Sequence record: NC_052983.1
DNA: 58,536 nt
Source of the DNA: Escherichia phage E21
Strand: one strand, 5' to 3'
Shown: piece after piece, positions 1 through 58,536 of the stretch
Position numbering within the stretch: the stretch's first letter is position 1
How the letters are laid out: each line of letters starts with the position of its first letter
Made by a program: the position numbers and the translations under genes
Notes under the pieces: generated by a model
The model's input: the letters and a program-made list of their open reading frames with translations, nothing else
Database searches by the model: none
What the model was told of the DNA's origin: nothing

Positions 1-1128
1 TAACGATGCTGCGATGTGGCGTAGTAACGACTCCTCAAAGTCCGTGCCGATCCCGCCGGGAGTCCCCATCGGTTTTAAGTTCAACTTAGTGCCGGGCATT
101 AAATGCGGGATCTTGGCGCCGTCTATTTCCATGTTTTTAGCAGTCGCGTAGTACGATGCTGCGTTCGTCATCATCTCATGGATAATCTCGCCGAACGGAC
201 GTTGCCCTAAACCTAACTGAGCGTAAACGGCTTCCGGTGGTAGCTCCGACTCAATTGCGGCTGCATACGAGGCATTGATTACCGCGTTTTGTAGCGTTAT
301 CTCCTGAAAGTTCTTAGTCATTCTAATGGTCTTCAATGCTGCAACCATGTCTGAGATACCGCGATTTTGGTGCGGGAGAATTTGCTCCATGATGTGAATA
401 ACCTGTCGACGTCCCCACGGTTTGCGTGATGGAACATATCGCCACATTTGATTCTCACCGTTGATTAAACTCTCTCCCGGGAAACTGTTTTGAATGTAGT
501 ACCCGATTGGTCGTCCGAACGCATCGACATGAACACCGCCTCGAATGTTTTTCGTGTTGGCCGAGTTATTCGGGTTGCTCAGTCGATGCGGGCTAATCAT
601 TTGAATGGCCGTATTGAAAGGACGACCTGCGGTTCTTGACCATTCTGCCGATGCCAATACTTCACCGGAAATCAGTGCTTGGGCCACCGCGAGGCGAACC
701 AAGCCGGTAAAAGAATTGCGTCGTGTGACATCAAACCAGTTTTCCGTTGAGTCCGCAGCCACGTTGAATTTCGACTCTACGACGTCTTGAAACTCCTCCT
801 CCCATGCTTCGGCGTCAGCTCCTTTTAGTCCTAGCGCGGACAAATTCGGCTTAGCGTTTAGCATGTATTGAGAGCCGACGATATTATCTCGATGTATCGA
901 TACGGCACCGGACGCAAAACCGTCATTCTGGATAACGTTTTGAACCCGGGCATCGGCTAATTCTTTTTGTCCGCCGTCTAATTCCTGATCCGGAGAGACT
1001 ATTGCGGGCGTCCAGCGATACATTTCTCGCGAGTTTCGCTGAGCACCCTCATAACCGCCTTGTGCTTTAACCTCCGGGGGATTGTTCGCACTTCTCGCGA
1101 CAAGTTCCTTGATTGATTTCATGCTCAT
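1..1128 (-). CDS. portal protein (lambda gpB-like), N-terminal 376 codons; gene crosses the window junction and continues at 58021..58536
   Basis: Minus-strand ATG at 1128 (MSMKSIKELV...), open to position 1; exactly 376 codons, in frame with the minus ORF that runs off the window end (junction reads ...RHIAASL|NLSYEQFSRDY...); sits between W-like and S49 protease genes as in lambda. Confidence 0.85.
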   Translation of the reverse strand, partial: MSMKSIKELVARSANNPPEVKAQGGYEGAQRNSREMYRWTPAIVSPDQELDGGQKELADARVQNVIQNDGFASGAVSIHRDNIVGSQYMLNAKPNLSALGLKGADAEAWEEEFQDVVESKFNVAADSTENWFDVTRRNSFTGLVRLAVAQALISGEVLASAEWSRTAGRPFNTAIQMISPHRLSNPNNSANTKNIRGGVHVDAFGRPIGYYIQNSFPGESLINGENQMWRYVPSRKPWGRRQVIHIMEQILPHQNRGISDMVAALKTIRMTKNFQEITLQNAVINASYAAAIESELPPEAVYAQLGLGQRPFGEIIHEMMTNAASYYATAKNMEIDGAKIPHLMPGTKLNLKPMGTPGGIGTDFEESLLRHIAASL

Positions 1129-1403
1129 TAGAATAACGCCCCTAGTGGTGCGGAAATTGACCCGAAGCCGACACCGCAATTACAGATCGGGTCGTTCGGG
1201 GCTAACTGACAAATCTGACGTTGTAGCCCGGTAAGATACGCAAGTAGACTCTGACGGTTAGCTGCGGTGAATTCAACACGTTCGCTATTTTGGTCGACAA
1301 ACACTCGGCCAGACACCCCGATTTGTAAATCGTGATATGCTCGGCTCGCTTCAACATATCGCTGTTTTAATACTGCGAGAGTTTCATCGCATGGACGGCT
1401 CAT
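1128..1403 (-). CDS. head-tail joining protein (lambda gpW-like)
   Basis: 91-aa ORF between TerL and portal; segment VFVDQNSERVEFTAANRQSLLAYLTGLQ resembles gpW core ([22 protein letters not shown]) from memory. Confidence 0.55.
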   Translation of the reverse strand: MSRPCDETLAVLKQRYVEASRAYHDLQIGVSGRVFVDQNSERVEFTAANRQSLLAYLTGLQRQICQLAPNDPICNCGVGFGSISAPLGALF

Positions 1404-1415
1404 TTTATTACCTCT

Positions 1416-3491
1416 CTATCCTAATAGTTCACCTAAACGGCTAAAGTCTAACATCGGTCGAGGTTGAAAGGCGAATGGTTTTTCTTCCTCGGGTTCCCTG
1501 ACCATCGTATTATTATCCCATTCCTCCGCCCACGTTGGGGGGTTGTCCCAATTTATCGACTCTACTCGTAATAACTCCGGAGACGTACAAAGGCCCAAAC
1601 AGTAGTAGCTTAAGTCCCATGCTTCGTTTCGGGCTTGCGCTAAATTCTCCCAACCTTTCGCGGTTCTCGTTTCGGCGCATAGCTCCGAGAAAAATTCGTC
1701 CGGTAATTCCCTAGTCATATTATAATAGCCCTTGTGAGGCTCAATACAATCTAGTCGTCCGTTTAATGCGTCTTTCAACAAGTTCGAGTTTAAGAATAAT
1801 ACCGGGATTTCTCCTCTAGCTGCATTCTTATCGTTTTTCCGGTTAGAGTCCGGATAGCTAATACGGGTTCTCGGGTCTGTTACTCGTGTGCCACCTTTCA
1901 ATAAGATGAAGCGAGCATGTTTATTCTTTGTCTTCAAATATCGATAGAACGCGTATGCCATGCCGGTTACGCCAGATTTACCCCCGGAGTCACAACCGGT
2001 CATCTTAATTGACATCATTCTACCGCTACCGTCTGACAACGGATACTCTTTATCTATTACCTGTTTTTCGATAAGTTTCCAGTCTTCTTCGTATGTCGCC
2101 GGCTGTAAGATCATTGCGTCGCCGTCTTCGTCCTTACGCTCCGACTTGTTGATGAAGAACCGGTCTATAACATGAGTGTCATACGGTGAACCCGGGGAAA
2201 TACCGAACACCTGTACTACGAAGCTATTCAATTGAACGTCTATCGTTGCTACGAGGAATCGAACGTCATTCGGAACCATGCCTAGCGGGTAATCTGATGA
2301 CCGGCTTTTCAGTGCTTCCGGTGCGCGGACTGATTCTAACGACTTAGGCTGATACGGCTCACCCATGTTGTTATTCCAGAATTTCTTCAAGGCTTCTTCT
2401 GAGTACGTCCGTTGATATTCGTCAAGGGCATCGAGGTAGATGTTTACCAGTTTTTGCCATGTCGTAAAGGCGGCTGCCGTACCGCGGAGCCAGTAAGAAA
2501 TGAAGTCGGTATGAGGGGCTTTGCCCGTAAGTCTCCCGCTCTTATCAACTTTACAACCCTCCGGAACCCACACTCCGAATAAATTCATTTCAAAGCGTTC
2601 GTCGGGGTGGATCAAACAACCACATTCCGGGCATACCATTTGTACGGTTTCTGCTTTCTCTCGGTTAGATAGCTGTTTTCCGTTGTCCCACGTTAGATGC
2701 TCGAATTTACCCTCGAAATATTCGTCACAGTGAGGACACGGCCATTGCCAACGTCGTCTATCCCCACGGTTGTAAAGCGCAATAATACCGGTACACGGCG
2801 GAGCCTCATGCGGTGACTTAGCTATCCAGTGCGGGTCAAGAATCTCTCTCGACGGGGACGATTCGGCCATAGTCATAGCAAACGAACCAAAGGTTGTTGT
2901 ACGCTGTGTTGCCAAGTCAAATGGATTACCATCACCGCCGATATCGTCGTCCATACGGTCAAAGTCGGTCATCAATATTCTTGGAACCGGTCGTCCGGCC
3001 AATTCGGTCACGGTAGGGTATGTGATAGTTAACATCATACCTGTAATGTATTGTTTATCGAATTTATTGTCGGTGTCTCTACCTTTCAACAATTGCTCGC
3101 CGATTAGCGGGCTGTGTCGGTGAAGACGATCAATACGTCGCATAGAAAAGTCTCGGGCGGCTGCCATTGTCGGACAGAATACCATTGTATCCATCGGTGA
3201 GACTTTGATTGAGTATGACACGCCATTAATGATAATCGCGTCGGTTTTACCTGACTGTGCCGGGCCTACAAACGCCATCTTGCTGTGATTGCGCGAAGTT
3301 AATACGTCCATTGGTTCGACCATATACGGCGTTGTTGTATTCAACCACGGGCCTACATACGACCCGGGAGAATTTACATATCGATATTGAGATGCTGCAT
3401 TAGAAACGGTCAACCTTTCCGGGGGTCGTAAGTTATCCGACATCTTGACCGCGATCTCAAAGAGATTTTTGTATTTAGCCATTCTTGCCAC
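1416..3491 (-). CDS. terminase large subunit (GpA family)
   Basis: 691-aa ORF with Walker A-like GPAQSGKT, followed by W-like and portal genes in lambda order. Confidence 0.9.
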   Translation of the reverse strand: MARMAKYKNLFEIAVKMSDNLRPPERLTVSNAASQYRYVNSPGSYVGPWLNTTTPYMVEPMDVLTSRNHSKMAFVGPAQSGKTDAIIINGVSYSIKVSPMDTMVFCPTMAAARDFSMRRIDRLHRHSPLIGEQLLKGRDTDNKFDKQYITGMMLTITYPTVTELAGRPVPRILMTDFDRMDDDIGGDGNPFDLATQRTTTFGSFAMTMAESSPSREILDPHWIAKSPHEAPPCTGIIALYNRGDRRRWQWPCPHCDEYFEGKFEHLTWDNGKQLSNREKAETVQMVCPECGCLIHPDERFEMNLFGVWVPEGCKVDKSGRLTGKAPHTDFISYWLRGTAAAFTTWQKLVNIYLDALDEYQRTYSEEALKKFWNNNMGEPYQPKSLESVRAPEALKSRSSDYPLGMVPNDVRFLVATIDVQLNSFVVQVFGISPGSPYDTHVIDRFFINKSERKDEDGDAMILQPATYEEDWKLIEKQVIDKEYPLSDGSGRMMSIKMTGCDSGGKSGVTGMAYAFYRYLKTKNKHARFILLKGGTRVTDPRTRISYPDSNRKNDKNAARGEIPVLFLNSNLLKDALNGRLDCIEPHKGYYNMTRELPDEFFSELCAETRTAKGWENLAQARNEAWDLSYYCLGLCTSPELLRVESINWDNPPTWAEEWDNNTMVREPEEEKPFAFQPRPMLDFSRLGELLG

Positions 3492-4059
3492 CTACGGTAC
3501 TCTCTTTGACTTCCGTCTTAGCCCGGTCTCCGAATGCCTCAACGAGTGTTTGCGCCATCTCATTTAGCGCGCCGTCTATCATTTCCGTGATGCGGGTTCT
3601 TTGATGATCGGTGAGGGTGGATTCACGTTCCAGTGAGTCCGTTACTAAGAGTAATGACATGCGTAAGTGTTTAAAAGACTCCGACATTAGCGCTTCTACT
3701 TGGTCGGTAGGCCATAGCTCACCCTCTCTCAACTCGTAGTCCTGCTTAGCTTTCATTCCGTTCCAGAACTCTTTAGAGAGCATTTTAGGAAGCTCGTTGG
3801 GGTGCATTCGCTTAATGTAGGTTTCGACATCATACAGGGGCTTTACTAGGTATGGCGCCACTTCATTTAATTTGTAAATCGGATACCCGCCTCGTTCCCC
3901 GCAAGGAGGAACTTCTCGGATCTTGGGCGTAACGTCTCTACGCTCCATGTTAAATATCTTTGCGATCTGAGTAATGTTAACCCCGTCGAAGATCATCGAC
4001 TCGGATTCACGGTCTAGCTGATTGCTACGACGTCTTGTTGTTACCGGTGCCTTTGCCAT
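3475..4059 (-). CDS. terminase small subunit (Nu1-like, N-terminal HTH)
   Basis: 194-aa ORF directly upstream of TerL with 17-nt overlap; N-terminal region (ITQIAKIF...GERGGYPIYKLNEVAPYL) resembles Nu1 winged-HTH; true start may be the internal Met (MIFDG). Confidence 0.55.
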   Translation of the reverse strand: MAKAPVTTRRRSNQLDRESESMIFDGVNITQIAKIFNMERRDVTPKIREVPPCGERGGYPIYKLNEVAPYLVKPLYDVETYIKRMHPNELPKMLSKEFWNGMKAKQDYELREGELWPTDQVEALMSESFKHLRMSLLLVTDSLERESTLTDHQRTRITEMIDGALNEMAQTLVEAFGDRAKTEVKESTVGGKNG

Positions 4060-4061
4060 AA

Positions 4062-5585
4062 CTAAACTTCCTTTTTCATCGCTTTTCTGAGATCACGTAA
4101 GGTCTTCAAGGCCCAATCTTGGTTTTCTTCCTTACGTCTCAGATTGTTATAAACGTGGCGGTCGGCTAGTTGGACTGTTCGGCCATCTTCATTTGTTCCG
4201 ACCGCAACTAAGTGGTGTACTGTTACTCGGTGCTTTTGACCTTGCCTATCGAGCCGGCCGATAAATTGGTCATAGTTCTCGAACGAATACGGAATGTCAT
4301 AGAAAAGAATTGTATGTCCGCCCCGCTGTAAATTCAAGCCGTGCCCCGCACTTTGAGGGTGTGCCATGTAAACTTTTATTCGCCCCGCGTTCCATTGTTT
4401 TATGTTATTTCCGTCTTTATCCATCTCGACGATATCCGGGAATCGGGCTAATATTCTTTCTCGTGATGACCGAAAGTGATACCCAAGGAAAACATTCTTT
4501 CCGGCTTCCTTTGCTTCTTCCAGAAACACTTCGAGCGCGTCTAGTTTCTCCTCGTGGATATCATAGATGTCGGTCTTCCTTATCGGCTCCTCGTTCTCAT
4601 CTATCCCGTCATAGTACGTGTTGTAAATAACGCCGGAGCACATTTGTAGCAGTTTCAATGCGAGTATCGCTGCCGATTGCGCTTCCACTATGACGTTTTC
4701 CGCTTCGGGTATCATCATGACTAAATTCTTTTGGAAGTCGAAATACTCCTTGGTGATCTTCTTATTGAGTTTTACCGGGATCACCTTTGGCTCATACGGT
4801 ACTCGATCGAGATAGTCTTCTGCTCGCATAACTACGCATATATCTTTTATCTTTTCTAAGATACGCATCTCCGTATCTTCTCTCGGCTTGATGCTGTGGT
4901 TATACGGGTTGTACTCGAAGTATTTATCCCTAAACTTATTGAAGCTACGGCCGAACCGTTTACCGTAATCAAGTAAATATATTTGAGAAAAGAACGAAGT
5001 AAATCCCTCGCCATTTGGGGTGGCCGTCAACTCGATTAGTCGTTTTATCCTCGGTCTGACTTTAGTTAAGTCCTTAAACCGCTTAGATTTGTGAGACTTA
5101 AAGGAACTCGACTCGTCTATGACCACCATATCGAACGGCCACTTGCCTTTGTAATAGTTTACTAGCCAGCTTACATTCTCTCGGTTTATGGATACGATAG
5201 GACTATTGCTATTTAGTACCGCTAGTCTTTCCTTGGGTGTTCCGACTGCCGGCGTTACTTTATACCCACATAGATGACCCCACTCCATGAATTCGTCCGG
5301 CCATGTTACTTTAGCCACCCTACGAGGGCCTATAATGAGAACTCTATCTACTTCAAAGTTATCAAGTAAGTCGGCGATCAGCGTTCCGGTTATTACGGTT
5401 TTGCCTATACCCATTTCGAGGAATAATCCGCAGAATGGAATGTCATGCGCCAGTTGTCGGGCTTCAACTTGATACTCGTGTAAGTCTTCCCGTTGTCTTT
5501 CAACAAGTTTTCTACCTTTCCTGATTTCTTCAAGTAGGTTAACTTTAGTCTTCCCAACCGTACGTTTCGAGAATTTCTTTCGCAT
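4062..5585 (-). CDS. SNF2-family (SF2) helicase
   Basis: 507 aa; Walker A GIGKT, DExx-type VVIDESS, motif III TATP, motif VI GRLDRQGQ. Confidence 0.8.
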   Translation of the reverse strand: MRKKFSKRTVGKTKVNLLEEIRKGRKLVERQREDLHEYQVEARQLAHDIPFCGLFLEMGIGKTVITGTLIADLLDNFEVDRVLIIGPRRVAKVTWPDEFMEWGHLCGYKVTPAVGTPKERLAVLNSNSPIVSINRENVSWLVNYYKGKWPFDMVVIDESSSFKSHKSKRFKDLTKVRPRIKRLIELTATPNGEGFTSFFSQIYLLDYGKRFGRSFNKFRDKYFEYNPYNHSIKPREDTEMRILEKIKDICVVMRAEDYLDRVPYEPKVIPVKLNKKITKEYFDFQKNLVMMIPEAENVIVEAQSAAILALKLLQMCSGVIYNTYYDGIDENEEPIRKTDIYDIHEEKLDALEVFLEEAKEAGKNVFLGYHFRSSRERILARFPDIVEMDKDGNNIKQWNAGRIKVYMAHPQSAGHGLNLQRGGHTILFYDIPYSFENYDQFIGRLDRQGQKHRVTVHHLVAVGTNEDGRTVQLADRHVYNNLRRKEENQDWALKTLRDLRKAMKKEV

Positions 5586-5832
5586 CGTTTAAATTATCCA
5601 CCCAATATACTAAAGCCCCGTAGCGCTTCATCTCGGCCATGCGTAATTCTTGTTGCTTCGACGGCTTCTCTCCGGGGCGTTTGATTTCGATAAAAACTAC
5701 AAAACTGTTTTTAATGAATATCCGGTCTGGTACGCCTCGTTTACCGGGGCTAGTAAATTTAGAAACCCACCAGCCTCGGGCCAAAGCGTATTTTCGGATA
5801 TCCGATTCGACTTTGCTCTCTCTAACAGTCAT
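5545..5832 (-). CDS. VRR-NUC domain nuclease
   Basis: 95 aa; GVPDRIF...FIEIKRPGEKPSKQQ matches the VRR-NUC PD-(D/E)xK signature; overlaps helicase start by 41 nt. Confidence 0.7.
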   Translation of the reverse strand: MTVRESKVESDIRKYALARGWWVSKFTSPGKRGVPDRIFIKNSFVVFIEIKRPGEKPSKQQELRMAEMKRYGALVYWVDNLNDAKEILETYGWED

Positions 5833-7865
5833 TAATCTTTACGGTAAAAATACCCCTCCCACCCTGCTGCTCCTAATGGTAGTCCCGGCGCCCACGATAT
5901 CGGTGCTGCCATACAATCAATGAGGTCGTCTAGCCCTAACAGGTCATCTTCGTCGACTTCCGTTATGATTTCATCGTGAACGTGGAATACGATATCGAAA
6001 CCTATTTCTTCCGCATTAAACATGCCGTTTACTAGGACATCTCTTGCTATGGCTTGAACGATATTCTCAATCAATTTCCCGCCGTGCGTGGTTTGAACAC
6101 CCCAACCGCCTTGATCTTTTTTACCCTCGTACATTATTTCTTGACGAGTGTACGTCTCACCTCTGCGGTTCTTGTAGGTGTTTGTTACTAAGCGTGGGCG
6201 GTAGTAATAAAGTTTCCGCCCCGATGGCAACTTAATCCATAAGAACGGTTTTTTAAACCCGAATACTAACGATCTCCATCGGGTTGTCTTGTGCGTCTTA
6301 ATGGTGGTTTTTACGCAATCTTCAAGTTTATACCAACCGTCAACAATCTCAGGGCACAACTCTCGGAATGCGTCTACCGAAGCGTGAGCCTCCTCTTGTG
6401 TTAGCATGACTCCCATGTTTTCACCGTAACCCCAAAGTCCGGTTTTCTTACCGTCAATAAGTTCGCCACCGCCTAGTCGATATCCGCAACCTAGTGTGGC
6501 CGGTTTTGCCTTTCCTCGGAATGGGAGGGTGTCTTCGTAAGGAATTTTTAGCCATGCTGAGGCGAATGCGCGATATAAGTCTTTTTTAGCCCGCAAGGTA
6601 TCTAGGAACCACTTACAGCCGGTAAGCCAACCTATTACTACCGATTCAATTGATGACAAGTCCGCTACAACGAAGCGACGACCTACCGTTGGGATTAGTG
6701 CGGATCGTAGTAGCCCCGGCAACATATCCATGGGTTCGCCAGCAAAAACGTTTAAAGCCCACATGTCTTGGTCGAGAACTAGCTTTTTAGCGATTTCCGT
6801 AGCTTCGACGTCTTCAAGTATCTTCGGTGTTCTTACGAAGTTGTGAGTTTGTAAGCCCCGCCCGGCGAATCGTCCGGTTCGAGAACCCCCGTAGCATTGA
6901 ATTGTTCCGCGTACCCTACCGTCGTCGTTTTCAATATCTAACATTTTGTTGTATTTCTTTAGAGAGGTTTTGTTAGATTTACGACGAAGTTTAAGAACTC
7001 GACACGCTTTTTCTGTGATCCCATTGTCCGGATACTCGTTTATGACTTTTTTCACGGTGTCAGCTAATAGGTCGTTGAACGGGTATCCCTCTTGTTGTAG
7101 CCACGCTAATAGTTGTTTCTGAGACCCGGGATTGGCTAGCCCTGTAAGTTCTCGCATTTCATCGATAATCTGTGGCTTGCGTGTCTCGGCCATCTTTATT
7201 GCTGCTTCGATGAAGTCGTTATCGATATTTATTCCGCGGTCATTAATTTTCTGGTCTAACGCGTAAACTTCCCACTCAAATTCGATCATGTCATACTTGA
7301 TGTCACTCAGACGGCGGTCGATATTTTCTTCGGCTATCACGTCTTGTCGGCAATAGGCTCCGAATGCTTCCCATTCTTCCGGGTGTGATTCCGCATCGTG
7401 TCTTGTACTTTTGTCGAGTTTAGTTGGCTTTCTTGGTTTACAAAATTTCTGAATTAGGCGTTTACCTGCTGCGTCTTTTGCTTTATCCCCTTTAAAACCT
7501 AGAGCCTTACCAACCATGTCTAACCCGCCGGTAAAACCTCGGTGGTACGCAGCCACCATCGTACAACGCCAGACGTCATACGGTGTGTCGATACCTAGGA
7601 CGTGTTTAGTGATCAACCGCTCAAACTGCGCGTTGAATGCCCGTTTTATGATGTTATCGTCGCGCAAATATCCCTTTAACTCGTCTAAATCTTCTTCGGG
7701 CATTGTGTTGTCCCAAAAACCGATTTCGTCCGAGTCAGTAAACTTCCACGCTACCATTAGAATTTCAGTAGACGGGTGCTGTGCATACTTGTGACCGCCT
7801 ACTTTCTTTATGTCTAGTTCGCTATATGTTTCATAGTCAAAAATTAACGTTCTTTTCGATTCCAC
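5832..7865 (-). CDS. family-A DNA polymerase with N-terminal 3'-5' exonuclease
   Basis: 677 aa; exo I motif FDYETYS, motif B-like RGKAKPATLGCGYRLGG, motif C HVHDEII; GTG start at 7865 preceded by GAGGAG. Confidence 0.9.
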   Translation of the reverse strand: MESKRTLIFDYETYSELDIKKVGGHKYAQHPSTEILMVAWKFTDSDEIGFWDNTMPEEDLDELKGYLRDDNIIKRAFNAQFERLITKHVLGIDTPYDVWRCTMVAAYHRGFTGGLDMVGKALGFKGDKAKDAAGKRLIQKFCKPRKPTKLDKSTRHDAESHPEEWEAFGAYCRQDVIAEENIDRRLSDIKYDMIEFEWEVYALDQKINDRGINIDNDFIEAAIKMAETRKPQIIDEMRELTGLANPGSQKQLLAWLQQEGYPFNDLLADTVKKVINEYPDNGITEKACRVLKLRRKSNKTSLKKYNKMLDIENDDGRVRGTIQCYGGSRTGRFAGRGLQTHNFVRTPKILEDVEATEIAKKLVLDQDMWALNVFAGEPMDMLPGLLRSALIPTVGRRFVVADLSSIESVVIGWLTGCKWFLDTLRAKKDLYRAFASAWLKIPYEDTLPFRGKAKPATLGCGYRLGGGELIDGKKTGLWGYGENMGVMLTQEEAHASVDAFRELCPEIVDGWYKLEDCVKTTIKTHKTTRWRSLVFGFKKPFLWIKLPSGRKLYYYRPRLVTNTYKNRRGETYTRQEIMYEGKKDQGGWGVQTTHGGKLIENIVQAIARDVLVNGMFNAEEIGFDIVFHVHDEIITEVDEDDLLGLDDLIDCMAAPISWAPGLPLGAAGWEGYFYRKD

Positions 7866-7886
7866 GGTCTGCTATCTCCTCAATAC

Positions 7887-7928
7887 AAAAAAGGCCCCTA
7901 TTACGGAGCCTTGAACGGGGCGAACCCC
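7887..7928 (-). terminator. intergenic hairpin(s) with U-run (possible attenuator/terminator between DUF2815 and polymerase genes)
   Basis: Minus RNA GGGG-UUCG-CCCC tetraloop hairpin, alternatively GCCCC...GGGGC followed by CUUUUUUG; then the RBS GAGGAG. Confidence 0.35.
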
Positions 7929-7929
7929 T

Positions 7930-8535
7930 TTAGATGTCGTCTTCTTCGCCTTCACCCCATTCGTCTTCGTCGTCCCACGCTTCGGAATCATCGATTCTTT
8001 CAGCACCGAACGGCTCGCCGTCTTTGATGAATTTGATTGAACGGAGGTTAGCGTTAACTCGTTTTCCGTATTTGTTATCTTGAACCCAAAGACCAATCAA
8101 GGCACTAACATAGCAACCGCCGTATAGGATTTCTTCAATATCGTCTACGTCGATTTCTTCTTTGTCAGCATCTCGACAAACAGGACGTTTCTTTTCCCGG
8201 GCGGAGATAACAAACATATTTTCACATTCAGGTTTGTCCGAAAATTCTTCGTCACCATCTTTGATGAAATACTTCGATGACGGGACTTTCACTTTCGCGT
8301 TTTTCGCTGTTTTAGCTGCTAAATCTTTTAAGACTTCGGCTGTTTCAGAATGAATGTCCTTGTCTAATAAGAATGTAGCACCGAACTTTTTACTGCCGTC
8401 ATCACCCTCTTGTGGTGTTGCTAAGTGTGGGTATGACAAGCGAACATTATCAATTCGGACGTGGCCGTCTTCATAGATTACCGCTACTGTTTTACCTTCA
8501 TGTTTAATACGTTTTACTGGTTTAAGTTTTGCCAT
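7930..8535 (-). CDS. DUF2815-like protein (putative ssDNA-binding)
   Basis: 201 aa with highly acidic C-terminal tail (EWGEGEEDDI); sits between DUF2800-like nuclease and polymerase, the usual DUF2800/DUF2815/PolA arrangement. Confidence 0.5.
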   Translation of the reverse strand: MAKLKPVKRIKHEGKTVAVIYEDGHVRIDNVRLSYPHLATPQEGDDGSKKFGATFLLDKDIHSETAEVLKDLAAKTAKNAKVKVPSSKYFIKDGDEEFSDKPECENMFVISAREKKRPVCRDADKEEIDVDDIEEILYGGCYVSALIGLWVQDNKYGKRVNANLRSIKFIKDGEPFGAERIDDSEAWDDEDEWGEGEEDDI

Positions 8536-8566
8536 TTTCCGGTTTACCTATTTATCGATTTTCGGT

Positions 8567-9895
8567 TTAATCGTCCCAAACTTCTTGATACTTCTCGTTT
8601 AGGTCTTTTCGTGGGTCGTCCTCTGTAACTAACGTCGGTTCGCCCGGTTTTGTAAAAGTCAGGTCAGACAAGATGCTTTTAACAACATCTTTATCATATC
8701 CTAGCTTTTTCAATAGTGTTTCGGCCTGTTTCGGGGATATCATCTTTGTGGGGTTTATTTGACTTTCGTCTAGCCCTACAAATTCTAGTTCTTCCGTGGC
8801 CGTGGACTCCTCAACAAACTGCCGAGTCCCTCTTTTCGCTACCATCTTCAAGCCTTTTATCGGCTTACCCTCCATGATCCGTTTTGATGCTGCTTTCTCA
8901 ACATCTTTGAACCACTTCTCTATCGGCTTGCGATGTGGGTATATTAACGAAATTTCCTCCCATGTCAATAGGGAAGTCTCTTTTAATTGTAAATTTAGTT
9001 CTTCTCTGAGGAGATCTTTTATACTTGCCATGTCGTCCGCCGAGTATCCGAATGGGTTAGGGCTGTATCTGCCGTTCTTGAGATCTAGTATTCTTGCGAA
9101 GTTCGCCGGGCATTTGTAGGATATCTTACACCACTCGCAAGCCTTTTCACTTGGGTAACGTAGAGCGTCCATACTCCACGCTTCTTTGGTGGCTTTTTTC
9201 ACTCGCTCCCCGAAAGCGATAATCTCCGAACGGGTCATCTTAAACCGGCCAAAATTATATTTTCTCGGTTGACAGATACGGATCTCTATATCTTCGAAGT
9301 GATACTTTTCGTCGAACTCTCTAAAGAATCCGTATGCGTACAATTTCAATTGAGTATTGTCGTCAGTAGAAACGTGAATGAATTGCCCGTATTTCAAATC
9401 GGTTATGATTAATTTACCGGGTTGGCATACAGCGTGGTCACACGTACCGCCTTGTCGGATAAACTTAATCGGGCTTTCATCTTCCCCGTTTAGCTCGTCT
9501 GCGTCCGGGTTGGCGATCGGCATTAAGTCCGTGAACCACACTTTAGTTTCTACAAACTGATCGCCTTTGTTCTCACCGCACATCTTAATGTATTCTTGAA
9601 GATACTCGAACATTTCGTGGTCGACCGGGATCTCGAATCGATTTCCGTTCTCCTCGTGTACCTGAGTTGTATTTAATAAGTGGTCGGGCCTGTTCCCGGT
9701 TCTCAACCACTCCTCAGCAATAGCGTGGGCGATGGTTCCCTCGGCTGCCTCGAACCCGGCTGAATCTTCCTCCAAGATGCTAGGTACTAGCGACCCGGGG
9801 CAATTCATCCAAGTTGCGGAGTATGACGGTGCGAATATCGAATGTCCGTCATTTTCGCAAGCCAACATAAGTCGATGTAAAAATGATTTATCCAT
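8567..9895 (-). CDS. DUF2800-like PD-(D/E)xK nuclease with Cas4-like Cys cluster
   Basis: ITDLKYG (D..K) motif plus C-terminal CEWCKISYKC cysteines; start moved from the track call (9931) to ATG 9895 (MDKSF), which has RBS AGAGG and lies 3' of the terminator hairpin. Confidence 0.75.
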   Translation of the reverse strand: MDKSFLHRLMLACENDGHSIFAPSYSATWMNCPGSLVPSILEEDSAGFEAAEGTIAHAIAEEWLRTGNRPDHLLNTTQVHEENGNRFEIPVDHEMFEYLQEYIKMCGENKGDQFVETKVWFTDLMPIANPDADELNGEDESPIKFIRQGGTCDHAVCQPGKLIITDLKYGQFIHVSTDDNTQLKLYAYGFFREFDEKYHFEDIEIRICQPRKYNFGRFKMTRSEIIAFGERVKKATKEAWSMDALRYPSEKACEWCKISYKCPANFARILDLKNGRYSPNPFGYSADDMASIKDLLREELNLQLKETSLLTWEEISLIYPHRKPIEKWFKDVEKAASKRIMEGKPIKGLKMVAKRGTRQFVEESTATEELEFVGLDESQINPTKMISPKQAETLLKKLGYDKDVVKSILSDLTFTKPGEPTLVTEDDPRKDLNEKYQEVWDD

Positions 9896-9909
9896 ACTAC
9901 CTCTAATAC

Positions 9910-9935
9910 AAAAAAGGGACTGCCTAAGCAATCCC
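9910..9935 (-). terminator. rho-independent terminator
   Basis: Minus RNA GGGAUUGC-UUAG-GCAGUCCC (8-bp stem, one G.U) followed by UUUUUU. Confidence 0.65.
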
Positions 9936-9955
9936 TATCATTCAGTTAGTTGATA

Positions 9956-10438
9956 TTACATATCGTCGTCATCGCCTGAGTCGTCATCTGATTCACCGTT
10001 AAGAGATGCTTCACACGCTTGGAAAACAGCTTCATACTTATCTTCTGGGATCTGGCCCATCTTCTCAACACCGCCGACTTCATTGATGATGCGAACCGCT
10101 TCTTCTTTGTCGATATCAGCTCGAACTTTGCGAAGCGCTTCGGTGATGTCTGATTTAGTGTATTTAGGTTTATCCGCCGGCTTGTCAGCTTGTTTTTCAG
10201 ATTTTTTAGAATTAGATTTTTTATCCGCTTTCTTTTCTTCTGTCTTAGTCTCTGACTTGCTTTCTGCTTTAGTTTCAGATTTGCTTTCAGCTTTAGTGTC
10301 GGCATTAGTTTCAGTTTTACCCGATGCTACGCCGTTAGCTACCAACGCTTCGATGTTTCCGTTTAACTTCTCGATATTCTCGTTTAAAGTTGCGAAGCTA
10401 GCTAATAACATTTCTAAAACGCCGTTTTGTTGTGACAT
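9956..10438 (-). CDS. hypothetical protein, coiled-coil N-terminus, K/E/T-rich tandem repeats, acidic C-terminus
   Basis: 160 aa; KAESKSETKAESKSETK repeats encoded by tandem nucleotide repeats around 10183..10312; first gene after the divergent promoter. Confidence 0.5.
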   Translation of the reverse strand: MSQQNGVLEMLLASFATLNENIEKLNGNIEALVANGVASGKTETNADTKAESKSETKAESKSETKTEEKKADKKSNSKKSEKQADKPADKPKYTKSDITEALRKVRADIDKEEAVRIINEVGGVEKMGQIPEDKYEAVFQACEASLNGESDDDSGDDDDM

Positions 10439-10489
10439 AATTCAAATTCCTTAATTAGTTGACTGGATTGTCTCGTTTCGACACGGCCT

Positions 10490-10517
10490 ATAATACTCGT
10501 TATGAAATCCCTGTCAA
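10490..10517 (-). promoter_or_regulatory. sigma70-like promoter for the minus-strand replication/structural operon
   Basis: Minus-strand TTGACA (10512..10517), 16-nt spacer, TATTAT (10490..10495); about 45 nt upstream of ATG 10438. Confidence 0.45.
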
Positions 10518-10711
10518 CACCTTTTTGACGAAATTTTTATATCGGGTATCCACCTCAATGTTAGGCCACCCGAAAAGTTTCATTGCCGGTAAGATGTTTA
10601 TCGCCTTTTAGGTGATACTTTTATCCTCTCAACTGATATCGCTCTCAGGTGGCCGTAGATTTAAGTCCGTTCACGTATTGACTTTCTGTTTTAAGTGGAA
10701 TATCCCGCGCG

Positions 10712-10741
10712 TTGACTTATCTATAATTCTTGCGGTATTAT
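10712..10741 (+). promoter_or_regulatory. sigma70-like promoter for the plus-strand primase operon
   Basis: TTGACT (10712..10717), 18-nt spacer, TATTAT (10736..10741), upstream of RBS AAGGAG and ATG 10791. Confidence 0.4.
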
Positions 10742-10790
10742 CTGCGTCTACCCTCGGGTTAGATTTATCACAACTAAGGAGCAAGTATTT

Positions 10791-11075
10791 ATGAAAGAGA
10801 GTAATTTCCCATCGTGGGCGAAGAACAATAAAACGGGTCGACTTAAATTCATGATCCGGCATTTAGCCAGTTTCGCTTCGGAGGAGGGCCACCTAGTTTT
10901 CCTGTGCCGAGACGCTAAACTGTCGGTTCGTGGTGTCTCACAAGCAATCGACCGAGGAGAATTCACCTTTCAAATGGCGGATAAACTCGTTAAGGCTGCA
11001 AGCGTTGCTGGAAACCCGGACGTCACAGTTATGAACCTATTAAAACCTATGGAATCATTTAAAGAGGACAAATAA
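10791..11075 (+). CDS. hypothetical protein
   Basis: 94 aa; RBS AAGGAG 9 nt upstream; stop overlaps primase start (TAATG). Confidence 0.5.
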   Translation: MKESNFPSWAKNNKTGRLKFMIRHLASFASEEGHLVFLCRDAKLSVRGVSQAIDRGEFTFQMADKLVKAASVAGNPDVTVMNLLKPMESFKEDK

Positions 11076-13750
11076 TGTCTAACGTTTTCAAATCTCGTGG
11101 CCCTGAACTTTTCGACAATGGATACGAAGTCGTACCTATTACTCGTATCGACGCAACTGACAGCAAAGGGAAATTATTGTCTGGCGCGGGTAAAGCCCCG
11201 GCGTTAAAAGGGTGGCAGAAAATAGAGATCACTTCTGACATCGTTAATGAATGGGCGACGGGTAGTCGCTCTCGCTGTGGTGTGGGTATTCGTACCCACC
11301 GTAACCCTGCTGTCGATATCGACTGTTTAGACGCCGAAGCGTCAGAACACATGACGGCTTTCGTTGAGTCGGAAGTGGGCTTTGCTCCTATCCGTGTTGG
11401 GCGTGAACCTAAAGCGCTACTCCTCTATTATACAGAACGTCCTTTCACAAAAGTAAAATCAACCATCTTCGTTGATGAAAACGGGAATGAAAACGCTGTC
11501 GAGATATTAGGAAGCGGGCAACAATTCGTTGCTTACGGTATCCACCCGGGAACTAAGAAACCGTATAAATGGGTTACTAAAGGCGAGTCGCCTGCGGAAA
11601 ACCAAGCGGATTTTGACCTTGAAGAAATCACACTAGAAGACGCGAGAAAAATTATTGCGGAATTCGACCGGTATGCGAAAGAGCGCGGTTGGAAACCTTT
11701 AAAAAGTAAAAGCGGTACGGTCATCAAGCCATCTTTGGGCTACTACTTAGATGCTCCGGAAGAACTATCAGACTGGTCGGACGAGTCGGACTTTGACGAT
11801 GATGAAGACGATTGGGTCACTACTGATGATATCACCGATAAATGGGACGGTACTTACGAAGAACTTTACGAAATCTTCGAAAATGATATCGAACCATCTT
11901 ACGATTACCACACTTGGATTCCTGTTCTGGCTGCACTTAAAGACGCCGAACGTGAGCCGGACGAGTTTAAAGAGATCGCGAGAATGTGGTCTGCTCGGGC
12001 CGAGGAGTCTTTCGATAACGATGCCTTTGAAGATAAATGGGAAAACGGTAATTTCAATCGTGTTGGTAAATACGCTAAGACATTACGAGGAGTAATTGCC
12101 GAAGCGGAAAAGATCCAAGGCGTTCGCGAAATTGAGGACGTAGTTATACCTTTATTCGAAAAAGCTACTGACTTGGCCGAGTGGACTTTAGCTGCCGACC
12201 GCCTACGTGAAACGTGGGCTTTCGGTTTAGAAAGAGAGACGGCCATAAACATTGCTTGCGAAAAGTATAAGAAAGTCACTAACGGGTTAAAACTTACGGA
12301 CGTTCAAAAGAAACGATATCTTAGTATCGATTACTCTCTCTTTGACGCTCCCGAATGGTTGGCTCCTTGGGTTTATTGTACTACGGATAACGAGTTTATT
12401 AACTTAGACAATAGAACCAGAATGAACCCTAAATCTTTCGCGAATGCCTATAACCGAGAAACTGTGAAGAAATTCGGGGTAGCTGCGGACGTTTTCGCCA
12501 CGGTTGAAAGACCCGTTCCTGTTATCCACGATACGATGTATTACCCGTTGATGCACGGTGAGATGCCTAAGAACAAATGGAAGCGGGTTCCGGGTATTAA
12601 TGACAAGCGTGTTTTCGAATACAACGGTTTGACGTTCTTAAATACCTTTGACCATCGTTCCATGCCTGAGACCGCAACAAAAATTTCGACCGCTGGATAT
12701 AAGGCGATCGGGGAGGTAAAACGATACTTCGAAATACAGTATCCAGATCCAGACGAACGAAGACATGCGATGGACTGGATCGCGTGGGTTATCAATAATC
12801 CTGTTAGAAAGATTAACTATATGCTTCTCGTTCTTGGTGGTCAGGGTTCCGGTAAAACCATCGTTAAGAAGTTTATGGAACACATGCTCGGCTCTGATAA
12901 CGTCTCTACGATTTCGAATAAGGTTATCCATGGTAATTTTACCGGGTGGCAGTCTGGTCACATGCTCAAAGTTATTGAGGAAATATCGGTGAGTGGTCAT
13001 CGCTACGACGTTATGAACTCATTGAAAGAGCCGATATCGAATGAAACGTTACAGATCGAAGCGAAGTACCGTGACCCACGCCAGTGTGTGAATACTTCGT
13101 CGTATATGGCATTTACCAATGATGTTGGTGCTTTGCCTCTTACATCAAGTGACCGTCGCTTCTTGTTAGTTCGTAGTGCGTTCCAGCACAAGCGTGAAGT
13201 CACTGAATACCTACGGAAAGACCCTAATTACTTTAAACGGTTTGAGAAAGCCTTTACTAAACACGCACCGGAGATCCGCAAATGGTTTAGCGAGTGGGAG
13301 TATTCCGAGGGCTTCAAACACGATGGTAACGCTCCTGAAACGGTGAGTATGGGAAGCATGTCTTTAGCGTCAGAAGACGATTTCACCTCCGTAGTAATGG
13401 GGGCCGTAGATGATTGTGAGAAAGAGTTAGAATTTACATCGGGGATCACAGACGAAGTAATTTTCATTCCATCGGCAGTAGATTTAGTCCGAGATAGGTC
13501 TAAGGTTCCTAACGGGAAAATAATATATCGCATACTCGCTGAATATGGTTTCTTCCGGCCTGTGGATTCTCGTACACAAATAAGATTTAATGACGTAAGA
13601 GGACAAGTTGTTGTCGCGAATAGACATAAATGGCTCTATCCTGATGGGAGTGTCAACGTAGATAAGATTAAAGAGCATTTAGAGGAGAACGAACGCCGGG
13701 TAGAAGAACAAGAAAGCAAGAGAGAGTTAGAAGAAACTGACGTTTTCTAA
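11075..13750 (+). CDS. DNA primase-helicase (prim-pol-like N-terminus, P-loop D5/SF3-type C-terminus)
   Basis: 891 aa; Walker A LGGQGSGKT and Walker B-like region in C-terminal half; acidic linker; typical phage primase/helicase layout. Confidence 0.8.
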   Translation: MSNVFKSRGPELFDNGYEVVPITRIDATDSKGKLLSGAGKAPALKGWQKIEITSDIVNEWATGSRSRCGVGIRTHRNPAVDIDCLDAEASEHMTAFVESEVGFAPIRVGREPKALLLYYTERPFTKVKSTIFVDENGNENAVEILGSGQQFVAYGIHPGTKKPYKWVTKGESPAENQADFDLEEITLEDARKIIAEFDRYAKERGWKPLKSKSGTVIKPSLGYYLDAPEELSDWSDESDFDDDEDDWVTTDDITDKWDGTYEELYEIFENDIEPSYDYHTWIPVLAALKDAEREPDEFKEIARMWSARAEESFDNDAFEDKWENGNFNRVGKYAKTLRGVIAEAEKIQGVREIEDVVIPLFEKATDLAEWTLAADRLRETWAFGLERETAINIACEKYKKVTNGLKLTDVQKKRYLSIDYSLFDAPEWLAPWVYCTTDNEFINLDNRTRMNPKSFANAYNRETVKKFGVAADVFATVERPVPVIHDTMYYPLMHGEMPKNKWKRVPGINDKRVFEYNGLTFLNTFDHRSMPETATKISTAGYKAIGEVKRYFEIQYPDPDERRHAMDWIAWVINNPVRKINYMLLVLGGQGSGKTIVKKFMEHMLGSDNVSTISNKVIHGNFTGWQSGHMLKVIEEISVSGHRYDVMNSLKEPISNETLQIEAKYRDPRQCVNTSSYMAFTNDVGALPLTSSDRRFLLVRSAFQHKREVTEYLRKDPNYFKRFEKAFTKHAPEIRKWFSEWEYSEGFKHDGNAPETVSMGSMSLASEDDFTSVVMGAVDDCEKELEFTSGITDEVIFIPSAVDLVRDRSKVPNGKIIYRILAEYGFFRPVDSRTQIRFNDVRGQVVVANRHKWLYPDGSVNVDKIKEHLEENERRVEEQESKRELEETDVF

Positions 13751-13773
13751 AATATCGCGATTTTCGGTTTAAA

Positions 13774-13800
13774 GAGGTCACATTACGTGGCCTTTTTTAT
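13774..13800 (+). terminator. rho-independent terminator after primase-helicase
   Basis: AGGUCAC-AUUAC-GUGGCCU (7-bp stem, one G.U) followed by UUUUUUAUU. Confidence 0.7.
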
Positions 13801-13806
13801 TGCCCG

Positions 13807-13828
13807 AAAAACGACGCTCCCGATCGGG
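13807..13828. repeat. 21-bp box AAAAACGACG(C/T)TCCCGATCGG, copy 1 (contains perfect palindrome CCCGATCGGG)
   Basis: Repeated with one mismatch at 14787..14807; flanks the ORF-free region. Confidence 0.7.
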
Positions 13829-13854
13829 AATGCACGTTTGGTCAAAAAATGAGC

Positions 13855-13871
13855 GTACAAAATTTATACAG
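13855..13871. repeat. near-palindromic box GTACAAAATTTATACAG, copy 1
   Basis: Second copy TGTACAAATTTTATACAG at 13974..13991; half-site GTTGTACAAAAA at 14080. Confidence 0.6.
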
Positions 13872-13973
13872 AAAAACGTTCAATATTTAACCGATTTTCG
13901 GGTGATCGGATTTTTTGAGTGAATTTCCAATTTTTCATTTTTCCATTTTTTGGTCGAAAAACACCGAAAATGC

Positions 13974-13991
13974 TGTACAAATTTTATACAG
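13974..13991. repeat. near-palindromic box TGTACAAATTTTATACAG, copy 2
   Basis: Direct repeat of 13855..13871, about 120 bp apart. Confidence 0.6.
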
Positions 13992-14786
13992 GGTTTTTTG
14001 ACACAAAGTGTGTCGGTCATGTGTTCCGACGTGTGCGTGCCAGTTAACGTGTTGATTTTATTGAAAACGCATTTTTTATGTTGTACAAAAATCACCCAAC
14101 ACACATGATCGAATTACCTTTATATAGCTTATATATATATTTTTCTATTTTTCCTTTCCTATCTATTTTTTCTTTCTTCTGGAATTTCTATTTTATTATC
14201 TATTACTGTGTTTGCTGTGTCAGAAAGAAAGTAATATAGTAAAAACAATAACTTACCTTGGAACACCTATTGGAACATCAGCCGGCACAGCAATTTCCTG
14301 TGACACACCACCAGCCATGGTAATACCTAAAACGGCGCATAACTATTTGATATTATTACGGAATTACCTAAAATACCGGTCATTACGGTAAACCCGCCCT
14401 CCCGATCTACTAGCTACGCTAGACCCGAATTAATCTAATTAAATCAACGATTTGCGACGAGGGGCTATGGCAGATCCCGGACAAATTTCTGGAAGACGGC
14501 TCTGCGCACCCCCGCCCAACCGGACAACTCGTCCAAGTACCTTTTTCGATTTAAAAGTGATTCTTCTCTAGAAAGCACGGAGAGCGACGCACAGGCTTTA
14601 GCAATAGGGGACATCATCTAACACCGCGATCGCCTCGCACAATCGCACACGCTTACAATTTGAAGCACATCTAACCCACAACACCGCCCACCCGAACACC
14701 CAAACATCGAAACATCACGAAAAGCGGTTATATTTGTAAAAACGTCATGCGGTACAACCGCACACCCGAACACCCGCACAAAACGT

Positions 14787-14807
14787 AAAAACGACGTTCC
14801 CGATCGG
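14787..14807. repeat. 21-bp box AAAAACGACGTTCCCGATCGG, copy 2
   Basis: Direct repeat of 13807..13828. Confidence 0.7.
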
Positions 14808-15012
14808 CGTGTTCACCCGAGGCGCTATACCCCCGCTCAACGGATACGACCGACAAACTTAAAACCCCCTTTAAGTCGGAACAAACAAAGCGCCGTCTTC
14901 CGCCCTCAATCGAACCACACGGGCATAACTCATCGTAGGTAATACATCGGCCTTACCTAGCGGGCAAAACACGCTGAGGACGCAACACATGGCTTTACGG
15001 CAATTTTCCATA

Positions 15013-15067
15013 GGGTGGGGGGGAATGGGGGAGAGTGAGGGCTTGGGGTGGTGGTGTTGGGTGGGTA
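15013..15067 (+). other. G-run tract with G-quadruplex potential (C-rich on the transcribed minus strand)
   Basis: GGGTGGGGGGG..GGGGG..GGG..GGGG..GGTGG..GGGTGGG within 55 nt, directly 3' of the minus-strand small membrane protein gene. Confidence 0.5.
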
Positions 15068-15160
15068 GGCGCTGGCGCGACCGCATGGACAGACTGACGG
15101 CTAAGAACGAGAAAAGCCCCGCACGAATGCGAGGCCTTGGGGGTGGACTGTGTGGGACGG

Positions 15161-15400
15161 CTACCGGATTGTTAGGGCGACGCCTCCGGCGAACACCAAG
15201 ATCGCAACGCAAACCATGAAGACGACCATCATGATAGCGCCGATTGATTCGAGAACTAACGTAGTGCGGTGTAGACCGTCGAAACCGTGGTTTTGTAGGG
15301 CGCGGAAAAAGAACGAGAGAATATAAATCGAAATTAGGCCGAAGAAACACACGGCGCCCACGTTGTACACACCGGAGAGTAGCATCTTGAGAATGCTCAT
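15161..15400 (-). CDS. small membrane protein (2-3 predicted TM helices)
   Basis: Hydrophobic segments VGAVCFFGLISIYILSFFF and IGAIMMVVFMVCVAILVFAGGVAL; start set at internal ATG 15400 (ATGA overlap with upstream gene). Confidence 0.45.
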   Translation of the reverse strand: MSILKMLLSGVYNVGAVCFFGLISIYILSFFFRALQNHGFDGLHRTTLVLESIGAIMMVVFMVCVAILVFAGGVALTIR

Positions 15401-15975
15401 TTTCGACCGCCTCGTGCTTTTCGTTCTGCGATTATGTCTTTCTGGCAATAGTCGCTGAGTTGTTCCCAGTCGTCGGGGATCTCGACGTAATCGCCACCGT
15501 CTAGGCGGGAGGACATCAACGACTCAGAAAAGTAAATCCGCTCATTGGTTCGCACGTTCACGTACTCCGCAAACATTCCGCGAGGGTGTTCTGTCCCACT
15601 TCGTTGTAACGTTGCCCCCGTGTGTGCGATGGGGTCTTTTCCATTTTTGACGTAGACTAGCGCAGGGAATTTAAAACGGTCTTCCTGATCCTGAGTTTGT
15701 TCGTCCTCCTCGAACTTTACGCCACAGAACGGGCAATAATTCATAAACACAGGAAAATCAGATTTTGTTACCGTCGAGTAGAGCGTCCCGTCCGGTCTAC
15801 GCTCTTGATACTCTATGGTGAAGTCTAGAAAATATCGGGTTTTCAACTTTTTATTTTCAATAGCTAACACTTCTGTTTTCCACTCCGCCGAGTGTATTAT
15901 TGCGCCGTTCGGCAACTTACCGGCCACCCGATCAGCCATCGATTTTTGAATACGATCGAAACAGTTACAACTCAT
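15397..15975 (-). CDS. hypothetical protein with CxC...CPFC cysteine pairs
   Basis: 192-aa ORF, no antisense competitor of similar length. Confidence 0.5.
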   Translation of the reverse strand: MSCNCFDRIQKSMADRVAGKLPNGAIIHSAEWKTEVLAIENKKLKTRYFLDFTIEYQERRPDGTLYSTVTKSDFPVFMNYCPFCGVKFEEDEQTQDQEDRFKFPALVYVKNGKDPIAHTGATLQRSGTEHPRGMFAEYVNVRTNERIYFSESLMSSRLDGGDYVEIPDDWEQLSDYCQKDIIAERKARGGRK

Positions 15976-16184
15976 AATAATTGACTCCTAACAGACGAGT
16001 AGATGACGAAACACGCGCCCACCATCACAAAGGTGATTCCGGCTAAACTTACAGCGCGTAATTTCTCAAAGGTTTCGCTTCGGGTCGCTTTGTTCGTCCC
16101 CACGATACACAGGACAGCCACGCCGAACCCTAACACCATCAAAACGACACCGAGACAAAACGGCCAAGCGTTGATTATTTCCAT
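15972..16184 (-). CDS. small membrane protein (2 TM)
   Basis: 70 aa, two hydrophobic helices; ATGA overlap with downstream gene. Confidence 0.45.
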   Translation of the reverse strand: MEIINAWPFCLGVVLMVLGFGVAVLCIVGTNKATRSETFEKLRAVSLAGITFVMVGACFVIYSSVRSQLL

Positions 16185-16197
16185 TTTCGGCCACCCC

Positions 16198-16887
16198 CTA
16201 GCGATCCATAAATTGAGTATTTGCTATTCCGTGTGGGTTAATGACAATATCCCCGTAGGTGTCCGCGACAACGTTTAACACAATCCCCACGCTAGAATCG
16301 AACTGGTCGCAAAATAAATCGCCATCGCTGACTAGGTAAGGCTGGCGGAGTGTTTGCAGGTCAGTTAATACGGTGAGTGTGTTCAAGTTCTCCCCCGCGT
16401 CTAGCTCTGATTGCGTTAGTTCCTCGTCCTCTAGAACTTTCTCCCCTTGACATACTAGAACCGATTTACCGTTATCTTTCGCCAAGGGTGAGGTAATTAA
16501 ATAACAATCGTTTTTCCATGTGCCGAGATTCACGCCACCAATCAACGACGGAATGATTAACGGCGTTTTGACCTCACCTAGTAGTGTATTTATCGGCAAT
16601 AAATCAACGTGGAGAAAGTCGAACGAGTGAAAGCCGGTATTATGCGCTACGATCAGCTTTTCCATGCCATGCGCCCAAAAGCGCACACGGTTAAACCTAT
16701 CTTCCGGAACCATGCCAAGAGACTCAACGTCGCCCAGTTCATGACCCATTTTATGCAAGTGGTACGAAGCCCCACTGGCTTTAGTGCGGAAATCTTCAAA
16801 GCTAATATTTGTATGGAAAACGGCGCCCGCTTTAGTGTGGATCTTCATGTCAAACGTGTTTTGAGTACAACCAGTTAATACGATCAT
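16198..16887 (-). CDS. hypothetical protein
   Basis: 229-aa ORF; RBS AAAGGA upstream. Confidence 0.5.
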   Translation of the reverse strand: MIVLTGCTQNTFDMKIHTKAGAVFHTNISFEDFRTKASGASYHLHKMGHELGDVESLGMVPEDRFNRVRFWAHGMEKLIVAHNTGFHSFDFLHVDLLPINTLLGEVKTPLIIPSLIGGVNLGTWKNDCYLITSPLAKDNGKSVLVCQGEKVLEDEELTQSELDAGENLNTLTVLTDLQTLRQPYLVSDGDLFCDQFDSSVGIVLNVVADTYGDIVINPHGIANTQFMDR

Positions 16888-16936
16888 TTTTTAAATCCTT
16901 TAGTTTTAGTTTTAATTCAAGCCAAATTATTAAATA

Positions 16937-17737
16937 TTAGTTTCTTTGAGGTAACGGGCGAAACTCAATGCGACGAGAACCACCCTCAATCATGAAATTC
17001 TCGATCACTGATGACAGTCGGGCTTTCTGGTTTACTGCGATAGTCTCATAGTCACCGCGCCAACCGTACACCCGTAAAACTTTCGTCGGCGCACTATGCG
17101 ATAGAATGGCGAGGTTCCCATTGCGTATATCGTAGGCCAAACGGTCGAGGGTGTATATCATTGACCACACATATTGTAAGTCGTTATTAAACATCGTATT
17201 TATAGACACGATAATCTTGATCGCCCCTTGATTGTTTATAGCACTTTTGAAGTTTAGAACTTGGCCACGATATACGACACCAAACGACTTGCGAACGATC
17301 AAGAGGCTATCCATAAGCACTAAATCCAATGGGTCGGCTTTCTCCGCTTTACGCGTCATCTCCTTGATTCCTCTACGTTGCTGTGCGCTTGGTTGCATTG
17401 ATTTACGCAATGATACGTGAAGCGGTTTATCTAGGGATACGGTTTTATTTGATAACTCGGTCAAGTAGTCAACAGAACCACACGCACGGATCTTGTTCTC
17501 GACGATATTAAAACTTCCGGCTTCTACGGTTTCGGTTGCCACTTTCTCGCCCACGATAACGGTGATAAAGGCTTTATACGTTAGTTTTTCGCCGGCGGAA
17601 TATTTAACTTTGATAGATGCGGTCGCGTCTTTATTCGTGTAAGTAACCGTTTCATAGTGCGTAGGATTAGCTTTGATAACGTTACAAATTTGACGTAATT
17701 CCGCACGTTCTGAAGCACCGATAGTAATCTTTTTCAT
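16937..17737 (-). CDS. hypothetical protein
   Basis: 266 aa; preceded by promoter/leader cassette A and RBS GAGGA. Confidence 0.55.
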   Translation of the reverse strand: MKKITIGASERAELRQICNVIKANPTHYETVTYTNKDATASIKVKYSAGEKLTYKAFITVIVGEKVATETVEAGSFNIVENKIRACGSVDYLTELSNKTVSLDKPLHVSLRKSMQPSAQQRRGIKEMTRKAEKADPLDLVLMDSLLIVRKSFGVVYRGQVLNFKSAINNQGAIKIIVSINTMFNNDLQYVWSMIYTLDRLAYDIRNGNLAILSHSAPTKVLRVYGWRGDYETIAVNQKARLSSVIENFMIEGGSRRIEFRPLPQRN

Positions 17738-17790
17738 TTTAAAATCCTCAATACTGGTTAAAGTTTCCGGTTCGTTCCGGCTATGTGTGT

Positions 17791-17819
17791 AATATAATGC
17801 TACCGCTTTCAGGTGTCAA
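17791..17819 (-). promoter_or_regulatory. sigma70-like promoter, cassette A (TTGACA-17-TATATT) with conserved leader
   Basis: Minus-strand TTGACAcctgaaagcggtagcatTATATT; ~85-bp cassette repeated near-identically at 19510..19590 and 21000..21075. Confidence 0.6.
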
Positions 17820-17898
17820 CATGTTTTTATAATTATTTTAGATAATAAAAAAGGACGGCCACCAGAAAAGATGACCGCCCCGATTGTTGATGCTTCGA

Positions 17899-18120
17899 TT
17901 ACCGTGTGAGCATCGTAACCACGGATTTTTTAACCATTTCCAAGGAATCCCCGCCAAGGCTCACACCTTGCCCGCAGAAAGTCCACGGCTTGAGGTGGTG
18001 TGGTGTCTTGGCAATCGTCCCGATCCATACACCGCCCGCAACAACGTAATAAATATTTTCGCCTCGCTCTTGGTAAATCTCGATCGTCTTATCCAAGGTT
18101 GGATTATTTACCGGCTTCAT
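17899..18120 (-). CDS. hypothetical protein
   Basis: Track ORF 17899..18174 trimmed to internal Met (MKPVNN) to limit overlap with upstream gene. Confidence 0.35.
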   Translation of the reverse strand: MKPVNNPTLDKTIEIYQERGENIYYVVAGGVWIGTIAKTPHHLKPWTFCGQGVSLGGDSLEMVKKSVVTMLTR

Positions 18121-18754
18121 TTTCTCCCCCTTTAATCTTAACGAGTTCTTGCTTGTACTCGGATCCGAGCACATAATTTTTATTTTCTTCCTTGGGATAA
18201 GGCAATACCGGATATCGAAGCAACTTTTTATACTTCTTCACGACCGAACGGCTCCCCGTAAAATAAACGTAACGATGCTTAGATGTTCTGACTTGTCGAT
18301 ACGTCTTGCTTTCCTTTCCTTGATAATGCCGAGAGTGTTTACCTTGCTCCGTGTATTTATCGGTGCGCGCTTTCGTCGCCCCCGTGTAGATGAAATTAGA
18401 CGCTTGATAAATATATCCGTTGTGGTTCATACCGCGATCCGCATACGACACGATGACAAGGTTTTCACTTTTCAACTCAGCCATAGCGAAGGCGATCAAC
18501 TGCGACGGAGCGTTACGGATTGGACGAATAAAACAAAGTCGGTTTAACTCAAAAACGTGGCTTTTGTACTCCTCGCCCAATATTCCAACACATAGCGGGT
18601 TGCTGGCCGGCTTACCGATAGTTAGAACCCCGACAAGCTCCTCGTCTTCGAAGAACCCGAAAGCGTAAGATATGCTAGGTCGACGTTTCGCATAATGGTA
18701 GTTTAGGATTATGTCTAAACAGTCTTTAGGATCAACGCGTCTCATCGTGTACAC
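18104..18754 (-). CDS. hypothetical protein with GNAT-like C-terminal motif (possible acyltransferase / Mom-like)
   Basis: 216 aa; ...IVSYADRGMNHNGYIYQASNFIYTG resembles GNAT motif B; assignment is tentative. Confidence 0.45.
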   Translation of the reverse strand: MYTMRRVDPKDCLDIILNYHYAKRRPSISYAFGFFEDEELVGVLTIGKPASNPLCVGILGEEYKSHVFELNRLCFIRPIRNAPSQLIAFAMAELKSENLVIVSYADRGMNHNGYIYQASNFIYTGATKARTDKYTEQGKHSRHYQGKESKTYRQVRTSKHRYVYFTGSRSVVKKYKKLLRYPVLPYPKEENKNYVLGSEYKQELVKIKGGENEAGK

Positions 18755-18757
18755 GTT

Positions 18758-19498
18758 TTAACCCTCCCACGTCCACGATTCTGAGGCGTCACGAACAATA
18801 ATTTCGGCCGGACGATTCGCGCGTATCGCAACGTCTTTACCATCAACGAAGTAGACCGCGAAAAAATGCCCGAACACGTCGCCATCTTTCACGTGGATTT
18901 CTCGCCCGTCGTCTTCGCAGTAGAACACTGTAAGCCCGTCAACTGATGCTTCGTTGTTCACTTCGAAACCAAGGCTTGACAGGCCGTCTAACAGTGGGCG
19001 CATTGTGTCGAAACTTTCAGGGAGTGACGCCAAGATCAAGGCGTCTAAATCGCTAACCGCGTTACGTTTAAGCGTCACACACCCGCCGATCGTGAAAGTT
19101 ATGTCCCAACCTTCGGCTTCTTCGCCACGGCTAAAAAATATGGCTTTTAATTCTTTCCCGTCGATTGTTTTCGCAAATGTTGTCGCTCCGTGAGATTTAT
19201 CAAGGTCTAAAGAGAACCCCAGCGCTTTCATTACGGCGATAGTTCGTGCGGATAAGTCCGCATCATTGGCCATATGACAGCTCGCACCATGATCGAACAC
19301 GCTCACCTCGACGCTCTCAAATAGGTAACGTGCTAGTGGAATGAATTTATCGAAATCCGCAATTAATGCTATCGCCCCCGATAATGTTTTAACATCGCCC
19401 ACCTTGGCGCGAGGGTTAACTGTCAAAATATAATTACGAACACTTTCGGGCATATCAAAAGGGCTGTTATCGGTTACAACGTTAGAAATGAAAGTCAT
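18758..19498 (-). CDS. hypothetical protein
   Basis: 246 aa; preceded by promoter cassette B and RBS GAGGA. Confidence 0.55.
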   Translation of the reverse strand: MTFISNVVTDNSPFDMPESVRNYILTVNPRAKVGDVKTLSGAIALIADFDKFIPLARYLFESVEVSVFDHGASCHMANDADLSARTIAVMKALGFSLDLDKSHGATTFAKTIDGKELKAIFFSRGEEAEGWDITFTIGGCVTLKRNAVSDLDALILASLPESFDTMRPLLDGLSSLGFEVNNEASVDGLTVFYCEDDGREIHVKDGDVFGHFFAVYFVDGKDVAIRANRPAEIIVRDASESWTWEG

Positions 19499-19552
19499 GA
19501 TTTAAATCCTCAAAACTGGTTTAAGTTTCCGGTTCGTTCCGGCGATGTGAGT

Positions 19553-19581
19553 AATATAATACTACCGCTTTCAGGTGTCAA
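19553..19581 (-). promoter_or_regulatory. sigma70-like promoter, cassette B (TTGACA-17-TATATT)
   Basis: Near-identical to cassettes A and C. Confidence 0.6.
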
Positions 19582-19609
19582 CAAGTTTTTTATAAATATT
19601 TTAGGCAAT

Positions 19610-19650
19610 AAAAAACCTCTTACCGTGGCACCGAATAAGAGGTTTTAGTT
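19610..19650 (-). terminator. rho-independent terminator (structurally bidirectional)
   Basis: CCUCUUA-13 nt loop-UAAGAGG; U6 on minus strand, UUUUAGUU on plus. Confidence 0.65.
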
Positions 19651-19729
19651 ACTAACTTGTTTTCATGTTTTCAAATCAAGGCTATATTAACGGATATTTT
19701 TCAACTTGTAAACAATAAATTTCTCAGCG

Positions 19730-19758
19730 GAAAAGAAAAAAGCCCGCATATACGGGCT
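19730..19758 (-). terminator. rho-independent terminator
   Basis: Minus RNA AGCCCG-UAUAUG-CGGGCU followed by UUUUUCUUUUCC. Confidence 0.65.
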
Positions 19759-20047
19759 TAAAATATAAGGCTTAATGACCTAAAATTACGCAAACTTTAC
19801 GAAGTGTGGCACAAGCAACCCAAATCAACCAACGGATGCGAACTTATCCACCGTTGAGCCGAACAATAACACCGTTACGTGGTGCTGTCAAGCGTCGCTA
19901 CACATAGCCCAATTGAACCGCGCCACGGTGAATATATCCCACAGGATACGCACTTTAATCGAAACAAAACTAGCCCGTTACTACTGCGAGCCTCAGATCT
20001 AAACGGCTTACCGCATGAACAATAATACCAGTTTTTCTTTTCCCTGA

Positions 20048-20413
20048 TCACCATACAGACCCCCTTACGTTCGTTAGCGTGTCCCTATAACTCCGGTATA
20101 AATTTTTTGCGCCTCGTATCCATTCGCCGGCGATCTCCCCCGAGAAAAGAACCGGCTCGTAAACCGGATAAGTGACATTAGGGTAATCCGTTCTTACGTC
20201 GTCGATCCTAACGTATGCCCTCCGGTGTCCATAAGAATATCGGACGGTTAGGACTCTAAGCAACTTGTTGTTAACATGGAACACCACGCCATAAGAGTAA
20301 TTAAATTCCGGTAATGATAAATCGTTGCTAGGCCTCCCGATAGCCACTACCGGTAGATTTAGAAACTCATTACAAACCTCATAAAATTTGAAACAATTTA
20401 CTGAGTTACCCAT
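20048..20413 (-). CDS. hypothetical protein
   Basis: Track ORF 20048..20515 trimmed to internal Met (MGNSVN), which overlaps the stop of the upstream gene. Confidence 0.45.
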   Translation of the reverse strand: MGNSVNCFKFYEVCNEFLNLPVVAIGRPSNDLSLPEFNYSYGVVFHVNNKLLRVLTVRYSYGHRRAYVRIDDVRTDYPNVTYPVYEPVLFSGEIAGEWIRGAKNLYRSYRDTLTNVRGSVW

Positions 20414-20975
20414 GATATACAACCCCGCGCAGTTCCAGACCTCGGAAATTATAATAAATTTCAGACTCTCCGGCTTCGTTCGGCGCCCACATGCACACAG
20501 AAAAGTCGCCAGCATCGAACTCTCTTAGGTGTGGAATGTGACCGAAACGGCACCCGCCAGTGATTACCAGTTCGTCGATTGTTCCGAACTCCTCGCAACC
20601 CTCGACAACTTCTTCCAGTGCTTCGGCCAGTTCTTCGATGTAGGCTTCCACTTGTTCACGCCAAGACGCGCTTATTAATGCGTTAGCTTCCATCATCAAA
20701 CATTTTAATGAACTTTTGCACCCGCTGAAATCTAAAGGCGTTTCTAGCTCAACAGAATCAAACTCGCTAGACTGGACGATCTCCCATGCTTCCCCGAAGT
20801 AGTCGACGCTGATACATTCCGGCGCATTCATAAGATTATTTTCTTCGAAAAGGTCGCGTAATTGATTTTCGAAATCTCCGCGGGTATCTAATGAAGTTCC
20901 TTTAGGTAGACCCGTACTAACATCATCAACGATAGATTGGAAGATAGACGCTTTAGTGTATGCTAATTCTGCCAT
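20406..20975 (-). CDS. strongly acidic hypothetical protein (DNA-mimic-like composition)
   Basis: 189 aa from ATG 20975 (RBS GAGGA 8 nt upstream); ~40 D/E versus ~11 K/R; preceded by promoter cassette C. Confidence 0.5.
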   Translation of the reverse strand: MAELAYTKASIFQSIVDDVSTGLPKGTSLDTRGDFENQLRDLFEENNLMNAPECISVDYFGEAWEIVQSSEFDSVELETPLDFSGCKSSLKCLMMEANALISASWREQVEAYIEELAEALEEVVEGCEEFGTIDELVITGGCRFGHIPHLREFDAGDFSVCMWAPNEAGESEIYYNFRGLELRGVVYHG

Positions 20976-21029
20976 GGTAATACTCCTCAATACTGGTTAA
21001 AGTTTCCGGTTCGTTCCGGCTATGTGTGT

Positions 21030-21058
21030 AATATAATACTACCGCTTTCAGGTGTCAA
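21030..21058 (-). promoter_or_regulatory. sigma70-like promoter, cassette C (TTGACA-17-TATATT)
   Basis: Near-identical to cassettes A and B. Confidence 0.6.
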
Positions 21059-21080
21059 CATGTTTTTGTGATTATTTTAA

Positions 21081-21482
21081 TCAATCGGGGAAATAGGGAA
21101 TTTTACACTCACATAAGGTCAGATTTTCTATGTGGGTAAAAATAACCTCTAAGTGCAACGTCTTCCAGCACTGACCAGAATTAAGGAAATGCCGGCGGAT
21201 AATGAGCCAGCCCCGATCATCTTCGACTATTCCGGATATGCGAAGGCTTACAATAGTTTTGTTGTCTGAGTAAGCCGGTTTACTCTCCGGATCAGCTCGG
21301 AAGTAAAACGCATTAGCTAGGTTTAAAATAGTCTGTATGTCGTGCGTAGATAGTTGTAACTCTTTTTCGTGCGGACTCAAGAACGAAGAAAGCCGGGATC
21401 TCGCCCGGCGTGAATTGGTATCTTTAGGAACTGATGAAAAGTATGTCACACCGTCCACCCCATCAACTGTATAATCGCTCAA
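21081..21482 (-). CDS. hypothetical protein
   Basis: 133 aa; TTG start with RBS GAGGTG upstream. Confidence 0.4.
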   Translation of the reverse strand: MSDYTVDGVDGVTYFSSVPKDTNSRRARSRLSSFLSPHEKELQLSTHDIQTILNLANAFYFRADPESKPAYSDNKTIVSLRISGIVEDDRGWLIIRRHFLNSGQCWKTLHLEVIFTHIENLTLCECKIPYFPD

Positions 21483-21654
21483 AACTTTTCACCTCTCGAT
21501 GTGTAACCGTTCGATTATATGAAATGTTACGAGTTAACATAAAGCGCATATCCCACGCCGGACAGAATAGCGAACCGTCTGCGTTTACCGTAACTTTTTC
21601 GTCGTCAGCGATTAAAATCATACCGCTGTTTAATGTGATTTTATTCTTCATCAT
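21463..21654 (-). CDS. hypothetical small protein
   Basis: Track ORF trimmed to internal Met (MMKNKITL). Confidence 0.3.
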   Translation of the reverse strand: MMKNKITLNSGMILIADDEKVTVNADGSLFCPAWDMRFMLTRNISYNRTVTHREVKSFERLYS

Positions 21655-21883
21655 TACCGCCCCCACGTATCGCAGATATAAACGCCTCCCCGCTCTCCTG
21701 ATCAGGCCACGCAATCCCGCCGACCACCCCAAACGCTACCCCATAAAGACAGAAACGCGCGACGGTTAGATCACCATATACGGCCAAAGTTCCCACCGCC
21801 CCCGCGAACCCTACCGCACAAAGAGACGCGACGACAAAACCAAACGCCCCGCGAGCCTCTAAATTATTTAATTTCTTAGCCAT
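21641..21883 (-). CDS. small membrane protein (2 TM)
   Basis: 80 aa; hydrophobic helices FGFVVASLCAVGFAGAVGTLAV and FCLYGVAFGVVGGIAW. Confidence 0.45.
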   Translation of the reverse strand: MAKKLNNLEARGAFGFVVASLCAVGFAGAVGTLAVYGDLTVARFCLYGVAFGVVGGIAWPDQESGEAFISAIRGGGNDEE

Positions 21884-21894
21884 CGATAAACTCC

Positions 21895-22221
21895 TTACGG
21901 GTGAATAATAATATTATCGTTGCGAGTTCGAACCGGCTCCGATAAATACATATTAGCCACCTTACCGCTTTTTATATCCTTTTTAATCTCGGACACCATC
22001 AAGCCCGACCGGATAATTACAGAAGACGGGCTACTCACTCTTTCTTCTGATATCGCAACAGGGAAAGGGAAATCATTCAATAAGTTATCGATGAACTTTT
22101 CCAGATAATCCGCGTCGGCTTTATGGGAGAGAACGACATATTGCTCATAGTTCGCCTCGATCCCTGTGACAGTCAGACGATGCGCAGAACGGAAAAGATC
22201 GAAAGGAATTTGTTTGCTCAT
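21895..22221 (-). CDS. hypothetical protein
   Basis: Start at ATG 22221 (MSKQIPFD) with RBS GAGG; downstream of promoter D. Confidence 0.45.
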   Translation of the reverse strand: MSKQIPFDLFRSAHRLTVTGIEANYEQYVVLSHKADADYLEKFIDNLLNDFPFPVAISEERVSSPSSVIIRSGLMVSEIKKDIKSGKVANMYLSEPVRTRNDNIIIHP

Positions 22222-22253
22222 TACTAAAACCTCAGTTTGTTTGTGTGCTGAGA

Positions 22254-22282
22254 ATATTAGCAACACCTCGGGCCGGTGTCAA
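22254..22282 (-). promoter_or_regulatory. sigma70-like promoter D (TTGACA-17-TAATAT), shares the -35/upstream element of cassettes A-C
   Basis: Minus-strand TTGACAccggcccgaggtgttgcTAATAT. Confidence 0.45.
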
Positions 22283-22287
22283 CAAGT

Positions 22288-22562
22288 TTTTATCTATAAA
22301 AATTCTGACGGAACAAAGGAAACGCGCCCACCGGTGCGCCCGTACATACATATAAGTCGGCCAGTTTGTACTTATCTACAAAAATTTCGGGCTTACTTCA
22401 AAAACCTCGCGGGCCGATGATTTTCTGTGACGATTTAAAAACTTTTCCGGCCGGCTTACTTCAAAAACCTCGCGGGCTGAAAAAATTCCCGTGAGAAATA
22501 AAAACCGGCCAATGGATTTATCTACAAAAATTAGAACCTTACTTCAAAAACCTCGCCGGTTG
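22288..22562. repeat. iteron-like direct repeat array (3x TATCTAyAAAAATT and 3x CTTACTTCAAAAACCTCGC(G/C)GG)
   Basis: Motif A at 22291, 22373, 22519; motif B at 22392, 22455, 22538; in the divergent control region between minus promoter D and plus promoter 22621. Confidence 0.7.
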
Positions 22563-22620
22563 ACGGAAATCCTCGGGTAACATCGATTAAAACTTTACGG
22601 CCAAAAATACATAAAAACGT

Positions 22621-22649
22621 TTGACACCGCAAACAGGTTAGATTAGTAT
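22621..22649 (+). promoter_or_regulatory. sigma70-like promoter of plus-strand early operon (TTGACA-17-TAGTAT)
   Basis: TTGACAccgcaaacaggttagatTAGTAT, then RBS AAGGGG and ATG 22691. Confidence 0.5.
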
Positions 22650-22690
22650 TCTCGGACATTAAAGATGATTAGTCACAACAAGGGGAAAAC

Positions 22691-23122
22691 ATGATCGAGT
22701 CAGAAGATATTATTTTCGTAAACGGCGACAAACCTAAAATCGATAACTCGCCAGCGCTAGAAAGACGCAACACGGTTAGTGTAGAACTAGAACGAGAGTT
22801 AACCGCAGCGTCTTCGATTCCGGACAAACTTACAGTAGTACCAACAAAAGGGAGACCAACCAGCATGGTAGGTATGATCGTATCGTTAGATGTCGGAGAC
22901 GTGTTCACTAAATCCGAGTTTATTCTTGAAGTTTCAGGTCTCGACGCCATGAGCGAGAGCGTAGACCTGACTACACGAAAAGAAAAACTCAGACAAAGCG
23001 TAAAAGCGTCTATGACACACGCTAAAAAGAAAACTAAGGGCGAATATACTTTAGAAACGCACCACTTTATTACGCCGTTGGGTCGCCTTTACATTCAAGT
23101 TTTAGTGACCCGTATTTCCTGA
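22691..23122 (+). CDS. hypothetical protein
   Basis: 143-aa ORF, first gene after promoter. Confidence 0.5.
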   Translation: MIESEDIIFVNGDKPKIDNSPALERRNTVSVELERELTAASSIPDKLTVVPTKGRPTSMVGMIVSLDVGDVFTKSEFILEVSGLDAMSESVDLTTRKEKLRQSVKASMTHAKKKTKGEYTLETHHFITPLGRLYIQVLVTRIS

Positions 23123-23203
23123 GCAATTTTTTGTAGGTTTCACGTTTTTTAAAAAGGCGTGACACCCTATGGTAAACAACCACCCTATCGGAGAGAAAAA
23201 CCA

Positions 23204-23515
23204 ATGGAACGCAACGACAATTTAGAGCACACCACCCCCGCAGACCCGGATACGCAAATCGTCAAGTTGTTAGAGGGGAACCCGGATCTTTTAAAGCACT
23301 TTTATAAACTTTCCGCATTAGCGGGAAACGTGGGGGAGATGGAACGCTCTTTCGAAGAACGAGTTGACGCCGTGTTTAAAGTAGGTATCCGCCTAGTCAT
23401 GGTCGCGAGCAACCGGAAAAACCTTATCGTAACCGATGACGATGTGGCAAAGGCGGAGAACTCAACACTGGAAGTTAGCGAAAATAACGGCAATGTTAAA
23501 TATATGATCAAGTAG
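23204..23515 (+). CDS. hypothetical protein
   Basis: Start set at MERNDN, which has RBS GGAGAG; the upstream ATG lacks an RBS. Confidence 0.45.
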   Translation: MERNDNLEHTTPADPDTQIVKLLEGNPDLLKHFYKLSALAGNVGEMERSFEERVDAVFKVGIRLVMVASNRKNLIVTDDDVAKAENSTLEVSENNGNVKYMIK

Positions 23516-23520
23516 GTAAT

Positions 23521-23841
23521 ATGAAAAATTCAAACGTAGCACTCGCCATTGATTCCGTTTTGGTAAAAAAGAAAATTGATATTATCCCGGTTTTTAAATC
23601 GTTAGAGGAAGAATATCAAATGCGGATACAAGCGTCGTGGTCAGGCATCACCGCGCACACGCCAGAACGACGCATCTACACCCACGGCCACCCGACTACT
23701 AAGATGGCAACAACACCGGAACAACGTACAACGTATCGCCTCCGTCTATTGAAATTCCTACGGTGGCTCTACGCGAACAACTACACAACGGGGCCACTGT
23801 TAGAAATCAAATCGTGGCTAGAGGAGCAAGAGGAATGGTAA
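23521..23841 (+). CDS. hypothetical protein
   Basis: 106-aa ORF. Confidence 0.45.
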   Translation: MKNSNVALAIDSVLVKKKIDIIPVFKSLEEEYQMRIQASWSGITAHTPERRIYTHGHPTTKMATTPEQRTTYRLRLLKFLRWLYANNYTTGPLLEIKSWLEEQEEW

Positions 23842-24182
23842 AGGTCTTATACAACAGCGAACAAGCGCAAGTAAACCAGTTGCGAGACCAGATTAAATCG
23901 CACACTGAGTCGTTTGAAACAGCGATGGCCGAAGTCGACCAGATCATTAAAGAAAATATCGAGACATACCTAAACGATATATCCGGGTTAATGATGTCGA
24001 TAGTTAGAGTGTATGACAACGCGGAGATTGAGGACAAAGCGGTGGCCTTAGATCTTGTTCACTCTAAAGCGGTAACTCGTTTAGCTGCTATCGAAGATAA
24101 GAGCATAGAACTACGCGCCCATATTGAAAACTTAGTATCCACCATTAAAACCGGAGTGATTAAAAACAATGAAACCATTTGA
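23835..24182 (+). CDS. hypothetical protein (coiled-coil-like)
   Basis: Start set at MVKVLYN with RBS GAGGAGCAAGAGGA; overlaps previous stop. Confidence 0.45.
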   Translation: MVKVLYNSEQAQVNQLRDQIKSHTESFETAMAEVDQIIKENIETYLNDISGLMMSIVRVYDNAEIEDKAVALDLVHSKAVTRLAAIEDKSIELRAHIENLVSTIKTGVIKNNETI

Positions 24183-25257
24183 TAAATTTATTGCTTTTGC
24201 AATATCTGAACCAGCAGACCCTAACAATACGACTTCGTTTTCCGCATTAGCTAACGGGACAGAAGACCAACTAAAACAACTAGGCCGAGAACTAGAAACA
24301 AGCCTGAGAAACTTACCGATCGGAGACCCAAGCGCTATGCAGTGGACGCGCCACGGTTTTGCTAAACCCGACGAGAACGCCGAACCGATCACCGTTGTAG
24401 ATGAAGTCCTAGGGGACATGGAAGACACACCATACGTTATGATAGACGAAGCGGGTAAATATCTTGTGTTCACTTTCGAAGAACGTGCTCGAATGCTAAG
24501 CCCGACAACGATCAAGGACGAATTAGAGGTTAAAGTAAAAGATTGGATAGAACGAGTTGGTGACACCCCGACAAAACGTGAACGTAATGATATGCGCGAT
24601 GAAATCATCAATGACTTGTTGCCAAAGGCCACAATAAAGCGCACCAAGACATACGCCATGATCATCAAGGGTGTTCTTATTGTCTTCGCCGGTAGCAATA
24701 ACATCGGTGAAAAAGTAGCATCGGCCGTAAGAAAGGTAGTAGGGTCTCTCCCAGTAGTACCATGGTTTGAGCATTCGGCCCTCATTACGGAGTTTCTAAA
24801 GAAAATCGCTACGGTAGACTTTGACCCGGAAGATGCAGTAGGCCAAGCGCTAGATAAATTTGAGATTGTCCGTAGTGCTAAAGTCTCCGCTGAAACCGGT
24901 GCGTACACTTTCAAAGATGTTTTTGACATCACGAATGACGTTTCCTTCAAAGAAGCGCTAGGACAAACTAACGGATACTCATACCCTCTCGGGATCACCG
25001 AAGCGAATTTAGAATTACGACATGACGCCACAGACAGCCCTATCGGTTTTGTTCTTACGGCCAAAGGCGTTTTAAAGAGCGTAAATTGGAATGACGAGCC
25101 GGAAAATATTTTCGACGACTCAGTGTTTGACACGAACGAGGAACGGGAGCGTGCTCGATTTATTTTCTCTACGTGGGACGCTTACACCTTAGTTACGGCC
25201 GTGCTAGGAGCGCTACACAACGCAAACGCAAACCGATTTGTAGAAGACGATATGTAA
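24169..25257 (+). CDS. rdgC: RdgC-like recombination-associated protein
   Basis: 362 aa; block RNDMRDEIINDLLPKA...VRKVVGSLPVVPW closely parallels the E. coli RdgC core (...LRKSLGSLPVVPL) from memory. Confidence 0.7.
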   Translation: MKPFDKFIAFAISEPADPNNTTSFSALANGTEDQLKQLGRELETSLRNLPIGDPSAMQWTRHGFAKPDENAEPITVVDEVLGDMEDTPYVMIDEAGKYLVFTFEERARMLSPTTIKDELEVKVKDWIERVGDTPTKRERNDMRDEIINDLLPKATIKRTKTYAMIIKGVLIVFAGSNNIGEKVASAVRKVVGSLPVVPWFEHSALITEFLKKIATVDFDPEDAVGQALDKFEIVRSAKVSAETGAYTFKDVFDITNDVSFKEALGQTNGYSYPLGITEANLELRHDATDSPIGFVLTAKGVLKSVNWNDEPENIFDDSVFDTNEERERARFIFSTWDAYTLVTAVLGALHNANANRFVEDDM

Positions 25258-25259
25258 TT

Positions 25260-25460
25260 ATGAATACAGAACGTAAAAAACTGGCGTCTAACCTGACAAG
25301 ACTAAAAGTCGGAGAGTCTTTCTTCGTAGAATGTCTTCCGAAAGACCTAGCCCACGTTCGACGCCTAGCTTATAAGCTGAATATTAAGTTATCCATGGTT
25401 CGTGTCGATGTCGACCCGATCTACGGTACATTGGGGACGAGGATATCTCGCGTCAAGTAA
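25260..25460 (+). CDS. hypothetical small basic protein
   Basis: 66-aa ORF from internal Met of track ORF 25173..25460. Confidence 0.35.
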   Translation: MNTERKKLASNLTRLKVGESFFVECLPKDLAHVRRLAYKLNIKLSMVRVDVDPIYGTLGTRISRVK

Positions 25461-25467
25461 AAACGCA

Positions 25468-25503
25468 TTGACACCTTGCGGGGGATTAGTTACGATTCCC
25501 CCG
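25468..25503 (+). promoter_or_regulatory. sigma70-like promoter (TTGACA-17-TACGAT) overlapped by a 7-bp inverted repeat (operator-like)
   Basis: TTGACAccttgcgggggattagtTACGAT; inverted repeat CGGGGGA..11 nt..TCCCCCG spans the -10. Confidence 0.45.
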
Positions 25504-25526
25504 TATTATAAACGTAAGAGGCTCAC

Positions 25527-26345
25527 ATGATTAAACTTATGCACTATGCGGATTACGACTACCGCGACCCAAGTAAACATGAACACCGAATATTCCCGGT
25601 TCCGGCCGGAATTAGAGTCGGGGTGATCATTAAACGCGTTAAGTCCATCGCGAACCCAACAAAGATTGAGGTGTGGCAATACGACGAAAAAGGTAACGCG
25701 ATTACTGACCTTACCGGCTTCGCCCCACACATCGAGGAAATATGTTTAAAAGCGTACCAATGGCTTACAGAACATACATTATCTCTATCCGGGATCTCTG
25801 ATACTGAGTCCGATGCGTATGACTCCGGGATCGTAATCGATGGGTATTTCCAAGATATCCGTCCCAACTATGGAACGGCCGACGAGACATTAGACCAGTT
25901 GGAAGAATGGTTATTAGATGAATTCGAGACGACGGACGAAACTAAAACCATATTTCAATATCTGGCCGTTACGACCTACGAGTCAGCGCTTCGCGGTAAA
26001 GACGGTAAAGACATTCATCTACGCCGTTCTAACCTACGCCATGCGTTGTGCGCATCGAACAATGCTGACCACACCCGAGCAAATATCTCTGTCTCGGATA
26101 ATGTGCCACGTTTTACCGTGTGGCCGATGTCTATGTCACCTCGTTCTTGGGATATGAGCAAGCCCGGCCCGAACGCTTGGGACTCCATGGCGGGCGTCGC
26201 AGCACCAAGAGGTCAACAATTCGAAGACCAGTTAAATACATGCTTTGAGCGCGGTTTTATCGGCGGGCTAGATATGCGAGCGTTTCACGGCTGGAATACA
26301 AGAGTTACCGCGTACCAGTTTATTACTGAGGACGCAACGTTATGA
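25527..26345 (+). CDS. hypothetical protein
   Basis: 272-aa ORF; RBS AAGAGG. Confidence 0.5.
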   Translation: MIKLMHYADYDYRDPSKHEHRIFPVPAGIRVGVIIKRVKSIANPTKIEVWQYDEKGNAITDLTGFAPHIEEICLKAYQWLTEHTLSLSGISDTESDAYDSGIVIDGYFQDIRPNYGTADETLDQLEEWLLDEFETTDETKTIFQYLAVTTYESALRGKDGKDIHLRRSNLRHALCASNNADHTRANISVSDNVPRFTVWPMSMSPRSWDMSKPGPNAWDSMAGVAAPRGQQFEDQLNTCFERGFIGGLDMRAFHGWNTRVTAYQFITEDATL

Positions 26346-27109
26346 TTGACGGGGAATTGGATATTATGGCACTACCACAGATTAAAGACTTTGCCGGATA
26401 CGATGGCCCGTTAGACCACCCGATCATTATGCCTGTTCCGTCCCTCATGAGGGCGGAAGTCTATGTATCCCACGATTTAAAGGATATAGAAATCAACGGC
26501 GTTTTTCGCGACGGAACCTATTCTGCGTCGAGATGGACGGGGTTATGCCCGGAATTAGAAGAACAATTTTTATTCCTAGCGGAGTTGTTGAAAGACGACT
26601 TTAAGGAAAAATGTATCCTCCCATTTAGAGTTGGTCGAGACAAGTCCGAACTACGGGAAGTCGATAGATTTATCCCGGGGATCACCGGAAACATCGGTTT
26701 TGAAGTGTATTTACATGACACCGGGGATTTCGGCACCAAGTATACTCAGAAATACTTAGCCAACAGTAAGATGACGGGAGAGAAAGACGACGGCGGGCTA
26801 GTATCCGCCTCGATCGTGAGCGCTTACGGGTTCGGGGAACTAACGCCAGTTTCGCGCGAGGTAATAGACGTTGTGCGGATTTACGAAAGACGTTATCAGA
26901 TTAGCCACCGACTCAACCTCATGGACGACGAGGGGTATTTGCTGTCATTAGCTCCCGGAGAACTGAAACGCGTTGACGCGGTACGAACTGCTGAATTCTA
27001 TTTCGAACAAGGATACCCCAACGTGATTATTCTCAATTCCGGACGTCCGTACAACTCCGACGCTACCGGACAAATGTATTACTATTCACCGGAGACATAC
27101 GACTTATGA
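26342..27109 (+). CDS. hypothetical protein
   Basis: 255-aa ORF, ATGA overlap with neighbours. Confidence 0.5.
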   Translation: MIDGELDIMALPQIKDFAGYDGPLDHPIIMPVPSLMRAEVYVSHDLKDIEINGVFRDGTYSASRWTGLCPELEEQFLFLAELLKDDFKEKCILPFRVGRDKSELREVDRFIPGITGNIGFEVYLHDTGDFGTKYTQKYLANSKMTGEKDDGGLVSASIVSAYGFGELTPVSREVIDVVRIYERRYQISHRLNLMDDEGYLLSLAPGELKRVDAVRTAEFYFEQGYPNVIILNSGRPYNSDATGQMYYYSPETYDL

Positions 27110-27552
27110 CCGAGCACAAGAAATTAACCCGCGTGTACGGCGCTAACCTTTGTACTTTTTGCGGTAGAGCATGGGAAGACGGAGAAGAAATCCCCGATTG
27201 CGTTGCGCCCCAAGAGGAGGTTCAAAAAACACGCAAGAAATTTTTCCGGGCATACTTCCCGGCGCCAACCCACTTTACCGCATGGTTGTTATATGGGAAT
27301 AACGGTAAAGCGATGGTCGCCTATGCGGATCATCGGGAGGTGGCTTTACGCATCGGGTATTATTGGACGAGAAACAGAAAAGATATTGTAAAGGTAGAAG
27401 AATCGGCGGAGCTAACCCGTTTTGCTGTTTGGCAATCCGTACCCTATATTGAGATTAATCCGGTAATTATTAATAAACTAAACCAGTTAAGCAAAAAAGG
27501 GGATAACATAATAATATCTCCCGCTAATTTTAAAAAGGCCATTTATGACTAA
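27106..27552 (+). CDS. hypothetical protein
   Basis: 148-aa ORF. Confidence 0.5.
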   Translation: MTEHKKLTRVYGANLCTFCGRAWEDGEEIPDCVAPQEEVQKTRKKFFRAYFPAPTHFTAWLLYGNNGKAMVAYADHREVALRIGYYWTRNRKDIVKVEESAELTRFAVWQSVPYIEINPVIINKLNQLSKKGDNIIISPANFKKAIYD

Positions 27553-28177
27553 GTTAGATGAAGTACGCAAATTATCATACTCGTTCAAACTGCCCGAAGA
27601 TGTCCGAGAGGGAACCTATGTAGTTTTACGCTTCGAATCTGAGGTAGGAAAGTGGTATCAGAACGCAAATATTGTTAGCTATATGCTCGGTGTTATCAGC
27701 CACACTACTAAGACACAATTCCAAGTTTCTTGTGAGGGTTTATCCTCCCCGATGCGTTTCGGGCGCGATGGCGGTATCCGCGCAGACAGCAAGGGACAAG
27801 TTGGTGGCGCACTAAGAACGTCAGTATTCCTTGCCGGTAGTGCAGATACCGCAGAAGAATACATCAAGGGCCAAGTAGAACAACACAACGACCCCGAAGT
27901 AGTAAGACGCGAGCCAACGTTCCACTTAAAAAATGCTGACGATTTGATAGGTATCATCGTCAAGCTGGACAAGCTGATAAACGATGCGACAACGCTATGG
28001 GGCGCAATACCTGAAAAATGGAAAGGCCGAGAGCAACGACGTAGCCGAAACGACCGAATACCGCATGATATGTTAGTAGCGATCTTGTGTAATCCGGACG
28101 CATCGGACATATTAGCAGACCTATTTAAGTCCATAGCTAAAGCATTCGGAGTATCAACCAAAAAAGAGGAAGAATGA
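27545..28177 (+). CDS. hypothetical protein
   Basis: 210-aa ORF. Confidence 0.5.
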   Translation: MTKLDEVRKLSYSFKLPEDVREGTYVVLRFESEVGKWYQNANIVSYMLGVISHTTKTQFQVSCEGLSSPMRFGRDGGIRADSKGQVGGALRTSVFLAGSADTAEEYIKGQVEQHNDPEVVRREPTFHLKNADDLIGIIVKLDKLINDATTLWGAIPEKWKGREQRRSRNDRIPHDMLVAILCNPDASDILADLFKSIAKAFGVSTKKEEE

Positions 28178-28914
28178 TGATCAATCCCTACGCGGTGGAA
28201 TTACAGAAATTGAAAGACGCCAAGAAACACATTCCAAAGCAGATAAAAGACCAATGGCGTACTCCGGACTGGCTTTTCTACGCGCTAAACTCTTTATACG
28301 GCCCGTTCTTGGTAGATTTGTTTTCAGATGGACAGAATGCTAAGTGCTCCCGGTATTTCATGGCCGAGGATAATGCGCTACAACAGAACTGGAAAGAAGC
28401 ACTAGAAGACGCCAAGTTTGAATTCCTTATCGATGCAGACTGTGCGGGGTACGATGCTACTGACGATCTAAAGACGGCCAAGTGTTTTGCTAACCCGCCA
28501 TACAGCCCGGCTAAGTATATCGGTAAAGGGCGTAAGAATAGAATACCGCTCTGTGGTATGCGAAATATCATGGCTAAGGCCTACGAGGAACACAAGGCCG
28601 GTTGCCCTTCATTCTGGTTGCTTAAATCCGCCACGTCAGAAGATTGGTGGCCTAACGAGACCGCAAGCCAGATAATCCACATCAAGGGTAGAATTGCTTT
28701 CGAGAAACCGGTGTGGTTTAGAGATGAGGTCGTAGACCGCGTGGAAAGTAGTGCTGCTTTCGGTGCGTCCGTTGCTATTTTTAACGGAATAAACGATATT
28801 CAAGAACCGGAAGCCTACATCAGTCGAGATACCTTAAAATTAATAGGGGAGCCACTTGCTGAAATTAATGCGGAAAGACGCGCCGAGTGGATAGCTAGTT
28901 TCGACGATCTATAA
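28174..28914 (+). CDS. phage-type DNA N6-adenine methyltransferase
   Basis: N-terminal WRTPDWLF and catalytic-type FANPPY motifs typical of the phage Dam family; RBS GAGGAAGA. Confidence 0.7.
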   Translation: MMINPYAVELQKLKDAKKHIPKQIKDQWRTPDWLFYALNSLYGPFLVDLFSDGQNAKCSRYFMAEDNALQQNWKEALEDAKFEFLIDADCAGYDATDDLKTAKCFANPPYSPAKYIGKGRKNRIPLCGMRNIMAKAYEEHKAGCPSFWLLKSATSEDWWPNETASQIIHIKGRIAFEKPVWFRDEVVDRVESSAAFGASVAIFNGINDIQEPEAYISRDTLKLIGEPLAEINAERRAEWIASFDDL

Positions 28915-28919
28915 TTTAA

Positions 28920-28938
28920 GGGGGCCTTGTGGCCTCCC
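28920..28938 (+). other. stable stem-loop immediately 3' of the methyltransferase gene (no U-run)
   Basis: GGGGGCC-UUGU-GGCCUCCC, 7 bp with one G.U. Confidence 0.35.
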
Positions 28939-29155
28939 TATTAAAAGGTAAATCCCGTGAAAATTCTAAAGTATACATTGCTTGTGTTGATTGTGATTTC
29001 TGCGGTTGTCGGCTCATACATGGCAATACGATCAACCTCATGCGCGGAGTATGGCCAGAAGAACAAAGTTGCGACCGAATACTCATTGTACGAGGGTTGT
29101 GTGATAAAAAACTCCGGCCACCCGTAAAAAAGTTCACCTCAAGCGAGAAAAATAG

Positions 29156-29184
29156 TTGACACCGCGATCCGGAGTCGATAGTAT
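29156..29184 (+). promoter_or_regulatory. sigma70-like promoter (TTGACA-17-TAGTAT), same family as 22621
   Basis: TTGACAccgcgatccggagtcgaTAGTAT, then RBS AAGGGGG and ATG 29216. Confidence 0.5.
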
Positions 29185-29215
29185 ACCCCTACACCAAGAG
29201 ATAAGGGGGTACGAC

Positions 29216-29749
29216 ATGGATCATAAGTACAAGGTTTCGGACAGGAATACCGTCGCCCGAGTAGTGGGCCGTCATCGCCAATGGTGCGACGCATACGTTG
29301 AGGTAAAACGTATCGTTCGTGAAATGTCCGAAAAAGGGATAACCGATCTGGAAGTTGACGCGATGCCGATCCACGCGCACCTAAACCGGATTGCTGGTTT
29401 CAACTCATTTTTTGCCAACACTCAAAACGAATGGTGGCTAAGATTTAGACCATTTGAAGCCTACCCACAAGATAACGGGAAGACGCTAATTAAGTACCGC
29501 GACTCCCACCCGTGTAACATCTGGCGAAAAGTAGAAAAGATGGAATTCGACCGAGAAGATTTAGAACGAAGAATAAGTCGTATCGAACAAATATTACAAG
29601 GACAGCCGGAAACAATCGCATACGATAGAAAAGTATTTCGAATTCGTAGAACACAAGAATTATCTCAAACCGGCATGTCAAACCGAAAAGCGAGAAAAAT
29701 CGCATGGGAGGAAGCCGGTAGAGAATTCCCGGGAGAAGACCATGTTTGA
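29216..29749 (+). CDS. hypothetical protein
   Basis: Start moved from track call 29156 (which begins inside the promoter) to ATG 29216 (MDHKYK). Confidence 0.5.
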   Translation: MDHKYKVSDRNTVARVVGRHRQWCDAYVEVKRIVREMSEKGITDLEVDAMPIHAHLNRIAGFNSFFANTQNEWWLRFRPFEAYPQDNGKTLIKYRDSHPCNIWRKVEKMEFDREDLERRISRIEQILQGQPETIAYDRKVFRIRRTQELSQTGMSNRKARKIAWEEAGREFPGEDHV

Positions 29750-29993
29750 TGAAATACGGAGAATAAAACGGAAATATGAAATGTTGCCTCCCGGAGATAA
29801 CATACCTCTGTATGGCGATTTCATTGAGTTTAAGGACGAATTTAACGGAGCAACATATATTGGGGAGGTGTTAGATCACCATTTCAGTTCAACACCTCAC
29901 GATCAAATTTGGAATGTCTTCGTAGACGGCGTGACCATATCTGCGAAACAATCTGAGATAACAAGAGTATACCGACGCAAACGGAGAAAATAG
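29742..29993 (+). CDS. hypothetical protein
   Basis: 83-aa ORF. Confidence 0.4.
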   Translation: MFDEIRRIKRKYEMLPPGDNIPLYGDFIEFKDEFNGATYIGEVLDHHFSSTPHDQIWNVFVDGVTISAKQSEITRVYRRKRRK

Positions 29994-29994
29994 C

Positions 29995-30858
29995 ATGAAA
30001 GACCTAACAAAACCTTTAGTAGAAATCGATATCGACGTTAGAACGGATTACCTACCTCACGGTGTTTTATCCGTTGATATCAAAACCGAGGAAATATCTC
30101 ACGAACTAAAATCGTTACTAGCCGATACATTTGAAGCCATGGTAGTTCGTTTGATTTCTTCGGAGAGAAAATACCAAAGAGGGAACTCTTACCAGAACGA
30201 AGAACTAGCGCAAAGCGGTGAACTCGCATTCCGGATCGCCGACCGGCTTAAAAATTTCCAAGATATTGACGCCATGAATTTGATTATGTTTTCCATGTAC
30301 CATCAGGCGTATTCTGGACAACAAATTCATCTAATGGATAGTTGTATTAAAGATTTCCATCGCGGGGTGGTAGACGCGTATAACTTCATTGATTCTACTT
30401 GCCCTCCCGGTTGTGCTGAGGAAGCGTTCCGAACACTGCTTATGAGCGAGTTAGTCGACACTACCATGAAAGAACTCGGCAAAGGCGATAAAACCTCATA
30501 CAAGATGTTAGGTGGCGATACGGCCAAGTTATCCGTTAACCCCCCTAAGTCCCTAAAAGCATTTGCGGATCAACTAGGCGACGAGGAGCTTTACATCTAT
30601 AACATTCTAGGCATGAATTTTGTGATCCCATGGTGGGGCGATACCGTAGTAGCGAATAAGGAAAAACAACTACTCGTGTTCCCGGGTGTACCATATGTTG
30701 ATCGAGAGACCGATAGATGGCGTTCACCAGACTGTGAAGATTTCCAAAAAGACGGTCTCGTTATCGGCACAATAGATGTCTCGAAAGAAAGAGAATATCT
30801 CATTGATGGTTTTATTCTATCTCTGTCCGCATTCAACCGCAAACCGCTAGAGGGCTAA
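29995..30858 (+). CDS. hypothetical protein
   Basis: 287-aa ORF. Confidence 0.5.
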   Translation: MKDLTKPLVEIDIDVRTDYLPHGVLSVDIKTEEISHELKSLLADTFEAMVVRLISSERKYQRGNSYQNEELAQSGELAFRIADRLKNFQDIDAMNLIMFSMYHQAYSGQQIHLMDSCIKDFHRGVVDAYNFIDSTCPPGCAEEAFRTLLMSELVDTTMKELGKGDKTSYKMLGGDTAKLSVNPPKSLKAFADQLGDEELYIYNILGMNFVIPWWGDTVVANKEKQLLVFPGVPYVDRETDRWRSPDCEDFQKDGLVIGTIDVSKEREYLIDGFILSLSAFNRKPLEG

Positions 30859-30860
30859 AA

Positions 30861-31325
30861 ATGAAATTAGTATACATAGCTGGCCCATACCGCGCAGACA
30901 CCAAAGAGGGCGTGGCTGAAAATATCCGTAAGGCACAAGTAATCGGGCTATCTCTAACCACCAACGGACATACATTAGGGGTATTCCCCGTGATCCCTCA
31001 CATGAATACGGCGCACTTTGAGACCCACACTTTAACCGTATCACAAAAATTCAGCGCTTTTATTGAGCCGGTGCCAGATGAATACTGGCTACAAGGAACA
31101 ATGGCATTGATGGAAAAATGCGATGCGGTTTTATTGACGCACCCACAAGCCGGCATAACAAGCAAGGGAACGCGGGCGGAGGTTATGCGCGCTATTGAGT
31201 TGGGTATTCCTGTTTATGACCACATAAACGGTCTACTATCTGACCTTAGAGACGAATCAACGCCTCTACGAAGTATTAATGTTTTGAATGACAAGCGAGA
31301 ATTTCTCGGGGCGGTTGATGAGTGA
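30861..31325 (+). CDS. DUF4406-like / nucleoside 2-deoxyribosyltransferase-like protein
   Basis: N-terminal MKLVYIAGPYRA motif typical of this Rossmann-like family; RBS AGAGGG. Confidence 0.5.
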   Translation: MKLVYIAGPYRADTKEGVAENIRKAQVIGLSLTTNGHTLGVFPVIPHMNTAHFETHTLTVSQKFSAFIEPVPDEYWLQGTMALMEKCDAVLLTHPQAGITSKGTRAEVMRAIELGIPVYDHINGLLSDLRDESTPLRSINVLNDKREFLGAVDE

Positions 31326-31391
31326 TGTAGCGTACTTAATAGTCGTTGCGATGTGTGCCTTAGTTATAACACTAGGGATACGGAAATAACT

Positions 31392-31410
31392 AAGGGGCGT
31401 AATGCCCCTT
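31392..31410. terminator. bidirectional rho-independent terminator at the convergent junction of the plus early operon and the minus lysis/structural operon
   Basis: AAGGGGC-GUAAU-GCCCCUU perfect 7-bp stem; U-rich on both sides. Confidence 0.7.
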
Positions 31411-31420
31411 TACTTTATTA

Positions 31421-31660
31421 TCAAAACCGGCAAGACCGCTCACCGTCTTCACCACCCCAACCGCACAACCTTTGTCCTAGGCAGTTATGAAATAAAACTT
31501 GGTCGGCCGTTTTAGTAGAAAAGATATCATCTTCACCAATGTAAATCGGTCTGGCTGTTTGGCAAAACGACGGGTTATTTACGGTCTTTACGCAACCAAC
31601 CACTGCGAAGACGATCAGAACTACCGCCGTCCGGTAAGCTATTAATCCCCGAATCGACAT
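31421..31660 (-). CDS. o-spanin-like lipoprotein (Rz1-like)
   Basis: 79 aa; signal sequence with lipobox-like VVGC; Cys/Pro-rich; overlaps the 3' end of the i-spanin candidate in another frame. Confidence 0.5.
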   Translation of the reverse strand: MSIRGLIAYRTAVVLIVFAVVGCVKTVNNPSFCQTARPIYIGEDDIFSTKTADQVLFHNCLGQRLCGWGGEDGERSCRF

Positions 31661-31832
31661 CTTGTTTTACCTCATTAACTCGTTCTTGTTCAATATGGTT
31701 ATCGATAATATCTTCGATAACTTTCTCGTTCTTTCCGTCCTGTTTTCCTTTACGCCACGTTAGGAATAGGAGGACAAAAAAGGCGACGACCCCTAGAGCC
31801 ATCGCCTTGATTTTAGCCCAAAAGGACATCAC
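31575..31832 (-). CDS. i-spanin-like protein (Rz-like)
   Basis: 85 aa; N-terminal TM helix followed by a charged segment. Confidence 0.5.
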   Translation of the reverse strand: MMSFWAKIKAMALGVVAFFVLLFLTWRKGKQDGKNEKVIEDIIDNHIEQERVNEVKQDVDSGINSLPDGGSSDRLRSGWLRKDRK

Positions 31833-32533
31833 TGCCCCAATTTGAATTTACGGTAGCGGACATAGCCGAGGTAAATCCCGATCCCGACGGTGGCGACGCC
31901 GAGGAAGATTCTAGCGTAGTCGCCAGATGAAAGGTCTCCCGAGGCATTGTGTACCGCCTCCTTGACCGGCTGGACGACCTCAACCAACTGAGCGACGCCT
32001 AGTGCTGCGGTGCCGGCTGCTACGGTTGCAGTAGAATTAACGACTTTCGGTTTCTTAGTCACCCCGGCCATACGGAGGGCTTCTTCGATAGTCTCGTCAG
32101 AATACCAAGTGTTTACCGTTTTGCCTTTGAGTGGCCCATTGAAGCCGTTTTCTGTACCGATGATGCCTGACACCAATAAAAACAACTGGTCGTAGTCGTG
32201 CATATCGATAACTTCGTCGTCCGGGCCAACGCCTAGTAGGTCTGCTAAGTTTTTAGCGTATACGTTGGTATTATTCCCTTTCTCCGACCCCGGCGCCCAA
32301 CGCTCAACGATTTCACGCGCGGAGTCGATGCGAGAGCCGTTCTTTGATTTGCGCTTATCGTAATACGTGATTAACGTTACTGCGATCGCACGAATACCAT
32401 AAACCGGATTTACGAATTCACAAAAGCGAGGAGACGTTCTCTCCGCTTTCGGTACTAGCCCCTGCCAAGGAGATCCCCACTCCAAGTTACCCGGGTTATT
32501 TTGTCTGATACCTTTAGGCTTTAAATTCGCCAT
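31829..32533 (-). CDS. putative endolysin / cell-wall hydrolase with C-terminal hydrophobic anchor (family unresolved)
   Basis: Sits between holin-like and spanin genes; start set at ATG 32533 (MANLKPKGIRQNNPGNLEW) with RBS AGGGG; C-terminal hydrophobic stretch FLGVATVGIGIYLGYV. Confidence 0.4.
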   Translation of the reverse strand: MANLKPKGIRQNNPGNLEWGSPWQGLVPKAERTSPRFCEFVNPVYGIRAIAVTLITYYDKRKSKNGSRIDSAREIVERWAPGSEKGNNTNVYAKNLADLLGVGPDDEVIDMHDYDQLFLLVSGIIGTENGFNGPLKGKTVNTWYSDETIEEALRMAGVTKKPKVVNSTATVAAGTAALGVAQLVEVVQPVKEAVHNASGDLSSGDYARIFLGVATVGIGIYLGYVRYRKFKLGQ

Positions 32534-32543
32534 GGTGTTGCCC

Positions 32544-32888
32544 CTATTTTTTATCTGCGAGTTTTTGAACGCTAGTTTTAATGTCTCTAAGGTCTTCGCG
32601 AACTTCACCTCGAAACTGGTTTATTTGTTGTGCGGTATTATGTTTTATATCGGCGATTTCCCGCTCGGCTTGCGTTGTTCGTTGTTCTAGGACTCTAACG
32701 TCAGCCGTGACCAACAAAACATCGTTTCTAACATTGCTAAACTGGTTATTAACCCACATTATACCGCTACACAACGCTGCTATTAGCGAAAGGATAGTCG
32801 GGATATTGATCGCCAAGTCAATGCGAACGCCTCCCGTACCTCCATCTCTACCCGCCATATTGCCCCCGTTATCGGTTCTTATATCCAT
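32544..32888 (-). CDS. holin-like membrane protein (1 TM plus coiled-coil)
   Basis: 114 aa; TM INIPTILSLIAALCSGIMWV; first gene of the lysis cassette. Confidence 0.35.
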   Translation of the reverse strand: MDIRTDNGGNMAGRDGGTGGVRIDLAINIPTILSLIAALCSGIMWVNNQFSNVRNDVLLVTADVRVLEQRTTQAEREIADIKHNTAQQINQFRGEVREDLRDIKTSVQKLADKK

Positions 32889-34854
32889 ATATCATCTTAC
32901 ACACGATCCTAACGCGATGTCTCTGCGGTGGGTGTGGCATGTGATATAACGAAGAATCGACGCGCACAACATTTTGATACACGGACGTAGACTTTATGTC
33001 TGAAAGAACTGAGTCTTTATCCGGGTACTCAGCTACCGTTGCCAGCGAAGATGAAACCTGAGCGGAATTAATTCGCGAATAAACCGTACTTTTATCAGGG
33101 TATCTGGCCGAGAACGCAACGTTAGCCGAAGTTTGTGTCGTCAACGATAAGGAGTTTAGCGTATTTGCGGGCAAATAGTTAGCCTTACACGCGATATTTT
33201 GTGTTACTAATCCCGCGAAATCATACATTAAAAACGATTTCACCGGCGGGTAGTCAACCGAGTTAGCGATATTAAATGCTACTAAGTCCGTTTGGCCAAC
33301 TGTCATCGGTAGACGAATATCAGGGTACGATGCCGTTACCGCGATATTTTTAGCTAAACTACCCGTTTCAACATAACTCTGAGGTTCTTCCGTAGACGGG
33401 AACGAACTCGTAACCATGGTGTGTTGCGATAGGCCCGAAATAAAGTCGCCTTTCCTCGCAACTTCGTCCGGAGTTGGCATCGGAGATTTTATCCCGGAAA
33501 CAATGGATAGTGAGGCGACATCTTCCGTAGATATCGGCATACCGTCGTCACGTTTCATCGCAGTAGACGTAACGTATTGAGTAACATGGTTTCCTTTCTC
33601 AAGTTCTACCACGTTATCAAGAGGCGGGTAAAACCGTTTAGGCGCAGTCATCAACGATAGGATCGGTACGGAATACGTTTCGGTGTAACTGTCTTTGTGT
33701 GCCGGCCCGAAGTCCGATTCTAATAACATCGCCACCGTAGCAGACCCTACCGCATTTAAAACGAAGTACGACTCTAGCGGAGGTTGCGGGCTATCTTGTA
33801 CGGCCAAAATATTAACTGACGGTGAAGATATATCTGACCAACTCCATGTTGCGTCGACCCCAATCGCCGATAAGGACACAACGGAACTAACGTCCTCCGG
33901 GGAAATCGGTAGTTCATCAATGACCGACTCAACTTGTGACAATAAAACTTGGCCGACATCAGTATCGGATTGCGGATATACATAATCCGATGACAGAATC
34001 GCTTGAGTGAAAACCTGAGACGATTTCTCCACTCCGACGGTCGGATCATCGCCTACCGGTATCGAGGCTAAACTGACAATCTGAGGGACGTTTTCAACCC
34101 CTACTCGTGCCGGAGGTGTGGACGGGTACGACGACAATTGAACGACACTCCCGGAAGATGTGAAAGAGTTAGGGAGGCCGAACAAATCCGTCGGAACCGA
34201 TGCTAAATGTGTTACCGTACCGACGTCAGCCGGTCTTGTCTCCCATTTTATCGGAGATGAGTAGGAAACCAACGATACAACGCTAGGAGAGTCAACCCCG
34301 GATCTCGGGATATATTCGATATCCAAAGACTGACAAACGAGCATAACCTCGGAACCCATCTCCGTGTTCGACCATGTATCGACCGGGCGGGGTTGCGGTA
34401 GCCCTTGGTTTACGAGGTGGACGTTTTGCCCGATAAACTTCATGGACGTAGTGTCGTATTCCGTACCAACGACCACCAGTTGCGTAAAAGACTTCACATC
34501 AAGTTTAGAGATCGGCAACGCTTCAACCCATGAATAGGTCGCGGTATTTATTACCCCACCAATGATATTGTTTGAAATCTCAAACTGGTACGACGTGTTA
34601 TAGACAACTTGGTTTAGCGCTTGTGGGACAGTAATTACCGTTCTTGCAGTTGAATCGGTACTATATACTATATTAGAAACGACCGACCTAGCACGAAATG
34701 GCGGTATTTGGTAGACCACGTTTCGGTGCTGCGACCGAAAACGCAGTTTCGCGGAGACCTGATATAGAACATTCCGGTGGGTAGACCTTGCCCTAAAGTC
34801 AGGCAAGATCTGATAAACGACAGCCCGCGAAGTGTTCCTTGCGTTGACTGCCAT
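32869..34854 (-). CDS. tail fibre-like protein with N-terminal tandem repeats
   Basis: 661 aa, S/T/V-rich; N-terminal repeats RARSTHRNVLYQV / RFRSQHRNVVYQI / RARSVVSNIVYS. Confidence 0.5.
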   Translation of the reverse strand: MAVNARNTSRAVVYQILPDFRARSTHRNVLYQVSAKLRFRSQHRNVVYQIPPFRARSVVSNIVYSTDSTARTVITVPQALNQVVYNTSYQFEISNNIIGGVINTATYSWVEALPISKLDVKSFTQLVVVGTEYDTTSMKFIGQNVHLVNQGLPQPRPVDTWSNTEMGSEVMLVCQSLDIEYIPRSGVDSPSVVSLVSYSSPIKWETRPADVGTVTHLASVPTDLFGLPNSFTSSGSVVQLSSYPSTPPARVGVENVPQIVSLASIPVGDDPTVGVEKSSQVFTQAILSSDYVYPQSDTDVGQVLLSQVESVIDELPISPEDVSSVVSLSAIGVDATWSWSDISSPSVNILAVQDSPQPPLESYFVLNAVGSATVAMLLESDFGPAHKDSYTETYSVPILSLMTAPKRFYPPLDNVVELEKGNHVTQYVTSTAMKRDDGMPISTEDVASLSIVSGIKSPMPTPDEVARKGDFISGLSQHTMVTSSFPSTEEPQSYVETGSLAKNIAVTASYPDIRLPMTVGQTDLVAFNIANSVDYPPVKSFLMYDFAGLVTQNIACKANYLPANTLNSLSLTTQTSANVAFSARYPDKSTVYSRINSAQVSSSLATVAEYPDKDSVLSDIKSTSVYQNVVRVDSSLYHMPHPPQRHRVRIVCKMIYGYKNR

Positions 34855-34857
34855 GGG

Positions 34858-36498
34858 TTATACCTCTTTCACTGATATACCGTAAGCAGTATTGGATATT
34901 TCTTCAGGAGAGGTGGGGGTTGTATAAGTAATCGTGTGAGCTACGGACGAATAGCGCCCGCCATTCGAAGCCTTTAGTTCGGTAGACCCCAATTCTCTTT
35001 CTCCTAGTAGCGATACGACCTCGCCGTCAGCGGACGGGGCACGAACTATCGATTTTACTTGAACTCCTAAGATATTCCCGGCGAAATCCGGCATAGAACT
35101 ACCATCGGTTTTATACATGTCTCGGTCTCCAGCCCCACCGGATAACTCGGCCCCCTCATCAACAACATTCGACCCCATGGGGGCACCAACCACGCTAGCA
35201 TTAGAATCGAAACTTTGTGGCCGTTTGAATGATGTCTCGATATCCGAGTTAGGAGCGTCTCCCCATACGCGAGTTGACGGCCCGAAGACAACTTCTCCGT
35301 CGGAAGCACTGGACTCCCCTACCACGATATCACTAATCAATACCGGGCCGGACTCCTCCGCCATCTCCGGATAGTGATACGTCGGGTAAACTGACACGTT
35401 GTACTTATGATTCATCTGAAAATTAAACTGCAACCCTGTAAGAAAGTTCTCTGAGTTTACCCGATCCGAAGTAGCTAAATTTGACGTATCCTCGGGCGGA
35501 ATCCAGAACTCGTCATTGGCTCCAGAAACGTTCCAACTGCTGACGGGTTCCCCATCGATGAATACTTTCACGGAGGGTCGAGTTACATAATTGTTTGTAG
35601 CGGAGTTTATCCTCAACAAAATTTCTATATGGTAATCTCGGTCGAACTCAAATTTGAAAAAATGACCGTCTCTCCCCGGTACCGTCGGGTTGGGTATATC
35701 CGTAGCTAATTCGTTGTTAGGTCTTAAGCACACCCACGGAAGACCATCTGAATAAGTGCAAGTCTCCGTATCTCCCGGTGTTCCTGACCCTAGATTTATA
35801 CGTTTAGAACTCCCAAAAATTATATAACTAGCGAAGAACCCCGGACATAAACTGGATAGCCCATAATTCCTCCAGTTAGTTTGGTATCCCGGTCGAACCT
35901 TAATCGACGGGTATCCGACAGAAAAATACCAAGCTAGTCTAGTGGTCTTATCCGTACGTCTATTAAATCTAGCTACAAAAGATATGCTAGTTTGACGCCC
36001 TGCCGGAGCCGATACCGACGGTCTAGGAATGCGATAGCGAATTGAGAAGCAGTTAGGAGACCCCGACCAGTTATCACTGCTACTTGTAGAAGTAAGGGGT
36101 CTACCGACCATCTTTTTTCCGGGGAACATGAAGCGCTTTCTTCCGGGTCTAGTCGGGCAAGGTACAATAGAAAAACCGCTCGGGGATAACTCCGGTCGAA
36201 TACTCGGACTATTGAACGGATACCCGAAAGGGTAGCTAGGCGACCACGGTGCGGATACGGGAGCATAGAGGCCGGAAGCTCTAAAAGTATACAACATAGC
36301 CCCAGTATTACCGCCATTAAATAAGCCACGACTATCTACCGTGAATAGCGGGATCTTAGATACGTCTAGAGAGCCATTAGGAGCGTAAGAATCGTCAGGC
36401 AACCAACTTTCATCGCTATAACCTCCCGTCAACATAGGGTATGTAGCGATGTCTAATTGCTGAAATGATTCGGTGAATAGGATATCAGGTATTGCCAC
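34858..36498 (-). CDS. tail fibre / structural protein
   Basis: 546-aa ORF in the distal tail region, G/S/P-rich. Confidence 0.5.
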   Translation of the reverse strand: MAIPDILFTESFQQLDIATYPMLTGGYSDESWLPDDSYAPNGSLDVSKIPLFTVDSRGLFNGGNTGAMLYTFRASGLYAPVSAPWSPSYPFGYPFNSPSIRPELSPSGFSIVPCPTRPGRKRFMFPGKKMVGRPLTSTSSSDNWSGSPNCFSIRYRIPRPSVSAPAGRQTSISFVARFNRRTDKTTRLAWYFSVGYPSIKVRPGYQTNWRNYGLSSLCPGFFASYIIFGSSKRINLGSGTPGDTETCTYSDGLPWVCLRPNNELATDIPNPTVPGRDGHFFKFEFDRDYHIEILLRINSATNNYVTRPSVKVFIDGEPVSSWNVSGANDEFWIPPEDTSNLATSDRVNSENFLTGLQFNFQMNHKYNVSVYPTYHYPEMAEESGPVLISDIVVGESSASDGEVVFGPSTRVWGDAPNSDIETSFKRPQSFDSNASVVGAPMGSNVVDEGAELSGGAGDRDMYKTDGSSMPDFAGNILGVQVKSIVRAPSADGEVVSLLGERELGSTELKASNGGRYSSVAHTITYTTPTSPEEISNTAYGISVKEV

Positions 36499-36507
36499 AA
36501 TCGCCCC

Positions 36508-37524
36508 CTATCGAGTCACGATGCCGAACTGCAATGCTTCGACAGCGCCTTTATTCCAGTCGGTATTACCCGGAGTTTGTTCGTGGGTAACTTGGTAGTA
36601 TTTATAGTCTTCGGTCAACGGTACTTGGACTTCTTTCTCAGAACCCCCGTCAGTCTGGATCACCATACCGAGTTTGCGGTCGTCTAAGTCCCCTTTACGG
36701 GCATACGCAATCACCGACACGCCGAAAACCTTGTTGTTAGTCGGTAGGATCGTATTAGAACGGAAAATGTCTTTAGCTCCCGACTTGTTAGACTGTAAAT
36801 ACGGTGCGTTAGGTCTCCCCGGCTCCAGTTGGGAGGCAACTTGGTAGTGATTTTCGTTAGTGCCGTTAACGATCTCCCATTCGGTCGTAACATCAGAAGT
36901 AGGAGCGCGGGTAGCAACCTCAATCGGCCCTAGGCGGGAAGTGTTTACCGACCCCGAATCGTCCATAGCGTAAAAATCATCTAGGTACTGGATACCCGCA
37001 TTGGGCGCTGTACCCACTTGCCCCCATACCAGAACGAGTTTTTCAGGCCAAGAAGTAGTAAGGGTCGCCTCGATTTGCTTTTCGTTATTAACCCATACGG
37101 TTACTTTCTTAGCGGACTTATCAAGTTCTATCTCGAAAAAATACCACGCATTAAGGATCAGCGGGTTTACCCCTTTTTGGCCATCAATTTCTAGCTTACC
37201 GTCTTCGCTATCCCACTCCACGTCGACCAAGTTCTCAACCCGACATACTCGCATACGAGAACCATTGGCTTTCATCGCGAAACCGAAACACGCGTAGTTT
37301 CCGGCCGGAGTGAACCCCCATGATAGCGACGCATTGGTTGCGGAGTTACGTTCTACGGTAAATTTAAGGCTCTTAGCGCCGTCACGACGACCTAGGTCAA
37401 TCTGGAACGTATCGTCAGTAGCATTTCGGATATCATACCCGGCTGCTTTTAAGTACGGCTCGACTACGGAACCTTTCTTGCCGATATCTGCGTAGTGGTC
37501 GAAACCGTCTTGATGTTTTAACAT
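36508..37524 (-). CDS. tail-associated protein, paralogue 1 (possible LamG/concanavalin-like lectin fold)
   Basis: 338 aa; shares M..F.DGF, WYFFEIELDK..V.VN and RLGPIEV.TR.PT.DV..EW blocks with the next two genes. Confidence 0.55.
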   Translation of the reverse strand: MLKHQDGFDHYADIGKKGSVVEPYLKAAGYDIRNATDDTFQIDLGRRDGAKSLKFTVERNSATNASLSWGFTPAGNYACFGFAMKANGSRMRVCRVENLVDVEWDSEDGKLEIDGQKGVNPLILNAWYFFEIELDKSAKKVTVWVNNEKQIEATLTTSWPEKLVLVWGQVGTAPNAGIQYLDDFYAMDDSGSVNTSRLGPIEVATRAPTSDVTTEWEIVNGTNENHYQVASQLEPGRPNAPYLQSNKSGAKDIFRSNTILPTNNKVFGVSVIAYARKGDLDDRKLGMVIQTDGGSEKEVQVPLTEDYKYYQVTHEQTPGNTDWNKGAVEALQFGIVTR

Positions 37525-37536
37525 GTGGTGCCCCTT

Positions 37537-38520
37537 TTATGGTCTAATAACTACACCGAACGGAGTTTCAGGGATATTATCGCGATCCCAATTAGCGCCG
37601 AGCGGAGAATTTTCGAATACAGCATAACTTATTTTGTCAGTCAAGGTAAGTTTTTCATCTACCTTTTCCAACTGTTTGTCTTTCTCGCCAACCACCAACC
37701 CGAGTTGTCTATTATCTACGTCAGATTTACGGTTGATCGCGGTGACACTCACGGCCAAGATGTCGCCTTTAGCGTCGAGCGGGATTTCACTTTTGAAAGT
37801 ATCCATCGCGCCGGAGACGTTAGACTGAATATATTCGTCCTCTTTCGGAGGGCGATTACTGACAAGAGACCAGTGGTTATCGCCTTTCGATGGCGACCAT
37901 TCGCTCACCACGTCCACCGTCGGCATTCGGGTGAGTATTTCAATCGGGCCAACTCGGTCAACGTATTTGCCGGCTTGCGCATCGATAAAAACGATATCAT
38001 CTAATTTTTTACCGCCAGAACCGCCCGGCCATTCGCATTTGTAGTCTGTCATGAAACGAACACTATCCGGTAGTTGTCCAGCTAAGTCCGCACCGTTATT
38101 AATAAAAACTTGGAAAGTATTTGTTTCTTTGTTGATGACGATCTCGAAATAGTACCAGATACCTAGGAGCAAGATAGCTTGACCCGTAACACCGGCCAAG
38201 GAGACTTTACCATTGTCGCGGTTCCAAGCGAGCACCCCAAAACCGGGAATACGGATAATATCGTCCCGCACTTTGTCCGCACAATACGCAAAACCGATAA
38301 CCACACGGTTAGTCTCGGAGTTAAAAAGTCGAGACAGTGTTGCCGGGCTTGCTGCGTTCTCGTTTACATCACCTAGGTATAAGCATCGGGTTTCTGTATT
38401 ACGTCCCTCCGCAATACGGATCGGCGGTACTGCGTTGTACCCCGAGTTGTTGAGTAAATTTACCATCTTATCCGACGGCATATCTTTTAGCTGGTCGAAA
38501 CCGTCCATAAATTGCATCAT
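37537..38520 (-). CDS. tail-associated protein, paralogue 2
   Basis: 327 aa; WYYFEIVINK and RVGPIEILTRMPTVDVVSEW blocks. Confidence 0.55.
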   Translation of the reverse strand: MMQFMDGFDQLKDMPSDKMVNLLNNSGYNAVPPIRIAEGRNTETRCLYLGDVNENAASPATLSRLFNSETNRVVIGFAYCADKVRDDIIRIPGFGVLAWNRDNGKVSLAGVTGQAILLLGIWYYFEIVINKETNTFQVFINNGADLAGQLPDSVRFMTDYKCEWPGGSGGKKLDDIVFIDAQAGKYVDRVGPIEILTRMPTVDVVSEWSPSKGDNHWSLVSNRPPKEDEYIQSNVSGAMDTFKSEIPLDAKGDILAVSVTAINRKSDVDNRQLGLVVGEKDKQLEKVDEKLTLTDKISYAVFENSPLGANWDRDNIPETPFGVVIRP

Positions 38521-38530
38521 AATTAAGCCC

Positions 38531-39451
38531 TTACGCTTTTAGAGTTATTCCGAAAGTTGAGTCCGGTATTACGTGCTCCGGGAGCACTCCAAGTTCTGAG
38601 TAGCGGTACTCCCAATCACGAGGTAACGTAGCTTCGTTTTTAACTAGCTCGTTTGTGAACACATCTACGCTAACTGGATCTACGGTGGCTTTTCGGAGGA
38701 GTGTTATCACCGAAACACCTTTTACTTCTGTCTCCTCTGATAGCACGGTTTCCGAGGTGAAAGAATCCGTAGCACCATTCGTCCCCGTATAGATGAACCG
38801 GTCAACTAAGTTCGGTAGTGCGGGAGCTACGACCTCATGGTGAGATTCCCCACCGGAAACACCCCAATCTTTCGATACGTCTTTCGTCGGAACGCGAGTA
38901 GTGACGGTGATAGGCCCGACTCTCGTAGTGTCGGCATAATACAAGTCATCGAAGCGAATGTCCGCAAAATCCGACTCGTCGAAGTCCCGCAATGTTATTG
39001 TGAGCGTGTCTGCCGTCGCTACGCCATCTGGTATCGAAACCGTAATGTCTTTTTTACCATTGATATAGACGTCGGCCGTCTTTGCGTCTTTGTTTACTTC
39101 CACTTCTAGATAGTACCAGTTGTTACGCAATGGGATAACGTAACCTGACTCTCCCTCGGACTGTAATAACCCTGTGGTCTGGTCTACACCAACTTTAAGC
39201 GTACTATCCCCGCCTGAGATGCCTACGAGATTTCCTCTCGTGGTCATATTGAACGCGAAACCTACGGTAAAATTGCCGGTATCAGATGGGAAATCTCGGG
39301 ATATTCGACCTCGGCCGAGTAGGACGCTTGCGCCGTTCTTACGTCCTGCGCCGAAGCCGAAAGACCCCGAAACGGTATACCCGGCTCTACGCATGAAAGC
39401 CGGGGAATCCCCATCGAAGGCGAACTGTTCGAACCCCTCGAAGAAAAACAT
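38531..39451 (-). CDS. tail-associated protein, paralogue 3
   Basis: 306 aa; WYYLEVEVNK and RVGPITVTTRVPTKDVSKDW blocks. Confidence 0.55.
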   Translation of the reverse strand: MFFFEGFEQFAFDGDSPAFMRRAGYTVSGSFGFGAGRKNGASVLLGRGRISRDFPSDTGNFTVGFAFNMTTRGNLVGISGGDSTLKVGVDQTTGLLQSEGESGYVIPLRNNWYYLEVEVNKDAKTADVYINGKKDITVSIPDGVATADTLTITLRDFDESDFADIRFDDLYYADTTRVGPITVTTRVPTKDVSKDWGVSGGESHHEVVAPALPNLVDRFIYTGTNGATDSFTSETVLSEETEVKGVSVITLLRKATVDPVSVDVFTNELVKNEATLPRDWEYRYSELGVLPEHVIPDSTFGITLKA

Positions 39452-40194
39452 TAAGCCCCCTGAATCATTAATCTAATAATAAAGCCGAAGTTAACGGCTG
39501 AGTCGATTGTATCAACCGGAGCTAAGATTGTCAGCCTGTCACCTTTGAAAAATCTCACGGCAACGCTACCAGACGTCACGAAAGTGGCGTTATATTGCCC
39601 CCGATCGACAGTGAATGTGCCGACAGTTTGGTTATTTCTCTGCACAGTGAACTTAGCTTTATCGAGAAAAGCACTACGGGCGTCGAATTGAGATTGTGCC
39701 ATGTTAGCCGGTAGGTACATATTGTCGATAATTGGCAAGTGTACGAGCACTTCCGATGGATACATCTTCTCCGAAATAGTCGCGGATACATCAAACGCCA
39801 TAGGTACAACATCGGGAGATGGGTTAGGGTTGATCGGGTCAACTCCGGTATTCTCAATACGCCACGTCTCCCCGTCCCACCAGATAAACTCACTGGTCGG
39901 GTCTAAGAATGCTCGCCAACCTCGTTTGGGTTCGATGAATTGCCACACGCCGTCGATCAATACGGCCAGTTTTCTTTCTTGGCCAACCCAAGGGCCAGTC
40001 GGGTTTTTATAGATAAAATAGGTGTCGCCGTTTTTAGCGTCAGCCGGTGGCGCACTAAACGTGATAGATTGTAGGCGTAGAAACGTAACAGTATCTAAGG
40101 TGGTTAGCGTCTCGTTCATTGGGCCACCCCAAAAATCCTCGCCTCTCACCCAACCATAGGAAAGCCCCATGTTAGGGGCAATTTTCATTGGCAT
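39451..40194 (-). CDS. hypothetical tail protein downstream of J-like gene
   Basis: 247 aa; ATGA overlap with J-like gene. Confidence 0.45.
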   Translation of the reverse strand: MPMKIAPNMGLSYGWVRGEDFWGGPMNETLTTLDTVTFLRLQSITFSAPPADAKNGDTYFIYKNPTGPWVGQERKLAVLIDGVWQFIEPKRGWRAFLDPTSEFIWWDGETWRIENTGVDPINPNPSPDVVPMAFDVSATISEKMYPSEVLVHLPIIDNMYLPANMAQSQFDARSAFLDKAKFTVQRNNQTVGTFTVDRGQYNATFVTSGSVAVRFFKGDRLTILAPVDTIDSAVNFGFIIRLMIQGA

Positions 40195-43100
40195 TATTCA
40201 GTATCCTCTTTGACGTCTTGGTCTGGTAGTCGTTCCGCCCAATCATGATCCCACTTGTTTGACCAACCGGCAACAACCAACGGTGGCGGAGGCTCGACCG
40301 GATCAGGGTCAGGGTTGCCCGGATTAGGTTCTGGATCAGGGTTGCCCGGGTCGGGGTCGGGGTTCGGTCTATCAGGCTGACCCGGATCTGGATTGCCGGG
40401 GTTCGTACCACCGCCAGTTCCGCCACCGCCAGTTTCGCCACCGCCAGTTCCCGGGTCAGGTCTTCCCGGATTGGGGTCAACATCTCGCTTGGCCGGAATT
40501 GAGGGTACTTTACACTGAGTATTATATCCTTGCCAGCTACTAAGCTCGTTTTCATCGACAGCGGATACCGTGATCGAAACATAGACGTAGCCGGTGGATT
40601 CCGTCAAGATCCCTACTCGTCTGCCGAACGCGTGTAAGTCTTCGGCCTTGATCGTCATTCCTGCGTCGCGAGTATAATACGTCCCCATGGTGATAGTAAC
40701 TGTGCGATTGCTGTATCTAGGAGTATATCGTTTCCCGATCCACACTCGATACATTACGTCGCTTGGCCGTTGTTGTCCCACATCAAGATGGTCTAACACG
40801 GTTTCCCCTTGACGAACTCGGTTACGGTGCGCCCACGTCATCACTAAGTCTTTGCCTTGCGGGTCATAGTAGTCAAAGTTATCGGCCAGTGCGTCCCACC
40901 CTTTGAAAAAGTGCTCACCGTTGCCGAGCAAGAACCCCGGTGGATATGGTCTATCCGCGCGTAGTTTCACTTCCAGTTGTTTGTTTACCACGTCTTTAGG
41001 CTGGATTTCTGCTGCGAGAGAATGAGGCCTTACGGCAACTACGCAAGTCTGGCCGTCGTGATATTTACGTTGCCCGGAAGCTATTTGTTTGTCGACAAAC
41101 CACACAACTTGACCTTTCCCATGAAGTGCGGGGATTGTATCAACACAACCACGGCCAACCGTAATACGTTTACCATCGATGCCCCGGATCACCATCGCTT
41201 CGGCTCCGACGAAAATCACGTCGCCCGGCATCGCGTCCTCAGTAGGAACCCCGTCAGAATCCGACGTAGCATCGAGGATTATCTCATTATCCAGATATGA
41301 GATTGCCTTAGACAGAATCCCCCACGGCGTCCACGGTTGCGCCCCTTGGTTCACGTACTCTGTATCGTTCTTCTCTTTCTCGAACAAATCGTACCCGTCG
41401 GTTACACGGTCTGACGGTCTAGCTACCGTAGCGAAGAATTGTGAGGCGGACGGTTCGAACCCATGGCGTAGCAACATTAAGTAAGGGAACTCAAACAGTT
41501 GGCTATCTACGATAGGAACTAATTTGCCTTGTTGCGAAACCGGTTGTCGCACATAGCTAACATTCACGCCATCAGGTAGGCCCCCGCCACCGGAAGATAG
41601 ATCTTCGCTCTCCTGTGCTACGGATTGGTTGACAAAACTAACCATGGCTTTTGCGTCTACGGCCGTCTCTCCGTCTTTATCTTCGGGGTCGATTTTATCG
41701 GACACCTGAGCGACAGATTGGTTTAAGAAACTAACATACGCCATTTGAGGCGGTTTCTTGAAAACGGTGATCGGTATTAAGTAGTTTTGCCACGATTCGA
41801 ACCCGTCGCGCATAGACTCTAATCTCAAGTACCCAGCAACCGGATCTATGGCTGACGCTTCCACGTTCAAATCTAGGCTCGCTTGGCCGTAAGTGTAGAC
41901 AAACTGTGTGCCGGTAATCCCGTTTTCTCTGCGGATTACTTCACCCTTAGCGTTTAGGATACTAATTCGGTATGTCGTTCCCGGCTCCGGCCCGATACTA
42001 TCTTGCTCATGATAAATAGGCTTGTCTTGTTGCATCGGTCTATCTCGGTGCGCCCACGTTATCGTCAAGGCGTCAGGCACTTCGGCCTCTCCGACGTCCG
42101 CTCGTAAAACATGGCCATTAAACCAAGGGTTCGGTTCCGTGCTTTCCACTGAGGTGAGTTCTACTTTACCCGGAGCGTATGGGCGGTAGAATCGGTAATT
42201 GAAAGTCAGTTCATCTTCGGACACGTTAGACTCGTCGAGAACCCCACCCGATAGCGTCCATGGGAGTATCTTCACCGATAAGGTTTCTCCCGCTTGTCGG
42301 GTTGTCAGGTCAAGCCCGCCACCTTGAACCATATCCCACACTACGGAGCCAGCGGGGTGTTGGTGAGGTACGGTGTCGTACACGCCTCGACGTATTTCGA
42401 CTAACCCGTCTTCCTCGATAGACTGGATCATGATTATTTCTTGGTTGACGTAAAAAACGTCCCCGACTTCAATCAAGTCTTCATCTACCGGATCTTTCAT
42501 TCGGATATAGCGGTCTAAATATCCAAGGTCAACCGGTAATTCGAATAGCGCAGTGAAATCCCCCGCACCTGTTTTCTCATACTTTCCAGTGGTCGGGTTT
42601 TGGACGTGCATCTCGAACGCCATCGTTACCGGTGAGCCTTTTTCCGCCTGTGCCCGCAAATACCCGAAAGACGGCTTGATGGCCTCAAACTCTCCTAGTG
42701 GGAATAGGGACGACAATTCTGCGTATGTCGCCTCATAAACTAAACGTCTGGCCGGAACCGGGTTTAGGTTCGGTTTAGGGAAAGACGGGTCTTGAACACC
42801 AGTAAACGTGTTCAGGTCGAACGAGAACGTGTCTTGTACGCAAGATAATCGTATCTGACCATCGGATTGTTTACTCTCCTCTGTGTCCGCTACACGAACG
42901 ATTACGCTCTCAAGTCCGCGTGTCTTTGGGTCGGAAATCTTCAAAACGTCTCCCGGTTGTACTCGCCATGCTCGACGGTCACAAACTAGGGTGAACCGGC
43001 GGACGTTAGTAGACGCAACACGTAAGTCTCTTTCTGCTATGATAGTGGCCAGTTTTGCGGTTGGCACCCCCTCATACGTGAATGTGTCGCTTTTGATGGC

Positions 43101-44015
43101 GCCGGAAGTCTGAATCAGGGCTAGGTTCTGTGCTCGAACTTGACTCTCTTTACCGACGATCGGGTTGAACCATTTAACGACACACTCATTCATCAGACCA
43201 TGGATTGCGCCGTTAGTCGCTTCCTCGATTTGTAGTAACCCGCTCTCAAAACCGTACACCGGCAAGTTATCCGCATCGTAGTCATTACGAAGTAACTTGA
43301 GTTTGAAAGTACCGGTAAACTTATCGACGTATAACACGCCTGAAATGTGGTTAAGTATATTCTGGATAAAAGACTCTAGGGTGTCTTGGCGTCTCCACGC
43401 AATACAGATCCCGAACCCCTCCTCGAACAACGTATCGGCCACCTTTCGGAACTCCGAGTCAAACAGTAGGTCACGAGAGATACCTCGGCCCCAATCTCGG
43501 TTTGTCATACACTCGTAAATAACGTGAGCCGGGTTCATCGCCTTGATGGGATACTCTTTCCCCTCGTCATCGTGGCCGGTAAGTTCTATGACCGCTTTTT
43601 CCGGATACCACACCCCACCGTCCCAACCTTTTAAGATGCGACGTATTTTAAATCGCCACGCTTTCGGGTATGGGTTCATGGCCGACACTAAACCATCGAA
43701 ATAGCCGGTAGCTACTCCGCGAAACTCCGGTTGGCTCCCACCGCCCAACATGGATTTAAGTTTGTCGCTAACGACCTGATCCTTATCGCCCATGTAGAGT
43801 TCGAAACCACCCTCAATGCCTCCCTCCGCTTTCTTACCCCCGAAAAGATTTTCAGCCCGTATCCGAAAGAACGAGGACTCTTTAACGGAACCACGCCAAG
43901 CGGTTCTTCCGCCGACCTCGATTTCCATCAATTCATCAATAGGGCCACGGCCGATCCCCATGTGTAGCCCCATATAGTAGGAGTAGCCGGCCGTCGCCTT
44001 TTTAAATTTACCCAC
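40194..44015 (-). CDS. host specificity / central tail fibre protein (lambda gpJ-like) with C-terminal Pro/Gly/Asn-rich repeat
   Basis: 1273 aa; size and position after tail-tip genes; low-complexity C-terminus (PNPGRPDPGTGGGETGGGG...PDPDP). Confidence 0.75.
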   Translation of the reverse strand: MGKFKKATAGYSYYMGLHMGIGRGPIDELMEIEVGGRTAWRGSVKESSFFRIRAENLFGGKKAEGGIEGGFELYMGDKDQVVSDKLKSMLGGGSQPEFRGVATGYFDGLVSAMNPYPKAWRFKIRRILKGWDGGVWYPEKAVIELTGHDDEGKEYPIKAMNPAHVIYECMTNRDWGRGISRDLLFDSEFRKVADTLFEEGFGICIAWRRQDTLESFIQNILNHISGVLYVDKFTGTFKLKLLRNDYDADNLPVYGFESGLLQIEEATNGAIHGLMNECVVKWFNPIVGKESQVRAQNLALIQTSGAIKSDTFTYEGVPTAKLATIIAERDLRVASTNVRRFTLVCDRRAWRVQPGDVLKISDPKTRGLESVIVRVADTEESKQSDGQIRLSCVQDTFSFDLNTFTGVQDPSFPKPNLNPVPARRLVYEATYAELSSLFPLGEFEAIKPSFGYLRAQAEKGSPVTMAFEMHVQNPTTGKYEKTGAGDFTALFELPVDLGYLDRYIRMKDPVDEDLIEVGDVFYVNQEIIMIQSIEEDGLVEIRRGVYDTVPHQHPAGSVVWDMVQGGGLDLTTRQAGETLSVKILPWTLSGGVLDESNVSEDELTFNYRFYRPYAPGKVELTSVESTEPNPWFNGHVLRADVGEAEVPDALTITWAHRDRPMQQDKPIYHEQDSIGPEPGTTYRISILNAKGEVIRRENGITGTQFVYTYGQASLDLNVEASAIDPVAGYLRLESMRDGFESWQNYLIPITVFKKPPQMAYVSFLNQSVAQVSDKIDPEDKDGETAVDAKAMVSFVNQSVAQESEDLSSGGGGLPDGVNVSYVRQPVSQQGKLVPIVDSQLFEFPYLMLLRHGFEPSASQFFATVARPSDRVTDGYDLFEKEKNDTEYVNQGAQPWTPWGILSKAISYLDNEIILDATSDSDGVPTEDAMPGDVIFVGAEAMVIRGIDGKRITVGRGCVDTIPALHGKGQVVWFVDKQIASGQRKYHDGQTCVVAVRPHSLAAEIQPKDVVNKQLEVKLRADRPYPPGFLLGNGEHFFKGWDALADNFDYYDPQGKDLVMTWAHRNRVRQGETVLDHLDVGQQRPSDVMYRVWIGKRYTPRYSNRTVTITMGTYYTRDAGMTIKAEDLHAFGRRVGILTESTGYVYVSITVSAVDENELSSWQGYNTQCKVPSIPAKRDVDPNPGRPDPGTGGGETGGGGTGGGTNPGNPDPGQPDRPNPDPDPGNPDPEPNPGNPDPDPVEPPPPLVVAGWSNKWDHDWAERLPDQDVKEDTE
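40293..40494 (-). repeat. coding low-complexity repeat (PNPG/PDPG units) at C-terminus of the J-like protein
   Basis: Repeated GGATCAGGGTTGCCCGG-like units visible in the DNA. Confidence 0.6.
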
Positions 44016-44217
44016 GTTTTACCTCACTATCAGCGAGTGCGATTTCTACCACACGTCGTATCATCGGGTTTGTGTTGTTAGCCAGTTGCGGGGTGATCAG
44101 CAACCCGTTCTGTAAAAAGTCTCTTTCGTCAACACCGATCCGCTCTAATACCCGGCCTACGCCGTTAGCACAATATCCGGCTTGACGAACATGTTTGATG
44201 TAAATTCTTTTTTCCAT
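44008..44217 (-). CDS. hypothetical small tail-tip protein
   Basis: 69 aa; may be part of a split gene together with 44217..44453. Confidence 0.3.
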   Translation of the reverse strand: MEKRIYIKHVRQAGYCANGVGRVLERIGVDERDFLQNGLLITPQLANNTNPMIRRVVEIALADSEVKRG

Positions 44218-44453
44218 TATTTTTTAGCCTGACTTGCTTTGATTTTTGAAGTTCTCATATCGCCGTAACCTAACACCTGCCAATCTCCTGTCCAGCACTC
44301 CCCGAAATATACGGTTTGCGGTGTGCCGTCTTCAATCTGAGGTATGTTAGAGTCATCAAACGTCGGCGGTTTTGCCGAAGCCGGTTTCGGGGTTAACGCA
44401 ATTGAGATCAGCAAACTTGCGACCATGGCTGCTAAAGCCCATTCGATACCCAT
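44217..44453 (-). CDS. hypothetical small tail-tip protein with N-terminal hydrophobic segment
   Basis: 78-aa ORF. Confidence 0.3.
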   Translation of the reverse strand: MGIEWALAAMVASLLISIALTPKPASAKPPTFDDSNIPQIEDGTPQTVYFGECWTGDWQVLGYGDMRTSKIKASQAKK

Positions 44454-44465
44454 AATTTATACTCC

Positions 44466-45281
44466 TTAGTAAACCGGATTTCCGTCAAACGGAGAACGCC
44501 CCGGCATTGATGGTATTCCGCCATAATTAGCGAGGTTATTAAACTTATCTCGGCAAGATGCCACGGTTCGAGGACAGCCGGGAAATACCTTTATGATCAT
44601 TCCGCCGGTAATTCCGCCCACGGTTCCGAAAATTTCTATTGAGTCGTAGCTGTGTGCCTGAATAGCGCGTCTCTCCACCCCGCGGAGTTTATCTACCCAT
44701 TCGATGTATCCGCCGGCGAAATAGGATTCCCCGTAAGGTGCTAAATCCTTAGACATGATATTGTTTGACCCGACGCTTTGTATCGTAGCTTCGACCATAA
44801 ACTCGGCCGGGTTTACGCCACATGACGAATTGTATAACGCGTGGGGGCACGAGCGAGACCACGCTAAACGTAAACCGTTTTGCTCCATCGACGCGGAAAG
44901 GGTGTTACACGTAATCTTAGCTGCGGCAGCGTTAGCAGTATCTAGTTGTAGCACTTCGCCGACGTAACAGACGGCTGCTTCGGTATCGCCACGGTGGAAC
45001 CTGCGGATCTTTAACGTTACTGCATTGATTGGTGGTGTGCCCCGGAACAAATCGACTATTACCGCCGACTGAGGCATTAAGATGGTTAGGCTATCCGATT
45101 GGGCGTCACTTGTTTGGCGTATCCCGTCATCTTCCATGGGGGTGCCAAGCCAAGTTTGCCCTAACATCTGGATATCTTTTTTAGCGGAAGTGTATCGCCA
45201 ATAATTGTCGTTCAGCCGAAACTCATATAAGTAAATCGGCTGACCGTCATCAGTGGATATTTCTAGTTGATTATATGCCAT
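44466..45281 (-). CDS. minor tail protein (gpL / BR0599-like position)
   Basis: 271 aa with Cys-containing C-terminus; between distal tail protein and J-like gene. Confidence 0.45.
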   Translation of the reverse strand: MAYNQLEISTDDGQPIYLYEFRLNDNYWRYTSAKKDIQMLGQTWLGTPMEDDGIRQTSDAQSDSLTILMPQSAVIVDLFRGTPPINAVTLKIRRFHRGDTEAAVCYVGEVLQLDTANAAAAKITCNTLSASMEQNGLRLAWSRSCPHALYNSSCGVNPAEFMVEATIQSVGSNNIMSKDLAPYGESYFAGGYIEWVDKLRGVERRAIQAHSYDSIEIFGTVGGITGGMIIKVFPGCPRTVASCRDKFNNLANYGGIPSMPGRSPFDGNPVY

Positions 45282-45302
45282 TATAACCCCTTTTTGTCGG
45301 GG

Positions 45303-46991
45303 CTAAACGGTTCGCTCCATCGGAATATTTACGAATACGAGCGTAACTGTGCTTACTCCCCGACTATCAGTTAATCGTTGGAACTCAATAGAATCTATAT
45401 CTAAGCGAGTTATCGGCATATAGCATACACGACGAACGTCACTCATTGCAATGTTAGGTAGTGTCTCTGCTAAGAATAGCCACTCCTCCCCTCGCATAGT
45501 TCTACTTGAGATTATCGTGTTGTAAAAAACTCGGCCGTCAAACAACTCGATCATGATGTGTTTTCGGGTGTTCTGGCTACTTTGGCCGTAAAGCGTATAG
45601 CCTGATGGGTGTACTCTAAGCGCCCCGTCGTTGGTATTGATATCTTGTATCAGTTCAAATTCATCTCGGTACGTCGGTAAGTGAAATGATTTCCACCGGC
45701 CATTCATTGTGTGGATCATCTCTACGAATTTACGCATATCCTCACGGCCGTTAATATGGAACCCGAGTCGTTCCCATTGTTGCGCTTGACCTCCCGGATA
45801 GGCCATTGAAATACCGCCCACCTGACCATCGAAAAATACTGCATTCGACCCGTATGTAAATGCGATATCCCTAAAGTTAGGTTCCATAGTGAACACACGC
45901 AATCCGGTATTTTTGTAAACCGGAGCGTCCCACTTCTCAAATATTGTCGGGTCTTCGGTTACGCTGAATTGTAGTTGAGTCGTGCTAACTTGATCCGTGA
46001 GTTGCGATACTTCGGCCGTTAGTTCCACGCGAGATTGTCGCATAGGCGTTATTGTGCTACCGAGAATGAAATCTCTTTGTAAACCATACCGTAATACGAT
46101 TTTATTGTCGGAGTATTCTTTGATGACATTCAACTCAAAAGCGAGCATGTCGTAAGGTTCTCTAATGATCACCGTATCATTAACGCGTAGCGGTATGTCT
46201 TTAAAGTCCCCCAACACTTCCACGGTAGCCACGGTTAGTTTGTTGTCTACGACTTCTTCGTAAAACCATAAGGGGACTAAACCCTCGTTAGGGCCAACGG
46301 CCGTAAGGTATCCGTCAATTAGGTTTCTCGTTACTCCGAAACTAGCAAAACTCGCCGTCAAGTGTTGTCTCGGTTGCTCTCTTAGTCGTCTACGTTGTTC
46401 CGCGCCCGTTTCTGATTGAAGAACGTCAGTGAGCCACGATAGCCCCTCAACTACGCCATCTTTCCAGTTTGGTTTCGGTAGGAACACCGGCAATTGTAGT
46501 CGATTGTCTACCGAGAACGGAGGTCGTGGGGGCATATCTTCCATTTCGATAGGAACGATATTCCCTATATACTCATTCGCTCTCGATACTTCAAATACTT
46601 CTCCGGTACTATCATGTATCACGTAGATGAAATACGCTGGCTCATTAGTCGCGTTGGCCGTATACCAGATATCGAATTTAATTACCGCGTTGGCCGTTAT
46701 CGAAAATTTTGCGGTAGTGGGCGTAGTCCAAGACCCACCGTTACTAACATTATCCGCGATGACGGTTCCCTCAAGACCAACACCGCCGAAGCCGTTAGCG
46801 ATCATCGATATCGTATATTCCCCCGCCGGAAAACGAGTCCATTTAGACCCGTAATATTTTTGACCGACGTCGGGCTTGTCATAGATTTCTTGGGCGAATA
46901 TTTGGTACGCCCCCGAAAGGCGGGCGCTCTGTTCTGGCGCCAACCCCTCGGAATTTGTCTCCCTAAACGGCCGTAATCCTAATAGTGCCAT
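45303..46991 (-). CDS. minor/distal tail protein
   Basis: 562 aa, immediately downstream of tape measure gene. Confidence 0.5.
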   Translation of the reverse strand: MALLGLRPFRETNSEGLAPEQSARLSGAYQIFAQEIYDKPDVGQKYYGSKWTRFPAGEYTISMIANGFGGVGLEGTVIADNVSNGGSWTTPTTAKFSITANAVIKFDIWYTANATNEPAYFIYVIHDSTGEVFEVSRANEYIGNIVPIEMEDMPPRPPFSVDNRLQLPVFLPKPNWKDGVVEGLSWLTDVLQSETGAEQRRRLREQPRQHLTASFASFGVTRNLIDGYLTAVGPNEGLVPLWFYEEVVDNKLTVATVEVLGDFKDIPLRVNDTVIIREPYDMLAFELNVIKEYSDNKIVLRYGLQRDFILGSTITPMRQSRVELTAEVSQLTDQVSTTQLQFSVTEDPTIFEKWDAPVYKNTGLRVFTMEPNFRDIAFTYGSNAVFFDGQVGGISMAYPGGQAQQWERLGFHINGREDMRKFVEMIHTMNGRWKSFHLPTYRDEFELIQDINTNDGALRVHPSGYTLYGQSSQNTRKHIMIELFDGRVFYNTIISSRTMRGEEWLFLAETLPNIAMSDVRRVCYMPITRLDIDSIEFQRLTDSRGVSTVTLVFVNIPMERTV

Positions 46992-46996
46992 CTATG

Positions 46997-49900
46997 TTAT
47001 GTCCTCTTAGAGCTTCCGCGATTTAATATGCTACGGATCGCGGGTGATTTTCGGTTTAAGTTAACAATCATAACCTGCTCGCCCTCGGCCGTTGCCATGG
47101 CTTCCGGTATCTTGCTACGGTCATCAACTGCTACTAGTTTGATGTTTGTCGGGCCGGCTTGTCCTCCCGGTCTTGCTGCCTGTCCGCCATTTGCGATATT
47201 TCTAGGGTCGTTCTTGGATAAGACTTCTTCCCCTCGCTCTAATATTGTCGGTATTTCGTTAGGCTTAATTCCGGGCATTCCCCCGTTATGGAACTTCGGA
47301 GCCGATGCAAATGTAGAGGGAGCCACGGTTCTAGACCTACCTCCGCTCCCGACCGCACCGCCGGAGTGTTTTACCGGGGCTACCACACCGCCCATCGATA
47401 CTGCTGCTGCTCCTACCCCTCCACCCATGCCGGCTATCGCATTGAGTACCATTTGTTGCATTATTGCCATAGCTATTTGTTTTAGGAAATCTGCGAAAAA
47501 CTGAGCCACTGCGACGCCTAGGTTTGCGAATGCGTCTCCGATACTTTCTGCCCCAGTTGCGACTTTAACGATCCCATCATAAGCCGAGTTGATCGCCGTG
47601 TCGAAACCTCCTAGAACCCCGTTTACAACTTGGCTGTCTAGTTTAGTGAATTCACCCTCAACGCCTTGTAGTTCGGAACGTATTTTACTAATACCAGTTG
47701 TTATCCGGACTAGTTCTTCTTCACTGAATAATGTAGATGACTGCGCCACTTGGTTGCTAAGAGCGTCTAGTGATGAAGATATCGCCCCTATTGACCCCTC
47801 ATTTATGGCCTTGATCGCGTCAGCTTGTTGCTGGTCATCAATCAAGCCCGCTTTTCTTTTGGCGTTGATTTCTTCAATCTTGTTCTTTTTGATCTCTAAT
47901 TGCGCATTAACTGCATCTTGAAGACGCTTAACCTCCTCGACTTGCATTTTCTCTGAGAGATAGAGGTTTGTTTTCTCTCGTAGCTTCTCCAAGTTGTCGG
48001 CCAGTTGTTTGCCCTCTTGTCCGCCTATGGCTAGGGCCTCTTTTTTCAACGCATTAATCTTAACGTTTGACTTCTCGATCTCCGCGTTAATTCGGTCATC
48101 GAGAGACGACTCCGGATCAGCCTTAGTTTGACGTCTGTTAACTTCTGCGTTCATTCTTTCAAGCGCTTGCGTGATAGCATCGATCTTGCGCTTACGCTTA
48201 TCTAGGCCACCGCTAGAACTTTGTTGAGCATTGAATAGCATCGTCTCTGACCGTTTCGCGTGAGCTACTAGGTCGTCGATTTGCTTTTTCATCTCGTCGC
48301 CCTCTTTGCCACCGATGGCTTTCGCTTTTTCATACATCTTAGCGTATTCTTCATCGATGATTTGTAGGCGTCCTGCGAGGCTCTTACGTTGTGCTGCTTT
48401 TCTGGCTGCTAGGTCGGCTTTCTCCTCCGCGTTCTGGCGTTTCTCGATCTCCTTTTTCAACGCACGCATGTCGAGGTCTCTTTGACCTATTCCCGTTCCG
48501 GGGTCTTTCTGAAACTCGAATCCGCTTTGTTTCTTGGCTAACTGTTCTGCAGCCTTGCTCACCAGTTCCATTGAACCGATTACGGCTCCGGCGGTCTTTC
48601 CGGCATTGTCTGCCACCGTTTCCATGGCTTTTTCGTGGACATAAGATACGTCGCCGGTCATCTTATCCCAATTGTCTACGATATCTTTGCTGAGCTTATT
48701 CGAAGACTCGAATATCTCACGGTCAGCTTTCGTCAGGTCGTCAGTAATACCCATGACCCATGCGCTTAGTGAGTCCCCCACCACAGGTAACATTCCTAAC
48801 AGGTCTGCCAACCACTTGCCAACTTGTTTGATGGAATCACCGAACAACGTAGTTATTGGCCTGACGAACGACACTAATAAATCATATATCGCAGTACCCG
48901 GTACTTTCGCATAATCGATTAGCATCTTGCCGAGGTACTTAGCCCGCTCGATCGTCTCGTCGCAAAACTTCCGGAACGCTTCGTTGTTCTCGTAGAGAAT
49001 GGAAACCATATCCCACGCTAACAGGGCCACCCCGACAAACGGTATCGCTCTTAGTAGAAGTTTCAGCGCACCGGTGAGTAGTCCTGTGCTAGCAATTAGA
49101 GATCCGATACCTCCTACCAAGCGTTTTCCTAGAGGCAATACCGTTGAAATGACGCCCTTAACTTCCTTGAATACGGATATCAAATTCCGGCCGGTGGATA
49201 CTAAGATCTTTATCACCTTTATCGATGCTAAGACCTTTAGGGCGTCTATTAGTAGGTCTACATTATCCACGGCCCATATCACCCCGTCGGCAATCGCGGA
49301 GAACGCTGTTCCGAGTTTTTCGGCTGCTTCTTTACCTCGGTCTGATGTGATGAACTCCGTCAGTTTCTCCAACATCGAGGTATACGCTTCGATGAACCCG
49401 GATTTTGATATCGCCAGTTTGAGGTTGAACATCGCATTTGATGCTCTAGCTTCGATCGCATCTACGCCTTTTTGCGCTTCGGCGAGTTGCGCTTCGATAG
49501 CTTTGCCTTGTTCGTTCGCGAAGTTAATCACGGATCTGGCGTCTACCTCGCCATTCTCCATCATCTTTGTAAATTCGGGTATGGTCTTACCTAAACTTTT
49601 CGCGAACATCGCTACGGCGCCGGGGAGACGTTCACCTAATTGTTGCCTCAACTCCTCTGCATAAACTTGTCCTTTCGAGAGCATTTGTTCCAAGGCCAAG
49701 AACACGCCGTTCATATCATCGTCGGATAGGTGATATACGCGAGCCGTCTTTGCGATATTCTCAAAGATAAATTTAGCTTCTTTCTGCGATAGGCCTACTT
49801 CCTTAGCCGATACCGCAAACTTGGTATATGCCTTACTTAGTGTTTCAATTTTAATACCGAGCGCATCTGAGAGGCCTAACATATACTCCCATTCTTTCGC

Positions 49901-51328
49901 TCGTTCTTCCGGGCCAGACCCCACCACCGTTCCGATTTTAACCATGGCTTGTTGTTGAACCTTAAAGGCCTCTACCGCACCTTTCGCCATGTCTACGGCG
50001 CCTTGAACCCCGATGTAGGCTGACGCCAGACTAAGAACGTCACCACGCATTCTCTGCATGAATGACAACGTGGTACGTCCCTCGTCTCGGAAGAATGAAA
50101 AGGCTTTGCCGGAAGATCGGGCGCTACCGGACAACCGCTCTAACGATGCTCGGAGGTTATTAATACCGCCCACCGAGTTTTGTACTAATCCCCGGAGTCG
50201 TTGTTGTTCCGCTCCTAGGTTTCTAGTATCAATACCGGCTGACCGTAACGCGGATTGAGTCTGTCTAGCGGAAGCCGTTTCATTCCGTAACGCTTGGCTT
50301 GCTTCGCGTAGTCGAGCATTAGACGCTTGAAGTTTTGCGCCCATCTCGGCATTCGCTGTGCCGGCTTGTCTTACCTGATTTGCTAAGTTCTTAGCGTCGG
50401 CCTGTGCTGATCGGTATTCCGCTCTCGCTTTTCTCACCGCTTCGGTTTGACGTTGGAAAGTCTCGATCATGCGGGACATTCCTATCGCCGATTTCGCGGA
50501 GGCTTCTAGGGCCTTTAGGTCTGAATTCATACCGCTAGCGTCTTTGCGCCAACGTTTTGATGCCGTAGCTAAATCGTTTATCTGTTTTTCTAGTGTACCT
50601 ATCTTACGCCTAGCTGCTTCTGCCGGAGCCATCAAGTCGGCCATTTGCCCGGACATTGACGGTAAAGACGAGATCACTCGGCCAAGTGTTTGATAGCCTT
50701 TCGTGCTCGCTACCAGTTGGTTTGCTTGTAACTTCAAACTTGCTAGTAGTTGGGCGTGGGCTTTCTGTGCGCGAGTCGGCACGTCACCTATGATCTTCTC
50801 TTGGCGGGCTAGCGCTTGGTTTGTCCGGGTTACTTCATCACGTATTCTTTTCTGTGCGGTCGCAATATCATTCGACGAAATCCCGAAACGAGATAGTTCC
50901 TTGGCGGTCTTTTGTACGCTCTTGGTCGACCGGTCTTGTTGGTCGGTCAAACGCTTTACCGCTCGTTCTGCTTTGTCTAAGTCGGACTGCATTTTCTTAG
51001 TGACATTAGACGCACCGTTCATAGCGGAGGAAAGGTCACTATGTTTTTTCTTGGCTTCGGCCAATTGAGTGTTTACCTTATTAAGCGCCTCTTTCTGGCG
51101 GGTAAACATCTCTGTTAAAGAATTAAGCCGGAGCAATTGTTGTCCGGCATTCTCTAATTTCTTATATTGTTGTTCTAGTTCTCTGACCGAAGCGTCACCT
51201 CGTTTCGCTGCGTCCGCGTTACGGGTCTGCGCCGATGTTAAGTCATCTAACGTCTTTGATACTTGCTTTAGCGTTTTCTGACTATCATCTCTGGCTCTGA
51301 TCCGTAGTTCTACGTCTCTATTTGCCAC
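46997..51328 (-). CDS. tail tape measure protein
   Basis: 1443 aa, coiled-coil rich; GTG start with RBS AAAGGGG; downstream of G/GT chaperone. Confidence 0.9.
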   Translation of the reverse strand: MANRDVELRIRARDDSQKTLKQVSKTLDDLTSAQTRNADAAKRGDASVRELEQQYKKLENAGQQLLRLNSLTEMFTRQKEALNKVNTQLAEAKKKHSDLSSAMNGASNVTKKMQSDLDKAERAVKRLTDQQDRSTKSVQKTAKELSRFGISSNDIATAQKRIRDEVTRTNQALARQEKIIGDVPTRAQKAHAQLLASLKLQANQLVASTKGYQTLGRVISSLPSMSGQMADLMAPAEAARRKIGTLEKQINDLATASKRWRKDASGMNSDLKALEASAKSAIGMSRMIETFQRQTEAVRKARAEYRSAQADAKNLANQVRQAGTANAEMGAKLQASNARLREASQALRNETASARQTQSALRSAGIDTRNLGAEQQRLRGLVQNSVGGINNLRASLERLSGSARSSGKAFSFFRDEGRTTLSFMQRMRGDVLSLASAYIGVQGAVDMAKGAVEAFKVQQQAMVKIGTVVGSGPEERAKEWEYMLGLSDALGIKIETLSKAYTKFAVSAKEVGLSQKEAKFIFENIAKTARVYHLSDDDMNGVFLALEQMLSKGQVYAEELRQQLGERLPGAVAMFAKSLGKTIPEFTKMMENGEVDARSVINFANEQGKAIEAQLAEAQKGVDAIEARASNAMFNLKLAISKSGFIEAYTSMLEKLTEFITSDRGKEAAEKLGTAFSAIADGVIWAVDNVDLLIDALKVLASIKVIKILVSTGRNLISVFKEVKGVISTVLPLGKRLVGGIGSLIASTGLLTGALKLLLRAIPFVGVALLAWDMVSILYENNEAFRKFCDETIERAKYLGKMLIDYAKVPGTAIYDLLVSFVRPITTLFGDSIKQVGKWLADLLGMLPVVGDSLSAWVMGITDDLTKADREIFESSNKLSKDIVDNWDKMTGDVSYVHEKAMETVADNAGKTAGAVIGSMELVSKAAEQLAKKQSGFEFQKDPGTGIGQRDLDMRALKKEIEKRQNAEEKADLAARKAAQRKSLAGRLQIIDEEYAKMYEKAKAIGGKEGDEMKKQIDDLVAHAKRSETMLFNAQQSSSGGLDKRKRKIDAITQALERMNAEVNRRQTKADPESSLDDRINAEIEKSNVKINALKKEALAIGGQEGKQLADNLEKLREKTNLYLSEKMQVEEVKRLQDAVNAQLEIKKNKIEEINAKRKAGLIDDQQQADAIKAINEGSIGAISSSLDALSNQVAQSSTLFSEEELVRITTGISKIRSELQGVEGEFTKLDSQVVNGVLGGFDTAINSAYDGIVKVATGAESIGDAFANLGVAVAQFFADFLKQIAMAIMQQMVLNAIAGMGGGVGAAAVSMGGVVAPVKHSGGAVGSGGRSRTVAPSTFASAPKFHNGGMPGIKPNEIPTILERGEEVLSKNDPRNIANGGQAARPGGQAGPTNIKLVAVDDRSKIPEAMATAEGEQVMIVNLNRKSPAIRSILNRGSSKRT

Positions 51329-51583
51329 CTTGTAGCCCCTTTATCGTCTTGTTGAAAATCTTAGCGCCCTCTTTCCCCCATACGGCGGAGGCGATACATT
51401 GTTGCATTAATATTGCTTCCGTTGCTATTTGATTATTAACTCGCTTGATAACAATGTCTACTTCGGCCTGTACCATGCCGATCGGGTAGTGTCGTGCGAA
51501 CGTATGACCGTGGGACAGGAGGAGGCTAACCCCCTCCCTGATTTTCTCCGCATAGGAGATGAAAAAGTTTAACCCTTTTTCTT
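51318..51583 (-). CDS. T-extension of tail assembly chaperone (G-T fusion via programmed -1 frameshift)
   Basis: -1 frame is open for ~85 codons from the slippery AAAAAG just before the G stop down to a stop at 51318..51320, overlapping the tape measure start; no start codon of its own in the upstream part. Confidence 0.5.
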
Positions 51584-52021
51584 GGCTTTCTTGGCCGGAA
51601 CTGTTTTCCCGTTCGCTTCTCCCACTTTCTCCATTACGTTCGCCATGATCTTTTTTAGCGTAGCAATGTCCGAGAAAGTTAACTCAAATACGGCCATCAT
51701 TAAATCGTATTGCGCCGTTATCGGTAGGAGGGAGGCTTTATCGGCCATGGTAGGTTCGTCCGCAGAAACCGCGATAATGCTACTAATTAGCCCCGGTGCG
51801 GAGGATATCAGGGTGAGCAAGTAGTTAGCGAATACTAAACTATCTAATTCTTTCCCGGCCCCAACTCCTTGTGAATATAAGTCGAATACGCCGTCTAAAT
51901 CTTGGGCGTGTAACTGGATTAATCGAGAGATATCGTTTAGTGATAAGCCTCGAACTTCGATGGAAATAGAATCATTGATAGTTACGCTTTTTTTCGTTGG
52001 TTCGAATGCGGATAATGACAT
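51569..52021 (-). CDS. tail assembly chaperone (gpG-like)
   Basis: 150 aa from ATG 52021 (RBS GAGG); between major tail protein and tape measure; ends ...AKKAKKKG at the slippery site. Confidence 0.6.
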   Translation of the reverse strand: MSLSAFEPTKKSVTINDSISIEVRGLSLNDISRLIQLHAQDLDGVFDLYSQGVGAGKELDSLVFANYLLTLISSAPGLISSIIAVSADEPTMADKASLLPITAQYDLMMAVFELTFSDIATLKKIMANVMEKVGEANGKTVPAKKAKKKG

Positions 52022-52091
52022 TGTGATTACCTCAATAGTTGTTGACCTGAGTAGTTTATCCGCTGACAGGAAATATTTCAAACGTTAAAAC

Positions 52092-52113
52092 AAAAAAGAC
52101 GCCCGGAGGCGCC
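52092..52113 (-). terminator. rho-independent terminator directly after the major tail protein gene
   Basis: Minus RNA GGCGCC-UCCG-GGCGUC followed by UUUUUUGUUUU. Confidence 0.6.
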
Positions 52114-52159
52114 TTATATTATCCTAATTACAAATACGCGTATCCGAGGGTACGTGGCG

Positions 52160-53347
52160 TTACTTTGGGTTGACGGTAACTTCCTCCGTCGCACTTCCTC
52201 CGTCGCTATCGGTTACTGTTATCGTAACTTTTGTCGCGGAACCGGACACGGGGCCTACCGTAAGATTCACAGTGGCCTCTCCCGTAACCCCGTCTGTCTC
52301 TACACCGTCAGGGTGACTATCGGCCAGTTCCACCTCGTCGGAGCTAAAGGCAAAGACCACTTTTGTTTTTCTCGGAGCGCCGTCTTTCGTAGCTTTTACC
52401 TTAGCTACTAAAGTATCACCCTCAGTACCGGAGGTCGGAGTAACGCTAAGAGTTAGACGGTATTCCGGCTCCGGATCAGGCTTTGGGGGCGTAGATGCTC
52501 TTGCCATCGCTGACTCGATGTAAACCTGCTCCACTTTGCGGTTTTTGCGAAGAACGCTAAAGGTAAACCCAATTTGTTGCCAGTCGTCACCTTTAAGTGC
52601 ATAGTCTCCGTCAGGTTGTAACATGACTTTGGGCCAGTAGAAATCTTTCGCGCTACCTACCGGGTTAGCTGACAAGAATCGCAGTGAGCCGTAGATCATG
52701 CGGTTACGGGCAATGATGATTTCGCGAGCCTGCGCCTCGATGTCATACTGGACTACTAACTGCTGACCGTTTTTAATTTCAGTAGCGGTAGGTTCGATAT
52801 AGATACGTCCTAACTCTAGGTCGTAGTCGATCTGGCCGGCAAAATTTACTTTAGTTACACCGTCGATAGTTGACACATCGCCATCGCCTAGGTTGATGGT
52901 TGTATCACCGTCCGCCACGTAAACTAACAGATTCTCGATGTTACGAACGCCCATCGGTAGGATATCCGTTGTGCCGAGTTGGTAGTGACGACCTAATGCC
53001 ACGTTTTCGAATACTTCTTTGTTGCCTGTCACCTGAGTCTGAGTAACATGCGTTTTGTCCCCTAGGAAGAACAACGCTAGGTTGTCCGCGGAGATATGGT
53101 CGGTTGTGAATGAACCAGAACGAGAATGCTCTAGCATCACGGTTAGGTCTTTTTCACGCATACCATAATCAGACGAATAATGGTCTAACGTTTCTGTGTC
53201 AGAAGATAGTGATAACTCCGGGGTATTACCGAAATACATTTCGCCATGCTCGGAGTTGTTACAACCGTCGACGAACTTGTCGAAGAATAGTCGACCACGC
53301 CCTACGACGTAATTCTGGTCGTTGCTGCTTGTACATGGTTGTGCCAT
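52160..53347 (-). CDS. major tail (tube) protein with C-terminal Ig-like domain
   Basis: 395 aa; position upstream of G/GT; C-terminal T/S/V-rich beta-strand region after a Pro-rich linker (PPKPDPEPE). Confidence 0.7.
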   Translation of the reverse strand: MAQPCTSSNDQNYVVGRGRLFFDKFVDGCNNSEHGEMYFGNTPELSLSSDTETLDHYSSDYGMREKDLTVMLEHSRSGSFTTDHISADNLALFFLGDKTHVTQTQVTGNKEVFENVALGRHYQLGTTDILPMGVRNIENLLVYVADGDTTINLGDGDVSTIDGVTKVNFAGQIDYDLELGRIYIEPTATEIKNGQQLVVQYDIEAQAREIIIARNRMIYGSLRFLSANPVGSAKDFYWPKVMLQPDGDYALKGDDWQQIGFTFSVLRKNRKVEQVYIESAMARASTPPKPDPEPEYRLTLSVTPTSGTEGDTLVAKVKATKDGAPRKTKVVFAFSSDEVELADSHPDGVETDGVTGEATVNLTVGPVSGSATKVTITVTDSDGGSATEEVTVNPK

Positions 53348-53350
53348 GGT

Positions 53351-53863
53351 TTACCCTCTTGCTTGATTAGTGATGCCGATTACTATCGGGAGGTAGAAAA
53401 ACGCCTTAGATGATACCTCAACTTCGCTTGGTCTGACAACCTCGTCACCTAAAGTTAATTCAAAAATCCGCCCACCTAGTCGATAATACTCCGGGTATAG
53501 CGGTTTACCGGTCTCCGGCCGTACCGCATTAATCTTTTGTAACGCACATATTACGTCTTGTACTAGCTCGTATACCGGGTCGGTTTCTTGTTTAGGGTCT
53601 ATCGGGTCGACCCACCCTTGTATTAATAGGTTCCAGCCGGTTTTGTTTATGATCTTGAAGTCATCAGCGTAATCAGCGTAATTAGCCCCTTTCGCTTCAA
53701 GTATACTCACCAAAGGTACGGGGTCGTTATCTCCAAAAACGGTTCTACCGCGATAGACACTTCCGGCCAAACTATACGGCCGTATATTTTCGTTACCGTC
53801 CGATGATACTGTTTCTAGTAGAGACGTTAGTGCTTTTAGTATTTCTAATTTTTTACTTGCCAT
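53351..53863 (-). CDS. tail terminator / tail completion protein (lambda gpU position)
   Basis: 170 aa, immediately upstream of major tail gene. Confidence 0.4.
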   Translation of the reverse strand: MASKKLEILKALTSLLETVSSDGNENIRPYSLAGSVYRGRTVFGDNDPVPLVSILEAKGANYADYADDFKIINKTGWNLLIQGWVDPIDPKQETDPVYELVQDVICALQKINAVRPETGKPLYPEYYRLGGRIFELTLGDEVVRPSEVEVSSKAFFYLPIVIGITNQARG

Positions 53864-54470
53864 TGCTTAATCTCTCAAACTGCCGGAAGAACTCGCCTTC
53901 AACTAACTTCGCGATCTGAGGTGACACTTTTCCGGCCGTAGTTTCCATAACCTGATTTACCGATGGGGCGTAAAGGAGGGCCACTCGCCCGGGAACAAGC
54001 CACGCTTTGTGGGCGCTTGCTTTGTTGTTAAGTTTCTCCCCGGGAGAGAGACGAACTGCTAGTCCGGTGTTGTAATTGTCTTCTGACATACTCGCACCTG
54101 CTTTCAGTTTAACAAGAAACGCTTTCTTAAGAAAGGTTGTTCTCCCCCGACGAACTTTAACTGTTACCCCGGACTTACCCATCGTTCCGGAGGTGGCAAA
54201 ACGCGCTAGGCTGGTGGCCCTTTTCCTCGCGAGTATTGTCGCTTCTAGTTTATTGTCTGAGGCGTATCGAGCCACTTTCAGTCTGTCACCTTTTAGGTAT
54301 CCCCTAGGGAAACTTATCTCGGCCAACATTCCGTCCCGTAGCGCTTTCATGCCTGACCGGCGGACTACCGTATTTATCGCTAAACGCATAGACCGCGCCG
54401 TCATCTTCGGCATACCGTCGAAATACAGTTTTAACGCATTAACGCCCACCGTCTCCACCGATATCGCCAT
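53853..54470 (-). CDS. tail completion protein (gpZ / HK97 gp10-like position)
   Basis: 205 aa, basic. Confidence 0.45.
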   Translation of the reverse strand: MAISVETVGVNALKLYFDGMPKMTARSMRLAINTVVRRSGMKALRDGMLAEISFPRGYLKGDRLKVARYASDNKLEATILARKRATSLARFATSGTMGKSGVTVKVRRGRTTFLKKAFLVKLKAGASMSEDNYNTGLAVRLSPGEKLNNKASAHKAWLVPGRVALLYAPSVNQVMETTAGKVSPQIAKLVEGEFFRQFERLSNGK

Positions 54471-54472
54471 GA

Positions 54473-54826
54473 TTATATCCTTTTAACTTGCCACTTTGAT
54501 TCGACCGGGCCGTTGTACGGCTCTTGCGCTACCAACGACACTCGGATATCTTCGAATCCCGGGTCTGTCAATTGAATGATATTTCCGTATGCTAGTACGA
54601 CACCTTTTTCTTTCAGTTCGTCTCTATCGAAGATCATTCGGTCTACTCCGTCAATAACTTCTGAATAGCCCGCTTCCATGAGGTCGCCCATGATTGCTAT
54701 CTTATTGTGATATCGGACATACAGGGCGACCGGCTCCTGATTCCCTCTTATCAAGATAGCAGATAGGCGAAAGGCGGAATGAACCGCCTTTCTCATTTTA
54801 TATTTTTGTCTAGCCCAAGCGGTCAT
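54473..54826 (-). CDS. head-tail adaptor (gpFII-like position)
   Basis: 117 aa, same length as lambda FII. Confidence 0.4.
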   Translation of the reverse strand: MTAWARQKYKMRKAVHSAFRLSAILIRGNQEPVALYVRYHNKIAIMGDLMEAGYSEVIDGVDRMIFDRDELKEKGVVLAYGNIIQLTDPGFEDIRVSLVAQEPYNGPVESKWQVKRI

Positions 54827-55173
54827 TATAGATCGTCGTCAGCGTCGGTCTTCGCTTTGGCTCCTTTCTTATTGCTCTTTGCCGTGTCTGCGGATTTAGC
54901 TTGTTCGGCTGCGAGTTCTGCACGGGCTTGTTCTAGTGCTTCTCGTTTGATGGCTTCCATATCAACCGTCTTTTCGACGAGGGCCTTTGCCACAGATTGA
55001 TTAATCTTAATGTGGCCGATAGCGCTAGGGTTAGTTGCGTTAATCTGTTCTAACTCGGAGGTTGTGAGTTCAACTACATCGCCGATGGCCGGAACGAATT
55101 GCTGGCCGTTACGACGTAAGATGATCGTTTGAAGCGCCACGCGTTGTACTACAGTTTCTTTGGTCTCTGACAT
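54826..55173 (-). CDS. hypothetical head completion protein (gpFI position)
   Basis: 115 aa, directly after capsid gene; Ala/Lys-rich acidic-ended C-terminus. Confidence 0.3.
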   Translation of the reverse strand: MSETKETVVQRVALQTIILRRNGQQFVPAIGDVVELTTSELEQINATNPSAIGHIKINQSVAKALVEKTVDMEAIKREALEQARAELAAEQAKSADTAKSNKKGAKAKTDADDDL

Positions 55174-55200
55174 GATATTTTCTCAACTTGAATTCAATTT

Positions 55201-55222
55201 CGGGCGGTCATCTGACCACCCG
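55201..55222 (-). other. 22-bp imperfect palindrome / RNA hairpin between major capsid and FI-position genes
   Basis: CGGGCGGTCA-TC-TGACCACCCG (one mismatch); no U-run. Confidence 0.4.
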
Positions 55223-55236
55223 CATATTAGTATTAC

Positions 55237-56304
55237 TTACTTGGTGGATACCATCAGTAAGAATGAAGTGTTAGGATCGCGTGGAACCATTAACGGAGCC
55301 GATTGCGTCATCACATAATCAACACTTGGGTCTTCTTCTTCCCACATTTTAGGGAACATTTCTAATGAACGGAAGCCCGCTTTCTTGTCGTGGATTGCAC
55401 CGAAGCAACGGTAGCCCTCGATAGCACGAGATACACCTACGATACCGCCTTGTGGTACTAGGTATTCTTCTTTGCCGTCTTGGTTAACGAATTTCTGCGT
55501 GTTGACGTAGATATCCATTGCACCCGCGCCATTTACACCCGCGATACGGCCCATGTATTCAATGCCCTCAAGGCCATCTGAGATACGCGTAATCAATGTT
55601 TCAGAACCTTTGAAACGAGTATCCATCAAGCCGTGATCGCCGAACAATTCGTCTTTGTTGATCTTGACGAATAAATCCCAAGCGTCTTGGCCGAAGATGT
55701 AGTCACGAACAACCGTACCGCTAGCAGACTTGTCATTAACCAGTTGCTTGCCTAAGCGTAAGTCTTTAAAGGTCTGCTCCGATGTGATGCCGGGAGCCGT
55801 CCAGTCGGTTGTGATGGTCAGCGACGGGTCACGTCGGAAGTCTACACGGGTTTTCGGATAGTCCGGCCCTTCAACATCAACGTAGCCATAGATCACCGCT
55901 GACGCTGCCATAACCTCGAACGTATTCTCGATCATTGACTTATGTTTGCGTAGCGTTTCTGCGACGGCCATCTTGAATTTTTGGTCTGGCGTCAAGGAAC
56001 CAGTTAGTAGGTTTTCGCCCGGGCGACGAGGAAACACCATCGATGGGTCGATAGCATGTTTAGGTTTCAGGTACGCCGGTTTAAACGCTACGGTGTGGAA
56101 ACCTTTCTCTTTGATCACCACGCCTTGTACGTTAGGAGCGACGAACGGTGCTACGCGTTTGTAGTTGTCGCTTACTTTATCGATCGCGATTTCGTCGGTA
56201 TCAAAGTTGATCGTGTTCGGGAAGAACCCTAAGAAAAACGACGGTAGCGATTCGATTTTACGCAATACCGGTAAAAGTTGTACGGTTGAATACTGTCCAG
56301 CCAT
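55237..56304 (-). CDS. major capsid protein (lambda gpE-like)
   Basis: 355 aa; C-terminal ...MTQSAPLMVPRDPNTSF parallels lambda E ...MIQSAPLMLLADPDEFV from memory. Confidence 0.9.
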   Translation of the reverse strand: MAGQYSTVQLLPVLRKIESLPSFFLGFFPNTINFDTDEIAIDKVSDNYKRVAPFVAPNVQGVVIKEKGFHTVAFKPAYLKPKHAIDPSMVFPRRPGENLLTGSLTPDQKFKMAVAETLRKHKSMIENTFEVMAASAVIYGYVDVEGPDYPKTRVDFRRDPSLTITTDWTAPGITSEQTFKDLRLGKQLVNDKSASGTVVRDYIFGQDAWDLFVKINKDELFGDHGLMDTRFKGSETLITRISDGLEGIEYMGRIAGVNGAGAMDIYVNTQKFVNQDGKEEYLVPQGGIVGVSRAIEGYRCFGAIHDKKAGFRSLEMFPKMWEEEDPSVDYVMTQSAPLMVPRDPNTSFLLMVSTK

Positions 56305-56316
56305 TGTCTGCCCCTA

Positions 56317-56733
56317 TTAATACAGTTTTTTGATAATGATTGTTGAGCGACCTAACTCGAAAAGCGATTTGGCTTTCACTAGGTCATCAATGGCTTTCGG
56401 CCATGTGATCGCATCGATATTAAACGTACCGCCGGTGTAGAACTGTACTGTCTGACCGCTTTTCGTTGCTTGTGCCGAGATCCCGACTGGTAATATCGCC
56501 GTTGCAGTCCCCTCACCCTCGTCACCGCCGGAACCCGTACCCGGATAAACCGTGTCGTCAAATGCTGCGATAGTGCCGTCTTCTTTACGATATACCACTT
56601 GGTACATATCGATATCGCTTGACGCCACGCCGTTGTCCGTATGGATCGGTGACTCGCCGGCGAAAATCTGAGTTGGTTCCCATGCGTTAAGGTCGCGAGA
56701 ACCTGCTAACATATCTACGTTTGTGTTTTTCAC
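56317..56733 (-). CDS. head decoration protein (lambda gpD-like)
   Basis: 138 aa; QFYTGGTFNIDAITWPKA parallels gpD TFYKSGTFRYEDVLWPEA. Confidence 0.7.
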   Translation of the reverse strand: MKNTNVDMLAGSRDLNAWEPTQIFAGESPIHTDNGVASSDIDMYQVVYRKEDGTIAAFDDTVYPGTGSGGDEGEGTATAILPVGISAQATKSGQTVQFYTGGTFNIDAITWPKAIDDLVKAKSLFELGRSTIIIKKLY

Positions 56734-56746
56734 GATAAACCCCTAA

Positions 56747-58024
56747 TTAGTTACCGAAATAGCCAAGACCTGAAAGGTCGTCTAATAACGAGTTATTCTC
56801 GTCCGTTGCTAAGGGCTTATCCGTGTCCTGTGGCTCGGCTTTGATGCCCGGCTGTTCGCCTTCGTCCATTGCTTTCTTAAAAGCGTTCGGCTTTTCTTCT
56901 TGCTTTGGTTCTTCCGCTTTCTCAACCGGAGAAGCGTTAAGCATTGCCTTAGCATCTTCTTCGCTCATTGAGGTGTTGAACGCGATGTGTTGTGCTAACG
57001 ATTCGCGCCCTTTTGCTTCATCACAACCAAGAATGCCCTTGATACGCGCTTGTTCTGCTTTCGCACCTTTAGCTTGTTCTTCGGACGCATTGATTGTCGG
57101 TTGCTCCGCGTTTGTGTTTTTTACGGCCATATCAGTTTCGCTCTCTGTTCCGTTAATGAAGTTGTGTAATGCCATTTCTGGCGATTCAACGCGGTCAACT
57201 AGACCTAAGTCTTTAGCATCATTCGCGTCGTATGTTTTCGCTTCGGTGTCGAATACTAGCTTTTCCGACAAACCGCGATTTCTTGCTACGGTTGCTACAA
57301 ACGTTTTTCTACAAGCGTTGACGCCTGATTGTAGCTCTGCTCTCGCTTGATCGCTAAGTTCCTCGAAAGGGTTGGTTTCTGCCTTTCTGTCGCCGGCGCG
57401 TATCACAGATACTTTAATTCCTACGTCAGACAACATTTTAGACATATCAGCGTGAATAATCAACGCCCCAATTGAACCCGCGCCACCCGAGGGCGTGATA
57501 CTTATCGCGTCACACGCACTTGCGATCGCGTAAGCAGCAGAATAGCAACTTGAGTTGATGACGGCCAGTGTAGGTTTTTCACCGCGACGACTGAAAATCT
57601 CGTCCGATAGTTCCATACAACCGGCTGCCTCGCCTCCACCCGAATTAACGTCATAGACGATTCTCTCGACGTCCGGATCATTCAAGGCCATTGCGTGTGC
57701 TCTACGAATATAGCTATATCCTGTAACGAATCCCCAAGAACCGCCGAAGCGGTTAATTAGAGAGCCGTGTACCGGAATGAAAGCGGTTCCGTTAGAGAAT
57801 CCGTATGGTTTGTTAGTTGGTGCGCTGTTAGACACCCCATACGTCATACACACGTTGTTTAGCATTGTTGACCAAGTTTCGTCAGTCATGTCGGCCTCTA
57901 CGTTAGCTAGCAACTGTAAGTTACTCCCCATAGAACCGACTGAACGTTCGTCCAGAAACGCCGGGCGTAGATTAATAGCTTGTACCGCTTGTACGGCAGC
58001 AGCTTGATAAGTGCCTTGCGTCAT
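56747..58024 (-). CDS. prohead protease / scaffold (S49 ClpP-like, lambda gpC-like)
   Basis: 425 aa; S49-type core (SGGGEAAGCMELSDEI...INSSCYSAAYAIASACD); between portal and decoration genes. Confidence 0.85.
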   Translation of the reverse strand: MTQGTYQAAAVQAVQAINLRPAFLDERSVGSMGSNLQLLANVEADMTDETWSTMLNNVCMTYGVSNSAPTNKPYGFSNGTAFIPVHGSLINRFGGSWGFVTGYSYIRRAHAMALNDPDVERIVYDVNSGGGEAAGCMELSDEIFSRRGEKPTLAVINSSCYSAAYAIASACDAISITPSGGAGSIGALIIHADMSKMLSDVGIKVSVIRAGDRKAETNPFEELSDQARAELQSGVNACRKTFVATVARNRGLSEKLVFDTEAKTYDANDAKDLGLVDRVESPEMALHNFINGTESETDMAVKNTNAEQPTINASEEQAKGAKAEQARIKGILGCDEAKGRESLAQHIAFNTSMSEEDAKAMLNASPVEKAEEPKQEEKPNAFKKAMDEGEQPGIKAEPQDTDKPLATDENNSLLDDLSGLGYFGN

Positions 58025-58536
58025 TCCGAATCCCCACTGTTAGTTTCTTCGTCATCTTCCGAGTTTGTTTTCTCGTTAGCGGATATATTACTCACATCTC
58101 CGGAGAAAACAAGCCCGTATTTATCTTTTATTCGTTTTTCTCGTTCTAACTGCCTAAAAATCTCTCTCCAGTCTTCGCCGAGTCGAGCGATTTCTTTCTC
58201 ACGAGTGCTCAGACCACTGTTAATTCTCATGATAGCTGCTTCGGTCTCTTTCTTCTCGTCGATTTGACCGCGGGCTGCACCTATCCAGTCGCAACGAATT
58301 AAACAGTCTTTCACTAACGGTTCGTAAAACCAGTCGCTCGTTTTTCCTCGTGGCAACGGGATTTCGTTTTTGTTTATCATCTCCTCTAACCACAACGCAT
58401 AAATGTTTGTAGCGAAAGCATCAGCAATGATCTTTTTGCGAGACTGCATGAATTTCCATGTTTCCCCCATTGAGGCTCTCGCGGAAGAATAGTTAGTCTT
58501 CGTGTAGTCTCGGCTAAACTGTTCGTATGAAAGGTT
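58021..58536 (-). CDS. portal protein, C-terminal 171 codons (continuation of the gene at 1..1128 across the circular junction)
   Basis: Minus ORF open to the window end, in frame with the N-terminal segment; ends with acidic tail ...EDDEETNSGDSE; stop overlaps protease start. Confidence 0.85.
   Translation of the reverse strand, partial: NLSYEQFSRDYTKTNYSSARASMGETWKFMQSRKKIIADAFATNIYALWLEEMINKNEIPLPRGKTSDWFYEPLVKDCLIRCDWIGAARGQIDEKKETEAAIMRINSGLSTREKEIARLGEDWREIFRQLEREKRIKDKYGLVFSGDVSNISANEKTNSEDDEETNSGDSE

Follow-up and report, generated by a model that had tools for sequence, protein, structure and literature searches.

A predicted cos site far from the terminase genes in the genome of a Chi-like siphophage

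The terminase genes of this phage directly follow a PolA-type replication module, and its DNA is very probably packaged by a lambda-style cos mechanism that employs a large terminase subunit (TerL) of the GpA type, a small subunit (TerS) of the DUF1441 type and a cosN site at 14499–14510, away from the terminase genes. The arrangement is real but ordinary, because a 2015 paper (PMC4342425) explicitly describes, for phage Chi, a layout with cos far from the terminase genes that is common to the whole family; it is already known, old and family-wide. The window, i.e. the whole 58,536-nt stretch analysed here, is identified from its sequence as the complete genome, circularly permuted, of a Chi-like Proteus siphovirus (Casjensviridae, Lavrentievavirus). 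Across 100% of the 8.5 kb compared, it matches 26 phage records of the pPM_01/PM87/Jing313 type at 97–98.7% identity, with Inception and Jing313 at 98.7%, and the Jing313 record is classified in Casjensviridae, Lavrentievavirus. Nucleotide identity, synteny and the cohesive-end sequence, more than 10 kb away from TerS (the physical ends being taken from relatives), all agree with membership of that genus. The window opens inside the portal gene, and its own assembly carries no end signal.

The genes for a DUF2800 exonuclease, an Enc34-type single-stranded DNA-binding protein (SSB), PolA, a VRR-NUC-like endonuclease, an SNF2 helicase, TerS and TerL succeed one another in the same direction on the minus strand (Table 1). 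The original prediction had described this order and the 2-nt separation between the replication and terminase genes, both of which can be read directly from the sequence, although the interval it gave, 3475–9895, omits TerL at 1416–3491. Its names for the DUF2800, DUF2815-type, PolA and SNF2 proteins are upheld by Pfam and PHROG matches, whereas the 95-aa endonuclease scores 15.7 bits (E 0.016) against Pfam VRR_NUC, below the 23.8-bit cut-off, such that this identity is plausible only. The genes are tightly packed: the PolA stop overlaps the endonuclease start (TAATGA), and the endonuclease and helicase genes share 41 nt. On the minus strand the junction with TerS reads ...AAG GAA GTT TAG tt ATG GCA..., with the helicase stop at 4064–4062 and the TerS ATG at 4059. 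A Shine-Dalgarno sequence for TerS (AAGGAAG, 8–14 nt upstream of the ATG) lies within the 3' end of the helicase gene, and translation of TerS may be coupled to that gene or re-initiate after it. Because 46 homologues show conservation of residues 1–21 (consensus RRSN, with D16 invariant) and the Jing313 annotation gives an identical start, the sequence evidence identifies the ATG at 4059 as the real start of TerS. With the helicase stop and this ATG only 2 nt apart, there is no room for a cos site upstream of TerS, as had been proposed.

Family, position and fold agree that the gene following the helicase is a TerS, and its product is predicted to bind cos and to stimulate TerL. The DUF1441 domain (PF07278) is present in 83 of 83 homologues, the gene lies directly upstream of TerL with an overlap of 8–17 nt, and the records of Chi, Enc34 and Saba name its homologue TerS. 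The protein is predicted to have a winged helix-turn-helix at its N terminus and long helices after it (AF2 model, pLDDT 81), with weak matches to MerR-type folds. The earlier description of this protein as Nu1-like may hold for this architecture, which resembles that of lambda Nu1, but does not hold for family: Pfam reports DUF1441 and not Phage_Nu1, even at E values up to 10, a PDB sequence search with TerS returned no match to the Nu1 DNA-binding domain, and an hhalign comparison of TerS with Nu1 was marginal (E 0.012, probability 3.5%). The literature consulted describes no experiments with a TerS of the DUF1441 type. TerL matches both GpA domains far above the Pfam cut-offs and is 23% identical to lambda gpA (BLASTP, E 1e-15). 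Following the Jing313 annotation, its start is likely to be the ATG at 3482, giving an 8-nt overlap with TerS.

Allowing up to one mismatch, the cohesive end GGTGCGCAGAGC is matched once in the window; about 0.007 exact matches are expected by chance. Cohesive ends identical to this sequence were determined experimentally for Chi (PMC4342425), found by run-off sequencing for Utah (PMC5374247) and predicted by PhageTerm for Jing313, in a study where they are present in all six genomes (PMC9022528); the Enc34 and PibeRecoleta records carry 'cos overhang' features at their ends. The linear records of DoubleBarrel, NotEvenPhaged, DanisaurMW, Jing313, Inception and SVV09-A start or stop exactly at 14499/14510, and the linear assemblies that end at cosN come from Proteus phages 97–98% identical to the window. 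For this particular phage, we infer a cut at 14499–14510 from relatives of 97–99% identity and from more distant ones. When window position 14510, read on the minus strand, is taken as base 1 of the mature genome, every Jing313 gene coordinate is reproduced, including those of the primase (761–3436, Jing313 gp1), DUF2800 (4616), TerS (10452), TerL (11029) and the portal (13383). The cosN sequence and the TerS ATG are 10,440 bp apart, with cosN upstream and beyond the replication genes. The original prediction had placed the packaging site either elsewhere or inside coding sequence; the former is borne out and the latter is not, as the region is non-coding, and the ends of relatives map away from the helicase gene.

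Table 1. Features of the replication, terminase and cos regions, in window coordinates.
Feature	Position	Strand	Basis or remark
Portal gene	1128..1, then 58536..58021 (across window ends)	-	Joined ends give intact 547-aa ORF
gpW-type head-tail adaptor	1128..1403	-	Pfam gpW, phrog_75
TerL, large terminase subunit, lambda GpA type	1416..3491	-	GpA_ATPase (PF05876) E 8e-67, 225.9 bits; GpA_nuclease (PF20454) E 4e-55, 187.6 bits
TerS, small terminase subunit	3475..4059	-	Pfam DUF1441 (PF07278) E 1.2e-15; phrog_141 'terminase small subunit' E 2e-57
Spacer, helicase stop to TerS start, 2 nt	4060..4061	-	Read from sequence
SNF2-family helicase	4062..5585	-	Pfam SNF2-rel_dom E 1.3e-8, ResIII, Helicase_C; phrog_62 E 9e-135
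95-aa endonuclease, VRR-NUC-like or Holliday-junction-resolvase-like	5545..5832	-	phrog_93 E 1e-27
PolA, family A DNA polymerase	5832..7865	-	Pfam DNA_pol_A E 3e-10; phrog_17 E 1e-120
Enc34-type ssDNA-binding protein	7930..8535	-	PF10991 (formerly DUF2815) E 1.5e-29; phrog_112
DUF2800 (Cas4-like / PD-(D/E)XK) exonuclease	8567..9895	-	Pfam PF10926 E 3e-66; phrog_69 'exonuclease'
Primase (Prim-Pol / DUF5906)	11075..13750	+	Pfam and PHROG matches
Non-coding region holding cos, 1.1 kb	13751..14870	.	ORF map, sequence, repeats
IHF-consensus site 2, TATCAAATAGTTA	14340..14352	-	Consensus match; +159..+171 from left end
Palindrome CTAGC-TAC-GCTAG	14410..14422	.	About +89..+101 from left end
IHF-consensus site 1, AATCAACGATTTG, candidate bend site in cosB-like region	14442..14454	+	Matches WATCAANNNNTTR; +57..+69 from left end
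Conserved cos core around cosN	14449..14546	-	blastn; four- and six-genome alignments
CATAGCCCC box, left-end side	14461-14469	-	Conserved columns in alignments
Invariant core CGGG-GGTGCGCAGAGC-CG	14497-14514	-	Conserved columns in alignments
cosN, 12-nt 5' cohesive end, 5'-GGTGCGCAGAGC	14499..14510	-	Single exact match in window
AAAAAGGTACTT, candidate cosQ-like element, right-end side	14535-14546	-	Conserved columns; label by analogy with lambda

The non-coding region is flanked by the primase and by the last gene of the right arm (minus strand, 15350..14871), both of which are transcribed toward cos. The first gene reached on moving inward from the left cos end is the primase, whose strand is opposite to that of the other replication genes. 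A scan of promoters and terminators was no richer than shuffled sequence. A block of about 100 bp around cosN is 75–82% identical in Chi-like phages of Salmonella, Escherichia and Providencia (blastn 'distant' search), and the cos core is conserved across five genera. A TAGCCCCGC box occurs as a repeat in both Enc34 and PibeRecoleta, and Chi has a near copy of it. IHF-consensus matches are concentrated here (three of the five in the whole window), the consensus being short and the region partly AT-rich. At the position of site 1, Chi, Enc34 and PibeRecoleta have a match on one strand, whereas Kokobel1, Jing313 and the window have theirs on the other; a further site that fits or nearly fits the consensus is found at about +150–190 in Chi, Enc34, PibeRecoleta, Kokobel1 and Jing313. 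The two candidate sites are spaced by about 102 bp, and their positions are conserved across genera. The arms of the palindrome vary between genera with complementarity kept, reading on the genome strand CTAGC-GTA-GCTAG in the window, CTCCC-GTA-GGGAG in Chi, TTAAC-GTA-GTTAA in Kokobel1, TACC-GTA-GGTA in PibeRecoleta and CCCC(C)-GTA-(G)GGGG in Enc34. The left-most 200 bp, with its two IHF-consensus sites, CATAGCCCC box and covarying palindrome, may act like lambda cosB, and AAAAAGGTACTT on the right-end side may act like cosQ; these labels, like that of IHF sites, are suggested by consensus matches and conservation.

In the packaging scheme that we favour, cosN would sit where two transcription units converge. 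Nearest the left end, the other strand carries the primase and a regulator; these are followed by a rightward run comprising a hypothetical gene, the DUF2800 exonuclease, SSB, PolA, endonuclease, SNF2 helicase, TerS, TerL, gpW, portal, and head and tail genes. Packaging would proceed rightward from that end. Terminase is a diffusible enzyme acting in trans on concatemers, and for this reason cos need not be near the terminase genes. Similarities to lambda include the GpA-type TerL followed by gpW and a lambda-family portal, the 12-nt 5' overhang as cohesive end, and the candidate IHF sites on the left-end flank, which are reminiscent of cosB. The distances are very different: cosN lies 190 bp from the small terminase gene in lambda, where the left end and the start of Nu1 are separated by 191 bp, as opposed to a separation of 10,440 bp and a TerS start at 10,452 here. 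Lambda also lacks the PolA/SNF2/DUF2800 replication module.

It is scarcely credible that the terminase genes instead lie beside their own site, a cos or pac within the 3' end of the helicase gene or the 5' end of TerS, as they do in lambda or in pac phages of the P22/SPP1 type. Both P22 and SPP1 have pac sites within TerS, and a sequence at 3935–3946, inside TerS, resembles the cosN 12-mer with three mismatches. This match is, however, among 21 that the window contains at up to three mismatches, compared with 28.9 expected by chance, such that degenerate copies are not in excess. No assembly of a relative ends there, all linear ones ending at 14499/14510; the experimentally determined ends of Chi and Utah are more than 10 kb from TerS; and TerL is of the GpA type, which makes cohesive ends. 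An unlikely, though less remote, reading is that the endonuclease and helicase are not replication proteins but accessories of DNA maturation by terminase (e.g. in removing branches from concatemers before packaging), in which case the zero-gap junction would mark a functional operon shared with TerS and TerL. In nearly all members of the family the endonuclease, SNF2, TerS and TerL genes are adjoining or overlapping, the 95-aa protein matches families of the Holliday-junction-resolvase type, and packaging in T4 and T7 depends on resolvases (gp49 and gp3, respectively). Against this, RNA-seq of JS26 groups the terminase genes gp75–76 with the late structural genes, and the helicase and upstream genes gp77–84 with the middle replication genes (PMC8754663), and the helicase and terminase blocks are separated in the temperate Ruegeria phage DSS3-P1 by a 3.2-kb HTH/integrase segment between helicase and TerS.

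That insert also suggests a boundary able to accept insertions, and might favour a recent recombination scar at which a PolA replication module was newly joined to a lambda-like head module, as might the lambda-like TerL, gpW and portal when set beside the absence of such a replication module from lambda itself. We consider a recent scar very unlikely. The order primase, regulator, DUF2800, SSB, PolA, endonuclease, SNF2, TerS, TerL, gpW, portal is conserved and common to Casjensviridae of gamma- and beta-proteobacteria, Xylella and a cyanobacterium, being the same in Chi, Enc34, JS26, BcepNazgul, Xylella phage Sano and Synechococcus phage S-ESS1. The tight helicase-TerS junction recurs across these distant hosts, with overlaps of 14 nt in Chi and Sano, 17 nt in Enc34 and 1 nt in JS26, and a 33-nt gap in BcepNazgul. 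Relative to the window, replication and terminase proteins diverge in step, identity falling for PolA from 53% (Chi) and 54% (Enc34) through 45% (Nazgul) to 37% (Sano) and 35% (S-ESS1), and for TerL from 62% and 70% through 53% to 49% and 47% in the same phages. Neither GC content nor skew shows a break at 4060. Since the gene order is family-wide and the proteins diverge in parallel, any joining of the modules would be ancient and a defining trait of the family; the original prediction of a mosaic between these modules, taken to mean a noteworthy recombination junction, is only weakly supported and does not stand as worded.

More distant Casjensviridae (BcepNazgul, AH2, Sano, Salvo, S-ESS1 and DSS3-P1) retain the block of exonuclease, SSB, PolA, endonuclease, SNF2, TerS, TerL, adaptor and portal, with TerS 26–46% and TerL 46–53% identical to those of the window; the Chi 12-mer is absent from the stretches of these genomes that were compared. 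Among the Chi-like phages (Chi, Utah, Enc34, RedJac/PibeRecoleta, Kokobel1, JS26, pPM_01, PM87, Jing313 and Inception) the 12-nt cohesive end is identical and the order from cos through primase, replication genes, TerS and TerL to portal is the same. In these phages TerS lies about 10.3–10.8 kb from the left end (annotated at 10,318 in Enc34, and matched at 10,485 in PibeRecoleta) behind a tight or overlapping helicase junction. Nothing of substance sets the window apart from them. Compared with Chi, the Proteus phages have a lower G+C content, have no gene homologous to Chi gp1 in the interval from cos to primase, show at the helicase-TerS junction a 2-nt gap in place of the 14-nt overlap, and have the first IHF-consensus site in the opposite orientation.

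The original prediction had a replication module running directly into lambda-type terminase genes, and its gene list was borne out by an ORF map and family scans, with all of the genes lying on the minus strand (see table). The 95-aa endonuclease scores 15.7 bits against Pfam VRR_NUC, for which the cut-off is 23.8 bits. At the junction between the helicase gene and that of the small terminase subunit (TerS), the sequence reads AAG GAA GTT TAG tt ATG, such that the two are separated by a spacer of just 2 nt (4061-4060) and the AAGGAAG Shine-Dalgarno of TerS falls within the end of the helicase gene. The observation that the terminase genes abut the replication genes with no room for cos is therefore correct. 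Initiation at the next methionine, Met22, would widen the gap to ~65 nt, but conservation of residues 1–21 across 46 homologues (consensus RRSN, invariant D16) speaks against this, as does the good Shine-Dalgarno at ATG 4059, which the Met22 codon lacks. Because of this conservation, and because the Jing313 annotation places the TerS start identically, we regard ATG 4059 as the true start.

Features of the terminase junction and the cos region in window coordinates. Plus-numbered positions give the distance inward from the left cos end.
Feature	Coordinates	Strand	Match or remark
gpW	1403..1128	-	
TerL (large terminase subunit), GpA-type	3491/3482..1416	-	GpA_ATPase E 8e-67; GpA_nuclease E 4e-55
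TerS	4059..3475	-	Pfam DUF1441; phrog_141 'terminase small subunit', E 2e-57
SNF2 helicase	5585..4062	-	
95-aa endonuclease	5832..5545	-	phrog_93, E 1e-27
Family A DNA polymerase (PolA)	7865..5832	-	
Terminator-like site, SSB/PolA	7912-7891	-	hairpin plus T-run
Enc34-type ssDNA-binding protein (SSB; formerly DUF2815)	8535..7930	-	PF10991, E 1.5e-29
DUF2800 exonuclease	9895..8567	-	PF10926, E 3e-66
Terminator-like site ahead of DUF2800	9936-9915	-	hairpin plus T-run
160-aa protein	9956-10438	-	phrog_7721
Suggestive promoter	10517-10490		TTGACA-16-TATTAT
Non-coding cos region	13751-14870		1.1 kb
21-nt direct repeat	13807-13827, 14787-14807		980 nt apart
GTACAAA(A/T)TTTATACAG motif	13855-13871, 13975-13991		120 nt apart; also ~14080
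Third IHF-consensus match	14045-14057	-	
Second IHF-consensus match	14340-14352	-	+159..+171
Weaker third copy of 21-nt repeat	14390-14407		
Palindrome	14410-14422		~+89..+101
First IHF-consensus match	14442-14454	+	+57..+69
CATAGCCCC, end of conserved left-end stretch	14461-14469		
cosN	14499-14510	-	exact 12-mer
AAAAAGGTACTT box	14535-14546		25-36 nt in from right end
ACCCGAACACCC-type C-rich repeats	14683-14780		170-270 nt from cosN, right-end side

The claim that cos lies elsewhere was upheld by comparison with other Chi-like phages. The cohesive end of phage Chi is a 12-nt 5' extension, 5'-GGTGCGCAGAGC, as determined by primer extension (PMC4342425); run-off sequencing gave an identical end for Utah (PMC5374247), and PhageTerm gives the same 12 nt for Jing313, whose ends also occur in DanisaurMW, DoubleBarrel, Inception and NotEvenPhaged (PMC9022528). 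This 12-mer has one exact match in the window (~0.007 expected by chance), which pins the site to minus-strand positions 14499-14510. In a sensitive blastn search with 14380-14640 as query, this is precisely where the linear records of DoubleBarrel, NotEvenPhaged, DanisaurMW, Jing313, Inception and SVV09-A break. When window 14510 is taken as base 1, reading the minus strand, all of the gene boundaries checked coincide with the Jing313 annotation (primase 761-3436, DUF2800 4616, TerS 10452, TerL 11029 and portal 13383), a mapping by which the TerS ATG lies 10,440 bp downstream of cosN. The prediction had also allowed for a packaging site inside coding sequence, but the site falls within a non-coding region on which two flanking genes converge, that of the primase and the last one of the right arm. 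Degenerate copies of cosN are not in excess anywhere in the window, the vicinity of TerS included (21 matches at ≤3 mismatches, 28.9 expected), and a cosN-like match within TerS (3935-3946), being one of these 21, was dismissed as chance. In the Enc34 RefSeq record a 'cos overhang' is annotated at each end and TerS is placed at 10,318, while the PibeRecoleta record annotates an 11-nt overhang. Phage mEp213 was considered as a contrasting case of a DUF1441 TerS adjoining cos; its record begins at the TerS start codon and is therefore uninformative on this point.

The prediction further emphasised a mosaic origin for this arrangement, an emphasis that the comparison does not support. The order primase(-)/regulator(-), then hypothetical/DUF2800/SSB/PolA/endonuclease/SNF2/TerS/TerL/adaptor/portal, recurs in Chi, Enc34, Serratia JS26, Burkholderia BcepNazgul, Xylella Sano and Synechococcus S-ESS1, and the helicase and TerS genes overlap by 14 nt in Chi and Sano, 17 nt in Enc34 and 1 nt in JS26, with a gap of 33 nt in BcepNazgul. 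The only exception among the compared genomes is the temperate Ruegeria phage DSS3-P1, in which a 3.2-kb HTH/integrase insert separates the two. Identity to the window declines in step for PolA (Chi 53%, Enc34 54%, Nazgul 45%, Sano 37%, S-ESS1 35%) and TerL (62%, 70%, 53%, 49% and 47%, respectively), and no compositional break was found at the helicase-TerS junction. Whatever event brought the PolA-type replication module and the lambda-like head module together predates the diversification of the family, and the arrangement is a family trait as opposed to a local event.

The separation of cos from the terminase genes is likewise an already published, family-wide property of Chi-like phages, the Chi layout having been reported in 2015 by Hendrix et al. 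(PMC4342425); a literature search combining Casjensviridae with cohesive ends and terminase returned no papers. A lambda-type terminase needs no adjacency of its own genes to cos, and this holds across a whole ICTV family, although the significance is small beyond correct annotation.

The terminase itself resembles that of lambda to differing degrees in its two subunits. TerL is a clear homologue of lambda gpA, whereas the description of TerS as Nu1-like may hold for its architecture but does not hold for its sequence family. A Pfam search with E up to 10 returned DUF1441 alone, searches of PDB sequences and NCBIfam gave nothing useful (no PDB sequence match), and a 47-homologue profile aligned TerS residues 27–79 with the winged-helix domain of Nu1 (residues 3–58) at a marginal E of 0.012 and a probability of 3.5%. 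Fold searches with a full-length TerS model yielded weak matches only, dominated by long helices.

From PolA to portal the genes leave no intergenic space and contain no predicted terminator, in a scan that performed no better than on shuffled sequence: across 1000-15000, promoter and terminator counts match the shuffled level (23 vs 21.5 and 17 vs 15.6, respectively). At this same overall level, one suggestive promoter and two terminator-like sites are found, both of the latter outside the PolA-to-portal run. The two sites may be linked to the very high expression reported for the Cas4-like gene cluster of JS26. The promoter, the best sigma-70-like match, lies directly upstream of the gene that opens the rightward replication run, whose 160-aa product has a low-complexity repeat of TKAESKSETKAESKSETK type and an acidic tail. 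In RNA-seq of JS26, the terminase genes fall into one cluster with late, structural genes, and the helicase and its upstream genes into the middle class (PMC8754663). Since this split exists despite the 1-nt overlap, some regulatory boundary must lie inside coding sequence. The endonuclease, SNF2 helicase, TerS and TerL genes overlap or abut near-universally in Casjensviridae, which may reflect functional coupling beyond compact gene packing; a resolvase-like nuclease and an SNF2 motor made together with the terminase could clear concatemer branches for packaging.

Alignment of the cos junctions of the window, Chi, Kokobel1, Enc34, PibeRecoleta and pAEv1812 reveals a core, CGGG/GGTGCGCAGAGC/CG, that is invariant in the first four and present as close variants in PibeRecoleta and pAEv1812 (GTGCGGAGAGC and GGGGCGCGGAGC). 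It is flanked by the conserved AAAAAGGTACTT box on the right-end side and by a conserved stretch ending in CATAGCCCC on the left. Three of the five matches to the IHF consensus WATCAANNNNTTR in the 58.5-kb window fall within the cos region. The position of the first is conserved across genera but its strand is not, since Kokobel1, Jing313 and the window carry it in the orientation opposite to that in Chi, Enc34 and PibeRecoleta; the second, ~102 bp away, also has counterparts in other genera, and beside it a TAGCCCCGC box is repeated in Enc34 and PibeRecoleta, with a near copy in Chi (TAACCCCGC). Between these two lies a palindrome (counterparts in relatives at e.g. 91-103 and 91-104) whose C-GTA-G centre is constant between genera, while its arms of 4–5 nt vary yet remain complementary (CTAGC/GCTAG, CTCCC/GGGAG, TTAAC/GTTAA, TACC/GGTA). 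This could be a hairpin or a site bound by a co-evolving dimer.

By analogy with lambda, the left arm would be cosB-like and the AAAAAGGTACTT box a possible cosQ, which would imply packaging from the left end rightward. With its pair of phased IHF-consensus sites, its repeated CCCC box and its covarying palindrome, the left arm may be an IHF-dependent assembly site set in a transcriptionally quiet, convergent region. This reading, like the coupling of endonuclease and SNF2 helicase to the terminase, strikes us as improbable. The detail of the cos anatomy, much of which we infer, is new; the conserved flank, with its candidate IHF sites, CATAGCCCC box and covarying palindrome, is a target for dissecting Chi-like packaging and could be used towards cosmid-like transducing vectors for Proteus.

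Several further repeats occupy the non-coding cos region. A 21-nt direct repeat, AAAAACGACG(C/T)TCCCGATCGG, brackets it and includes the palindrome CCGATCGG, and may be an operator or other protein-binding site. The repeated GTACAAA(A/T)TTTATACAG motif, in the left arm near the primase end, is similar to GTTACAAGTTACA repeats that Chi, Enc34 and PibeRecoleta carry at +224..+330; a role as operator for a phage regulator is probable. The C-rich repeats comprise four copies in two pairs.

No terminal overlap or direct terminal repeat was found at the window ends, and joining them (1-1128 and 58021-58536) restores a lambda-family portal ORF, intact at 547 aa. We conclude that the window holds a complete genome in arbitrary circular permutation, opened in the portal gene. 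Several other database entries for this phage group were deposited in such permuted form too; the unique 12-mer allows true ends to be assigned, placing TerS at coordinate 10,452 and making the records comparable. An 8.5-kb region is 97–98.7% identical to 26 records of the pPM_01/PM87/Inception/Jing313 Proteus phage group, the Jing313 record being classified as Casjensviridae, Lavrentievavirus. Genomes of 97–98% identity are also filed under the names 'Staphylococcus phage SVV09-A', 'Enterococcus phage AS-M1_NWU' and 'Pseudomonas phage E21', and in several records as 'Salmonella phage SD-1x'. For a Chi-like phage of Proteus such hosts are implausible, and the labels suggest contamination or mislabelling.

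Follow-up and report, generated by a model that had tools for sequence, protein, structure and literature searches.

The interval between positions 13751 and 15160 of the window (the whole 58,536-nt stretch of DNA analysed here) raises the question of what function is served by 1.4 kb without a recognisable gene. It is bounded by the stop codon of an 891-aa primase-helicase ORF and by the stop (15161) of a small minus-strand ORF. A preliminary description of this DNA had judged the interval to be repeat-rich and without a convincing ORF, and had proposed an origin, packaging signals or an ncRNA locus. The phage, a Proteus siphophage, belongs to the genus Lavrentievavirus (Casjensviridae, chi-like) and has ~95% identity to pPM_01, Jing313 and RP6. 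The gene-free 1.4 kb is very probably the cos region of this chi-like phage, with a probable replication origin beside it. The cos site itself is already known and published, whereas the origin has not been described before. The features discussed below are collected in Table 1.

Table 1. Features of the gene-free interval and its borders (window coordinates)
Feature	Position	Strand	Remark
Primase-helicase gene	11075-13750	+	Prim-Pol + PriCT_2 + DUF5906/VapE SF3 helicase + C-terminal winged-helix-like domain
Intrinsic terminator of primase operon	13771-13803	+	11-bp stem, then U-run; -16.7 kcal/mol, z -4.65
21-bp box, copy 1, AAAAACGACGCTCCCGATCGG	13807-13827	+	GATC-containing palindrome kept here in relatives
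Two GTACAAAWTTTATACAG near-palindromes	13855-13871, 13975-13991		16/17 identical; bracket A/T-tract array 13905-13965
Candidate replication origin	13990-14320		AT-rich putative unwinding element 14105-14254 with short words of both orientations on either side
TGTGYC words	14000, 14009, 14216, 14284, 14302		5 observed vs 0.23 expected
TGTTCC words	14022, 14260, 14272		P 8e-4, post hoc
Perfect IHF consensus site AATCAACACGTTA	14045-14057	-	Position conserved in Kokobel1
Perfect IHF consensus site TATCAAATAGTTA	14340-14352	-	Consensus match
Palindrome CTAGC-GTA-GCTAG	14410-14422		Co-varies between genera; C-GTA-G centre invariant
Perfect IHF consensus site AATCAACGATTTG	14442-14454	+	Adjoins cosN; Chi has one here on the opposite strand
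ATAGCCCC box, candidate terminase (cosB-type) site	14461-14468	-	42-49 nt inside left genome end
cosN, cohesive-end sequence 5'-GGTGCGCAGAGC	14499-14510	-	12 nt; only copy in window; same as termini in Chi, Siskin and Jing313
Right-end core	14511-14560	-	Invariant AAAAGGTACT at 14536-14545; 100% conserved within genus
GGCGATCGCGGTG block	14622-14634	-	Recognisable in all four genera (located by eye)
24-nt C/A-rich repeats, GTGTTCGGGTG on the minus strand	14683-14706, 14757-14780		88% identical; CACCCGAACACCC inside each
21-bp box, copy 2	14787-14807		20/21 identical to copy 1
C-rich, G-poor tract on transcribed strand ("G-run")	15012-15091	-	Rut-like; homopolymer of variable length
Intrinsic terminator of converging minus-strand operon	15113-15138	-	Terminator prediction

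The 12-nt cohesive-end sequence has one exact match in the window, and no second site is found there even with one mismatch. In phage Chi this sequence was determined by primer extension as a 12-nt 5' overhang (PMC4342425). The cohesive end of Siskin is identical, as confirmed by Sanger sequencing, and a PhageTerm prediction from reads gives the same termini for Jing313, which is ~95% identical to the window across the interval. The same sequence recurs in PMC4342425, PMC6498227 and PMC9022528. Thirteen of 27 related GenBank records end at it or within ~60 nt, six related records terminate exactly at window position 14510, and the assemblies of relatives likewise break at cosN. The Jing313 record carries the 12-mer at both its start and its end, and the window represents both ends joined via one copy. 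By this correspondence of sequences, cosN is located at 14499-14510. A gpA-type terminase would nick concatemers there, leaving 12-nt 5' overhangs, so that the virion left end would run from 14510 down to 13751 and the right end from 15160 down to 14511. The direction of packaging we infer, the sole hint being one preprint's reading of the Tn-seq bias in JS26. A scan of IMG/VR for GGTGCGCAGAGCCG returned mostly chance 14-mer matches and only ~7 usable chi-like contigs.

The surrounding gene order matches that of Chi, with the primase next to the left end and the terminase more than 10 kb off. It also follows the synteny of the family, in which cos is bordered by the primase 3' end and by small early genes while a gpA-type terminase is encoded ~10 kb away. 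TerL is of the gpA type (PF05876 and PF20454); TerS (3475-4059, minus strand) matches DUF1441/phrog_141, and no Nu1 Pfam family matched it at E≤0.01. TerS abuts an SNF2 helicase gene and lies ~10.4 kb from the cohesive-end sequence; the earlier remark had been that there is no room for a cos site next to the small-subunit gene. A distance of more than 10 kb between cos and terminase has already been published for Chi (PMC4342425) and for Proteus relatives (PMC9022528). The proposal that packaging signals may lie in the gene-free interval is supported by the published chi-type cohesive end, and the observations behind it are partly confirmed. The cohesive-end sequence, the decisive feature of the locus, was missing from the preliminary description, and the motifs listed there do not include the cos cleavage site.

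Around cosN, a core of ~100 bp is kept across four genera and is flanked by two non-coding arms. Within-genus diversity is 0% at x-50..-1, and the right-end core has a 48-bp exact match to Klebsiella phage Phraden, at the end of the Phraden record. On the other side of cosN, ATAGCCCC is unchanged in 16 sequences spanning four genera. Three of the five perfect IHF consensus sites of the genome fall in the left (primase-side) arm, and an IHF-like match was seen by eye at the position equivalent to 14340 in Kokobel1, Chi and SAKp02, in either orientation. The stem of the palindrome at 14410 occurs in at least six variants, of which four are fully complementary over 5 bp and two are short of the outermost pair. 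The variants were compared in ungapped register, as a MAFFT alignment of 29-nt segments shifted the register of the Chi-type sequences. The palindrome would form only a weak hairpin in free DNA (-3 kcal/mol). Within TerS, conservation is highest in the N-terminal half (77% identity to Chi vs 38-57% for the C-terminal part), which fits the invariant cos core.

Most likely, judging from sequence comparison, the core carries terminase recognition elements in a lambda-like cosQ-cosN-cosB layout. On the right-end side this would be AAAAGGTACT; on the left-end side, ATAGCCCC together with an IHF site and the co-varying palindrome. Position and conservation suggest such roles for these elements and for the IHF sites. 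AAAAGGTACT, ~30 nt from cosN, is placed roughly as cosQ is in lambda. The likeness to lambda cos further includes the gpA-type large terminase subunit, the 12-nt 5' overhang and, towards the left end, a conserved box and IHF consensus sites. In contrast to lambda, however, the cos of the window is not beside the terminase genes; the two share no sequence similarity, and no R-type repeat array was identified. With Chi and chi-like Proteus phages such as Jing313 and DanisaurMW, the window has in common the overhang sequence, the position of cos between the primase 3' end and small early genes, the remote terminase genes, and the core elements AAAAGGTACT and ATAGCCCC. Nothing essential differs from Chi, although the window is without the gp1 HTH gene and the arms have diverged beyond the ~100-bp core.

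The primase-side arm contains the candidate replication module, which sits 240-570 bp past the stop codon of the primase-helicase gene with no gene between. Its segment 14105-14254 is the least stable duplex in the 58.5 kb (scan sizes 60, 100 and 150; z 4.5-5.2), and among 80-mers the pyrimidine skew is strongest at 14139-14218, in agreement with the AT-rich, oligopyrimidine tract noted before. The TGTGYC words are enriched with P 4.6e-6, for a motif picked post hoc. As regards exact words, the interval can hardly be called repeat-rich: in the primase-side arm, no 7- or 8-mer recurs more often than in dinucleotide shuffles, either in the genus of the window or in Kokobel1. The claimed five or more copies of (C/T)GAAAAACG did not hold, since the exact pattern occurs once in the interval and three times in the window vs 3.0 expected. 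The segment 13761-14310 is conserved within the genus like the primase coding sequence, and 14311-14460 is the most variable part. The two near-palindromes reported earlier were found again. Of the three TTTGTAC words in the arm, two are in the region that the near-palindromes delimit, 13855-13991. Its within-genus diversity is 0.5-2.4%, and blocks of it are conserved in Kokobel1 and the P0002/P0004 contigs. The two 21-bp boxes are indeed present at a spacing of 980 bp, and a third, weaker copy lies at 14390-14407. Of the (C/T)GAAAAACG pattern, only the looser word CGAAAAW shows local enrichment, with 6 of its 43 matches in the genome lying within 13751-14560. GATC, considered in view of Dam/SeqA, is not enriched in number (14 observed vs 10.4 expected), and GC skew is uninformative as an origin indicator, as it tracks gene orientation. 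An E. coli Chi recombination hotspot sequence, GCTGGTGG at 14308-14315, is attributed to chance, being conserved in no relative's arm.

Genus-specific 7-mer iterons are present in the arm in 8 of 10 related lineages, in 4-11 copies, a count matched by 0-7 of 300 shuffles, and in most of the eight they lie on both sides of the AT peak. They are clear in Chi, Seifer, SAKp02, JC01, Smarc1 and AH2, and weaker in phiAxp-2 and pEp_SNUABM_08. Seifer and SAKp02 have TerS 99.5% and TerL 99.1% identical, but their primases share only 68% identity, and the iterons of the two are different; their arms are 79-86% similar near cos, falling to 57% at ~x+210. Chi and Seifer have a common iteron and closer primases, especially at residues 791-830 (85% vs 45-47%). 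In these relatives, iteron specificity follows the primase and not the terminase, a relation confounded by gp1. In Chi and Seifer, gp1 is an extra HTH gene that travels with the iterons, and its product could be the binding protein there.

The primase-helicase flanking the gap is the candidate initiator. Its C-terminus models as a winged-helix-like domain; a protein search with the C-terminal 200 aa alone gave no matches, a full-length query being needed. The origin that had been offered as one option is plausible for 13990-14320 within the interval. A replication origin organised like those of SaPI/PICI elements is probably located at about these positions, and the C-terminal winged-helix domain would bind the short repeats flanking the AT-rich unwinding element. 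In the SaPI/PICI layout, pri-rep is followed by an AT-rich region with an iteron set on each side. The chi-like arrangement resembles it in lying directly 3' of a (fused) primase-helicase initiator gene, in short repeats of both orientations that flank an AT-rich melting region, and in a lineage-specific iteron sequence that follows the initiator. It differs in belonging to a lytic phage family and not a satellite, in an initiator of Prim-Pol + SF3 (DUF5906) type, in sharing the gap with cos, and in the short, degenerate iterons of the genus of the window. The alpha protein of satellite phage P4 is a multifunctional primase-helicase whose C-terminal winged-helix origin-binding domain reads short iterons near its own gene. 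The chi-like primase-helicase, with its winged-helix-like C-terminal domain and short iterons near the gene, would resemble P4 alpha and its ori/crr in general plan. The P4 alpha primase domain probably belongs to a different class. For the Casjensviridae as a whole, we give slightly better than even chances to a SaPI/PICI-like origin in the cos gap, with iterons read by the primase winged helix and with primase and iterons exchanged as one recombination module. A module boundary ~200 bp from cosN would separate primase and iterons from cos, and 13990-14320 would be a degenerate version of the module. According to the PICI paper, the layout is common to no other known bacterial replicon.

The iteron/AT-rich module might instead be an extended cosB, that is, an array of TerS sites and bent DNA that starts packaging. 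Synteny cannot split the two functions, since in almost the entire family the primase gene is a direct neighbour of cos. The module, always beside cos in the family, is on the same side of cosN as cosB in lambda. A cosB typically contains repeated short sites and bent DNA, and IHF consensus sites are enriched in this arm. Nevertheless, this explanation seems unlikely. The near-identical terminases of Seifer and SAKp02 go with entirely different iterons, and genera with differing iterons share a highly conserved TerS N-terminal half. Moreover, the module begins more than 200 bp from cosN, whereas the R sites of lambda are much closer, and cosB does not need the genome-wide stability minimum found here.

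That the interval encodes products of its own is less probable still. ORFs of 50-159 aa are present, "hypothetical proteins" are annotated here in ASh-2020a, RP6, P2-71, SD-12_S18 and Kokobel1, and in Chi and Seifer a small HTH gene does lie between cos and primase. However, these annotations are inconsistent among relatives in place and strand, and the curated Jing313 record has none. The seven longest ORFs (33-159 aa, mostly with GTG/TTG starts) bear out the earlier judgement that no ORF is convincing: among ~95% identical genomes, all but two have lost the start, gained stops or been frameshifted in at least one of seven close relatives. The other two stay open and change only by amino-acid replacements, substitutions in the ORFs being mostly non-synonymous, and one ORF runs across cosN. 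The five of the seven scanned against PHROG gave no match, and no homologue of Chi gp1 was found in the window (tblastn best E 3.2). Unrecognised small protein-coding genes are therefore hardly credible. An ncRNA locus, the remaining earlier proposal, could draw on the long conserved non-coding blocks, the co-varying 5-bp palindrome and the terminator-like hairpins (7 found vs 2.5 expected), but appears very improbable. Rfam covariance models matched nothing in the whole window at gathering score, and at E≤1 the only match in 13700-15250 was to a nematode snoRNA, at chance level (19 bits, against a gathering score of 70). Promoter-like sites are not in excess (3 vs 3.2 expected), and a tRNA/tmRNA scan found none. 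The conserved blocks are short and resemble protein sites in either orientation, and in virion DNA the region is split in two by cosN. On either side the region is flanked by a 3' end with a strong terminator, that of the primase operon being conserved in Kokobel1 and metagenomic relatives with an apparent compensatory change (by eye). With an intrinsic terminator ending each of the two converging operons, the gap that contains cos is transcriptionally quiet.

For annotation, the cos assignment means that the sequence should be opened at 14510/14499 and that the spurious hypothetical proteins of relatives should be removed here. For candidate Proteus therapy phages, cos and its minimal conserved core show the DNA needed for packaging. 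The unpublished part is the probable origin with exchangeable primase-iteron specificity beside cos. If it is real, chi-like phages gain a defined replicon, and the arrangement iterons-AT-iterons 3' of pri-rep extends from satellites to a lytic family.

The right arm contains the C/A-rich repeat that had been noted as occurring twice, each copy lying inside a 24-nt repeat, as well as the G-run tract. A single P4-type iteron, TGTTCACC at 14811-14818, is probably there by chance, as it occurs in one copy. In Kokobel1 and SAKp02, 3-4 copies of TGTCCGGGTG are found at an equal distance from cosN.

The packaging site suspected in the gene-free interval 13751-15160 by the preliminary description can be located. 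The chi-type cohesive-end 12-mer (cosN, GGTGCGCAGAGC) has its sole match in 58.5 kb here, even when one mismatch is allowed, and records of relatives end at or near it: exactly at 14510 in six, at 14569 in six others, and roughly 20 nt short of cosN in one or two. At its extreme end, the record of Klebsiella phage Phraden is identical to the window over 48 bp (14499-14546). The same sequence was identified by primer extension as the 12-nt 5' single-stranded extension of phage Chi DNA (PMC4342425). Siskin has the same cohesive end, confirmed by Sanger sequencing. For Jing313, a Proteus phage, it was predicted by PhageTerm, with "the same ends present in all six" Proteus/Klebsiella phages studied (PMC9022528). 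The 12-mer occurs at both ends of the Jing313 record, and joining its right and left ends via a single copy reproduces the window sequence. The Chi study also records that more than 10 kb, holding primase, polymerase, and other genes, separates the left cos end from the terminase genes (PMC4342425). The window is arranged alike, its small terminase subunit (TerS) gene adjoining an SNF2 helicase gene and its large subunit (TerL) being of the gpA type (PF05876 + PF20454). Since the Chi, Siskin, and Jing313 ends and the Chi terminase displacement are published, the central element and its "odd" position are biology already known for this phage group.

BLAST with 13600-15300 matched 27 phage records at 93-96% identity, mostly Proteus phages (pPM_01, P-07, P2-71, RP6, ASh-2020a, Jing313, and others); the matched relatives belong to the Casjensviridae, genus Lavrentievavirus (chi-like siphophages). 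The interval is bounded by the stops of the 891-aa primase-helicase gene (11075-13750, plus strand) and a small minus-strand ORF (15161); these are both gene 3' ends, and transcription therefore converges. The view that it holds no convincing ORF stands. The seven longest internal ORFs were traced across seven genomes that are ~95% identical, where they lose the start, gain stops, shift frame, or show almost solely amino-acid replacements; one of the seven spans the cos cleavage site. None of five scanned ORFs matched a PHROG family. The "hypothetical proteins" annotated here in relatives' GenBank records are inconsistent in position and differ in strand, and the curated Jing313 record has no protein annotated in its first 760 bp or last 661 bp.

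Features of the interval and the TerS gene (x = 14510 - window coordinate, chi orientation being the reverse complement of the window), with lineage-specific iterons
Feature	Position	Strand	Remarks
TerS gene	3475-4059	-	DUF1441/phrog_141
Intrinsic terminator, primase operon	13771-13803	+	strong (-16.7 kcal/mol, z -4.65)
~21-bp box with CCGATCGG palindrome, direct copies	13807-13827, 14390-14407, 14787-14807		x+683, x+103, x-296; both arms
Candidate origin	13990-14320
IHF consensus sites, left arm	14442-14454, 14340-14352, 14045-14057		perfect match to WATCAANNNNTTR
13-bp palindrome	14410-14422		~90 nt inside left genome end; invariant C-GTA-G centre
Invariant ATAGCCCC	14461-14468		about x+42..+49; 16-sequence alignment
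cosN	14499-14510	-	12-nt cohesive end
Invariant AAAAGGTACT	14536-14545		x-36..-27; 16-sequence alignment
GGCGATCGCGGTG block	14622-14634		recognisable in four genera
Intrinsic terminator, opposing operon	15113-15138	-	strong
Iteron, Chi and Seifer			GGTTACAA
Iteron, SAKp02			GGTAACAAAC
Iteron, JC01			GTGTGT-type
Iteron, Smarc1			AACTTAGGGCA
Iteron, AH2			GGTCCGAA
Iteron, phiAxp-2			CCTGCAA
Iteron, pEp_SNUABM_08			GTCCCAT

Around cosN, 16 sequences from four genera (Lavrentievavirus, Kokobelvirus, Chivirus, Yonseivirus) were aligned, and CGGG + cosN + CG is invariant. Within the genus, x-50..-1 does not vary at all, and variability peaks at x+50..+200 (14311-14460; 7-14% pairwise difference). 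The left (primase-side) arm contains, within 410 bp, three of the window's five perfect IHF consensus sites. By eye and in either orientation, a consensus match is seen at the equivalent of the 14442 site in Chi and of the 14340 site in Kokobel1, Chi, and SAKp02. A palindrome NNNNC-GTA-GNNNN is present at x+76..+102 in all enterobacterial lineages examined except Smarc1, its stems differing yet complementary (at least six across genera: CTAGC/GCTAG, TTAAC/GTTAA, CTCCC/GGGAG, TGCCC/GGGCA, TTAGC/GCTAA, TACC/GGTA). A free DNA hairpin of this palindrome has little stability (-3 kcal/mol), and a co-evolving dimer-binding site is no less likely than a hairpin. The N-terminal half is the best-conserved part of TerS, with 77% identity to Chi vs. 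38-57% for the remainder (TerL 61%, primase 38%), which is in keeping with a conserved recognition core.

The left arm beyond this core probably serves replication. With windows of 60, 100, or 150 bp alike, the AT-rich tract 14105-14254 comes out as the genome's least stable duplex (z 4.5-5.2); the most pyrimidine-skewed 80-mer lies within it. Within the genus, 13761-14310 is as well conserved as the primase coding sequence (0.5-4%), and many of its blocks recur in Kokobel1 and in metagenomic relatives with primases of 57-78% identity. In a survey of the cosN-to-primase arm of ten lineages against 300 shuffles, eight revealed a genus-specific 7-mer in 4-11 copies, mostly flanking the AT-rich peak on each side; the observed count was reached by no shuffle in six lineages and by 3 and 7 of the 300 in the other two. 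In the same test, no exact word beats the shuffles in the window and Kokobel1 arms. The window's TGTGYC (5 copies vs. 0.23 expected) and TGTTCC (3 copies), words chosen post hoc after the relatives, flank the AT tract in both orientations. The window's own iterons are weak, a caveat to the origin reading.

The iteron module might instead be an extended cosB. A natural swap between two Yonseivirus members, Seifer and SAKp02, argues against this. Their TerS and TerL are 99.5% and 99.1% identical and the helicase also 99%, and the cos-proximal arm (x0-210) is 79-86% similar; from x+210 similarity drops to 57%, the primase C-terminal halves are 68% identical, and the iterons are different. Chi has the same iteron as Seifer and also the more similar primase (85% identity vs. 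45-47% over residues 791-830). Iterons therefore track the primase rather than the terminase, which favours an origin over an extended cosB. A caveat is that gp1, a small HTH gene, lies inside the swapped module of Chi and Seifer; the SAKp02 arm appears to lack it. Judged by these comparisons, the putative replication module is swapped as one unit. On balance we lean towards a PICI-like replication origin between the cos-proximal part and the primase gene, whose specificity would travel with the primase.

The layout resembles cosQ-cosN-cosB of lambda, a likeness offered as analogy rather than as proven homology. A Tn-seq preprint on JS26 (Casjensviridae) proposed that the end with small early genes enters first; this end would therefore be packaged last, giving weak, indirect support to packaging that would begin at the primase-side end, as in lambda.

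The other elements of the preliminary description, i.e., the 21-bp boxes, two GTACAAAWTTTATACAG copies, CACCCGAACACCC repeats, AT/pyrimidine tract, and G-run, are all present. Its count of at least five for (C/T)GAAAAACG was not reproduced: a single exact copy lies in the region, and the whole window has three, vs. 3.0 expected; local enrichment is limited to the looser CGAAAAW. The 21-bp boxes have an analogue in Serratia phage Smarc1, where a 20-bp repeat of that phage's own cos-proximal box lies beside the primase terminator (x+42, x+451). In the right arm, two 24-nt repeats include GTGTTCGGGTG on the minus strand, are similar to the TTGTCCGG words beside cosN, and correspond to 3-4 TGTCCGGGTG copies at equal distance in Kokobel1 and SAKp02; Chi has four TGATATACGCGGCGTGCG copies in their place. 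On the transcribed minus strand, the "G-run" is a tract of ~60 nt rich in C and poor in G (within 15012-15110), just downstream of the terminator; Kokobel1 keeps it. The tract resembles a Rho-utilisation site and could block read-through into cos. Among relatives its G homopolymer (15015-15022) is 0-11 nt long, and a 39-bp insertion follows the terminator in pPM_01 and P2-71.

The literature searched, whose coverage is incomplete, yielded no account of an origin, cosB, or iterons for chi-like phages. Two things are apparently undescribed for the family: the conserved cos core, including its IHF sites and co-varying palindrome, and the probable PICI-like origin. The core and the probable origin are ordinary in kind and merit modest follow-up.

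Several minor observations concern sequences and records. An E. coli-type Chi recombination hotspot, GCTGGTGG (14308-14315, one of three in the window), is absent from all relatives' arms and probably due to chance. Records PV596763, OR506460, PV593182, and OR699184-7 are 94-96% identical to Proteus phages, yet are filed under Pseudomonas, Enterococcus, Staphylococcus, and Salmonella phages, likely through host mislabelling or contamination. At cosN, ASh-2020a, pPM_01, and SD-12_S18 read GGGGCGCAGAGC, their G-run being 3 nt shorter where the cohesive ends join, which is probably an artefact of assembly across cos and not a real variant. Cohesive ends of variant sequence occur in two more distant family members: GGGGCGCAGAGC at the record start of phiAxp-2, and GGGGCGCGGAGC in Smarc1, annotated there as the cos overhang. 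Metagenomic Logan contigs of relatives that encode primase homologues (P0004, P0006, P0002) end ~39 nt short of cosN or 315-360 nt past the primase stop, the latter inside the AT-rich tract, a pattern that agrees with physical ends at cos and assembly drop-out in the tract.

Follow-up and report, generated by a model that had tools for sequence, protein, structure and literature searches.

Two near-identical, palindrome-containing direct repeats bracket ~1 kb of DNA just beyond the primase gene in the 58,536-nucleotide stretch analysed here (the window), raising the question of whether they are protein-binding sites, recombination sites, or the boundaries of an inserted segment. The window is a Chi-like Proteus siphophage of the genus Lavrentievavirus (family Casjensviridae), with 94 to 96% identity to pPM_01, P-07, PM87, and others. 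Chi-like phages are common and are in development against Proteus, Salmonella, and Klebsiella; their layout is odd in that the terminase genes lie >10 kb from cos, and to our knowledge no study has dissected the substructure of that cos region.

A repeated 21-mer in a gene-free gap

The left copy, AAAAACGACGCTCCCGATCGG, occupies positions 13807-13827 and the right copy, AAAAACGACGTTCCCGATCGG, positions 14787-14807, both read on the plus strand; they are identical at 20 of 21 positions, the sole mismatch being C/T at position 11. The next base is G on the left and C on the right, which limits the shared unit to 21 nt rather than 22. When both strands of the 58.5 kb were searched with up to three mismatches, only these two sites were found, with 0.00 expected from 100 dinucleotide shuffles, and the repeats are thus as real as originally predicted. 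Each copy contains one GATC, and both include a nonpalindromic half, AAAAACGACGY, in direct orientation. The accompanying claim of a GATC-containing palindrome in each copy stands with a qualification as to length: the left copy includes a perfect 12-bp palindrome, TCCCGATCGGGA, at 13818-13829, and the right copy has only the 8-bp CCGATCGG at 14800-14807. A partial third copy at 14390-14407 (78%) is lost in most relatives, and we dropped it from the system for this lack of conservation.

What the repeats bracket is the central part of a gene-free gap of ~1.4 kb that is closed by convergent terminators. The gap runs from the stop of a primase-helicase gene (11075-13750, plus strand; Pfam Prim-Pol, PriCT_2, and DUF5906) to a small minus-strand gene at ~15161-15398. 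Reading of the sequence places a terminator for the primase gene, a hairpin followed by a T-run (13776-13800, plus strand; −12.8 kcal/mol), immediately upstream of the left 21-mer, which starts 7 bp past it and 57 bp downstream of the primase-helicase gene; this terminator is kept in the sister phages Kokobel1 (Providencia) and Saba (Proteus). At the right edge of the gap, the minus-strand operon ends in a terminator with an 11-pair stem and a T-rich tail (15113-15138, minus strand). We rejected the presence of hidden genes, as none of seven ORFs within the gap has a PHROG match and indels in the alignment of relatives are not multiples of three. An Rfam scan by E-value of positions 13000-16000 gave no match, a sigma-70 promoter scan gave three sites versus 3.1 expected, with the repeats themselves free of such sites, and covariation gave no support to a consensus RNA fold of islands conserved in the right part of the gap.

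The cohesive-end site between the repeats

The 12-nt cohesive end 5′-GGTGCGCAGAGC was determined for Chi (PMC4342425) and has been found in Proteus Chi-like phages (PMC9022528). The window has a single occurrence of its reverse complement, at 14499-14510, which we annotate as cosN (GCTCTGCGCACC, on the minus strand, which reads 5′-GGTGCGCAGAGC). The record of phage NotEvenPhaged ends exactly at this site, and ~50 bp on each side of it are conserved as far as Chi, the distant genera keeping only that part. PM87-type records end near 14520-14577, but we rejected these as physical ends, since they are overlapping assembly breakpoints. The left 21-mer starts 692 bp to the left of cosN and the right 21-mer 277 bp to its right, and with cosN between the repeats the 1-kb segment forms the core of the cos region. 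When the flanks to the left and right of cosN were compared, they gave a direct match scoring 18, against a maximum of 13 in the block-shuffled null (0/100).

The two arms of this region differ in character. The left arm contains a tract of 23 to 25% GC at 14050-14270, flanked by lineage-specific repeats that include two copies of the near-palindromic GTACAAAWTTTATACAG. It also contains three matches to the IHF consensus WATCAANNNNTTR, at 14045-14057, 14340-14352, and 14442-14454; as consensus matches only, these are three of the five in the whole window, and all three lie within 460 bp to the left of cosN. Kokobel1 and Chi also have IHF-consensus matches at positions −57 and approximately −156. 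Across the right arm the sequence is first strongly C/A-rich and then G-rich, and its strand-asymmetric repeats dominate the local GC skew. Arrays of the C/A-rich units ACCGCCCACCCGAACACCC and ACCGCACACCCGAACACCC with a period of ~8 bp (14683-14780, plus strand) lead into the right 21-mer, and similar arrays are found in Kokobel1. A second GATC-containing element, CACCGCGATCGCCTCGCA (14622-14639, plus strand), lies ~112 bp to the right of cosN, and Kokobel1 has CACCTCGATCGCCTCG at the equivalent position; Chi has it in part, as CCACGATCGACC.

We aligned nine genomes and extracted the contexts of the sites from four more. Every Lavrentievavirus genome checked retains the copies (n = 11 for the left copy and n = 13 for the right). 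The left copy is identical in 10 of the 11, with RP6 carrying CCAGATC, a single substitution that breaks the left palindrome. On the right, the core CGACGTTCCCGATCGG is invariant in all 13 genomes and the A-run alone varies, with AAAAATG in E21 and one A fewer in P16-2532. The C/T difference between the left and right copies is fixed in all genomes. These close relatives are 93 to 97% identical within the gap, and the conservation of 21 nt is thus weak evidence of constraint; by our own estimate, finding 0 of 21 variable columns in the right copy has a P of ~0.08. The only deletion seen is in Isf-Pm1, which lacks 14410-14586 with cosN included. This looks like an artificial join or assembly artefact, of the kind that Hendrix et al. 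describe in the Chi record JX094499 (PMC4342425).

The order primase, gap, cosN, gap, and minus-strand genes is common to Kokobel1, Saba, Chi, and JC01, and a core, TCCCGATC(C/G)GC, recurs near cos in the two sister genera represented by Kokobel1 and Saba. Kokobel1 has three copies to the right of cos, at +232, +266, and +290, the first of which, AAAAACGGCCTTCCCGATCCGC, agrees with the right copy of the window at 19 of 22 positions by hand count. Its left site lies just past the primase terminator, at the same place as the left copy of the window, and lacks the AAAAACGACG part; here a C-to-G change at position 3 is paired with a G-to-C change at position 10, so that a palindrome, TCGCGATCGCGA, is kept. 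Saba also has three copies on the right, at +224, +257, and +333, and a single inverted copy on the left at −620, whereas the window has one copy on each side in direct orientation. The inverted left copy of Saba matches its right copy at 14 of 14 nt (−620/+224; score 14, 0/100), at distances close to the −692 and +277 of the window. Genome-wide, TCCCGATCSG is confined to the cos-flanking sites in both the window and Saba.

A rule by which the same motif would stand on both sides of cos throughout the family was considered and rejected, as the left and right flanks do not match significantly in Kokobel1, Chi, JC01, or eight further cos-spanning Chi-like contigs. Significance is reached only by the direct pair of this genus and the inverted pair of Saba, and a matched pair is therefore not a family-wide requirement. 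Each genus examined does, however, have its own repeated motif at +220 to +430 to the right of cos, with four copies of ACGCACGCCGCGTATATCA in Chi and two of TGAYACATCCGAAGTGT in JC01. A conserved position with a lineage-specific sequence is as expected if specificity sites co-evolve with the protein that binds them. Wider searches added little to this set: an IMG/VR scan for the 21-mer gave no match, and a scan of 596 Gb of genome contigs with AAAAACGNCNYTCCCGATC returned scattered single matches in unrelated bacteria, at the level expected by chance for 16 fixed bases. Among relatives of the primase, IMG/VR yielded Kokobel1 and Saba only, and a metagenome search found only four distant contigs, three of which end between a few hundred bp and ~0.7 kb past the primase gene.

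Alternative explanations for the repeats

Direct repeats ~1 kb apart around a gene-poor interior could be recombination sites, target-site duplications, or the edges of a mobile ~1-kb insert, as the original prediction also proposed. However, this interior includes cosN with its conserved flanks, which are essential and common to Chi, and it contains no recombinase and no ORF with a family match. The segment is present and syntenic in every relative examined, other genera included; we found no presence/absence polymorphism in the 27 related records that a search returned or in our alignments with three sister or distant genera, and both flanks align across genera straight through the repeat positions, with no genome examined showing a boundary there. 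An origin by insertion or recombination is thus extremely improbable. It is also very unlikely that the 21-mers act as weak minus-strand terminators, each a short hairpin that leads into CGTCGTTTTT and would block read-through of cos. A terminator scan does weakly flag the left copy on the minus strand (TTCCCGATCGGGAG plus CGTCGTTTTT), as well as another hairpin with a T-run 26 nt downstream from the right copy, and folding with flanks included gives −8.2 and −7.3 kcal/mol. The stems, however, have only 3 to 5 pairs and stand 5 nt from the T-run, the right copy itself is unflagged, and the minus-strand operon already has its strong terminator at 15113-15138; moreover, the Kokobel1 and Saba copies have no T-run, which in itself makes this reading unlikely.

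Two other explanations deserve more weight, although we consider each of them unlikely. By analogy with oriC-type origins or with phage P4, the 21-mers might be replication-origin or replication-control sites for the Prim-Pol/helicase or another initiator. The left copy lies just past the primase-helicase gene, the 23 to 25% GC tract would also suit an origin, with lineage-specific repeats such as the paired GTACAAAWTTTATACAG beside it and three IHF-consensus sites, and the phage encodes a Dam methyltransferase that could act on the GATC at the center of each site. The alpha primase-helicase of satellite phage P4 binds two iteron clusters that lie apart, ori and crr, and the likeness extends to two separated copies of a motif by a primase-helicase gene, with repeats of ~8-bp period nearby. 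Unlike in P4, the two sites here straddle cos, and the P4 iteron octamer TGTTCACC is not conserved, occurring once, beside the right copy, and reading TGTACACC in most relatives; the helicase domain here is DUF5906/VapE-like. Between the AT-rich tract and the right copy, or the Kokobel1 and Saba clusters, lie cosN and 500 to 700 bp, and on the infecting linear DNA these right-hand sites would be at the opposite end. An origin is not known to have been mapped in any Chi-like phage, and the local GC skew is dominated by the strand-asymmetric repeats.

The other explanation, to which we give about the same weight, is that the extended identity over 21 nt is itself functionless: a short GATC palindrome might be bound by some factor or might be neutral, and the longer match would reflect lineage-specific copying that has yet to decay, through templated repair, or gene conversion, at short homologies within concatemers. 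Consistent with this, the extra shared flank differs by lineage, being AAAAACGACG on the 5′ side here and CAGTAG on the 3′ side in Saba, and the former is the part absent from the Kokobel1 left site. The variable A-run (E21 and P16-2532) and the broken left palindrome of RP6 point the same way, and at 93 to 97% identity the genus is too shallow to reveal purifying selection. Against it, left-right matches have arisen independently in two genera at similar distances from cosN, both at 0/100, which drift is unlikely to produce, and the core is restricted genome-wide to the cos region in the window and in Saba. The fixation of the C/T difference in all genomes also implies that any copying event was not very recent. 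Should the sites prove functionless, the finding would amount to a correct annotation of the cos region.

Putative accessory sites for terminase

We tentatively favor a reading in which the 21-mers belong to an extended cos region and serve it as accessory protein-binding sites, the probable binder being the small terminase subunit, with possible sensitivity to Dam methylation. Of the functions originally proposed, protein binding is the one that survives, and it is strengthened by the recurrence of the GATC core beside cos in two sister genera and by the compensated palindrome of Kokobel1. In this model, the 21-mers would be the left and right members of a family of GATC-centered recognition sites with the core YCSCGATCSGC, lying within an extended, untranscribed cos region of ~1.3 kb (roughly 13800 to 15110), and cosN would be the site of the staggered cut at which terminase makes the 12-nt cohesive ends. 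A sequence-specific DNA-binding protein would occupy sites flanking cosN, IHF-type bends within the left arm could fold the distant left site back towards cosN, and the resulting nucleoprotein complex would help terminase to find and cut cos at the start of packaging, at its end, or both. Protein binding, the identity of the binder, looping, and any role of methylation at the 21-mers are features that we infer only.

The terminase of the window is lambda-type, with a GpA-type large subunit (1416-3482; GpA ATPase and nuclease domains) adjoining the small subunit (3475-4059, minus strand). The latter is assigned by matches to PF07278 (DUF1441; 1e-15) and to phrog_141, "terminase small subunit" (2e-57); DUF1441 is its only Pfam match, and it does not belong to the Nu1 family. 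A PDB sequence search for relatives of this protein was empty, and a single-sequence AlphaFold model (pLDDT 51) has an order of N-terminal helices and strands that is compatible with a winged helix and is unreliable. In cos phages, the small terminase subunit marks viral DNA for the large subunit, and in lambda-type systems it recognizes lineage-specific repeats next to cosN, assisted by IHF. This precedent, together with the N15 accessory site described below and the zone of position-conserved, lineage-specific motifs, makes the small subunit the most economical candidate for the binder. Our confidence is limited by the large distances from cosN, the single right copy in the genus, the restricted spread of the matched pair, and the DUF1441 rather than Nu1 affiliation of the small subunit.

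Comparison with the lambda cos site (cosQ-cosN-cosB, with its R sites and I1) brings out both sides of this argument. The two are alike in the 12-nt 5′ cohesive-end cut, a GpA-type large terminase subunit whose gene adjoins that of the small subunit, the short repeated sites close to the cut, which vary from one related phage to another, and the IHF-consensus sites on the arm facing the terminase genes. They differ in scale, as the whole lambda site spans ~200 bp and the 21-mers lie 692 bp and 277 bp from the cut, and in gene order, as the terminase genes adjoin cos in lambda and are ~10 kb away here, an arrangement that Hendrix et al. also noted for Chi (PMC4342425). The small subunit is Nu1 in lambda and a DUF1441 protein here, and in the window the same motif, with GATC at the center of each site, stands on both sides of the cut. 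In N15, rR2 is a second, inverted copy of the binding site ~200 bp away that has an accessory role (PMC4669245); the distant second copy of the window and the inverted copy of Saba resemble it. The 21-mers are most likely a further example of such accessory recognition sites around a phage packaging cut.

The original prediction tied the embedded GATC to a phage-encoded Dam-family methyltransferase, and that gene is present, as an N6-adenine methyltransferase encoded at 28174-28914 on the plus strand (PF05869, 9e-30; phrog_111). GATC is neither enriched nor depleted genome-wide (215 sites versus 226 expected), and its seven sites in the gap are close to the genome density; enrichment of GATC or CGATC was therefore rejected as an explanation of the repeats. 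With GATC at the center of every site and a Dam of the phage's own, binding may depend on methylation state, and we regard a link between Dam methylation and the 21-mers as possible. P1 pac provides a parallel, with seven TGATCA/G Dam sites flanking the cleavage point together with IHF, and methylation controlling both binding and cutting (PMC10028697, its references 34-36). IHF is also used by lambda cos (PMC4669245), as it is by P1 pac (PMC10028697). P1 pac and the window share GATC repeats on both sides of the terminase cut, IHF-consensus sites nearby, and a phage-encoded Dam. They are unlike in that P1 packages by headful from pac and the window has cos; in that P1 has seven hexamers within 161 bp, compared with one site per side ~1 kb apart here; and in that the motif here is longer and different, is present as three sites on one side in the sister genera, and belongs to a genome in which GATC is not enriched overall.

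If the 21-mers are sites for terminase or an accessory factor, they would define the packaging specificity of the clade, and could find use in cosmid-type transducing vectors, in predicting cross-packaging, and in testing control of packaging by the phage Dam. More speculatively, and with a probability that we would put well below that of the accessory sites themselves, the GATC sites on both cos arms might form a Dam-gated, long-range packaging switch, bound by terminase or an accessory factor in one methylation state only, with IHF bends folding ~1 kb so that the left and right sites clamp cosN. Such a switch would couple cos cutting to replication or to the methylation status of concatemers, and would be evolving within a Morganellaceae-infecting clade of Chi-like phages; we know of no description of P1-pac-like methylation control in a cos phage. 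With cosN now placed in the window, the surrounding 1.3 kb can be described as conserved, untranscribed, repeat-rich, and rich in IHF-consensus sites, with named candidates for its recognition elements. GATC itself is kept in all of the motif copies listed here from the three genera, including the RP6 variant in which the left palindrome is broken.

Sequence elements on the left side of cosN

Among the five IHF-consensus matches in the window, three (14045-14057, 14340-14352, and 14442-14454) are grouped within 460 bp of the 12-nt cohesive-end site cosN (14499-14510), all on its left side, and the positions at -57 and about -156 are found again in the sister-genus Providencia phage Kokobel1 and in the more distantly related Chi. 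Because this cluster is one-sided and its positions recur in these two phages, we suggest that the bent, cosB-like arm is the one toward the primase and terminase genes.

The same side carries two near-palindromic GTACAAAWTTTATACAG repeats (13855-13871 and 13975-13991) spaced 120 bp apart, together with a partial third copy at 14081-14092. Kokobel1 and the Proteus phage Saba, which represent sister genera, have CTGTAC-type counterparts, and the equivalent place in Chi holds two palindromes (TATAACAAATTTGTTAT) upstream of gp1, a small HTH gene that is missing from Lavrentievavirus, the genus of the window. The GTACAAAWTTTATACAG repeats may be operators or origin repeats.

Conserved and variable segments of the right arm

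On the right side, a GATC element (CACCGCGATCGCCTCGCA, 14622-14639) lies ~112 bp from cosN, and its position is kept in Kokobel1 and partly in Chi. Farther right, non-coding islands within 14857-15090 (a CTTAAAACCCCCTTTAAG hairpin, GGTAATACATCGG..CCTAGCG, and CGCTGGCGCGACCGCATGG) are kept across three genera; the stretch that holds them is C/A-rich and then G-rich, and when the islands were folded as a consensus RNA, no covariation backed the structure. Relatives differ in the length of a G-run at ~15016-15024, and both pPM_01 and P2-71 have a 40-bp insertion at ~15110 in window coordinates.

The octamer TGTTCACC (14810-14817), the type I iteron octamer of phage P4, adjoins the right copy (14787-14807) of the 21-nt repeat pair around cosN. 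Most relatives have TGTACACC in its place, and we regard the match as a coincidence.

Record ends, host labels, and DNA-modification genes

Isf-Pm1, whose record was deposited as circular, is missing 177 bp that include cosN (window 14410-14586), probably because the cohesive ends were joined artificially; a comparable join has been described in the Chi record JX094499 (Hendrix et al., PMC4342425). PM87-type records start 10-60 bp to the right of cosN, with a terminal overlap of ~50 bp.

Genomes that share 93-97% identity with these Proteus phages have been filed as phages of Staphylococcus, Enterococcus, Pseudomonas, Klebsiella, and Salmonella, and the host labels of these records (SVV09-A, AS-M1_NWU, E21, and SD-11 to SD-14) look doubtful.

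The window also codes for a Mom-family DNA-modification gene (18104-18754; PF25680 at 2e-35) as well as the Dam gene (28174-28914), and the phage may therefore carry two adenine modifications.

Follow-up and report, generated by a model that had tools for sequence, protein, structure and literature searches.

The window, by which we mean the whole stretch of 58,536 bases that was analysed, was identified by BLAST against GenBank phages as the complete genome of a chi-like Proteus siphovirus of the genus Lavrentievavirus (Casjensviridae). The closest match was Proteus phage P-07, with 95 % identity across the region described here. The record is a circular permutation in which cos lies internally. 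As listed in Table 1, a G-run tract is found in this genome between the cohesive-end site and the right-arm operon, an array of small genes on the minus strand. The tract is contained in a gene-free cos region of 1.4 kb (13751-15160), which separates two convergent transcription units, the primase/helicase gene on one side and the right-arm operon on the other. The stop codon of the last gene of the operon lies at 15161-15163, and this gene is annotated as a 240-nt CDS in P-07, DoubleBarrel, PLY284, P2-71, NotEvenPhaged, and P16-2532. Records filed under the names Pseudomonas phage E21, Staphylococcus phage SVV09-A, Enterococcus phage AS-M1_NWU, and Salmonella phages SD-11 to SD-14 share 92-94 % identity with Proteus Lavrentievavirus genomes in this region, and the hosts given for them look doubtful.

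Table 1. Features at the locus, in window coordinates
Feature	Coordinates	Strand	Basis or remark
Primase/helicase gene	11075-13750	+	Faces the minus-strand operon across cos
cosN, 12-base cohesive end GCTCTGCGCACC	14499..14510	.	Sequence, published overhang, ends of related records
cos-proximal arm, A+C-rich and G-poor, with conserved blocks and repeats	14511..15004	+	Composition, repeats, Kokobel1 landmarks
CACCCGAACACCC repeats	14683-14780	+	Repeat search
Block TTCCATAGGGTG with TAGG core, cos-side flank of the tract	15005..15016	.	Cross-genus match
G-run tract	15013..15067	+	Composition, G4Hunter, rut-like scan, 15-genome alignment
20-bp block GCGCTGGCGCGACCGCATGG, terminator-side flank of the tract	15069..15088	.	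Cross-genus match
Intrinsic terminator of the last minus-strand operon	15100..15138	-	Terminator scan, fold, conservation
Last gene of the right-arm operon, 79-aa small hydrophobic protein	15161..15400	-	ORF list

The cohesive-end sequence is the reverse complement of the published overhang 5'-GGTGCGCAGAGC, which was determined as the 12-base cohesive end of phage chi (PMC4342425) and was also reported for five Proteus chi-like phages (PMC9022528). Many GenBank records of related phages have one of their ends at window positions ~14499-14520. The start of the tract is 504 bp from the end of the overhang (14510 to 15013), a setting that had escaped the sequence-only reading, in which the cos region and the cohesive-end nick were missed.

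Several further elements were observed in the cos region. At the cos core (14440-14580), ~50-60 bp on each side are conserved from Proteus phages to Salmonella phage chi, with GGGGCTATGGCAGATCC.. on one side and ..AGTACCTTTTT.. on the other, and the nick is flanked by two copies of CCGGACAA in the same orientation (14477-14484 and 14520-14527). The repeats in the arm consist of two pairs of C-rich direct repeats of the CACCCGAACACCC type, with an 8-nt offset and 74 bp apart; related CACCCGGACA motifs recur in Kokobel1 and in a Yonseivirus-like contig, and the repeats could be sites for the terminase small subunit. A hairpin, CTTAAA-ACCCCC-TTTAAG, lies at 14857-14876 and is found in Kokobel1 too, and a perfect 7-bp inverted repeat, TAGGTAA-N10-TTACCTA, lies at 14936-14959 and is partly kept in Kokobel1. 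On the other side of the nick, the segment 13800-14250 beside the primase/helicase gene resembles an origin or operator region. It contains a near-palindromic 17-mer, GTACAAAATTTATACAG, at 13855 and 13975, a related TTGTACAAAAAT at 14081, and a very A+T-rich, G-poor stretch at ~14120-14240. In phage chi, GTTACA/TGTAAC repeats are numerous at the equivalent position, next to an HTH gene (gp1) that is apparently absent from the Proteus phages. The primase gene has its own plus-strand intrinsic terminator at 13775-13798 (AGGTCAC-ATTAC-GTGGCCT followed by T5-6), which was not listed by the consensus scan and which mirrors the minus-strand terminator across the cos region. In several GenBank records short ORFs are annotated across the cos region, and these are implausible given the indels of the relatives.

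The plus strand of the tract reads GGGTGGGGGGGAATGGGGGAGAGTGAGGGCTTGGGGTGGTGGTGTTGGGTGGGTA; G accounts for 36 of its bases, T for 12, A for 6, and C for a single one. Seven G-runs were counted in it (3, 7, 5, 3, 4, 3, and 3 nt), in agreement with the initial description of at least six runs of 3-7 nt within 55 nt. G4 prediction scores, which had been proposed as a check, were likewise in line with that description: the tract had the top G4Hunter values in the window, 2.02 with a span of 55 nt and 2.40 with one of 25 nt, and the runner-up 55-nt peak had an absolute score of 1.27. When the window was shuffled 200 times at the mononucleotide level, the maximum number of G or C per 55 nt averaged 26.7 and never exceeded 30, compared with the 36 observed. 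The G-rich tract is real and far beyond chance. Six overlapping canonical G4 motifs, defined as four runs of G3+ separated by N1-7, were found at 15013-15049, and elsewhere in the window such motifs occur at just two positions, 39814 and 40339, both coding. The tract has the marks by which a G4-forming sequence is recognised, namely at least four G3+ runs, loops of 1-7 nt, and a G4Hunter score above ~1.5. Folding with ViennaRNA including G-quadruplex terms, which is indicative only, placed a three-tetrad G4 at 15013-15030 with an energy far below that of any Watson-Crick fold, and the plus strand of the tract was free of Watson-Crick structure in the folding.

A coding function of the tract was rejected. 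The poly-G run varies from 5 to 11 among the relatives, and this and other indels are not divisible by 3. Since such poly-G indels separate close relatives, the tract is non-coding on either strand, and the ORFs 14989..15219 (+) and 14871..15350 (-) span it by chance only. The search of the whole window against Rfam gave nothing at the gathering thresholds, and a permissive search of 13700-15250 gave a chance snoRNA match (E = 0.93) as its sole match; no tRNA or tmRNA was found. Pairing of the tract as an inverted repeat with the C-rich repeats at 14683-14780, either as paired binding sites or as a long-range stem, was dismissed as compositional and not significant, since the local alignment scored 22 and shuffled sequences averaged 19.4 (sd 2.8, max 30). 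Inspection of the sequence upstream of the tract showed no convincing sigma-70 promoter, a promoter scan gave 3 weak matches in 2.1 kb versus 2.8 expected, and a G-rich plus-strand RNA driven by such a promoter, acting in an R-loop or in origin priming, was left as speculation.

The G-rich plus strand is the template for minus-strand transcription, and the RNA product is C-rich and G-poor. Rut-like windows were sought with a re-implementation of RhoTermPredict (PMC6407284), in which at least 70-80 nt of RNA with more C than G and with regularly spaced C is required. The minus-strand RNA 15071..14994 (78 nt) contained 41 C and 6 G, that is, a C/G of 6.8, with the C regularly spaced, and no other rut-like window on either strand of the genome ranked higher. 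The extended C-rich, G-poor, rut-like composition that had been proposed for this transcript was thus borne out. Between 9 and 15 % of all 78-nt windows in the genome pass these permissive criteria; it is the rank, and not the pass itself, that is informative. The excess of C over G in 60 nt was 0.617, compared with a 99.9th percentile of 0.317, and 38 YC dinucleotides were counted in the first 100 nt past the terminator hairpin. Except for that hairpin, the RNA was predicted to be unstructured (fold, z = +1.06), and it is untranslated, being located downstream of the stop at 15161 and broken by frame-disrupting indels among the relatives. In the 150 nt downstream of the tract, the candidate pause sites were one GGN8YG at 14905 and an A+T-rich hairpin at ~14876, and no G+C-rich pause hairpin was found there.

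The second-best rut-like window (14641-14718, +) lies in the same cos arm in the opposite direction. The third-best (31402-31479, +; C/G 3.9) comes right after the terminator of a plus-strand operon. The segment 31392-31480 is a convergent junction between that operon and the lysis genes, with a symmetric hairpin terminator at 31392-31410. The C-rich stretch overlaps the 3' end of a possible o-spanin ORF (31421..31660), which is nested with an i-spanin-like ORF (31575..31832); both are downstream of a 259-aa ORF (31829..32608, -) that is probably an endolysin, judging from the translation alone. The terminator and C-rich stretch at 31392-31479 were not accepted as an independent second example because of the overlap with the plausible o-spanin ORF.

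The right-arm operon ends in a bona fide intrinsic terminator. Its hairpin, AAGGCCUCGCA-UUCG-UGCGGGGCUU at 15138..15113, has an 11-bp stem, a UUCG loop, and an energy of -16.4 kcal/mol, is the sole structure in the centroid of the fold, and is invariant across 15 Lavrentievavirus genomes (pi = 0). In the tail that follows, UUUUCUCGUUCUU, the U tract is just 4 long before the first C, and the C-rich RNA starts 46 nt past the hairpin. The tract had been described as lying directly after the stop of the small membrane protein gene, a statement that must be corrected: it starts 93 nt past the stop, with the terminator hairpin in between. Given the conserved hairpin between the stop and the tract, Rho at the tract could act on read-through transcripts only. 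In pPM_01 and P2-71, a 39-bp insertion (GCGTGACGGTTGCGTGAGAGAACGGCGA.GCCATAGAACG) is present at window position 15109, between the tract and the terminator; it partly duplicates the adjoining ..GACGGCTAAGAACG.. and stretches the distance from the block to the terminator. The interval enlarged in these two phages is the same one that varies between genera.

The conservation of the tract was assessed in an alignment of 15 Lavrentievavirus genomes. The tract is present in all of them (15/15), with at least five G-runs and a G4Hunter score of at least 1.36 in each. The number of C in the ~60 nt around the tract is 2-3, or 6 in NotEvenPhaged, where the extracted segment runs past the tract. The poly-G run is missing in one record, the G5 run of the window is GTGAG or GTGGG in most relatives, and a short-loop G4 motif is kept in 7 of the 15 genomes. 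Nucleotide diversity was 0.054 in the tract compared with 0.044-0.085 in the adjoining non-coding DNA. Judged from this alignment, the tract is not especially constrained within the genus.

The comparison was extended to other genera. IMG/VR and metagenome scans with a 14-mer and a 16-mer from cos gave almost exclusively chance matches or contigs ending at cos, with Kokobel1 and one Yonseivirus-like contig being usable, and a search for related loci with the neighbouring 192-aa protein gave two distant, uninformative loci. The cohesive end is common to the window, to the Providencia phage Kokobel1 (Kokobelvirus), and to the Proteus phage Saba (Cenphatecvirus). Seven landmarks were placed at 38/38, 130/130, 361/364, 440/442, 457/459, 513/515, and 571/572 bp from the nick (window/Kokobel1), and much of the sequence between them could not be aligned by BLAST. 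Of these landmarks, AGTACCTTTT is the one at 38 bp and keeps that distance in Saba, GATCGCCTCGC at 130 bp is absent from Saba, the TAGG core at 513/515 bp is found at 515 bp in Saba, and GCGCTGGCGCGACCGCATGG at 571/572 bp is found at 572 bp in Saba. The match to GCGCTGGCGCGACCGCATGG is 20/20 in the window, 15/20 in Kokobel1, and 20/20 in Saba. A fixed position relative to the nick was thus found in three genera for the landmarks flanking the tract.

The spacer between the TAGG core and GCGCTGGCGCGACCGCATGG is where the tract lies. It is 54, 53, and 53 nt long in the window, Kokobel1, and Saba, respectively, has a G+T content of 87, 81, and 81 %, and contains 1, 4, and 8 C and 35, 26, and 17 G. 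The distance from the block to the terminator is 23, 96, and 188 nt in the same order, and the DNA of this interval is likewise C-poor. There is no G-run of three or more in the Saba spacer, and the Kokobel1 spacer has a single motif with loops of 9-10 nt; the conservation of G-runs at the orthologous position that is expected of a functional G4 was not seen beyond the genus. The RNA of the Saba spacer is just 32 % C, and the 188 nt between the block and the terminator are also G-poor in that phage. What is conserved across the three genera is the position, the length, and a C-poor, G+T-rich plus strand, and not the G4 potential.

Phage chi, ECO111 (Chivirus-type), SAKp02 (Yonseivirus), and the Yersinia phage Rostov 43 have the same overhang and no such tract, and their terminators are located 459-530 bp from the nick. 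The terminators differ as well. In Lavrentievavirus, Kokobelvirus, and Cenphatecvirus, which are phages of Morganellaceae, the U tracts are short and interrupted (U4, U4, and U3), and the 100 nt of RNA that follow the terminator have a C/G of 3.4-4.1. ECO111, SAKp02, and Rostov 43, the three phages scored for comparison, have U6 terminators followed by a C/G of 0.5-1.2 in the next 100 nt. The chi terminator has U7, and the best rut-like window of chi reaches just 1.47. Lineages with a weak U tract thus have C-rich RNA downstream and lineages with U6-7 do not, a pattern that amounts to about two clades rather than seven independent lineages.

We tentatively favour, with limited confidence, the reading that the tract is a rut-like Rho-loading backup behind a leaky terminator, which would shield cos and the convergent primase gene. 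From the composition, the unstructured and untranslated RNA, the position between terminator and cos, and the compositional conservation in three genera, we infer read-through, Rho binding, and ensuing termination. The C-rich unstructured RNA would be made only if polymerase reads past the conserved terminator with its weak U tract. Rho would load on this RNA 46-100 nt past the hairpin and would release the polymerase before it had moved more than a few hundred bases further. Transcription would in this way be kept off cosN, 504 bp further, and from an antisense run into the primase/helicase gene. The pattern of U tracts and C-rich RNA across lineages fits such an arrangement, in which the leaky intrinsic terminator and a Rho backup would share the work, and cooperation of leaky intrinsic terminators with downstream Rho is described experimentally for mycobacteria and E. 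coli in a preprint (bioRxiv 10.1101/2022.07.21.500918). The loss of the G-runs in Saba, while the C-poverty of the plus strand is kept in three genera, was also counted in favour of Rho loading, and so was the convergent geometry, in which the plus-strand primase gene faces the operon across cos.

The tract resembles rut sites behind leaky terminators in that its RNA is untranslated, unstructured, C-rich, and G-poor over ~80 nt with many YC dimers, and in that it lies just past the end of an operon at a convergent junction, with a short-U hairpin upstream. Classical phage examples of rut sites are rutA and rutB of lambda tR1. Compared with typical rut sites, the C/G of 6.8 is far higher and the Rho dependence is putative; moreover, 55 nt of nearly pure C/A/U are interrupted by a conserved G+C-rich 20-nt block, and the setting of the tract is a phage cos region, where its distance to the nick is fixed. 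Several observations speak against the Rho reading. The rut criteria are permissive, the link between U tracts and C-rich RNA comes from about two clades, the RNA of the Saba spacer is low in C, and a single consensus pause element with no G+C-rich pause hairpin was seen downstream. The hairpin is strong (-16.4 kcal/mol), and thus little RNA may reach the tract. Furthermore, a spacer length of 53-54 nt and a fixed position 513-572 bp from cosN are unpredicted by a rut model and point to a constraint at the DNA level.

The main rival takes up this last point. It holds that the tract is a fixed-length, strand-asymmetric spacer in a cos-proximal nucleoprotein architecture of the right arm, with a role in starting or ending packaging, in recognising the ends, or in replication, and that it sets the distance and phase of two putative protein-binding blocks, ..CCATAGGG.. 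and GCGCTGGCGCGACCGCATGG. We consider this possible, if on the unlikely side. The conserved length and position are explained by this model and not by the rut model: the landmark distances from the nick match in the window and Kokobel1 and are 38, 515, and 572 in Saba, the length stays at 54, 53, and 53 nt while the sequence shifts from G-rich to T-rich, the 20-bp flanking block is identical in Saba, and beyond that block the distance to the terminator varies freely (23, 96, and 188 nt). However, a pure spacer leaves unexplained why one strand is G+T-rich (81-87 %) and C-poor, the proteins binding the blocks are putative, and the element is missing altogether from chi-type relatives that share this cohesive end, in which the terminator lies 459 bp from the nick.

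The comparison with lambda is mixed in the same manner. As with the accessory elements of lambda cos (the R sites and IHF site of cosB, and cosQ), the tract is part of non-coding DNA flanking cosN, its flanks are conserved in sequence and in nick distance, and the arm contains repeats (CCGGACAA and CACCCGAACACCC). The lambda cosQ-cosN-cosB array, however, spans ~200 bp, and the tract, at 504 bp from cosN, is far more distant and well outside such a span; in addition, no repeated binding site can be recognised within it, and Chi-type relatives with an identical 12-base end do not have it. The spacer and the rut readings are compatible and not mutually exclusive.

That the tract has no selected function, being slippage-prone G-rich filler in a tolerant non-coding spacer that was kept by recent divergence, appears doubtful to us. 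Its diversity of 0.054 is no lower than that of its neighbours, the poly-G run varies in length and is missing in one record, and the sequence identity to other genera is low, all of which would be expected of filler. Against this, the tract is the compositional extreme of the whole genome, three genera agree in its length, position, and G+T richness despite turnover of the primary sequence, and lineages differ in compositional skew in step with the quality of their terminators.

The sequence-only reading had offered as an alternative that a plus-strand G4 impedes replication or transcription. The high in-silico score stood; the expected conservation did not. We regard it as improbable that a G4 acts here as such, whether as a roadblock to RNA polymerase or to the replication fork or as a structural signal near the genome end. 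The genome-maximal G4Hunter values, the canonical short-loop motifs, the indicative three-tetrad fold with no competing Watson-Crick structure, and the at least five G-runs in all 15 Lavrentievavirus genomes are in its favour. On the other hand, Saba and Kokobel1 do not keep the pattern of G-runs at the orthologous position, within the genus itself the G5 run is altered in most relatives and a short-loop motif is kept in fewer than half of the genomes, and duplex DNA needs to be opened first. A further reading, in which the tract and its two flanking blocks would form a DNA-structural part of an unusually large (~590-bp) cos recognition region of Morganellaceae chi-like phages, a G-rich or G4-prone segment at a fixed distance from the nick being read by the packaging or end-processing machinery as a phage counterpart of the G4-containing herpesvirus pac1, strikes us as quite remote. 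Tailed phages and herpesviruses are united in the realm Duplodnaviria, and the tract shares with pac1, which has conserved G4 motifs, a number of G3+ runs separated by short loops, a G4Hunter score that is very high, and a location near a terminase cleavage site. It differs from pac1 in lying 504 bp from the cleavage site rather than within tens of bp, in the loss of its G-run pattern in sister genera, in having no T-rich core between the G-runs, and in that its G4 is a predicted one. In the literature, links between G4 and packaging were found for herpesvirus pac1 only and none for phage cos regions.

A Chi-like cluster that modulates RecBCD and guards the nearby DNA end is scarcely credible: the ends of linear cos phage DNA are open to RecBCD and the tract contains GGTGGTGG, a 7/8 match to GCTGGTGG, but it has no exact Chi, GGTGGTGG lies on the plus strand, and RecBCD moving from 14511 toward higher coordinates would, by the established orientation rule, scan the minus strand, which reads CCACCACC here, so that the orientation is wrong. 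Three exact Chi octamers were found genome-wide, at 54210 (+) and, as the complement, at 5767 and 14308. The complement at 14308-14315, CCACCAGC, is 190 bp from the cos nick and, by the usual rule, is not oriented to act on RecBCD coming from the adjacent end.

For annotation, the cos region can be equated with the gene-free stretch of 1.4 kb, and ORFs that some GenBank records place there are probably spurious. Rut-like tracts behind terminators and G-rich potential quadruplex sequences (PQS) are both known kinds of element, of which this tract would be an unusually extreme member. With either the Rho or the spacer reading, the result would be incremental, a modest refinement in phages whose cos region and transcription are unstudied. 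To our knowledge, nothing of the Casjensviridae cos has been defined beyond the 12-base overhang, and a fixed-length spacer, if it is part of the cos architecture, would make cos recognition in this family larger and more complex than known so far. If the tract is indeed a Rho-loading site, it would provide a clean natural pairing, in a phage, of a leaky intrinsic terminator with an extreme rut-like tract, by which convergent transcription would be kept off the packaging site and the opposing replication gene.
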